A DNA stretch of 44,757 bases, filler included, from Jimgerdemannia flammicorona (lineage: Eukaryota), in NCBI GenBank assembly GCA_003990765.1. It is 2 parts of 2 records of this genome, joined end to end, with 100 filler letters (N's around TTAATTAATTAA, not from the genome) between each part and the next. Parts side by side here need not be neighbours in the genome. Positions count along the whole stretch, not along the records: positions 1 to 22,329 come from RBNJ01001296.1; 1 more part is not named here. The stretch is one strand, 5' to 3'. Positions 1 through 44,757 of the stretch are shown here, piece after piece (position 1 is the stretch's first letter; every line of letters starts with the position of its first letter). The notes beneath the pieces are model-generated. The model did no database searches and had not been told where the DNA came from. It saw nothing but the letters and a program-made list of their open reading frames with translations. Made by a program: the position numbers and the translations under genes.

Positions 1-2430
1 TGACTTCTTGGTTGGAAACTGTAGCTTCTTCAGCTGCATACAGGTCATATCCAGCTGCTTTTTGACTTCCTTTGATTGGGGCCTTAGCAGTTTGTCTTAA
101 CTTGACAAAGTCTAGTGTTCTGGTGGTCAGGTTGTTGAGGTGGTACAGAGTGGTAACAGTTGCTCATATTGCTGTTTGGGGTTTTCAGTTAGGGCAGGCA
201 CTGGCCATGTGTCCTGTCTTTTGGCAATAGAAGTATGCTCCACTTCTTCGAAGTTCATTCCTTTTGCCTTCAGTGAGTTTTTTGAAGGTGCTTGGCTGGA
301 TGGGTTCATGATTTCTAGGTGTCCAAGAGGTGGATATGGAGGGAGCTCAGGATGCTTCATGCTTGGGTTCTTCTTTCTTGGTCCAAGTCTTTTCCTTGTT
401 ATTGAATTGTCTTCAGGGCAGAATTGGTCCAGCTGTTAGAATTCGCTTGACCATAGTCTTGATTTTTGCCAGGCACTATTGTTGGTGATCACAACCAACT
501 GGGTGGCCTTGTTCTCAGATTTTTCTAGTAAGCCATTCAGGCAGGGCATCGAATAAATGGTCTGCTCTTGTACTATTTTGTACTTCATTGTTGGCGATAT
601 ATCCCAGGCCAACAGTGTTCAGGAGTGACTTGAGTTTTGTACAGAAGGTTTCAAATTCTTCTTTGCCATGTATATTGAATTTGAGGTTGTGGAGTTTTAC
701 TCAGGATTCAGTAATTATGGTTTTGCTGCAGTATTGGGCAATCATGAGTTATTTAAGTCCAGGGGCTGCAGGATGGGCTCTATATCCTAGAGCATTGTTT
801 GCTATATTCTGAGCAACTACTGTAGGTCGGGTATCCCATGTGAGGGGTTTTTCAGGAAGGGTTCACCACCATTCTTCAGCAGGTCCTTGGAAGAATATAA
901 CAACTTAGCAGACATAGGCTGTAGTGATAGCAAAGAGTTGTTCCAGAGTGTGGTCTTGATTGTTTGTCAGAATGTGGTCAGCAACTCACTCATTGGTCCA
1001 TTGATTGGCTTTGAAGTTAGTGTCAACTACACTAATAAAGCTTTGGACTTCTTGTGCAGTACTATTGAAGGTAGGTAGGCTCAGATTTTTGATAGGTTGG
1101 GTCTGTTCAGCTAAGGCAGTAATGGTTGCTGCCATTATGGCTACCTGGGCTGTGAAGTCTAGAATCTGTTGGTTTGCCATGTTGTTTACTGGAGGTGGTT
1201 GGACTGCTGGTAGTAGTGTTACTAGTACTACTTGAGGTACTGGTGCAGAGTGTGATGGGGTTCTTTGGGTCTGTATAAGTTGCTGGAGTAGTAGTTGTGG
1301 ATCTGGAGTAAGGGCTTGATAGATAGCTATTTGTTGCTGTGTAGGTGTATTCTGTCCTGATGGAAGTGCATCTCCTTTGGTGGTGTATCCGGGATCGAAT
1401 TTACTGAGATACTCCTCCTCTTCTTCGGTTTGGTCCCTATATAATTGAGTTTGCTCAGCATCAAAGTAGATGGAATCAGTTGTATATCTGATTTCAGATG
1501 GACTTAATTCAAAGTCAAGTTCAGGTTCAGTATTGGTTTCAGATTCAGGTAGGGCTGTAGCAGAGCCTGCTTTAGGTTTGGGGTCAGATAGTTAATGAAG
1601 AGTTTCTCTTGCTTCTTCTTTAAGAATATGGCAGGCCTTACTGTTCTGGAATCGATAGTATAATGCAGTCTTGGTCCTGGTATGGTGAAAGTTGGTAGAG
1701 TTGAGCCACTTGGCTATAGAGGCTTGGGCTTCATGAGGAACTAAGACTAGAAAGACTGCTGCTGGTTGTCCTAGGTCACTTGGATTTGTAGAGCTGACAA
1801 AACTCTTGTTATGAAGAGTAAAGAAGGCTTCAATAAGACCTTCTTTGTCTTGACTTGCTGGGTGTAGTATAAAGAGTTTGATGAATAGGGTTTTGTCTAT
1901 TTGCTGGTTTAACCGGAGTACTTCTTTCTTTGAATGAAGTTTGTCCCACTTGTTGCAGGTGTGGAGGTCAAATTGTCTTATATGTCAGGTTCAATTCTCT
2001 CCAGATTGTCAGATAGTTCAGGATAAATTCCAGTTCAGAGGTTGGGCTTTATACCAACTTGTAGGAATTCTCAAAAGGGTTTGTAACAGGGTGAGGAAGC
2101 ATCTTGAAGTGGATTTGGATTGTAAACCACTGCTACCAAGTTGTAAGAGAGTTACTTTTTTAGGGTAGCCATTACATAGTTCTGGAAGGGTTTTCTGGAA
2201 GTTCTGGATATTCTGGAAGACCATTTTCTTATAGTCAAGATCAATTTCATATGGAGTATGTCCTCTACACTTATTAATTTTAAGATCAGGTTGACATCTC
2301 AACCAAAGTCCTTTTTCGGACTAGTTCTGGATGTTCAGGATTTTCCATATTTCAGGAAGTTCAAGAAATTAAGGCCAGCTTAGTTGAATCGGCATATTGC
2401 TGTAGATAATACCCAATTAGGAAATTTCGT
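1..2430 (-). pseudogene. Degenerate gag of element A with a long N-terminal extension
   Basis: ORF pieces 2018-2302 and 986-1180 are in the same frame. Manual translation from 2017 to ~1560 keeps that frame, interrupted only by TGA/TAA stops consistent with CGA/CAA. The 5' start is uncertain. Confidence 0.65.
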
Positions 2431-3066
2431 GATGGGGTTAGGAGTGGGACCTAACAGGGAATGGGTTTACTTAAGAGTAGTTTGTAGGTTATTAAATAGG
2501 TTTATTCGCTATTCATGCTATTGCTATACTAGAAGTAGTTATGTAAAGAGATATTGTAGAGAAGTACTCAGGAGTTATATTTAAATTGTTCAAGTCTTTC
2601 AAGTCTGAGATTCTAAGGTCTGGGGGAGGAGGTATTTATACTAGTGAGGGGCTATCTGGACTATGCTGAATATAGATGTAGCACTAAGTACCTTGCTGAG
2701 TCAGAATGCAGTCATATAGTACAAGAGTAATCTGACATGTCAAGAGATCATCTGACTGCTGAGTCAGTTCACAGTTATATCATACAAGGCTAATCTAACT
2801 ATACTATGACTGCTAAGCTATTTATAGGTTTAGATACTGTCTGAGTAGTCTTTGATGACATCACTATTGATGACATCATTGCTGGCAAAGTCTGAGCAGT
2901 TTTCTGACTTCTGACATCATTAGTTTCAAGGTGTTGTCACTTCTATCTCTTACAAGATTAAGGCTGTTCTTGGTGGTAATGGTTGTACAAGGATAACAGG
3001 TCTTGGTTCTCTTTTTTTTTAGTCTGCTGACGTATTTGTGAGAACTGGCCATTCTCATCTAGAGTG

Positions 3067-3077
3067 AGGGCTCACAA
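3067..3077 (-). promoter_or_regulatory. Self-priming-type primer binding site
   Basis: Minus-strand TTGTGAGCCCT lacks the TGG of a tRNA PBS. It is complementary (9/11, two transitions) to LTR-internal AAGGTTCACAA at 3343-3353, downstream of the TATA box. Confidence 0.6.
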
Positions 3078-3635
3078 TGTTATAGCTGGGGGTTCGAATC
3101 TCTCGGAAATGATATTTTCTATAATCTGAGGTAATTTCTAGTAGTAATATCTATCACGTGGGTGGCTTGAGATTGGTTTTGACAATGTTAGCTTTCTTGA
3201 GTTCAGATGAAGCATCCATCACTCTCCAACAGAGGTGATACAGATAGAGTGAATAGAGTTGTTCAAATGTGTTTTGCTTCTGCTAAGTAATGAGGTCTTG
3301 TATAGTCACAGTATATCTTAGTCTTAAGTTGATAAGTGCAGTTTGTGAACCTTTTGGTAGATGAGATAGGGTTCTTTTTATCTCAATTTGAGTTTGGTAC
3401 TTTCAGTTTCCTTTTATAATAGTACAGTACACCAAACTAGTTATAGCAGTTCAGAGTCAGTCTTATGGTTATAGTACTTCTTCTAGTATTCTTGTATCTT
3501 GGCAGTGGGTTCTCATGCTTGCTGGCATATTTCGTGTAACCAGATGATCTCTTGTTTTGTAGTCTCACATATGGTTTCCAAATTAGTTCTAAGGATGCCA
3601 TGTGATTTGGGTGGCTTGGAGGTTGTACGCTTACA
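3078..3635 (-). repeat. 5' LTR of element A (558 bp)
   Basis: Minus strand starts TGTAAG and ends ATAACA. TATAAAAG at 3411-3418 (minus). The PBS abuts the LTR end. Confidence 0.75.
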
Positions 3636-4304
3636 AGTATAGTTAGATTAGTCTTATATAATATAATTATATACTAACTCAGTAGTCAGATAATCTCTTG
3701 ATATATCAGTTTATACTTGTACTATGTGACTACATTCTGACTCAATAAGATACTAAGTACTATATCTATATTTAGTATAGTCTAGATAGTTCCTTATTAG
3801 TATAAATATCTACTCTCTTAGACCTCAGAAACTCAGATAAAAATACAGACTTAAATAGACAAGAACAGCCCAGAACTTCTAAATACTTCTCTATAATATC
3901 CCTTCATATACTACTCTTAGTATAGTAATATTATGAATAGTGAATAAACTTATTTAATAACTTACAAATTACTCTTAAATAAATCTGCACTCTATTAGAT
4001 CATACTTCTAACTAGATTCTGAAATTTCCTAATTAGATATTGTCTATAGCAATATACCAATTCAACTAAGCTAGTCTTAGTTTCTTGAACTTCCTGAAAT
4101 ATAAAATCTCCTGAACATCCAGAACAAGTCTAAAAAAGGACTTTAGTTAAGACATCAATCTAATTTAGAAATCAATAAGTATAGAAGACATACTTTATAT
4201 AAAATTGATCTCGACCTTAAGAAAACAGTCTTTCAGAATATCTAGAACTTTCAGAAAACTCTTTCAGAATGATGTAACAGTACTCTAACAAAGTAACCCT
4301 CTTA
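3636..4304 (+). mobile_element. More heavily mutated fragment of the element A family in the opposite orientation
   Basis: Reverse-complement match to 2144-2805, e.g. gaaatttcctaattagatattgtctatagcaatataccaattcaactaag versus gaaatttcctaattgggtattatctacagcaatatgccgattcaactaag. Confidence 0.9.
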
Positions 4305-4310
4305 TATATA

Positions 4311-4700
4311 TTTACTTATTTGTTATAAATTTATTCTACTTCTTATTAGTTAGTTGAAGAGTTTTTTTCTTTATCTCTAGTTTTTATTTAGAGTTAGAGA
4401 GATTATATTATTCAATCTCAGCATTACTAGATTTAACATATAGGTGTGCTCTCATGGTATTGATCTGATGATCCAGTTCTGATAAATAGATAAGTCTAAT
4501 CTATATATTATTAAGATAGAAATATGCAATACTACCCTTATATAGCTGAGATAGTGAGACTGCTAGTTCTCTTTATAGTCTAAGGACAATGAGAGGGTAG
4601 TGCTCAGGATAGGAGTAGAGGAGGGTTTTGGCCTATATAGTCTAGGTTCTCTTCCAATAACAATCTGTAGGAACTTAATCCTAAAAAAAAAAAAAAAAAA
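4311..4700 (+). mobile_element. 5'-truncated 3' end of LINE-B family with poly(A) tail
   Basis: Homologous to the reverse complement of 22436-22805 (gagggttttggcctatatagtct.ggttctcttccaataa). Ends in an A tract at 4683-4700. Confidence 0.85.
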
Positions 4701-5049
4701 TATGTAAATTTAGAAATTGGAGTTTTCGGGTTGGGTCTGCATATGGAATACAACATGGAACTCTCGGGTCGGATTTTTGCGGAGTTCCACCCGAGACAGC
4801 AGGACCCTATAATATTACTTGTGAAATATGCATTATGCACAGAAAACACTTAGCAGGTGCAGGAATCCGCATTAGGAAATAATCTTGATGACATTTTGAT
4901 GATGTAGATCGTCATCCTAATCTTGAAGATGTAATTAGATCGTCATCCAATGGACAGTCCACGTGCTGAGGAGACAGTCACGCCCTCCTCGTTCATAAAA
5001 AAAAAAATAAGCATGGAAATTAACTTCACCCACGTCCTTCTTAACCATC

Positions 5050-6117
5050 ATGCCGATTGAAGAACCCAACCTTAGCGTCACTGTTGCGAGCGCAGCCTCT
5101 CTTCGTAATGCCCACAACACGTCCTCCAAATCACTCCCTGTGATTGAGCTCCGCCCGTACCAAGAAGCCGACCTCAAATGGGCCCAACACGTCTTCTACT
5201 CCACTTATCTCAACCTCGTCCCTAATGGAGTGATTCTGCGCCTTAAGTCCCCCCTTATTTGGGGCTTCTGGATTGCTCTTTGGGGCTTCTTTAACTCGAG
5301 CATTGACACTGTCCTTAGAAGCTGGCCCGTTCCTGAGTGGGTACCCCTCGCCTTACGCGCATTCGTCACCTTTGCGTGGTTTGTCGTTGCTGGAGCAGGA
5401 CTGTTCTGGTGGGTCGACAAGGTCGTGGCGATACCGAAGGTTAATTTGGCGATGGATACAGATATGACGGACCCAGAGGTATATCATATGGGCTACAGCA
5501 AAGTCGACGAGCAGGTGGAAATGACGCCAGAAGAGAAACAAACGGCAGAGAAAGAACACAATGAGAAGGCGAAAGCAGCCGCCTCCAAAGAAAATTTCCT
5601 CACGAAAACCAACGATGCCATCGTAGGTCTTTTTCAGAGTAAGAAATCCACCACGGACAACCTCACCTATAAAACCGTCACGCAAAAGACCCTCAAACCC
5701 TCATCGGAACGCACAAAGTCCGCCTTCTGGGTCCTCACCGTCGATGACACTGTTGTGGGAATCGTCGGCCTTTAACAACGTCTCGATCAGAAACCAAATG
5801 AGGCCACACTGCGTCGTTGGGCCGTCAATTTCAACTACCAGAACCACGGCCTTTCAACCATCTTGTTCTCACGTGCCGTCTTGCACGCACAGCAGACTGG
5901 AATCGAGTGGATTGATGCCGAAACAGACGAAATCCAGACAAGAGCAGCGGAGGTGCTGGCCAAGAGACATGGATTCACGCAAGAGGGCAAGAGGCGTAAC
6001 GGAAAATTTGATGTATTTGGGGAGGTGACATCGTGGAGGTTGGATGTGAGGAAGTGGGTCGAGGACTATAATGCTAAGGCTGTTGCGCAAGCCAAAAATG
6101 TGGTAAAGGAGAAGTGA
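5050..6117 (+). CDS. Membrane-associated GNAT N-acetyltransferase (NAT8/camello-like) with one in-frame TAA at 5773-5775
   Basis: ELRPYQEADL N-terminal strand, two hydrophobic segments and FWVLTVDDTVVGIVGL. The same frame continues after the stop with ATLRRWAVNFNYQNHGLSTILFSRAV (acetyl-CoA motif A) and AETDEIQTRAAEVLAKRHGF (motif B). Confidence 0.8.
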
Positions 6118-6319
6118 GTGTAGGATTTTATTGTCTCCTATAATATCCAGACATGCCGAAATTCGGTGTATGTCCTGGTCATAATATTACACATAGTTCA
6201 TCGCTAAGTTCCTTTACATTTTGGTTTTGGATATTTTTTAGGGCTCATCTTCAATAGTTATTATTTAAACCTTGTTAATTTTTTATACACGCCACATGAT
6301 ATAATTAAATTCAATACTT

Positions 6320-6320
<1 letters not shown>

Positions 6321-6372
<52 letters not shown>
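6321..6372 (+). repeat. Poly(A) tract (~52 nt) between convergent genes
   Basis: Seen directly; no TSD found. Confidence 0.9.
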
Positions 6373-6378
<6 letters not shown>

Positions 6379-7025
6379 AGTTGATAGTAATAATATTCCG
6401 ATATAAGAATGGTTGAGAAAGCAGATGGTGACAAGACGAATCGTCACACATTTGAGTGTCAAAAAGGACCTGTTCGGATGTCGAACTCAGCAGGATTGGT
6501 CATTCCAAGGGCCGGCTCCATTCAGCAAAGCGCGGAGAATGATCCCACGGACGCTCTAAATATCTATCTAGAGTCCACAGTGGATACCAGGATTTGAGGC
6601 CTCCCGCTTGGTTTTCGCATGAGGTAATTATGTCCTTCTCGTAGACCTAGATGAATGTCCATTGTTTGTGTATTCAGATTCTTGCGGCTGTTGCTGGTCG
6701 TGGGATTGGCGTGTATGTGCGTCGCTTTTAATGCAAGAAAAAAAAAAAAAGAGTAATTCGGAGGCCAATTTGCTTTATTTACCCGGGGTGACTCACAATG
6801 AAAGTTTGATAACTTTTGTGATTATGTGTGTTTGGTAATTGAATAACCTGGAACACAGATACATTGTGTGGAAAGTGTATACATTAAAATTGATGTAATT
6901 TTATTCCAGCAGAATTGTTAAGCTTTTACATAGGGTGTTTTTATATCAACTTGGCCAATAAGTATAGAGCTGGCGTGGTCGACAAAAAATCACTATCGAT
7001 TACTCAAGGTAAATATACTGACAGT

Positions 7026-9852
7026 CTATTCACTCAATCTCTCCTTCAACGCCTTGATTTCCTCTTCAAGCAGCTGTCTTGCAGTTCGTTCATCAGCCAG
7101 TTGAGCTTCAAACTCCTTTTTCAATCTGTCGATTTCTTGCCGCACGAAATTCTTGAGTTTTGTCTCAAGAACGTCATTGCTTCCGGATCCTTGTGGAGCG
7201 GCGAAGTTGAAACGGTTTTGCAATGATCTGACACCTCCCGCAGGAGGTGCCGTCGAAGTTGTCGAATCCTTGTCCTCAGAGTGAGTAGCATTAGGCTCCT
7301 TGTCAGGAAGCGCGGGAACTGGCTCGAACATTCGGCGCTGAACCGGCTTAAGGGGGATATTGGGTAGTTCACCCTTGACACCAGCGAAAGGAGTAGGGAA
7401 TTTGTTGAAGATGGGTTTAGTTGGCTTGGCTGGCGGAACAGGAGGAGATCTGGCGGCAGGTTCCGGTTTCGGTTCTTCGACTTGTGGGGATATCTTGCGG
7501 ATTGAAATAAAGCGAAATTAGCTTATCGTAATTGATTTCTATTATTCCTAATCCGCACTTGACATTGCTTACCTTCGTAACATCGTTTTCCAGGACAGCA
7601 GTTTGGCTAGGACCAGCCTCCTTAATCGATTGCTCACTGGGGGCCCTCCTTCCCCTGGCGGGTCTGGCTCTGGGGGTAGGTGCCAACTTGGGACCAGACG
7701 GCAACTCGGGCAATTCAGGTCTCTTGGGTGACTCCTCTTCTTTAGCCACGATATTGTCGTTCTGTTCGACCATGTCAATCTTCGACTCTTCGTGTTCCCT
7801 TCCGAGATGAATATCGGCTTCACCCATATTCACACTGTCATCAAGATCCTCAGCAGCTTTCATCGTATTCTCGACCAAAACAGACTCTTCGACGATGTCA
7901 TCTTGCGCATCCTCATCAGGTTCCTGTTTGGCTTCCACGTTTTCTTCGACTTCTGGGGTCGTAGTTGCATCCACTGTAACTTGAATTTCCTCTTCATCCT
8001 CTTTGATTTGTTCCGTTATATCCTCTTCCACAATGGAAGCACGGGAACGCGGGTCGGGAATAAATTCCACGGGTTCAGCCGGAGGTGGCGGTAGCGAACT
8101 ACGAGTACTGGCTCGCCGCTGGGGGATAGATGGTGGTGGACTAACTTCAGATGGGATCGAGAGTGGACGTGGGGGGGCCGGGAGAGCCGCCTCGTGGAGG
8201 GAAGTAGGTCGCGACGAGGACTTTGGGGTTGTTGCTTCATCGGTCGGTGAGGATGGACCGTTGCCCGATAACATGGGTCTGGGAGGTAACCCTGGAACTG
8301 TGCAAATGTAGAGAGCACATTATTGTTATGTATGCTTCAAGGGGCCTAGAATGGAATTGGAGTGATCATGAAAGACTTACGTGGAACAGCACCCTTCGGC
8401 AGAAACTGCAGATTTGACACAAGATTCGGTAATTCTTACGGGAATTAGTGATTTCCTATCAAATGGAATGTGTCTCATAAACGACACTAAAAGAGATGTT
8501 GAGTAGCGCACCTTTGGCGGCTTAGCCATTGATGCAACCGGATCCAACCTTGGCCGATCTTGTTCAATGGTCTCCTTGGTGTGCAACTGATGGTCCTCTT
8601 CAGCAGTTAATGATTTCGCAGCCTCATCAAGGGGAGGGATGTTGTGGATGGTCCCGTGGATGTCCTGTTTGGGCGATAAAGGCGGCAGATCTGGGGAAAC
8701 CATTGAAAGTGGGCGAGGCCTGGTACCCATAGGAGGGTGTGGATGAGGTGGTAGGGGTACGCTGCCTACTTCAGAAACCATAGATGATGGCCTTCTCGCG
8801 GGAAGTGGAGTTGCGGGTTTCGGTGGCGGACCAGCAGGTAACGGCGGATGGTGTACATGGGTAGGTGACGTGACAACATCATGTTGCTCTGCAATGGAAT
8901 TAGGGCGACTTGTGGAGATCACCGACACAACCGAAGGCGGTCTTGCGGCCGTGGGGATTGGTGGCGGAGAATGTGTTGGTTGCATATCGACGTTTCGTTC
9001 TTCCACAACAGATTTCCTCGCTTCCGGTGAGCGGGTACGAGACCGTATTGGAGGTGGAACCTCCTCTTCAAGCTCCATGACAAAGCTTGCCGGGAACAGA
9101 CCAGTCTCACCACGCTCATTTGTGCCCTTGTACCATCCTTCGTCAGCATCACGATCGAGAATAGTGACGTATTCACCTTTCATGAGACTGATTTCGTCTA
9201 TCCAAAAGACAAAGCGTGTGTTTGTGAAAAGGAAAATTTGGGTGGAACAATCAATGACAATCCTGCAAAAATAAATACAACGTTTTCTCGAATTTGTACC
9301 TTCATTGTCAGCGTCATAGTGATGAGTAACGATAGCCTTGGGAGTCACTTTAGCTGCTGAGGTGAAGGTGTCGTCAGATTGCGAAATTTATGCACGAGGC
9401 GGGACACTGGCTGAGCAGATTGACGAGCTAGTAGAAACCATGACAAATACTTGGTGCGGAGGCTGGGGTGGGAACCGTATTCATCGGAGGTTTGGGTACT
9501 TCAACCGAAGCTTGTCTCGCTTGTGCGAAAGTAGGCGGCTTCGCCTGCATATGCGTGTATATAGAAGATTCAGAAGATATTGGGCATCACGATACAATGA
9601 AACAATGGTCTAACAGCAAAGAACTCATCGTATGAGGGCTTGCTTACAATTGGTGCTGGCGCAGCGTGTGAACTGGCGTCATCTCCCAGTTTCTTGCCAG
9701 TTTTTTTCAGCAAGGGCATGCCGCCACCAGCAAACAGACTGCCAAGGCCACCCTGTTTAACACCGTAGGCCGCCAACTTGAAGGCGGGCTTTGTCGCTGA
9801 ATAATTCGATCTATATCAGTCTAGGTTTTGCCTCAAAACATTGGCTATCTGT

Positions 9853-9888
<36 letters not shown>

Positions 9889-10735
9889 GGCTACTCGCTT
9901 ACATTTGTCTTCTTCCGTTGTAAGAGCCTCTTCTTCCTCGACCAGTTTTACAAACTATTGGGAGGAAAATCATATAAGATCACGGGTGGCACCGTCAAGC
10001 AGTGTAGGCCGAGTTGCTGTAATGCGAAAGAAAGAGCCATGTACCTCAGGTGGGAATCTCCCTGTTTTTCCATTGAATTCGCCTTTCCACCAACCCTCAT
10101 GCTGCTCGAGCACTGTTACAACGCCTCCTTTAAGTAGGGTAAGCTCGTCTGGCGTCTGCGCCACATACTCTTCCTCGATGTTGGCAAGCTTAGGACCTAA
10201 GAGCCCCAGAGTAACGAGCAAGAACGTTAAAAAAGAAACCCCGGCAATCCTTCCAAACAAACACATACAATAACACGAACAGCCACATACCATGCTGGGT
10301 CGCGTCCTGCCTTGAATCTTGATTCTCCGAGTCGCCTTTCTCGATATGTGACTCCGATAAGGGCTCAACAAACTTGAGTAAAGAATGAATACGATGTTCG
10401 TTAGATTGCCGGTGAATTATTAGCCGCGTCACCGAATAGTGACTATTATCTCCTCTGCCGAATCAAGACACGTCGAAGGGACCCACGTTGGACGGGAACA
10501 AGCCATTGCCGCTGCGACCAATCATCTCACCCTGCCACCAGTCAGGGTCGTCTTTGTTCGTAACCTTGACGATGTCGCCGGCTTTCAGAGTCAATTCGTC
10601 GTCTTGGGTGGCTTCGTAATCAGAGTGAGCCTTGACAAGGTAGTCTGTGGATCGGATCGAAAAATTTGTTAAGACAATAGAAGCGGAATGGAAGGGTTGC
10701 GGCACTTCTGCAGCAGATATGATTATACCTCCCAT
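7026..10735 (-). CDS. Multi-exon triple-SH3 adaptor with proline-rich region and C-terminal coiled coil (CIN85/SH3KBP1/CD2AP-like)
   Basis: ATG GGA G|GTATAA micro-exon. SH3-1 DYEATQDDELTLKAGDIV...WWQG...GLFPSN; SH3-2 EYVAQTPDELTLLKGGVV...GWWKG...GRFPP; SH3-3 HHYDADNE/DEISLMKGEYV...GWYKG...GLFPASFV. PxxP tracts and terminal coiled coil LETKLKNFVRQEIDRLKKEFEAQLADERTARQLLEEEI. GT-AG introns; internal exon limits approximate. Confidence 0.85.
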
Positions 10736-11045
10736 GTTCAAGGTTGGATGGGTCGCGAGAAGAGTAGAAAGAAGTGGCAGGAACAAGTGCAGCAGCACAT
10801 GGGTTTATGTTAGCCTGTTGGCCCGTGACGTCTCAGCTGACCGCGGCACGAGATTACGTGATGGCTAACCGTAGACATTATGCTGAGCTGTTATTCACAA
10901 TAAGTTGAAGCCAGTCTCGAGATTCAGTACCAGTGGTAACGCTGACTTATTGTTGGCATCGGATGGCTCTGAGCGATCACCACTAACTATCACTAATCAA
11001 CACTAGTCAACTAGCTAAACACATGATTTTCACCCTGTACACATA

Positions 11046-12194
11046 TTTTTTTTTTTTTTTTTTTTTATAGTCACAAGGACTTCCAAACTGTCTATGATGT
11101 ACTAATACAAATGAGCTCCTCACCCAATCCCACTCAGAAACTCCTTCTCTCTTACACTATTTCTCCAAAACATCACTGATCCCCTTGCTACCCCAATCCT
11201 CTCCTTATTCTTCCTACAGATTGTCTTCACCAATCACCTCTGATATCCCCCATCAGCACCCCTACCCCTCCACCACCCATTCAACATATCTGTCATCACA
11301 ACATATCTGTCATCAGCCACTCCCATCTAGCCACCCTCACTCCTAGTGCTCCAAACGAGTTGATCCAGATGGGATTCGAATCCCATCCAGATCAACCCAT
11401 CTGGATCGATTCGAATCAACCATTGTTTTTGATTTCCAAATTAGACAATTAAATGTTTACATTAATAACTTGATGAATAATCATTCAAATTTGATGATCT
11501 TGGTGTCATTTGAAAGCTGTTAATAAGGCCTTTTTAATGATATCAAGATCATTGAAATCGGATTATACATTGCCAAGATATTAAGGAAAATGTTCTTTTG
11601 ACATAATTTTCAAAATCAGTAAGTCAAATAATTTCTGAAATCAACAAGTCAGATGTTTTCCTTGATAACTCAGCAATGTATGATCCTATTTCAACAATCT
11701 TGATATCATTAGAAAGGCCTTATTAAAGGCTTTCAAATGACACTAAGATCATCAAATTTGGATAATTATTCATCAAGTTATTGATATAAACATTTAATTA
11801 TCTAATTTGGAAATCAAAACAATGGTTGATTTGAATCAATCTGGATGGAATTCAATCTGAATCAATCTGAATCCAATCCAGATTAAATTGACTTGTTAGG
11901 AGCACTACTTACTCCCAATATCAACTATTGACCCTCCTTAAATATATATAGCTAATGTTCTATAAGCCTGACTCAAATCACTAGTACTTATCTTAATATC
12001 AACCACTCATCTCCCAACCCCTTCCACCAACCTCCTCTGGAGGTCACCCCACCTCCCTCTTACCATCAATCCTAGTGGGTGTACCCTCAGTCACATCTTA
12101 ATCTTTCTCCAAAAGTTATCCATTATCTTATACTTCTCTAGCTAATATTTAGGACTCTATATCACTCCTCTCTTCTGCCTGATGTTTAGATACT
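11046..12194 (-). mobile_element. LINE-A family 3' fragment with poly(A) tail, interrupted by a MITE
   Basis: T tract 11046-11066 followed by atagtcacaaggact, the same 3' terminus as 28316 (atagtcacttggact). The distal part resembles 28790-28815. Confidence 0.7.
11344..11907. mobile_element. hAT-type MITE, family 1 (564 bp, near-palindromic)
   Basis: TIR TAGTGCTCC...GGAGCACTA, 8-bp TSD ctcactcc/cttactcc, long internal inverted arms. Homologous to 33020-33622. Confidence 0.9.
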
Positions 12195-15103
12195 TATAAT
12201 AGTTCTAGTTTCTTTAAGAGAAAGTAGCTAAATCTGAAAGTTCTAGTTGGCCTAAAGAGATATTTAAAGGTTCAAGTATTCTCAAAGGATTTCTGAGAGA
12301 AAATATTCTGAGCTTTATTTAGATAGAGAATAAGGATATTTATATATATATAATTTGAAAGAAAGATTTAAAAGAATCTTGAAAAGAAAGAGAAATACCA
12401 AGAAATAAGTTCTTGACAAAGCTGACTAATACTATTCTACAATATTCTGAAAGGTTCTATGACTAGCTAAGATTAGATATTTAGTACCAAAGAAAGATAA
12501 GAATATTCTAGTAGTATTTGAGCACTAAGAGAAGATTTCTAAGCAAGTAAAAGATAGTGAAACATAGTAGAATATTTAAGAAATAATAAGAAAGACTAAT
12601 TAAAAGATACGAAAATATACTAAGAGTAAATATGACTGTAAAATTATTATATTCCTCTCTCTTTAAGAACTAATATTCTCATTGAGTTCTTAAGTAATAT
12701 AAAACTAGATATACTTAACTAAAATTTCTCAAACTTATATCAGCATATTGGCAGAAATTGGTCATTCTCATATAGAGCAGAGGGCCTATTATCAGACTAA
12801 TTAACTGGGAGAGGTTCAAATCTAGCTAGTAGCTTTATTTTGGTAGACTTCTTATTTATTAATTATTCTACTAGTTCTGGGGTCCCAAAGCAAACTTCTG
12901 ATGTATAAGATACTGGTCATTGCTATAGGTCATCAATAATCTAAGAAAGTCACTATAGAGATTAGATAATATATTTTACCTTAAAGTCTTGAACTAGATC
13001 TTGAGAATTCTTAAGGTTGACTAGTGATTCCTAGATAGTATTATATTCAGAGTAATCTATCTACTTGACTAAGTATTCGGAATAGTAGTAGTAGATTTGT
13101 TTGTCAAGAATTTTCTCAGCTTTATACTTAATATAGTCTTTAATAATTACAGAGGCAGAAGGCTTAGAAATTTGACCAGAGTAGAGTAGTGACTGATTCT
13201 AGGTCTTGAGGTGTAACACATGAAAGACTGGGTATACTCTCATAGTTTCAGGTAACTTGAGATAGTAGAAGGATACAGAGACTTATTCAGTAATCTTGAA
13301 AGGTTCAATATACTTAGGTTAAAATCTATTTGAAGAGCAATTGACTTGAGATTGTATCTTGAGTCAGTATCTCTCTCATCTCTTCTTATACTACTATTGC
13401 TATTTTCATTAGAGGTGCTGGAGCCAGTATTACTACTGTCTTCTTTTATACCTGTTGATATAGTTAGTCAGTTGGTAGGTCTGAAACAATCAGTACCACT
13501 GCTGCCACTACTATCAGATCTGAATCTGTCAGCTAGTCAGAGTGATAGGAGAGAAAAATCCATATTGATAGAAGTAATTTTGGCACCAGTATGGTGCATG
13601 GAGATTGTTCTAGATTTTGGGTTGTATGAAATCATTATTGAGAGAGGATTGTTGTAATATTTATTGTGAGATGATAAACAGTCATCAGTTGAAGGAGAGT
13701 AAGGGGAACAGAGTGAATGGAGCAGTCTAATTCTACTTAGGGAGTTGGATAAATAGTAGACTGAGTCATCTCAGTAGTAAGGAAAGCAGTCATCACTGTG
13801 GAATTGGATTAAAGGGGGGGAGGAATCCAAGCCAAGCTAAGGGTTTGGTGAATTTGATAGATAATAGTAGAGAGTGAGAGAGAGGGTGGGGAGTTGTGGC
13901 TTACTGATCTCTTGCAGCATAGTATGTATCATAGTCTCTCAGAGTTGTGGTTGTGGATATAGTTGTGTTGTCAGAAGAAGAGGGTTGGTTAGTTGCAGGA
14001 TGTTGGGTATCTTAGTAGGTTGACATGAAGAGGTAGCATATATCAGAAACCAGGAATCCAGGGATATCAGTCACAGTCAGCTCAGAATATATCATTATAA
14101 TATTTATAATGAGATTGTATTTTGAGGTTCTTGGTAGACAGTAGGACTTAATCTCTAATAGTATAAGTGATATTATAGTATTTCCTGTCAGTATACTTGG
14201 CTTGATACTATTAAGCCTTCTGAAGATTTATAGTGGCAATCTTGAGTAGTTCATTCATTTTGTCTATAAAGTTCTTGATACATAGTAGGAACTTATATTT
14301 AACTACTTTTTTTTGAAAGGAAATAGACTTATAGAGATCTCAGAATCTTGACCATAAAGTAACTGAAAAGAAGAAAGACAGTAGATAATTAGATAATATT
14401 ATTGTATACAAACTCTATATAAGTCAAGTAGTAGTCCCAATTTTCTTACTTATAAGAAATATAGTTTCTAAGCATTTATTCTGGAGTTCTGTTTATATAC
14501 TCAGTTTGTCTATTAGTTTATATATAGGTAAAAAGCAGTAGAAATAGCCAATTGGATTCTCAGGGTCTTGAAGAGAGTTTGCTAGAAGTGACTAGTGAAC
14601 TTGGAGTCACAATTACTGAAAATTACTCATAGTAGACTATAGTGATAGAAGATAGACTTAAAGAAGATTCTTATAATCTTAGGTACAGTAGCATTAATAG
14701 TGGTTGGTTTAATAACTATAGTCTTGATCAGACAGTCAATGAATATAATGATAGCATCAGCACCAGATTGAGTTTGTAGTAGTTGAGTTACAAAGTCCAT
14801 GATAACTTACTTAAATTTCTTAGTGAGAATTGGTAGTAGTTATAGCAAACTAGCTGGCACTTGATTGGTAGACTTATTACACTGATATAGATTACAGCTA
14901 GCAATATAGTTCTTGATTTCCTTGACCATACTTGATCAATAGTAGCAGTGTTGAATGTTCTTGATAGTCTTCTTGATTCTCAGGTAACTAATAAGAGAGA
15001 AGTCATGGTATTCTTATAAAACCTTATAGTATAAGTTTATGTTTTCAGATAGATAGACTTAATCTTAATGATAGATCAAATTGTTCTTAACAGTATATGT
15101 ATC
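12195..15103 (-). mobile_element. Degenerate chromovirus-type Ty3/Gypsy 3' part: integrase, chromodomain, PPT and probable 3' LTR
   Basis: Minus-strand translation gives a zinc-binding/rve integrase (IKNYIASCNLYQCNK, VIMDFVTQL, SNCDSKFTSHF), a GPF-like PKYIEPFKI...PVFHV and a chromodomain (YKAEKILDK...EYLVK*...*ESLVNLKNS). Purine tract at ~12653-12664, then a decayed LTR at ~12195-12651. Confidence 0.8.
13364..14109. other. Orphan 746-bp insertion with 17-bp TSD inside the chromovirus integrase
   Basis: tgagattgtatcttgag (13347-13363) and tgagattgtattttgag (14110-14126). The integrase frame rejoins when the insert and one repeat are removed. Confidence 0.75.
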
Positions 15104-16252
15104 CTATAGCACTCGCATCTGTCTACAGAATGAATTCTAAGTTTCAGTCTGGTCTTCTGAGGATGGGTGCTTGGGTCAATCTGGTCTTGAGTTCATTGAA
15201 GGTTTCTTAGTGCTCCTTGGTCCATTCGAATTTGGTCTCCTTCTTCAGTAGCTCATAGATAGGTGCTGTAATATTAGAGTATTCTTTGATGAATCTTCTG
15301 TAGTAGCTGGCCAGTCCAAGGAAGGCATGGACTTCTGTGGTTGTTCTGGGTCTTAGGTAGGCTGCAACAGCCTTGATCTTCATGGGGTCTGTGTGGATTC
15401 TGGTCTGGTTGATGAGATATCCTAGGTAGGCAATTTCTTGAGCTGCAAACTTGCATTTCTTGGGCTCAATATAGAGGCCATACTCCTTGAGCCTCTTGAG
15501 GGCTAGCTGTATGTAATTGACATGTTCCCATATAGTATTGCTGAAGATGATCATATCATTAACATAGATAAAGAGCCATTTTCCAATCTCATTACTGAAG
15601 ACTCTGTTCATCATTCACTGGAAACTTACTGGGGCATTATACATTCCAAATGGCATTCGCAGATAGATATAGGTGGTGTCAGGTATGATGAAGGCTGATT
15701 TCTCACTGATATCTTGAGTGAGACCAATCTGATGGAAGTCTGAGAATAGATCCAAGGTGGTGTAGTATTTGGCTTTGCTTCCAAGGGTGGTAAGGATTTC
15801 TTAAATATTCAGCAAGGACTGCCTATCCTTCTTGGTGATGGCATTGAGTTTCTTGTAGTCAATGCAGAGTCTTGGTGCAAACTCTCCAGGCTTGCTTCCT
15901 TTCTTCAGAGCAAGAATAATGGGTGAGGCCCAGGGACTGATAGCTTACTTGATGATTTTAGCTTCTTCCATTTCCTTGAGTTCTGCTCACAGCCACTCTC
16001 TGTAGATAGGTGGTATGGGTCTGGCTTTCTGATAGATGGGTTTGGTATCACTGGTATCAACTTTGTGGTAGTACTTGGATTCTTGATTGTGGATATCTCT
16101 AAAGTCTGTAGCAAGTACTTCTTTATTCTGATACAGGATCTTGAGAAGTTGTTCCTCCAGGGGAAAGTTTTCTCCAATAGTATATGTGTGCTTGTTCTGG
16201 TCCTTATCTTTCTTATACTCAAGTTCAGTAATCTTAGTGGTAGCATAGGCTC

Positions 16253-16670
16253 CTCTTCCAGTAGATCTAAAGCCTTATTCTCCTCTCTTGGTCTTGATGA
16301 GTTTGATGGCTTCTATGATTTTAGGCTTCTTGATTTCATGGATCAGCATCTAGTCAATCCTGTCATGCTTCTTGACTTCGAAGGGGGTGGTGTAGTTGTA
16401 ATTCCTGACTATGAGAAAGATCTTGCCAGTGTAATCAGAGTCAATTACTCCTCCTTCAACTGAGAATTTGCTTTTGGTCAGACTGCTTCTGGTCTTGATA
16501 ATTCTGGTATAGTTCTCTGGTAACTTGACTCCAATTTCAGTGCCAAGTAGGGTGGTGGTCTGTGGTTCAAGGGTAGCATCTTGAATGCTGGTAAGGTCTA
16601 TTCCTATGGCTCCTTCAGTCTTGTATTCTGGGATCTTGGCTTCAGGGTGAAACTTCTTGACCTTGAGGGT
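16253..16670 (-). pseudogene. dut: dUTPase domain in pol, copy 1
   Basis: GAIGIDL (motif 1), RSSL (2), GVIDSDYTG (3), DRID*ML (4), RGE*GFRSTG (5). Confidence 0.9.
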
Positions 16671-18870
16671 GATGTCTGATTCTTGTTCCTCCTCATTGTC
16701 ACTGTCAGCTTGAAGCTCTGAGGGCTGGTCATCTTCTTCAGCTTTCCTTTTTGCTTTGGCGGCTTTTTGTTCATGTTTCTGTTGGCAGATTTTCCTGACT
16801 TCACTGATACAGGACCAGTAGTCATTCAGGTGTTTGGAGCAGTACATCCTAGTACTATGGGGGCATCTTTCTTGAAGGGCATACCCATCGATGATCTTGT
16901 TATACTACTGCTCATCTGTAAGCTTAGGTGTCTTGCTCTTGTTCTTGTTCACCAAGTGCATGAAGACCTCTGTGTCCTCTTTATCTCCTTTCTCCATGTC
17001 TGGTAGGACTCCTTTGTGGACATTGATAGAGACTCATACCTTTCTTCCTCTATAGTTGATCTGCATCTTCTGGGCATTGAGGTTAATGATGGCCTTGGCC
17101 TTGTGAAGCCATTGGTTGCCAATAAGGATATCATAGTTGGTGGCACTTGTAACAATCATGTCTACTGGGATGGTAGCTCCTCCTATCTTGATGGGAACTT
17201 CTCGGATTTTGTCAAGGGGAGTAGCTTGTATACCATCTGCTGTGACATAGACTATCTTGGTGAACTCTTCAATGTCCCAATCTAGATAGTCAATTGTCTT
17301 CTTGCTCATAAGGCATCCTCCAGCATCAGTATCAATGATGGCATTAAAGATATAATCTTCAATCTGACATGGAGTATAGGCTGATGTCTTGTACTGATCT
17401 TCAGATTTTTCACCTGAGTTCTTGGATTCTTTCTGTGCATTGTGAGCTTCTACAATCTTGTACTCTTGATTCTTGGTAGTAGTTGCAAGTCCTACTCTCA
17501 ACTGCTGTCTGAAGGTAGAGACTTCAGCTAGCTATCCAAAAGTGGTATTGACCTTCTGTTCCTTGAGGTCCTTGTAGATATCATACTGGTGGATCTTTGT
17601 CTTGTGCAGCTTCTGTTCCTTCTTGCTTTCACTTTCTTCTGAGACTGGAGTAGTGTCTTCAATGATTTGGCAAGCAGCTTCGTCTAACTCCATATCTTGA
17701 TCAATCTCCTCAGGTTAGGTCTTACTTTGAATAGTGATAGCTGGGGTCTTCTTTGGTCTTCCAACTGGCTTACTGTTGCTCTTCTTGTCATAGGGCTTGG
17801 ACTGGGTTCTAGTACTTTCAGTAGTAGGGTAGAATTCGAGCTTCTCATAGTATTCTTCATCATCAGTGTCACTGATCTCCTTGATGACTACTGCATTGGT
17901 TTGTTCTCTGGTTCTGCTAGCATTGCTTGGTTGGGCTTTGTATCTTGTTTTGGTCATGCAACTCTTTGCATAGTGGTCTTCTTCTCTATATCTGAAGCAT
18001 GTAATATTACATTCTTCTGTAGTAGCTGTAAATCTCTGCACTGATCTCCTATTGGTGCTTCAGACTTCTCTAACAACATCACCAAGATATATAGTTATCT
18101 TGGCAAACTGCTTGGCAAGTTCCTCCACTGAGTCAGCTTTGGCTGTCTTGGGGGTAGGTGGGATTGGTTGTCTGTTTACGACTGTGACAGGTAAGATACT
18201 AGTTGGCTTTGATGGCTCCATCTTGATGTCAGTTATTTTCTCCATTGAGTGTTTGGCAGGGTGTCTGGCAGTCTAATATCTCTGTACAAAGACCACTTTT
18301 TGATCAAGGGTCAGTATAGCTAGGGTAGACCAGATTGCTAGGGTAATTTCAGAGTGAACTCCTTTGAGGAAGGTTGAATCCGCTATTTGTTCCTTGAGGT
18401 GGTCATCATAGCCAGCCAAGATAATCTGGTGGCAGATTCAGGTATAGAATGAGTTAGGATCTTCACTAAGTCTCTGGCAGATAGTATTGAGTTGATCCTT
18501 GAGAGCTTACTTGATCTCTTCAGTATAATATGTTGTTCTGAGGAAGACCTTCATGTTGGCAAGTTTGGCTGCACCAGTATCAGCAATGGTGGCTATATTG
18601 AACTTGTCTCTGGCAGGTCCTCTGAGGCTAACTGATAGAAGGGCCAATTGAGCATCTACACCAAGGGCTTGTACAGTGACGAATTATTCAAAGTCTTTAA
18701 TGAAGATCAGGATTGACTCTTCAGTAGTATATCCATAAAATGTGTGGGAGCACATTTCTATCTTGTCTTGAATTCTTGCAGAGGTGACTCTTATAGTCAG
18801 GGTAGTTGTTGTGGGGATTGTTCATTTTTTAGCTTAAAAGTGAGGGATTCATCTTGAATTACTAGCCAAT

Positions 18871-18878
18871 GGGTACCA
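18871..18878 (-). promoter_or_regulatory. tRNA-type PBS, possibly tRNA-Lys-like
   Basis: TGGTACCC here and TGGTGCCC in copy 2 (37502-37509), 3 nt after the LTR CA end. Both fit an ancestral TGGCGCCC. Confidence 0.6.
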
Positions 18879-18881
18879 AGT

Positions 18882-20378
18882 TGTCACATAGTAGTCACTG
18901 AGTCCTTCAAATATACCAAATTCTCTTCAAGGTATATCTCTTTAGACTAACTCAAGTTTGTTATAAGCAAGTTCTTATTGGAGTACCTTCCCAAGGTCTT
19001 ATAGTCCATCTTTAACTGTCTTGTTATCTCTTAGATTGCTTGCAAGGAAGTATGTATATTGCACTAAGAAGACTGACTTTATTTCAGAGGAAATAAGAGG
19101 AGTATTTATATAAAATATAATTCAATGATTGCTAAGATATAAAGCTAAATATAAATTCTAATAACTAAAACTACTAAGTTCCAGGGTTGGCACTGATGGT
19201 TGTATAGGTTCAGGATGCTGGCATTATTTAGTATCACATCAAAATGCTGGTGCTGGAACAATTTTGCGTCACCTCAGAATACCAGTACTGGTATTATCTA
19301 GTATAATAAAAAACTTAGAGTAGAAAGTTCAAGACCATGGGGGCTTCATCCTCATCATCATCATCACTGAAGGAGATGAGATCTGCGAACTCATCATGTA
19401 GGTCATGTGTTTCATGTATATCATGCAGGATGATGTTATCACCGATGATGTTATCATGTTTGGCTGTAGTGGGGAAATCGGGAACAAGGAGATCTGGAGC
19501 TCTCCAGTCTATGAGGTTCTCTTCCACAAAATAGGGAACAAATGTGGGGTCTTGGGGAGGTCTAACCTAGATGCTTGGGCCTTGGAATACTGAGATCAAT
19601 TCTTGTAGGAATTGATCTGGGTTGTCCTGAAGGATAGGATACCAGAAGTCTTCTACTTCTTCACTATTGAGAGTGATAGTGGACTGGGCTTCTGTAGCCA
19701 CCCTGGCTTCTAGTGCATTGATATGGCAGGATGATAGGTCTCTGAAATCTGAGACTCTAATATACTCCAAGTTGGGAATCGACTATGATGCATATCTGAA
19801 GATCTGATGGATCTTCTTAGCTGTCCTCATTTTGTATATATCCATGGGAGTGGCATCTTATAGCTCTTGGGTGCTGGTCTGTGGGAACTCCCAGCAGAGG
19901 AGGTTTCCTATTTCATACTCCTGCCATATTTGGAGGCATTTGGTAGTAATGGTGATCCTTGTTTCCATTTCGTAGTGGTAGAGAATAAAGTGATAAGGGT
20001 CTGTAGTACCCAGGTTGACACTAGGAGTCCTTCTTGAGTGGGTCCCCATGGCTCTTCTGATGTCTTGGAATATCCTTTCCTCAACTGAGATACCTTGGTG
20101 ATTCCTTGACCTTGAGGTTTGGTGGGCAGCAGGCATTTTATTTATGGTAAGTCTTTGAGCTATTTTGGGATTGGTGGTTCTTGTTGGTTGCTGCTACTGT
20201 AGTTTCTTGATCCTTCTTTTATATTCTTCAGGATGCTTGTGCTGTGGTCACAATGACTTACAGTTGGTCATCATTACTCACCTCATATGCCATATGATCT
20301 TCTTGTGCTCTGATCTAGTGGTTTGCAAGGAAAGGCTGTCTCCTATGCTGATGTCATCATTCTGGGGTCACTATTACA
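18882..20378 (-). repeat. 5' LTR of dUTPase-gypsy copy 1 (1497 bp)
   Basis: Minus strand TGTAAT...GTGACA. The same start follows the PPT at 27218. TATAAAAG at 20216-20223, TATAAATA at 19103-19110 and AATAAA at 19078-19083. Confidence 0.9.
19315..20136 (-). pseudogene. LTR-internal ORF, 273 codons, unknown function (copy 1)
   Basis: ORF-track pieces 19858-20136, 19567-19770 and 19315-19527 are one frame. Its three internal stops are Gln or Trp codons in copy 2. Confidence 0.85.
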
Positions 20379-20392
20379 ATAGATATGAAGGT

Positions 20393-20734
20393 GGACACTG
20401 GCTCTTCATGTTTGAGGAGGGGTGATAGTTAGGTCTGTAAGAGAAGTTACTAAGATAAGAGGGGCTGATGGGTGATTTATTGACAGGATGGTGGGTGGGT
20501 TAGGGTCTCCAGAGTAGGCATTGTTACCATCTGGTGGAAGGGGTGTGTGAATAGAGCAGTGGGAGGGTTGTGATGGTTAATGATCTTATAGTCTTTAATT
20601 ATAAAGAAGTAGAAGGAGGAGAGCCCTCTAGGAGAATTGGATAGGAGTAGACTCATTATATTTATATGAGATAGAATAGTATATTAATAAAGGAAGAAGT
20701 CTAAGTAACTATAAAATAAAATAAAATAAAATAA
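20393..20734 (+). mobile_element. 5'-truncated LINE-A copy with (TAAAA)n tail and 14-bp TSD
   Basis: TSD atagatatgaaggt at 20379-20392 and 20735-20748. The terminus agtctaagtaactata matches the LINE-A end agtccaagtgactata. Confidence 0.85.
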
Positions 20735-21918
20735 ATAGATATGAAGGTCAGCAGTAAAAGGTCAAACAGTAAGAAAGCTTATATAAATTTTCATAATAGA
20801 ACAGTAGAGTGGAATAAAGTGTTTTCTGAAGCAAGGTACAATAGATCTGTAACCTGCTTATAGCACTACAATATATGATAGTTTTTATTCAAAAATAAAA
20901 CAAAGTTTGAGTACAAGAGATATAGATCTAACCCTGGAATTCTGGAATTAGAATGGTATATAAGTATCCAGACCTTGCTCTGATCTAAAAAAAAGTCTAA
21001 ATTAGGTATCATTGATCTATATATATGACAAACTATTAAAAATCTGATATAGAAATAATTGGGAAAAGGTACCAGTCATATGATCCAATATTACACAGAT
21101 ACAAAAAAATGCTAAAAATGGAACTAGACCAATGATAATTATATGTCATCATATAATTATCATTTATAGATTTAAAAATCTAAAAATCATTAGTACTCAA
21201 AGGTACAGATATCAGGCCTAGAGTCTCACAACCAGAGTAGAGTAGAGCCTTAGTACTGGAGTAAGTAAAGCAAGCAGAGGTAGACAGGTATTACAAAGTA
21301 TAGGTATGTAGATATCAGATCTAGAGTCTCATAGTACATATAGACAGTAAGGTCTTCAGAGAGGACTTAGAGTAAAGCTAGTATTTGAGATAGTATTAAG
21401 AATAGTAAAACCATTCTTTCAGGCAATAATTGGTGATTGGGTGGTTGTAGAGAAATCAAAATGAAGCAAAGTAGTATATAGAATCTTGTCGGGCTATTGA
21501 TATAACTATTGGACCATATCATATTAGATAATAAGTGATGGGAGAGGAAAAGTAGAGTGGGGAATAAGAGGGTGGGAAATAAGAGGAGGAGTTAAAAGTA
21601 AAGTTCAGACCTCAAGTCAATTGATCAAACTCAATTAAGTAGTTACAATATTAATAGGGTATCCTTTTCTGTGAAGCAGAAACTCAGCCAAAGACCAATA
21701 CTCATTAAGCCAATTATGGTAAGAAGAGCAGAGTAGTGATAGACAGTAAGTCTTATTTATGATATATAGACAGAGTATCTTTCTAGGATAATTGCTCAAC
21801 TAGTTGATAAATTGAGTACTATGTAGGAACTTGGTAAAGTAGCCTGTATAGAATAGTGTGACTTAGATTTCTAGGTCTAAGTAATGGTATAGTCTAGTAG
21901 ATAAGACTTCTTATTTTG

Positions 21919-22329
21919 ACTAGGAGAGTGTGAGGTATTGGGGGACTTTTGGTTAGCTATAGGGGACTGGCTGGGTATTGGAAGGAGGCCAGATGGTGAG
22001 AGAGGTCACTGGAAGGATTTGAGATCTAGACTAGTGGGTGGTGTCAGCAATGGGTGGCTTATGATAGAGTGGGTTATAGTAGTGTAGGTAGGTTTGACTA
22101 GGCATTGGCTCTTTGTTTTTGAGAAAGAGCAATAAATAGGGATACAGAAGAAGTTATTGAGATGGAAGACTTTGGTGGGAGATCTACTGACTGGGTGGTG
22201 GATTGGTTAGGGTCTCTAGGGTAGGTGACATCACCATCTGGTAGAAGAGATCTATAAACAGAGTGGTGGGCAAGTAATGATAGTGGTTGATAAAGTGGTC
22301 TTTTATCAAGAAAGGATAGTAGAGAGGGG
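21919..22329 (+). mobile_element. LINE-A family ORF2 3' fragment, cut by the gap
   Basis: ctaggagagtgtgaggtattgggggacttttgg matches the reverse complement of ~28773-28806. The distal part resembles 20460-20620. Confidence 0.75.
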
Positions 22330-22429
22330 NNNNNNNNNNNNNNNNNNNNNNNNNNNNNNNNNNNNNNNNNNNNTTAATTAATTAANNNNNNNNNNNNNNN
22401 NNNNNNNNNNNNNNNNNNNNNNNNNNNNN
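22330..22429. other. Artificial assembly spacer (44 N + TTAATTAATTAA + 44 N)
   Basis: Exactly 100 bp, with a central 12-mer that gives stops in all six frames. Confidence 0.95.
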
Positions 22430-22868
22430 TTTTTTAACAGACTCATAGTCCTGCGGATTTTTATTGGAAGAGAACCCAGACTATATAGGCCAAAACCCTC
22501 CCCCACCACCCACCAAACAATATCCCCCCATTAACCTAGGCTACTAAACTGTTCAGTAGTCCCACCGCTCCAGCTATGCCTGTCGAACACCGGCTACGTC
22601 GACCCCAACGATATAGACTAGACTTGTCTGCTCACCAGGGCTGGATCATTGTTTACATGCGAGAGCACACCTACACATCGGATCTAGCAGCACTGGGACT
22701 GAATAAAGAATAGCCCCCTGAACCCCAAAAGAAAGCCCAAGGCAAAGAAAAAACCCCCCAACCAACCAACAGAGAGCAAAGTAGATTCAAAGCGGGTGAG
22801 TAAAGGACTTACATGCAGCACCACCCTCAAAGGACTTACACATGGGCTAGGGCCTAAAAAGACCCCAC

Positions 22869-23021
22869 TCCCACTCCCCGAGCCTGCGGGCCTCGATCAC
22901 GTTGCCATGTCAGCTCCCGGTTCCAGTCGGGTACTGCCAAATGAGGAAGGTCCCACTCCCCAAGCCTGCGGGCCTCGATCGCATTGCTGCGTCAGCTCCC
23001 AGTTCCAGTTGGGTATAGCCA
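22869..23021. repeat. Two-copy ~71-bp GC-rich direct repeat (period 82) in the LINE-B 3' region
   Basis: tcccactcccc.agcctgcgggcctcgatc...gtcagctccc.gttccagt.gggta starts at 22869 and again at 22951. Confidence 0.9.
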
Positions 23022-23629
23022 GGATGCTGGCCCCTGCACCACCCCACCCCCCACCAGCCAATCGAAAGGCCCCACCGAAATATTATCTGCCCTAGCCCCG
23101 ATGACCGCCCCCAGCCTGGCACCCCACTGGTTCACCGTCATCGCCCTTCCTCCTATCTGTGACAGCCATCTCCCCTCCCATCCCGACATCACCCTAAAAA
23201 CAGTCACCTACACCAGAACCACGCTTGCCGGGAAGCTCGCCAAAGCCAGAGGGCCCCACCACAGGCACCGAGGACCTGCAGGTAACCTATACTGAGCACT
23301 TGACACCCAAGGTCAGCCAACTCCCTACATAGCCCGAGACACACCGAGACAACTCCTTGTTGGCGATGGCAAAAGGAAGAAGGTGCCACACCAAAATGGG
23401 TACACCCCAGACACAGCCGAGAGCACCAGAATCCACGAAAAAGTGGAGAAGACACCGATCCGACACTGATAAAGGGGCAACTCATCACTATTGCCTCCCT
23501 CCCACTGCTCTGAAACAGGTACAGCAAACCAACCTGAGGTAGAGGGGGTAATAATTGTGGAAAGTGGACTCGGAAGGTTGCCTACCAAACCATTGTGACC
23601 GGTAAGGTAGCAGAGAAAGGGGCACTGCC

Positions 23630-24918
23630 CCACCTTCCTCCTCACTCCACAATCCACTCCATCTCTCCTTCAGCGCTCCAAGAATGTCCTGTACACTATG
23701 CACCAGTACACCATCAGAGTCCAAGACCCCTTCCCACCGTTGCTGGACCTGCCTCGCCCTAAGGGCCCTTGAAAGAAGCTTGGAAGGCCTCTCTCCTTCC
23801 TCCAAATCCTGCCAACGAAGCCGTGCTGCCAAGCTTTGTACCCTTGCCTCTTCTTCCTCCCGCAGCACCTGTTGAAGTTCCCCAACCTCCATATTCGCCC
23901 TCAGTAATCTCCAATCTTCTTCTCCCTCCAACATTGTCAGCCATGCCCACTCCTCCAGGAGCCTCATCAATCGAGCAGAGGCCCAGTGCACCTTTTGTTT
24001 TTGCTGCTTCCCTGCCTCCTTGCCAGCCTTCTTCCAGTAAATTCTGGCCATTTCCTTCATCCTTATCCACCGAGTCCCAACTGCAGCCCCTTCCTGCCTC
24101 CAGGTCTCCACCCTCAGCTGAATGTCTTTAGCCCACTCATCCCACCGGGTCTTGTCATCTAACAAAGAGAAATTGAGGTGCCAATGTCCAGGCCCATCCC
24201 CACTTCCCCCAAAGCACTCCTGTCCCAAAAGCCCCCAGTGATCCGACCATGGACACCATTCAACCTCCAATAATTTCCAGACATCTAGTCCCCAGCAGCA
24301 AGCCATCAAAATCCAATCAATTCTAGTCCCCAGACCCCCTGCCCAATGTGTATAGACCCTCCTACTCCCCCAGCACTCCCTTCCAGCATCCAATAGTGCA
24401 CTCAGCCTCTCGACTTCCTCCCATGCCACCAGCCCTCCACTCCTGCCCTCAGCTCCACGTCCTCCATCTGATCTATCCATCAGTATATCCCTAACCATAT
24501 TGAAATCTCCCCCTAGCACATCCACCCCGGCCTCCACAAGTAATCCACTCTCCTATAGTCCCTTCACCCAATCGACCCTCTCACCCCGTACTATAGGGCA
24601 GTAGCAAGAACCAACCATAACTGGTTCTCAGCCTACCCGAATCCACTCTCCCCAGATCAGTCTCTCCCCCTAGCACTGCACATTCTGTATCTCCCCTCTG
24701 CCTCTCCTAACCAAAATCCCAACCTTGCCCCTCCAGATCACTGCACCTCCCCATTCCTTCGTCCATTCTAACCTATCAGAGTCATCTTCGCACCGGACAT
24801 CCTGCAAGAGGAAGAGATTGGCCTCCAATCCCTTCATCCAAGTAAAAATGTTCCTACGTCGAGAAGCGCCCCGTAACCCATTCACATTCAAAGAGAAAAT
24901 GTTTGTTGTACTGTTCAT
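23630..24918 (-). pseudogene. LINE-B ORF2 endonuclease plus linker, truncated before RT
   Basis: APE-endonuclease motifs as listed for LINE-B; a few TAG stops. Confidence 0.85.
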
Positions 24919-24951
24919 ATTGATGATATATGTGATGTCGTCAATCTGCCT

Positions 24952-26977
24952 CTACTGCTCCATGCTCATCTTCTCCTGTGCTCTGTCCAAATTATGTTCT
25001 GCAGCCACCTCCTCCTCTTCAGCCCTCTGAGCCTCCAATCCAGCCAGTAGTTCATTCATCTTGCCATCGGCCTTCTCCTCAAACTCCTCTTGGTATTCGA
25101 TGCATGCTTCCTGCCAGAGCTGTAGTCCATGTCGCTTGTTCCAGCAGTATTCAGCCCTTTCTCCAGCAACAACTGCCATCTCCTCCTCCCTCTCCTTATC
25201 CACCTCATATCCTTCCTCCTCCAGGTACACCGCAAGAATTTCCGCCTTCAATGCCTTCATCACGCCATCCCTCTGTAGTATTCCTGCCCAGTGCTCATCA
25301 CTCATCACTCACAAGTCCACTTCCCCCAACTCTTCCGCTGCCAGGATATTCATCATCTGGCACATCCAAAGCAAGTTCCCCACCTCTTTCCCCCCCGGAG
25401 TCGCCGGCCTCCCTCCATCCAACATTGTGGTGTCAGCTCCAGTACTTGCAGACTCATCCCATACTTCCGGGACATCCACCAGTTCCTCCTCGCCATCCGC
25501 CTCCACCTGTCCCCCATACGCCACCTCTGGAACTCCGAATTGCACCCGCTGGGCCCCTCGCATTGGTACATCTTCCACCACCCTATTCCAGGAAGCCGGG
25601 CCATGCCTGATGAGAGGGGTAGGGGTAGGGGAACCCACCCAGTCCTCCTCCCACACCTCCAGTGTACCATCCACATACAGGTCCTTCCCCACCTTCTTCT
25701 TGTCCTCCCCCACCTCCTTCTTGTCCATCCCCTCCCCCTCACCAGCCCAGACACTCGCTCCAGCTCCCCCTGTGCCCTTCACCTTGCTCGCCTCCCCCAG
25801 TGGTCCACTATCCAGCTTGGCCAACAACTCCTTCTGCCTCTTACACCTCTGAGCCCTTTCCCACTGCTCCTTGGTCACCTGAATCCACTTTCCATCCATT
25901 ACCTCCAAGTGTGTTGTCTCTTCAAAAGCCTCCCAAGCCTTCGCTCGCCTCTCCACAGCCCCCCCAAGCTCTTCGAGTGCTTCCAGTAAATCCTCCTCCT
26001 CTTCCTCACTCCCCTTCACCCTTATCACCTTACACAGGATCACTCCCCAGACCATCACTGAAGGCCAATCCCTTGCCTTCCCAGTGGCTTCCTTCCCAGC
26101 CAGCTGAATCCTCACATCTACGTCACCAGTCCTGAGCAAGGTCCCCTCCCAGACCCTGAACCCGATATTGACCACCTCACCATATTCTGCCATAAAATCC
26201 TCAACCCTCTTCCTTGTCTCCATTGCTGTCACCATTGGCACTCCCTTCACCAGCAGTTGGACCACCCTGGGGTCCCACTTCAAGCACCACGTCATAGGAA
26301 CACATACCTCCCCAACCACCAATCCAACCTTCAGCGCCTCCTCCAGTGGTGCCGCCTCCTCAAAGCCCACCTCCACTCCTTTCAGTCCCTTCAAAAACTT
26401 CACAGATGCTGCACCTGCCACCTGCTTAGCGATGAGCCCTAGCACCATTTTTGCCATCACCGCCAGGCCCCGGAAGCATAGTGTGACTGTGAATGCCGAA
26501 ATCGATTTCTTGAGTAACGGAGCCACCGCCAGACCCATTACACTATCTGCCAAGTCTCTTTGCCTTCTAAGCCTCAGCTGCTCAGCCTCGCCATCAGCCG
26601 TCACATCTGGATTTTTTTCCAGATCAACAGTCCCAACACCATCAGCAGTCACACCCCCCCCCAGCCACTACTCCCTCAGCTCCACTGCCCCCCCTTCCAA
26701 GGGCCGCACCCCCCGGCACCGTCTCCTTCCTGGTCCCCTTGCCCTTCTTCAGCCAGCCCTCCAGCCCCGATGCCTGCTGCCTCCCCTTCACCATCTCCGC
26801 AAAGCTTGCCCTCCTAGATCCTGATCCTCCACCATCTCCTCCACCCCTTCCACGTCCACCCGCCAGCAGGCCCCTCATACCTCCCCCCAGGCCTGGCCCC
26901 CTCCCCACCTGCTGCCAGTCGAAAGTACTAGGGCTGCTCTGCCCAGTACGCACCTCAGGTTGTCTGTCGGTTGCTAT
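24952..26977 (-). pseudogene. LINE-B ORF1 (putative nucleic-acid-binding protein)
   Basis: ORF pieces 26642-26953, 25309-26652 and 24952-25308. RG-rich N-terminus, SFAEMVK motif, RRM-like strands and an acidic coiled-coil end. Confidence 0.7.
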
Positions 26978-27059
26978 GTTGTTAGTCTCTTTTTGCTGAA
27001 AACATTGTTGAAAGTGCCTTCCAAAGGTTGTATAACCTGAATGGTACTGGAAAGAGGCG

Positions 27060-27218
27060 TATGTTCCTCAGGATGCTTGTACTGTAGTCACAATGACTCA
27101 CAGTTGGTCATCATTACTTATCTCATATGCTGTATAATCTTTCTGTGCTCCGATCTGGTGGTTTGCAAGGAAAGACTGTCTCCTGTGCTGATGTCATCAT
27201 TCTGAGATCACTATTACA
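27060..27218 (-). repeat. First 159 bp of the 3' LTR of copy 2 (rest displaced by LINE-B and the gap)
   Basis: Matches ~20220-20378 and ~38866-39024; directly follows the polypurine tract. Confidence 0.9.
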
Positions 27219-27514
27219 TCTTCCTCCTGAATAAGGATCTTCTCAAGTATTCTTATTCATTAGTCTAGTCCTGAAAAATTTACTGATCCCATAACCTCTG
27301 GTAAGGGGTCGAAAAGTGGTATTTATGGGCTGGCATTTTCCTTTTGTATTTTGGCATAATGGTGAAGGGTCGCTCCCTTCATATAAAGCAAGGGCCTGAT
27401 TCTGATCTTGACCAATCAGTTGATGGTTCAAACTCTTCTGGCTTCAAAAGTCTCATGGATGAGTAGTTGTCAGTGCTGTATCCTTTAGAGAATGGTCCAG
27501 ACAGATAGCCTGCT

Positions 27515-27847
27515 TAGTGCTCCCAATGAATCAAATCAAATCAAATTAAAGGTCCAATTCGATTTGAAGTTCGATTCAAACCTTAATTTTCAAAATGTAA
27601 TAACTCGATGAAAACTCATCTAAATTTAATGTATTTTAGCTTGTTAGATTCACCATATTAATGTAATTCTAACAAGCTAAAATATGTTAGATTTGGATGA
27701 GTTTACACTGAGTTATTGCATTTTGAAAATTAGGGTTCAAATCAGATCCTCAATTTGATTCAACTTTTGATTCGATTGAATTGATTTGAATTAAAAAATC
27801 CCCAATTCAATTTGATTCAAATTGATTCGACTCATTTGGGAGCACTA
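27515..27847. mobile_element. hAT-type MITE, family 2 (333 bp, near-palindromic)
   Basis: TIR TAGTGCTCCC...GGGAGCACTA and 8-bp TSD agcctgct/agtctgct. Interior differs from family 1. Confidence 0.9.
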
Positions 27848-28294
27848 AGTCTGCTGGTCATGGAACATGCTGTTATAATTCGCAGACTAGAACCTTGTGA
27901 GCAGTTATCATATTTTGCTTCTCTAGTATAGATTCATAGTACTTCTTGAGTCTGTTCTTATGTACCGTAGTAGACAGTATGGTCCCTGAGATTTTTCTAA
28001 GCCAGAAGGTAGTTTTCTTGATATCTTGCACATAGAAGAGTCCTTCCCATTTGGGCTCTAGTTTTCACAACTATGAGGCTTCTACTATATTTCAATATAG
28101 TAGAATCTTTTCTCTAATTTGGATGGGTTCTAGGGCCTTGTGATTCTTTTCCACATTATTCCTTGTCAGCGCTTGTGGCTTGATGATGTAATCTTCAACC
28201 TTCTTTCTGATTTGGTGTAGTCTCCAGATTTCTGCATTAATCTATCTCTAAGTTAGGTCTAGATTTGTAGCTGAGGTTCCATCAGAATCTTCTT

Positions 28295-30547
28295 TTTTTT
28301 TTTTTTTTTTTTTTTATAGTCACTTGGACTCCATCTTTATTACCAGTCTATGAATAAGTATACAATACCACCACCCACTATCCGATCCCCATAGGGGGGC
28401 CCCTCCCCACCTCTTTACATATAAAGACCACTCTCTCACCAACTACTCCAACTCTCCTACTACTTTGACCACAGATTTTCACCACTAAGCAGTACCTCCA
28501 ACCCCCCTACAGCCTCTAACCAAGCCACCAGCCTGTCAAGGTGTCCTCCACAAGGCACTGCCACTGTGATAACTGGTTCCCCAAGCTCTGTCACCTCTCC
28601 TCCTCAAATACAAATAGCCAGTGACTGGCCAGCCCAACCCAAATAGCCAATGCCCAGCCTAAGGTAATCCACTCCACCCCTATCCCTCCTATCAATTGAT
28701 CCCTCAGGTCCTCCCACCTCTCTCATACATCATCTCCCCTATGCCTCACCCCCAAGCGGTCCCCAATGGCCTACCAAAAGTCTCCCAACACCTCACACTC
28801 TCCTAGCCAATGTTCTGGCATCTGTACAAATCCCCCTTCCTACCCTACATTATGGCACTCCTCGCAGTCAAAGCAGCCCCCTATGACAAGGTGTCCTGAG
28901 CAGAAGTTAAGTATCACATTCCTCCTCAGTACACACTACCAGACCACCCAGTACTTTGGCAGCATCCATTTTTTTACTATAGTGCTCCAGGTCCAAACTC
29001 CATACCAGTCCCACTCCTCTCCAATTCCAACTCCTTGCCAACCACTAGGTCACAGATCCTGGCCTAGTCCCCTTTGGTATTCCACTCCATCACCAATGTT
29101 GAACTTAGGTAAAGGTATACTGCCCAGTAGAATACCATCTCATCTCCACATCGCTGGGTCCCAAGCCCTCTCCCCCTTATTCCCTTGCCAGCAAATACTA
29201 ATGCAGTGCACTCTCTCTGCTATCCCCTACCAGAAGCCTCTATATCACAATTGTGCAGTGTTCCGAAGCCCAACTAATGAAAGAAGATCACTAGTCGAGC
29301 CTCTTGGTGATGACCGCCTCTCCCAGACCTTCTGCAGCAGGGGAACCCAACCCCCTCCATACAACTCCACTGCCCTCTTCATGCCCTCAAGCAGTATAGT
29401 CATTTGGGGAAGTCCACCAGCCTAAGACCACCTCTCGCCACCAGTAGGGACAAAGTCTCCCAATCAATCTGACTCCGTCTGCCAGCCCAAATCCATCCCT
29501 TGGCCACCTTCACCAATCTCTTCACCACCCAGGCTGGGAAGTCTAGATGATAAGTCAAATACTACAGCTTCAGTAGCCAGTATACATTCAAAATCGAGAT
29601 CCTTCCTACTAGAGAGAAGTGTCTTCCCCCCCAACCCCACAGGTCCTCCTCCCAAATTCCAACCCTCTGTTCCCACCACAGCCTGGGCAGAACAGACCCA
29701 TAGACTGACAAATAGATGCCCAAGTACTGCACTATCTCTCCGGTAGGAATAATTGTTCCAATAACCTCTCCTCCCACTAGACTGTTACCCAGCACCATTG
29801 TTTTGTACTTGTGCCAATTCAGCTTCACCCCAGAGTACTCCTCATACTACTCCACTGTCTTCTTGAGCTCCTCAACATCAGCAATCACTCCCAAACCAAC
29901 CACCATATCATCTGCAAAGGCTCCAACTTTCCAGCCAACTCCATAGATAGAGAGTCTCACTATCCTCTACTGAATTCTGTCCATTAGAGATTCCAAGGAA
30001 AGAGTATACAAAATGGGGGACAGTGGGTCCCCCTGGGGCACCCCCCTACCCAGAGGGAATGCTACCCCTCTATGCCTATTATACATGAACACAGCCCTAC
30101 TTCCTTCCAGTAGGCTGATCATCGCTGACCGAAATGGAACTGGAACCCCAATTCTATCTAATACTTTCGCCAGCCAGACTCGCCACACCTAGTCATAAGC
30201 CTTCTCCTGGTCCAAGAAGACAAGACACCCATCCAGCCCACAGGCTCTAGCACCTTCAATAACTCCATGTACCCAGGCTGTGCTATCTCTAATAAGCCAA
30301 CCCCCTACGAAGCCCCTCTGCTCAATACCTATAATTTGCTGGGCTACCTTCTGTAGCCTTGCAACCACCACCTTAGTCACCAACTTTCTGTCCATGTCTA
30401 GCAATATTATCAGCTGCCAATTCTTCCAATCCTCTCGCCTTCCTTTGTTCTTATAAAGCAGCATCACCAGCCCAAGATCCTGCTCCCCCACCCATCTCCC
30501 TGACTACAATATAAAGTTACATAGTGCTGTCAACTCTCTCAACATCT
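28295..30547 (-). mobile_element. 5'-truncated LINE-A (RT and C-terminus) with poly(A) tail and 14-bp TSD
   Basis: RT motifs LDQEKAYD, RGVPQGDPLSPILY, AFADD and QYLGI. TSD atcagaatcttctt at 28281-28294 and 30548-30561. The host integrase frame rejoins across it. Confidence 0.95.
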
Positions 30548-31561
30548 ATCAGAATCTTCTTCTCCAAAGAGCAGCTCCCTTGGGGTAAAGTGTATACTCT
30601 GTGACCATATGTCTTATAGGACAGAGAGGGCAGTTGGGAGATAGTTATCCCAATTCTCATATGTCTCTGAGATCTTCGCTAGGATGTTCTTAAGGGTCTT
30701 ATTGGTTCTCTCTATCTGTCCATTTCCTTGAGGGTGGTACACAGTGGTCTTGATGTGCTGGATCTTATATTTCTGATACATTATCTCATAGAATTCATTG
30801 ATAAATTCCATGTCACAGTCTGTTGTGATTTGCTTTGGTGTCTTATAGTGGTAGATGATTTCTTAGTACAGGAAGTTAGCTATAGAGAGGGCATTGGCTT
30901 CTTGTAATACTCCTGTCTCTATCCATTTGGTGAAGAGGTCTATAATAACTATAATATAGCAGTTTCCTGATAGTGTTACTAGTAGTAGCCCAATGATATC
31001 TATTGTGATGTGGTGAAAGAGGATAGGCTCAATTCTTAATGATCTGGGTATCTGGTCTTATTGATCTTGTTTTTGTTTTTGGCACTTGTCACACTCTTTG
31101 ACAAATTGGTACAGGTCTTTTTCCATCTTGGACCACCACATGGTTCTTCTTGCCTTGTTGTATATATTGATTCTTCTTAGGTATCCTTGCTCATATACTT
31201 CCTTCATTACTTGATACTTCTTGTATTTGGGTATTACTAGCTTTTCTCCTTTTCTGAGTATAGTATTGTCTAGTTCAAACTGTTTCCAAGTCCAGTTGAT
31301 AATGGTAATTGTCCAGAGTTTGAGATAGTTGGGTATCTTCTGCTGCCCAAGGTAGCTGATTAATCTATAGTATAGCTCCTTATTCATGGTGAATGGTCTT
31401 ATTGAGAGTATTTCAGGGTGTCCTTAAGAGTGCATCAGTATTGGTATTAGTTCTTCCTGAGCAGTGCTTGATAGTACAGTCATACTCTTGCAGCCTATAG
31501 ATCTATCTGGCATATATTCCTTTGGGGTTCAGAGTGTGGAATAGCCAGACAAGAGCAGAAT

Positions 31562-32930
31562 AACAGACTGCCCCTTTCTCCACTACTTTACAGGTCACAA
31601 TGATTTGGTAGGCCATGGGCAATATGGGCAACACAGGCAATATAGACAATACAGACAATATGGGTAAGATAGGTAAGATGGACAAGATGGTAAGATGGCA
31701 AGATAGGCAACATGGGCAAGATGGGTAGATGGCAAGACAGGTGATATGGGCAAAATAGGTAATATAGGCAATACAGGCAATATAGGCAATATGGGCAATA
31801 CAGACAACATGGGCAACATGGGCAGGCAAGATGGGCAAGACAGGCAAGATAGGCAAGACAGGCAAGATGCAAGACAGGTGATATAGGCAAGATGGGTAAG
31901 ATGGACAAGATAGGCAAGATAGGTAAGATGGGCAAGATGAGCAAGATAAGCAAGACAGGCAAGATGGGTAAGATAGATAAGATGGGTAAGATAACAAGAT
32001 GGCAAGATGGGCAACATGGGCAAAATGGACAGATGGCAAGACAGGTGATATAGGCAAGATAGGCAAAATGGGCAAAACAGATAAAACAGGCAAAACAGAC
32101 AACATGGACAACATAGGCAATACAGGTGGGCAATACAGGCAACACAGGCAATATGGGCAACATGGGTGGGCAACACAGGCAACATAGGTAATATGAGCGG
32201 GCAATACAGACAATATGGGCAACATGGGCAACATGGGCAATATGGGCAATATGGGTAATATGGGCAATATGGGCAGGCAAGATGGAAGACAGGCAAGATG
32301 GCAAGATGGGCAACATTGGCAAGACAGACAGACAGTAAGACAGGTGACATAGGCAAGATGAGCAAAACAGGCAAAACAGGAAAAATGGGCAATACAGGCA
32401 ATATGGGCAACATGGGCAATACAGACAATATGGGCAATATGGGCAGGCAAGATAGGTAAGATGGGCAAGATGGGTAAGATGGGCAAGATGGGCAATACAG
32501 ACAAGATGGGCAAGACAGATAATATGGACAATACAAGCAATATGGGTGGGCAACATAGGTAACACAGGTAACATGGGCAATATGGGCAGACAAGATAGGC
32601 AAGATGGGCAAGATAGGCAAAATAGGCAAGACAGCAAGATAGCAATATGGGCAATATGGGCAGGCAAGATGGGCTAGATGGGCAAGACAGGAGACACTAA
32701 TAGGGGTAGGTCAAGTATACTAGATGCCAAGTACTTGAGGTGGTTGGGGCTTACAACCTATACCCACTGAGTGGGATAGGCTGGGTAAGAGGATCTAGTT
32801 ACTTAGGCAGTAAGGTCACAACTCACACCCTAAAGATGCAAGGCTGGGAGTAGGTTGAGATTAGGGTAGAATGAGACTACTGATGTTATATGAGGATATG
32901 TGGCATGTTATAGATAGTTAATAAATGAGG
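31562..32930. mobile_element. Non-coding TSD-flanked cassette (45-bp module + 9-bp minisatellite + structured tail) in the RNase H of copy 2
   Basis: TSD caagagcagaat at 31550-31561 and 32931-32942. RNase H reads TDHSAL/VWLF across it. Confidence 0.8.
31615..32689. repeat. ~1.07-kb minisatellite, 9-bp unit A(T/C)(G/A)GGCAA(G/T/C)
   Basis: Units atgggcaag, acaggcaat and ataggcaag fit decay of ACGGGCAAN. Confidence 0.95.
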
Positions 32931-33019
32931 CAAGAGCAGAATGGTCTGTTTAAATGGTAAAGTGTTTTCTGGCTAGATAGTAGTGGAACTTATCTACTGT
33001 CCAAACTACTGCTAAGCAT

Positions 33020-33622
33020 TAGTGCTCCTAACGAGTCAATTTAATCCGGATTGATTTGGATTGAATCCCATCCGAATCAACTTGGATGGGATTCGAATCC
33101 CATCCAGATCAACTCGGATGGGATTCGAATCAACCATTGTTTTGATTTCCAAATTAGATAATTAAATGTTTACATCAATAACTCAATGAATAATCATCAA
33201 AATTTGATGATCTTGGTGTCATTTGAAAGCCCCTAATAAGGCCTATCTAATGATACCAAGAACATTGAAATCCGATCATGCGTTGCTGAGTTATGAAGGA
33301 AACTGTCTGAATTGCCGATTTTGGAAATTCTTCGATTTGCCAATTTTGAAAATTTCGTCAAATAGAACGTTTTCCTTAATATCTCGGCAACGTGTAATCC
33401 GATTTTAATGTTCTTGATATCATTAGAAAGGCCTTATTAAGGGCTTTCAAATGATACCAAGATCATCAAATTTGGATGATTATTCATCGAGTTATTGATG
33501 TAAACATTTAATTGTCCAATTTGGAAATCAAAACAATGGTTGATTCGAATCCAATCCGAATCGATCCGGATGGGATTCGAATCCATCCGAATCCCATCCG
33601 GATTGACTCATTCAGAGCACTA
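33020..33622. mobile_element. hAT-type MITE, family 1 (603 bp, young)
   Basis: TIR TAGTGCTC...GAGCACTA, perfect 8-bp TSD ctaagcat, many CpGs retained. Confidence 0.92.
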
Positions 33623-34889
33623 CTAAGCATTCAAGCTTGCATGACTCATAGTTCTGTTCTACTCTACAGGTACCTCGGCTTGCATAGGAGATATCATATT
33701 CATGTCCATCTTTCTTCTGAGCTAGGACTACTCTAAGTTCTATAGCACTCACATCTGTCTGCATGATGAATTCTAGGTTCCAGTCTGGTCTTCTGAGGAT
33801 AGGTGCTTGAGTCAACCTGGTCTTGAGTTCATTGAAGGTTTCTTGGTGCTCCTTGGTCCATTCGAATTTGGTTTCCTTCAGTAGCTCATAGATAGGTACT
33901 GCAATGTTGGAGTATCCTTTGATGAACCTTCTGTAGTAGCTGGCCAGTCCAAGGAAGGCATGGACTTCTGTGGTTGTTCTGGGTCTTGGGTAGACTGCAA
34001 CAGTCTCAATCTTTATGGGGTCTGTGTGGATTCTGGTCTGATTGATAAGGTGTCTTAGATAGGTGATTTCCTGGGCTACAAACTTACATTTCTTGGACTT
34101 GATGTAGAGACCATACTCCTTGAGCTTCTTGAGGGCTATCTGTATATGATTGATATGTTCCCATATAGTATTATTAAAGATGATCATATCATCAATATAG
34201 ACAAAGAGCTATTTTCAAATCTCATTGCTGAAGACTCTGTTCATCATTCACTGGAAACTTGCTAGGACATTGCACATTCCAAATAGTATTCACAGGTAGA
34301 TATAGGTGGTGTCAGGTATGATGAAGGCTGATTTCTCACTGATATCTTGAGTGAGACCAATCTGATGGAAGCCTGAGAACAGATCCAAGGTGATGTAGTA
34401 TTTGCCTTCATTTCCAAAAGTGATAAGAATTTCTTGAATATTTGGTAAGGGCTGCCTATCCTTCTTGGTGATGGCATTGAGCTTCCTGTAGTCAATGCAG
34501 AGTCTTGGTGCAAACTCTCCAGGCTTGCTTCCTTTCTTCAGGGTAAGGATAATAGGTGAAGCCCAGGGTCTGATAGCTTGCTTGATGATTCTGACTTCTT
34601 CTATTTCCTTGAGTTCTGCTTGCAGCCATTCTCTGTAGGCAGATAGTATGGGTCTGGCTTTCTGGTAGATGGGCTTGGTATCATTAGTGTCAACTTTGTG
34701 GTAGTACTTGGGTTCTTGATTGTGGATATTCTGAAAGTCTGTAGCAAGTACTCCTTCATTCTGATGCAGGATCTTGAGAAGTTGTTTCTCTAGGAGAAAG
34801 TTTTCTCCAATAATATATATGTACCTGTTCTGGTCCTTGTCTTTCTTGTACTCAAGTTTGGTAATCTTGGTGGCAGTATAGGCTCCTCT

Positions 34890-35300
34890 TCCAGTAGATC
34901 CAAAGCCTTGTTCTCCTCTCTTAGTCTTGATGAGTTTGATGGCTTCTATGATCTTGGGCTTTTTGATTTCATAGACCAGCATCTGGCCAATTCTATTATG
35001 CTTCTTGACTTCAAATCGGGTAGTGGGGTTGTAATTTCTGACTATGAGGAAGATTTCACCAGTATAATCAGGGTTAATTACTCCTCCTTCAACTGAGATT
35101 TCACTTTTGGCCAGACTGCTCCTGGTCTTGATAATCCCAACATAGTTCTCTGGCAGCTTGACTCCAATTCTAGTGCCAAGTAGGGTAGTGGTCTGTAGTT
35201 TGAGGGTAGCATCTTGAATACTGGCAAGGTCCATTCCTATGGCTCCTTTAGTCTTGTATTCTGGGATCTTGGCTTTAGGGTGAAACTTCTTAACCTTGAG
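34890..35300 (-). pseudogene. dut: dUTPase domain in pol, copy 2
   Basis: GAIGMDL, RSSLA, GGVINPDYTGEI, NRIGQML and RGEQGFGSTG, in frame with RT (ORF 34290-35234). Confidence 0.92.
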
Positions 35301-37512
35301 GGTGATGTCTGATTCTTGTTCCTCCTCATCATTACTGTCAGCTTGAAGCTCTGGGGGCTAGTCATCTTCTTCAGCTTTCCTTTTTATTTCAGTGGCTTCT
35401 TGCTCATATTTCTGTTGGCAGATTTTCCTGACTTCACTGATATAGGACCAGCAGTCATTCAGGTCTTCAGAGCAGTATATCCTAGTATCATGGGGGCATC
35501 TTTCTTGAGGGACATACCCATCAATGATCTTATTGTACCACTGCTCATCTGTGAGCTTGGGTGTCTTGTTCTTATTCTTATTCACCGAGTGCATGAAGAC
35601 CTCTGTATCTTCTTCATCTCCTTTCTCCATATCTGGTAGAACTCCTTTGTAGACATTGATAGAGACTCATACCTTTTTTCCTCTGTAGTTGATCTGCATC
35701 TTCTGGGCATTGAGGTCAATGATGGCCTTGGCCTTGTGAAGCCATTGGTTGCCAATGAGAATATCATAGTTGGTAGCACTTGTGACAATCACATCTACTG
35801 GGATGGTAGCTCCTCCTATCTTGATGGGGACTTCTCAGATTTTGCCAAAGGGGGTAGCTTGTGTACTATCTGCTGTGATATAGACCATCTTGATGGACTC
35901 TTCAATATCCCAGCCTAGGTAGTCAATTGCCTTCTTACTTATAAGGCATCCTCTAGCACTAGTATCAATGATGGTATCAAAGATACAGTCTTCAATCTGA
36001 CATAGAGTATAGGCTGATGTCTTGTACTGGTCTTCAGACTCTTCACCTGAGTTCTCAGATTCTTTCTGTACATTGTGAGCTTCTACAATCTTGTACTCTT
36101 GATTCTTGGTGGTAGTTGCCAGTCCTACTCTCAACTATTATCTAAAGGCAGAGACTTCAGTTAGCTATCCAAAAGTAGCATTGATCTTCTGTTCCTTGAG
36201 GTCCTTGTAGATATCATACTGGTGGATCTTGGTCTTGTACAGCTTCTGTTCCTTCTTACTTTTGCTTTCTCCTGAGACTGGAGTAGTGTCTTCAATGATT
36301 TGGCAGGCAGCTTCATTTAACTCTATGTCTTAATCAATCTCCTCAGGTTGGGTCTTGCTTTGAATAGTGATAGCTAGGGTCTTCTTTAGTCTTCCAACTG
36401 GCTTGCTGTTACTCTTCTTGTCATAGGGCTTGGACTGGGTTCTGGTACCTTCAGTAGCAGAGTAGAATTTGAGCTCCTCATAGTATTCTTCATCATCAGT
36501 GCCACCAATCTCCTTGATGACTACTGTATTGGTTTGTTCTCTGGTTCTGCTAGCATTGCTTGGTTGGGCTTTGTGTCTTGTTTCAGTCATGCAATTCTTT
36601 GCATAGTGGTCTTCTTCTCCACATCTGAAGCATGTGATATTGCATTCTTCTATAGCAGCTGCAAATCTCTGCACTGGTCTCCTGTTGGCACTTCAGACTT
36701 CTCTAACAATATCACTAAGGTGTGCAGTCATCTCAGCAAACTGCTTGGTGAGTTCCTCCACTGGGTCAGCTTTGGCTATCTTGGGGGTAGATGGGGTTAG
36801 TTGTCTGTTTACAACTGTAGCAGGTAAGATACTAGTTGGCTTTGATGACTCTATCTTGATGCCAGTTATTTTCTCCATTGAGTGTTCAGCAGGGTGTCTG
36901 ACAGTCCAATATCTCTGCAAAGATCACTTTCTGATCAAGGGTCAGTGCAGCTGGAGTAGACTGAATTACTAGGGCAATTTCAGGATAAACTCCTTTGAGG
37001 AAGGTTGAATCTGCTATTTGTTCCTTGAGGTGGTCATCATAGCCAGCCAAGACAATCTGATGGTAGATTTGGATATAAAATGAGTTGGGATCTTCACTAA
37101 GTCCCTGGTAGATAGTATTGAGTTGATCTTTGAGAGCTTGCTTGATCTCTTCAGTATAATATGTTATTCTGAGGAAGGTCTTCATGTTGACAAGTTTGGC
37201 TGCACTAGCATTAGTAATGGTAGCTGTATTGAACTTGTCTCTGGCAGATTCTCCGAGGCTGACTGGTAGAAGGGCCAATTGTATATCCACACCAAGGGCT
37301 CATATGGCAGCAAATTGTTCAAAGTCTTCAATGAAGATCAGGATTGACTCTTCAGTAGTATATTCATAGAATGTGGGGGGATGCATTTCCATCTTGTCTT
37401 GAATTCTTGCAGGGGTGACTCTTATAGTCAGAGCAGTTATTGTGGGGGTTGTTCATTTTTCAGCTTGAAAGTGAGAGATTTGTCTTGAATCACCAGCCAA
37501 TGGGCACCAAGT

Positions 37513-39024
37513 TGTCACATAGTAGTCACTGAGTTCTTCAAATATGCCAGATTCTCTTCAAGATATATCTCTTAGACTAACTCAAGTTTGTTATAAGCAA
37601 GTTCTTATTGGAGTGTCTTCCCAAGGTCTTATAGTTTATCTTTAAACTGTCTTGTTATCTCTTAGATTACTTGCAAGGAAGTGTGTGTATTGTACTGAGA
37701 GGAACTGACTTTATTTCAGAGGAAATAAGAGGGATATTTATACAAAATATAATCCAATAGTTGTTAAGATATAAAGCTAAATATAAATTTCAATAACTAA
37801 AACTACTAAGTTCCAGGGTCAGCACTGATGGTTGTACAGATTCAGGATGCTGGTATAATTCAATATTACATCAGAATACTGGTACTGGAACAATTTCACA
37901 TCACCTCAGAATGCTGGTGCTGGTATTATTCAGTGTAATAAAGAACTTAGAGCAGAAAGTTCAGAATCATGAGGGCTTCATCCTTGTCATCACTGAAGGA
38001 GATGAGATCTGCAAATTTATTATATAGGTCACACGTTTTGTATACTTTGCTTGCTTCATCATGTATTTTATATATGTCAAAGTCACATGGGATGACATCA
38101 TCACTGATGATGTCATCATATTTGGTGGCAGAAAGAAGGTCTGAGGCTCTTCAGTCTATGAGGTTCTCTTCCACAAAATAGGAAACAAATGTGGAGTCTT
38201 GGGGAGGTCTAATCTGGATGCTTGGGCCTTAGAATACTGAGATCAACCTTTGTAGGAATTGGTCTGGGTTGTCCTGGAGGATGGAATACTAGAAATCTTC
38301 TACTTTATCACTATTGAGAGTAATAGTGGACTGGGCTTCTATAGCCACCTTGGCTTTTAGTGCATTGATATGGCAGGATGATAGATCTCTAAAATCTGAG
38401 ACTCTAATATACTCCAAGTTAGAGATCAACCATGGTATATGTCTGAAGATCTAATAGATCTTCTTAGCTATTCTCATTTCATATATATCTATGAGAGTGG
38501 CATCTTGTAGCTCTTGAGTGCTGGCCTGTGGGAACTCCCAGCAGAGGAGGTTTCTTATTTCATACTCTTGCCATATTTGGAGATATTTGGTAGTAATGGT
38601 AATCCTTGTTTCCATTTTATAGTAGTAGAGGATATAATGATAAGGGTCACCAGTACCCAGATTGACACTAAGAGTCCTTCTTGAGTGAGTCCTCATGGCT
38701 CTTCTGATGTCTTGGAACATTCTTTCTTTGATCGAGGTGCCTTGGTGGTTCCTTGACCTTGAGGTTTGGTGGGCAGTAGACATTTTGTTTATAGTAAGTC
38801 TTTGAGCTATTTTGGAATTGGTGGGTCTTGTTGGTTGCTGTTACTGCAGTTCCTTGATCCTTTTTTATATTCCTCAGAATGCTTGTACTGTGGTCACAAT
38901 GACTCACAGTTGGTCATCATTGCTCATCTTGTATGCCGTATAATCTTCTTGTGCTCCAATCTGGTGGCTTGCAAGGAAAGACTGTCTCCTGTGCTGATGT
39001 CATCATTCTGAGGTCACCATTATA
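37513..39024 (-). repeat. 5' LTR of dUTPase-gypsy copy 2 (1512 bp)
   Basis: Collinear with 18882-20378; terminal TG mutated to TA. Confidence 0.9.
37947..38783 (-). pseudogene. LTR-internal ORF, 278 codons (copy 2)
   Basis: Single frame from MSTAHQTSRSR to MILNFLL*. Its four internal stops are each Gln or Trp in copy 1. Confidence 0.85.
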
Positions 39025-39320
39025 ATAATATAATTATATATAAATATATCTAATATATTATATTTGATCATAATCTCAATTTGTATAAATACTCTCTATA
39101 CTGAGTACATTGTAACCTCAGCTCTGCTTTCTCTTTTCAGGAATAAAGAAGTATTCTTATCAAGAACCCTCAGATCTAACTTGTTAATAATTCTAAGTCT
39201 AATCAACTTAGAATATAAGTATAGTACTTTTGCCTAATATAAGAATCTGAAAGTGATATTTAGATTATACTATAGTATTTGATTTTCTACAGAGATATTC
39301 AGAGTCCTCTCTCTATTGGC
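39025..39320 (+). repeat. Highly decayed AT-rich repeat remnant, possibly an LTR
   Basis: CpG-free and TpA-rich, with TATAAATA followed by AATAAA; no partner in the window. Confidence 0.3.
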
Positions 39321-40302
39321 CCCAATCAATTATTTTGTATACGTCAGCACAAATAAACAAACTCGTAATACACGCACATTACAATCTTAACTAATAAATA
39401 ACGGTTGTGAACGGTCAAATCACGTTAGAGACGTCGAGACAAAAACATATCTAATCCTAGCTTTCTTTCATTCACACCGAGCTAGCATGGCGATTGCAAA
39501 ACAGTGGGATAATAAAATCCCCCCGCACACATTGGCGTGCCACAGGTGCGTCGTAAAGGCAAAGGGCTCGGAGTACACTGTTGGTAAGGCAAACCGCTAT
39601 ACTGTCGGATACGTTCTGTCGGAATGCTCAAATGGGTTTCAGTATACGTACACTACGGTGCGCTTGTATTGATGACACGGCGTCCGATCGACATAGACAT
39701 GCAACCTGTCCGTTTCCGGCTACGCGGATGCACACGACTTACTGTGCGATTTGAAGGAAGCAAAGCAAAGGGTGGCAGAAACGCCAAAAAAAAAGTCGGT
39801 CCCGAAAAGCGGGCACTTACCAATCTGGTTCACGAATCCAAACAGCGATCAATGCCAAAGCTTCAGAGCCGATAAAAGGTCAGAGTTTTTGCAAGAGGTA
39901 CCATTAGACTTGCCCAATTGAATGGTCGATATACGCAGACAGACCGGCCTACGTTAAACAATTAAAGCCGCCCAACTTGCCATAGGCGCTGCCGCCATCA
40001 TCCTCAACTCAAGACCATCATTCGGTATATCGCAGTGCGACGACTTATGTTTGATGTGCAGTGCCCAGGCGTATCCCATAATTTGGGATCCATCACGGGA
40101 CAAACTTTATGGAGACAATTATAATACGAATCTATCTTTTATTATTATAATGTCACTTCTGAAGAGCCAGAGTACTATATCGAAGGTGATGCACAAGTTC
40201 AAAATAACTCAATCCGTACCCATACCCAAATTACAAATCGGATCACTCCATCCTTCTCCCACCGGACCGCAACGACACGGCAATCCCGAGAACCTGCGTT
40301 GA

Positions 40303-42510
40303 TCAAGGCGAGACGACCTCGGACGGCGTCTGTTGAGCGTGATCGGAAATGAGAACAAGAATCGTAAATCGTGAGTAACAAAACGACGTAATGGAAGGTC
40401 AAGGGAGGGAGGATCCCAGCACACACTCACCACGTAGAAGACACACCATCTACCTGTCGCCTTTCGACCGTTGAGGAGAAACGTTAGCTACTGCTGGTCG
40501 CAAGAGGGAAATAAAACAAGGAGGTAACGGCATCACGCATCCTCTCCCAATACGCAGCAATCCTCCCCGCGTACACTCAAACCTCCACATAATACTCACC
40601 ACCCTCCTCGCCCTAACGACCTCGCATACCCTCTCTCCTCCACCTTCGCTCTCATCCCTCGCCGTCGGCCTGCTCAGATACAGCTGCACGTCCGTCAGGA
40701 ACGTCCATGAGGCTCCAAGACCGGGCTTGGTATTGGTGGCGGCGAAGGCCGAGAGCGGGAAGGACGGCGTGGAGGAGACGGAGGAGGTGACGACCTGGAG
40801 AGGTAGAGGTTGGGATAAGGTGAGACTTAAACAAGTGTAGATGGATAGAGTTTAAAGCGAGAAGGTAAGCGGGGCGTACCACATACCAGGATAGCGATGT
40901 GGTGGGCCGTGGCGAGGGAGCGAAGGGAACGCGCGAAAGTTGTCATGAGGGCGTGGCCTTTTGTGGAGGGAGGGAGGAGAGGAGATGAGCGTGAGAGGCG
41001 GGCGTTATAATGACTTGCGCTCACCGCGACGAATCGTGCATACGCATATTCTACCCCAACCCCACACGTAATTGCATCCCACACACGTACCCTGACTCTG
41101 CGTGGCGGTCAGCAAGGTCGACAGGACGGCAGAAGCCGAGTCTACGACCACGAGGCGAAGGTTTGCGTGGAAGGGGTCGTCTTCTGGCTGTTGGGGTGAT
41201 GGGGGCGGGGAAGGGATAAATCATCAAGAAAGCGCTAGGTAACATGAAGCCGAGGAAGGCAAAGGGCTCACCCTTATCTCGGTGTCGAGGATTGCGTATC
41301 TCACGTCCTCGATCGCTGCGAGGACAGCATGCACATCGAAGCATTTCGCGTGGCGGATGCGGCAGAGGGCCGCGATGGGATCCTGACGGGGAGGGGGGAC
41401 GAGTGCGGGGAGAGGATAAAGGAGCGTTATTGCGAGGAGGAGGGGGGGAAGATGTTGAGTGTTTGGCGTGACGGGTGGGGCTTTTAGGGTCATGCCGCTT
41501 GGGTGCTCCTGACTCCCTCGGAAGACATCAAAAACAAAACGTTGCCGCAATTCAGTCTTTCTATTTAACATCCTCCCATCCACCCCATTTTAAAATGAAA
41601 GCTATCGAACGCACCATACCGCCCTTTCTTGCCTCCTCGAACCTTCCCGCCCTCGCGAGCAAGTCTCGCACACGCGCGGGCTCGAAGGTGTTACAGGTGT
41701 CAATGTACAGCACGGCGGCGGTTGGGTCGGCGGCGAGGGTTGTGGCGATGGTAAAGAAGGCTAACTGTCAAGCGATGCCGAGGGGTAGTGGTTTGTGAGC
41801 AGGTAAATCGGCAAAAGCTATGATTAGTTGAGTTAGAAGCCTTTACCTGGGTTTTTCCCGAGGCACTCGGGCCGGCCAGCTCAGTAATCTCACCAGTAAG
41901 CATTCCGCCATCGAGGAGGGAATCGATGCTGGGAGGCAGGGTGAACAAAGGAGAGCGGAATTAATGTTGAGTATGAGTTGCTTGCACCGCTTTCTTTCTC
42001 CTCGTTTATCAGCTCGACACAGCGTAAACATTGCTACCGAAGTGGAATATTCACCGGTTGCACCCAGTGCTCAGGCATCGTTCTTTCTGTTCCAGTTCGA
42101 GGAACAGGTCGTCAGCCCTGACTGGTGCAGCCTTACATTCGTTGATGACGTCGTCGCGGAAGGCGCGGATGGTCTGCGGGTGAAAACGAGGTTAGCGAGC
42201 GCGCCGAGATATGTCTATATGTAAAAGCAAACTATATAATGTAATGGCGATATTGGGTGGTGGTGAATACCTGTAGGGAGAGTTTTGTGTTTGATGTAAT
42301 GTAGTTGTCGTCGGCGAGGAGGAGGCTTTTATCTTGGGTAACGAGGTATGGGTTGAGAGAGAGAACTGGGGGAAGGGAACCTGAGGGTGTGTATGTCAAA
42401 CTCGATTAGCTACCTGATTTTATGCCAATTGCGTCGAGTTGAGCGATGGTGTCCTTGTGGAATGCCAGCAATGGGTCGAGATCGGCTGCGATGGAGCGTA
42501 GAGGAGGCAT
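40303..42510 (-). CDS. RAD51D: RAD51 paralog, RAD51D-like (multi-exon)
   Basis: Exons give LSTGCNR/IDSLLDGGMLTGEITELAGPSASGKTQ (Walker A), VLYIDTCNTF, LRLVVVDSASAVL (Walker B), GHALMTTFARSLRSLA and KPGLGASWTF. Predicted last exon TPSEVVSP*. Paralog assignment is by motif recall. Confidence 0.8.
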
Positions 42511-42724
42511 GACAACAAAATGCACGCGACGCGAAATGGACGGATTTCCGGGGTGGTGACGTATGTCGATTGATTTATTGATTTCCCGGGATGGTGACGC
42601 ACATGGATTGATTTCCCGGGATGGGGATGACCTCACCCTCTCGGAAATCAACAACTCACAACGGACGTCACCCACCCCACCCAACCCCACTCAAAGGACA
42701 GGCGCCATACTCCTTCTCACAACA
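42511..42724. promoter_or_regulatory. Compact bidirectional promoter
   Basis: 214 bp between divergent ATGs. Three copies of GATTTCC(C)GGG(A/G)TGG at 42543, 42580 and 42610; ACGCGACGCGAAA near 42525. Confidence 0.7.
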
Positions 42725-44757
42725 ATGCTGCGCGTCCTCGCACAAACACAGTCCATCCGGAGAGTGCCCGCCATTCTCAGAGACGTCGGAGGTACAGACT
42801 TTTTGAGATTTCGCCGTCTCCATTCTATCCCGCGTTGAATGCCTTTGTCACTTGAAATCGACGGACTGGCATATCAAAACCTCTCGGTGTTTGCGTCGGC
42901 TTCAATGGCCACCCAACAGCGCCCCCCCCCCCCAGCCTATTATCGTTCACACAACATTATATACCGCTCCCATTACTCAGCCAGCCGCACCTTCAGCTCA
43001 ACCGTCCACAGAAAGGCCGAGGTCGAGGTCTTTGTCGACGGCAAACCCGTTATGATTGAGCAAGGGTCCGCCCTGATCCAGGCCTGCGAGAAGGCCGGCG
43101 CAAATGTATGTGTTAATTTTTAAAAGTCCATCACATTTCGGGCGTGGAGGGTGGAGGACTGCTATGATTACCAGGGGCGCATTATACTGGGTCAATTAAT
43201 TTTGTGTTCTCCCTCCCACACTCTCTTCGCCGTAGATTCCGAGATTCTGCTACCATGGTACGTTTAATATGGCCTTGTATTTGCTTGTGTTTTAACTGAG
43301 AGGGACCCACTCACGCTAGGATGCTTACTGATTACATACACTTCTTCATCCGCTCCAGAGCGCCTCTCCGTCGCGGGCAACTGCCGCATGTGCCTCGTCG
43401 AGGTCGAAAAGTCGCCCAAACCCGTCGCCTCTTGCGCCTTTCCTGTAATGCCCGGAATGAAGGTCAAGACGAGCACGCCTCTAGTTCACAAGGCGCGCGA
43501 GGGTGTGATGGAATTCTTGCTCGCCAACCATCCCCTCGACTGCCCAATTTGCGACCAAGGCGGCGAGTGCGACTTGCAGGATCAGTCCGTACGCTATGGC
43601 TCCGACCGCGGCCGCTACCACGAGCTCCGCGGCAAGCGCGCGGTCGAGGACAAAGACCTCGGTCCCCTTGTCCAAACCGTCATGACCCGCTGCATCCACT
43701 GCACCCGCTGCGTCAGGTTCGCGAATGAGGTCGCCGGCGCCGACGAGCTCGGCACTGCGGGAAGGGGAAACGACATGCAGATTGGGATGTACGTCGAGAA
43801 AACTATCAGCTCGGAAATGTCTGGCAACATTATCGACCTCTGTCCAGTCGGTGCCCTCACTTCAAAGCCATACCAGATGACCGCACGCCCTTGGGAGCTC
43901 AAGCGCACGGAGACCATCGACGTGCATGATGCGGTGGGGTCCAACGTGCGTGTCGACTCGCGCGGCGTTGAGGTCATGCGCGTCGTCCCAAGGCTCAACG
44001 ATGACGTCAATGAGGAATGGATATCAGACAAAACTCGATTCGCTTACGACGGACTCAAGCGCCAGCGACTCACCATCCCGCTTGTACGCCAGGGTGACCG
44101 ATTCCTACCCGCCACGTGGGAACAAGTGCTCCGCCTCGTCGCTGAAAAGATCACAAGCGTACCCGGCGAGAACGTCAAGGCCGTTGCAGGGCACACTGCC
44201 GACGCCGAGTCCCTCGTAGCGCTCAAGGACTTGCTTAATAGGCTCGGTTCCGAGAATCTCGTCGTCGACTCACCAAACCCAATCCCCGCACATGGGACAG
44301 ACGTCCGCGGGAACTACCTCCTAAACACCACCCTTGCCGGCGCGGAGGAGGCAGATCTCGTGCTATTGGTAGGGACAAACCCGAGACACGAGGCCCCCAT
44401 CCTCAATACGCGGTTGAGGAAGGCATATCTGCACAATTGGCAGGACATGGCCGTCGTGGGACAGCCTGTGGATTTGACGTACGAGTATGAGCATCTTGGG
44501 ACCGGACCGGAGGGGTTGAATAAGGTGTTGAATGGGAGCAGTGAGTTCGCGAAGAAGCTTAAGAATGCAAAGAGGCCTATGGTCGTCGTTGGGTCGGCGG
44601 TCGCGGAGAATTCGAGGGACGCTGAGGTCGTGTTTGGGAAAGTGACGGAATTGGTTGAGAAGAATGCGGATAAGTTCTTCCAGAAGGGGTGGAATGGATT
44701 CAACGTCCTGCAGAGGGTAAGTCCCCTCCCCCCTCCTTTTTTTTTTTTTTTTTTTTT
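42725..44757 (+). CDS. NDUFS1: NADH:ubiquinone oxidoreductase 75-kDa Fe-S subunit, 5' part (runs off the window)
   Basis: Mitochondrial presequence [94 protein letters not shown] and [13 protein letters not shown] introns. Confidence 0.97.

Follow-up and report, generated by a model that had tools for sequence, protein, structure and literature searches.

Accessory genes encoded within LTRs are known in retroviruses. The mouse mammary tumour virus (MMTV) carries the superantigen gene sag in U3 of its LTR (∼1.3 kb), and because the gene is inside the LTR each provirus has two copies of it. The locus described here resembles that arrangement in that a whole protein gene of ∼300 codons appears to lie in a long LTR, but in MMTV, a retrovirus of vertebrates, the product Sag is a type II membrane glycoprotein without sequence similarity to our protein (no Pfam match), whereas our element is of the Ty3/gypsy type, lacks env and comes from a fungus-like host. 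In primate lentiviruses nef overlaps U3 of the 3′ LTR, again an accessory coding sequence reaching into U3. The nef overlap is partial, however, and its spliced mRNA comes from the 5′ LTR, while here the whole ORF together with a TATA box of its own would fall in the proposed LTR; by Pfam the two are not homologous. The foamy virus protein Tas (Bel1) is a transactivator of ∼300 aa with an acidic C-terminal part, expressed from a promoter apart from the genomic one. It is similar to our protein in size and in its acidic C-terminus, and we judge it the most likely functional model, but its gene sits outside the LTR, between env and the 3′ repeat.

Among non-viral elements, the Cassandra TRIM elements of plants have a 5S RNA gene in each LTR, and so provide a second parallel, a gene with its own transcription residing in both LTRs of an element; theirs is a Pol III gene for a non-coding RNA, whereas in our fungus-like host the gene looks from its sequence to be protein-coding and of the Pol II type. 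To our knowledge the extra genes of LTR retrotransposons normally lie between the LTRs. Those of plants (aORFs) are reportedly internal, before gag or after pol and in sense or antisense, in contrast to the present gene, which is apparently within the LTR itself. The available portion of a review describes plant aORFs as extra genes of unknown function, some of them conserved, and uses neither ‘in the LTR’ nor ‘within the LTR’ (0 occurrences; PMC7264820); bdelloid rotifer elements likewise carry extra genes, according to the accessible part of another article (PMC5408684). Ty3/gypsy elements bearing a dUTPase are described in fungi, namely PosPlaTy3-5 of Postia placenta, an element of Phanerochaete and Tmt1 of Tuber, and share with ours the series gag-CCHC, protease, dUTPase (between protease and RT), RT, RNase H and integrase; the sections available of that source are silent on any LTR ORF (PMC2864245). 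Titles and abstract beginnings in the open-access literature, searched for an ORF in a retrotransposon LTR, yielded only cases from retroviruses (MMTV, and miRNAs of foamy viruses and others) or papers on other subjects.

Our analysis concerns a window (the whole stretch of DNA studied, 44,757 nt) whose initial annotation had proposed a gene inside a gypsy LTR. We consider it probable that positions 18882–20378 and 37513–39022 are 5′ LTRs of a Ty3/gypsy element, each with a real gene of ∼270–340 codons inside, which would be an unusual position among retrotransposon accessory genes. If a selected protein gene does lie in the LTR, its dosage would be two copies per element, solo LTRs could remain coding although they are usually taken for dead remnants, and annotation would be affected, LTRs being routinely masked as non-coding.

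Two dead copies of a Ty3/gypsy element

The window consists of two contigs and an artificial linker, and each contig has one of the two element copies, A and B. Both are on the minus strand, A running from 20378 to 15104 and B from 39022 to 33740, and they are ∼88% identical (88.8% across 4306 nt, 88.3% across 901 nt). Their internal regions were mapped with Pfam and by tblastn with polyproteins.

22330–22429, no strand: artificial linker N44-TTAATTAATTAA-N44 between the two contigs
15104–18881, minus strand: internal region of copy A, with gag-CCHC, protease, dUTPase, RT and part of RNase H, then degraded
27219–37512, minus strand: internal region of copy B down to the polypurine tract (PPT), with nested insertions; its RT/RNase H runs to 33615 and its integrase occupies 31562–30557

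The Pfam domains follow one another on the minus strand as zf-CCHC, RVP_2/Asp_protease, dUTPase, RVT_1, RT_RNaseH_2, Integrase_H2C2 and rve_3 (sub-threshold), and the tblastn mapping agrees with this order. It is that of Ty3/gypsy elements (Metaviridae), gag(CCHC)-PR-RT-RNase H-INT with the integrase after RT, and identifies the element as a Ty3/gypsy retrotransposon with a dUTPase, its host being fungus-like. The nearest polyprotein is only 43% identical to that of the element.

Between the copies there are 574 transitions and 23 transversions. The mutated C is followed by a 3′ A in 336 of the 574 cases (58.5%), compared with 626 of 1880 conserved C's (33%). Near-exclusive C>T/G>A differences with a CpA preference make up the RIP footprint, and this footprint is present between A and B: both copies were inactivated by RIP-like C>T/G>A mutation and both are dead. 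A RIP-like CpA>TpA pattern is typical of filamentous ascomycetes. The likeness to Glomeromycotina proteins suggested in the initial annotation found no backing, as the relatives of the protein carry no taxon label and the mutation pattern is the RIP-like CpA>TpA one.

The ORF and its relatives

Each proposed 5′ LTR contains a damaged ORF in the sense of the element, with the span and codon number first described for it.

19315–20136, minus strand: ORF pseudogene in the LTR of copy A, 273 codons plus TAA, with stops at codons 93, 118 and 190
37947–38783, minus strand: ORF pseudogene in the LTR of copy B, 278 codons plus TAA, with stops at codons 111, 165, 185 and 211

The coding parts before the TAA are 20136–19318 in A (three internal stops) and 38783–37950 in B (four). 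All seven internal stops (TAA, TAG or TGA) are single transitions for which the other copy has CAA, CAG or TGG, bearing out the earlier reading of them as damaged Gln and Trp codons, each intact in the other copy. At five of the seven positions Q or W is present in the intact relatives, some of which differ in residue at the remaining two (codons 93 and 190 of A). Three indels separate the ORFs of A and B (15, 36 and 6 nt, net 15 nt); they fall in the acidic tail, as had been noted, and all three are multiples of three, while in the rest of the LTR and at its upstream edge there are five indels, each of a single base.

Intact relatives of 214–342 aa, at 31–80% identity, occur in public metagenome data, and one of them (P0003) is 80% identical to the ORF of copy A by tblastn. 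Of 244 candidates, six proved to be relatives at E≤0.01 (161–271 aa), and their six clusters comprise 16 sequences; for two of the six, one of 247 aa and one of 271 aa, the match extends over 92% or more of the query, and the longer (P0004) has the same start and end as the window ORF. An exhaustive profile search of 1,835,955,588 proteins gave five representatives, with identity down to 31%. At the DNA level, 301 pattern matches in a metagenome scan reduced to two loci, L001 and L002, the second of which was rejected as spurious (30% identity over 78 residues, with stops all around), and none of 44 pattern matches among viral contigs was related. The contigs of the relatives are short (540–2375 nt), and surroundings could be read for L001 only.

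The protein of L001 is only ∼55% identical to that of the window and represents another subfamily. Against this intact DNA relative, NG86 dN/dS is 0.17 for copy A and 0.16 for copy B (pN 0.26–0.30, pS 0.69–0.72). The stops in both window copies might suggest an open frame arisen by chance in AT-rich repeat DNA. This reading is refuted, and has next to no probability, given the intact relatives down to 31% identity with conserved motifs, a dN/dS of ∼0.17, the frame-preserving indels and the 7–28 stops present in the remaining two sense frames. By its pattern of substitution the LTR ORF is a genuine conserved gene under purifying selection across diverged subfamilies, and the family to which it belongs is a small orphan family.

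Proposed limits of the LTR and conserved signals

The features that bear on the extent of the LTR, and on the position of the ORF within it, are the following.

18882–20378, minus strand: proposed 5′ LTR of copy A, 1497 nt, TGTAAT...GTGACA (homology between A and B begins at its TG, and the flanks differ)
37513–39022, minus strand: proposed 5′ LTR of copy B, 1510 nt, its first TG mutated to TA (TATAAT), recognized by homology with A
18861–18878, minus strand: PBS-like site of copy A, TGGTACCCATTGG..., 3 nt past the CA of the LTR, conserved between A and B except for transitions
37492–37509, minus strand: PBS-like site of copy B; the gag ATG is then at 37392
27219–27228, minus strand: PPT, AGGAGGAAGA, directly abutting the TGTAAT at 27218 (3′ LTR)
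27060–27218, minus strand: 3′ LTR stub, the first 159 nt only, 91% identical to the 5′ LTR of B and 88.7% to that of A
22430–27059, minus strand: GC-rich LINE-like insertion cutting the 3′ LTR, recognized by composition and by an A-run at the contig end
20216–20223, minus strand: TATAAAAG motif of copy A, 87 nt upstream of the ORF ATG with no intervening ATG
38862–38869, minus strand: TATAAAAA motif of copy B, upstream of the ORF
19078–19110, minus strand: TATAAATA (19110–19103) and AATAAA (19083–19078) of copy A, 3′ of the ORF
37710–37742, minus strand: TATAAATA and AATAAA of copy B, 3′ of the ORF

Both junctions from which the LTR had been delimited, PPT-TGTAAT at 27218 and CA-act-TGG at 18882 and 37513, are where they were reported. 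The termini are of the TG...CA kind: the proposed LTR opens with TGTAAT at 20378 and 27218, and with TATAAT in B, and closes with ...GTGACA at 18882 and 37513. In both copies ACT-TGG comes directly after the terminal CA. The gag ATG is 117 nt downstream of the PBS-like TGG; in copy B the gag reading is continuous, save for one TGA, with the frame at 36889–37299, and the polyprotein match begins at 37377. A tRNA gene search of the window found none with which to compare the PBS-like site. At the other end of the element, the purine run is followed at 27218 by the same TGTAAT start as in A and B, which continues for 159 nt. A scan ignoring transitions found no third LTR copy in the window.

The PPT, the TG...CA ends, the PBS-like site and two conserved TATA islands all support an LTR of 1.5 kb, and on these sequence features the ORF is likely to be placed inside it. 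On the 5′ side the arrangement is that expected of a gene in a long LTR, the ORF being upstream of the PBS-like site and of the TATAAATA/AATAAA pair and having TATAAAAG 5′ of it, but the 3′ repeat measures 159 nt only: the stub is the longest 3′ LTR in the window, where no element retains both of its ends, and the ORF stretch falls beyond it. The remainder of the 3′ LTR is missing because the LINE-like element cuts the stub and reaches the contig end. This insertion has weak Exo_endo_phos matches at 24951–24673 and 24552–23491 and terminates in AATAAA...TTAAAAAA at 22430; the stub breaks inside the TATAAAAG box, between TATA and AAAG.

L001, the sole DNA relative from outside the window, starts 7 nt before the break point of the stub, a coincidence that the boundary of a short LTR also predicts. 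The first 159 nt also contain the bZIP-type motif TGAGTCA. With 13 matches where 9.3 are expected it shows no enrichment, and it was dropped as evidence.

Elements with an extra 5′ ORF upstream of gag are known, and the stub could be read as a whole 3′ LTR (27218–27060), in which case the true LTR would be ∼157–160 nt long (TGTAAT...GGAACA) and the ORF an internal ORF0 before gag. In keeping with such a short LTR, the only 3′ copy stops at 159 nt with final bases that allow a reading as ...CA, and L001 begins within 7 nt of the boundary, a behaviour usual for assembly graphs where repeats end. We nevertheless think it very unlikely, for neither A nor B has a TGG or other PBS-like sequence after position 159, and the stub is followed by TACGC while ATTAT precedes the 5′ end of B; these differ, so there is no target-site duplication if the stub belongs to B. 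What follows the stub is moreover a LINE-like element with an A-run at the contig end, and the break between TATA and AAAG offers the T-rich bottom strand that is a typical target of LINE endonucleases. A short LTR would also have neither TATA nor AATAAA in its 157 nt, and would leave inside the element an AATAAA island, conserved across subfamilies, that would harm the genomic RNA.

We return to the 1.5-kb LTR and to its signals. The TATA box that the initial annotation had put ∼80 nt before the ATG, apart from the pair after the ORF, corresponds to TATAAAAG at 87 nt. The sequence GAATATAAAAG around this upstream motif is identical in L001; the interval from TATAAAAG to the ORF start is free of ATG in A, B and L001, and the start context is A-rich. 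On the other side of the ORF, L001 has kept the 16-nt TATAAATA island and AATAAA amid a flank that cannot otherwise be aligned, and the 16-mer derived from L001 matches the window at the two LTRs only (two matches against 0.03 expected). With TATAAATA and AATAAA 27 nt apart, the LTR has, at the level of motifs, both promoter and polyadenylation signals.

The arrangement in L001 also bears on whether the ORF is a captured host gene riding in the LTR, or its relatives are host genes, in either case without a role in the life cycle of the element. LTR retrotransposons do transduce host sequences, and the genomic context is known for just one of the five family representatives. Yet in that one, with a protein only ∼55% identical, TATAAAAG, the ORF and TATAAATA/AATAAA are arranged in the same way, from which it follows that the association of ORF and LTR is old. 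The frame has been under selection throughout (dN/dS), the family has no known domain, and no longer or fused form of the protein, host-like or other, was found among 2424 candidates. We regard capture as quite improbable.

Transcription, protein and possible role

Judged from its motifs, the ORF would belong to U3, since the island that would serve the element itself as promoter and terminator (TATAAATA, with AATAAA 27 nt on) is downstream of it. Transcription of the ORF could begin at the conserved TATAAAAG and yield an mRNA of ∼1.1 kb ending at the AATAAA of the LTR, and each LTR, solo LTRs included, would then be a self-contained gene cassette.

The same LTR may be read with a single promoter. 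In that case TATAAAAG would be the genomic promoter, the ORF would lie in an R of ∼1.1 kb, and the TGTATAAATA...AATAAA island would act not as a TATA box but in polyadenylation, as a two-part signal of the fungal kind; early stopping would give the 1.1-kb ORF mRNA and read-through the genomic RNA, and the ORF mRNA would hence not be independent. Both islands are kept in L001, the ORF ATG is the first after TATAAAAG, and the second TATA-like motif is just 27 nt before AATAAA, a spacing that also fits the efficiency and positioning elements of the yeast type. However, we know of no precedent for an R of ∼1.1 kb, and a strong terminator 1.1 kb past the cap would throttle the genomic RNA, while a TATA box with initiation at or just past AATAAA is the classic way to spare the 5′ end and suits two promoters. 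A single promoter seems to us unlikely.

Retrotransposon copies drift neutrally after insertion; purifying selection between subfamilies thus means that descent went only through elements whose ORF was intact, and hence that the protein serves the element's own propagation. The fullest form of this proposal is that each LTR is a full Pol II gene cassette with promoter, ORF of 270–340 codons and terminator, so that an element would have two copies of a gene for a trans-acting factor and every solo LTR would keep a working one; that the protein, of an orphan fold, is needed for spread; and that no protein gene encoded in the LTR of a retrotransposon other than a retrovirus has, as far as we have searched, been described before. 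Taken as a whole it is conceivable, though we lean against it.

The ORF protein has a basic N-terminus, a helical core (from low-confidence secondary structure) and an acidic C-terminal tail that is probably disordered. For 22 family sequences Pfam gave no match at threshold (best E 0.026–0.086, to unrelated families), and a search of PDB by sequence gave 0 matches at E≤1; neither search revealed homology to Sag or Nef. AF2 models reached a mean pLDDT of 34.2 with 11 sequences and 43.5 with 20. Compared with 48,161 chains by VIA-align, the model had a best Z of 3.9 and none with Z≥5, a result which, coming from a low-confidence model, says nothing on a new fold, and the best feature score in the ESM Atlas, 0.83, went with TM≤0.33, in the chance range. 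No likeness to Tas emerged by sequence or by fold, from models with pLDDT 34–44 and that best structural Z. An accessory protein derived from Gag, in the manner of p22 of Ty1, was rejected, since profile comparison of the family with the closest polyprotein (1499 aa) gave a probability of 0.2%, that is, no homology to the polyprotein of the element.

With neither a known domain nor a predictable fold, any function found for the protein would be new. It might activate the LTR or blunt host repeat defences (RIP, methylation, RNA silencing). Because a basic N-terminus and an acidic tail are combined as in viral transactivators, our best guess is that it acts in trans in the nucleus and regulates the LTR or host silencing, a speculative suggestion that takes the distribution of charge and the low-confidence secondary structure as its basis and that we hold to be less likely than not. 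Purifying selection across subfamilies would mean that the protein helps spread, and make it a candidate for a new transposon–host interaction factor in strongly repeat-defended fungi. Words of the window are shared by 12 listed public sequencing runs, mostly soil metagenomes and none of them of RNA, with a best share of 0.25.

Two decayed copies of a Ty3/gypsy element

Positions 22330–22429 of the window read 44 N, TTAATTAATTAA and another 44 N, which we take to be an artificial linker that joins two contigs and places stops in each of the six frames. Contig 1 would span 1–22329 and contig 2 would span 22430–44757, so that order and distances across 22330–22429 are meaningless. Self-comparison gave one repeat in two minus-strand copies, A (20386–15104, contig 1) and B (39031–33740, contig 2), with 88.8% identity over 4306 nt and 88.3% over 901 nt. 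By tblastn with related polyproteins and Pfam searches in 25 stop-free frames, the repeat is a Ty3/gypsy retrotransposon, its domain order being gag (with a CCHC knuckle), aspartic protease, dUTPase, RT, RNase H and integrase. Fungal gypsy elements with dUTPase between protease and RT have been described (PMC2864245); the database polyprotein nearest to this element has only 43% identity. Copy B is interrupted by several nested insertions, and copy A breaks off early.

Landmarks of the two copies
to 33615, minus strand: RT/RNase H of copy B (Pfam/tblastn)
31562–30557, minus strand: integrase of copy B (Pfam/tblastn)
27228–27219, minus strand: polypurine run, element end of copy B
~15102, minus strand: break of copy A within RNase H
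15007–14398, minus strand: degraded integrase traces of copy A, nothing else left (tblastn)

Under purine/pyrimidine coding, 12230–11904 matches 28895–28570 at 82–85% in 120-nt windows, a match missed by ordinary BLAST; copy A thus keeps another remnant of the 3′ part of the element, one that is heavily mutated. A ∼1.2-kb minisatellite of 9-nt period (31500–32700) separates RNase H from integrase in copy B; all three of its minus-strand frames are open (344–397 aa). A ∼500-nt unit occurs inside copy B (33085–33587) and close to the degraded end of A (11368–11841); the two match each other in either orientation, which makes the unit itself palindromic, and it may be a hairpin-type small element. 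Upstream of copy A, two similar motifs (ccagatggt...gagaccctaacc...) were seen by eye ∼1.75 kb apart on the minus strand (∼22300–22240 and 20560–20480); they may mark both ends of a further degraded repeat, the one that copy A inserted into.

The copies differ by 574 transitions versus 23 transversions, and their identity is 86–93% in every segment, coding or non-coding. A 3′ A follows 336 of the 574 mutated C, versus 626 of 1880 conserved C, and CpG is almost absent. Judged from the sequences, this pattern is a RIP-like footprint, and A and B are pseudogenes through repeat-directed mutation, not through slow decay of a non-gene. We presume that such a footprint points to a filamentous ascomycete. 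The likeness of the protein core to Glomeromycotina proteins, suggested in the initial annotation, found no support: the relatives described below carry no taxon label.

An orphan gene family

The initial annotation proposed a gene inside a ∼1.5-kb 5′ LTR (18882–20378 in A, 37513–39022 in B), and everything in its description of the sequence is present there.

The ORF in the two copies
20136–19318, then TAA, minus strand: ORF of copy A, 273 codons, 3 internal stops
38783–37950, then TAA, minus strand: ORF of copy B, 278 codons, 4 internal stops

The internal stops had been explained as transition products of Gln and Trp codons, and all seven (TAA, TAG or TGA) indeed face CAA, CAG or TGG in the other copy; the remaining two sense frames have 7–28 stops each. 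All three A/B indels within the ORF (15, 36 and 6 nt) preserve the frame, as claimed, and lie in the acidic tail, while the five outside it, in the rest of the LTR or at the LTR's upstream edge, measure 1 nt each. A TATA-type box, TATAAAAG, lies 87 nt upstream of the ATG, and a separate pair of motifs, TATAAATA then AATAAA, 27 nt apart, lies downstream of the ORF.

The ORF is a genuine gene under selection and belongs to an orphan family. A word-indexed search found six relatives (161–271 aa) at E ≤ 0.01 among 244 candidates, two of which (247 and 271 aa) reach a query coverage of 92% or more. The longest, P0004, an intact protein from public metagenome data, has its start (MPAA.QTSRSRNHQG) and end (LNFLL) in common with the window ORF. 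The six 90% clusters of relatives comprise 16 sequences, on contigs of 540–2375 nt. An exhaustive profile search of 1,835,955,588 cluster representatives gave five family members, down to 31% identity with P0004, and the motifs HQIFRHAPWxIPN, WNPxLQDNPDQ, FxGPP and PYFxxxxxIxWR are kept across this range. Intact relatives have Q or W at five of the seven stop positions; at A93 and A190 some have other residues.

The only DNA relative from outside, the metagenome contig L001 (1345 nt), has an intact frame of 323 codons. The dN/dS against it is below 1, as expected of a gene: 0.17 for A and 0.16 for B (Nei-Gojobori), values that are only approximate because dS is saturated (pS 0.69–0.72; pN 0.26–0.30). 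The A-versus-B value of 0.34 is uninformative, since the copies differ almost solely by transitions, evenly over coding and non-coding parts.

Extent of the LTR

The LTR limits of the initial annotation are present in the sequence. Both copies begin with TGTAAT (TATAAT in B), and this start is fixed, since A/B homology begins exactly there and the same 159 nt follow the polypurine tract at 27218. The end is seen as well: ...GTGACA at 18882 (A) and 37513 (B), with ACT-TGG next. What is missing is the full repeat at both element ends, the only 3′ copy in the window being a stub of the first 159 nt (27218–27060). The TGG lies 3 nt past the CA of the LTR and the gag ATG 117 nt further, at 37392 in B, where the polyprotein match starts at 37377; CA, PBS-like TGG and gag ATG appear in the canonical layout. 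By the mechanics of reverse transcription, all sequence from an element's 5′ end to the PBS is LTR. A ∼1.5-kb LTR holding the ORF is likely, though short of proof.

The ORF flanks are otherwise unalignable between L001 and the window, except for a conserved 16-nt island around TATAAATA and AATAAA, which as a pattern matches at the two LTRs only (2 versus 0.03 expected). This putative promoter/terminator island lies downstream of the ORF, which would place the ORF in U3. A transition-blind scan, with purine/pyrimidine coding, found no further LTR copy in the window.

The stub adjoins a GC-rich element (22430–27059, minus strand; 51–58% GC, strongly negative GC skew) that matches Exo_endo_phos weakly (E 0.007 and 0.03) and closes with an A-run, ...AATAAA...TTAAAAAA, precisely where contig 2 ends. 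A LINE-like element inserted in the LTR, with the assembly stopping in its A-tail, accounts for the stub. The break falls within TATA|AAAG; LINE endonucleases typically target T-rich sequence such as its bottom strand. Inside copy B, a second fragment (29565–30503, minus strand) has RVT_1 matches of LINE type; the two are probably copies of one non-LTR retrotransposon family, spared the RIP-like decay of the gypsy copies.

We consider it unlikely that the LTR is short (∼157 nt) and the ORF an internal ORF0. Besides the sole 3′ copy stopping after 159 nt, this reading is favoured by the start of L001 at GAATATAAAAG (L001 1–11 versus 27060–27066), 7 nt before the stub break, which may reflect chance, an edge in the assembly graph or a hotspot of insertion. 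However, PBS-like sequence is absent beyond position 159, the target-site duplication does not match (TACGC versus ATTAT), neither TATA nor AATAAA occurs inside the 157 nt, and the conserved AATAAA would fall inside the genomic RNA.

Expression and function of the ORF

Translation of the ORF from genomic RNA is unlikely, since several ATGs occur within the first 159 nt of the LTR and any genomic RNA would have >6 kb ahead of the ORF. L001 and A share an identical GAATATAAAAG; the stretch from there to the ORF start, whose context is A-rich, has no ATG in A, B or L001. We infer that the ORF has its own transcription: any LTR, solo ones included, would produce a ∼1.1-kb mRNA that starts after TATAAAAG and reaches to the LTR's AATAAA. 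The main alternative, rather unlikely, gives the same LTR a single promoter: TATAAAAG would also drive the genomic RNA, a very long R would contain the ORF, and the second island would be a bipartite polyadenylation signal. Because inserted copies drift neutrally, selection between subfamilies implies that elements lacking an intact ORF left no descendants; the protein should thus serve the element itself.

Full-length family members are acidic overall (pI 4.5–4.9): residues 1–60 are basic (up to +8), and strong acidity marks the last third, where D/E runs follow hydrophobic-acidic patches such as DLISF. AlphaFold predicts helices over the N-terminal two thirds and disorder beyond, at low confidence (mean pLDDT 34.2 and 43.5 in two models). 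Pfam, PDB sequences, the ESM Atlas and the element's own polyprotein gave nothing usable for the protein, nor did a structure search against 48,161 PDB chains (best Z 3.9). Tentatively, it might act in trans in the nucleus to regulate the LTR or host silencing, a guess from the charge layout by comparison with viral transactivators.

MMTV sag and lentiviral nef are retroviral genes in or overlapping U3, and foamy-virus Tas is a gene with its own promoter; these are the nearest functional parallels, with no homology. Cassandra elements have a 5S RNA gene in their LTRs. Described additional ORFs of LTR retrotransposons reportedly lie in the internal region. Neither ‘in the LTR’ nor ‘within the LTR’ occurs in the passages on such ORFs in the review PMC7264820. 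Judged by titles and abstract openings of the open-access papers searched, no non-retroviral LTR retrotransposon was reported to have a protein gene located in its LTR.

Away from the gypsy copies, a ∼670-nt inverted repeat (2144–2805 versus 4304–3636, 79% identity) has no relation to the element. At 43268–44755 (plus strand) lies a host gene fragment for the NADH:ubiquinone oxidoreductase 75-kDa subunit (Pfam Molybdopterin, Fer4_Nqo3 and NADH-G_4Fe-4S_3), which runs off the window end.
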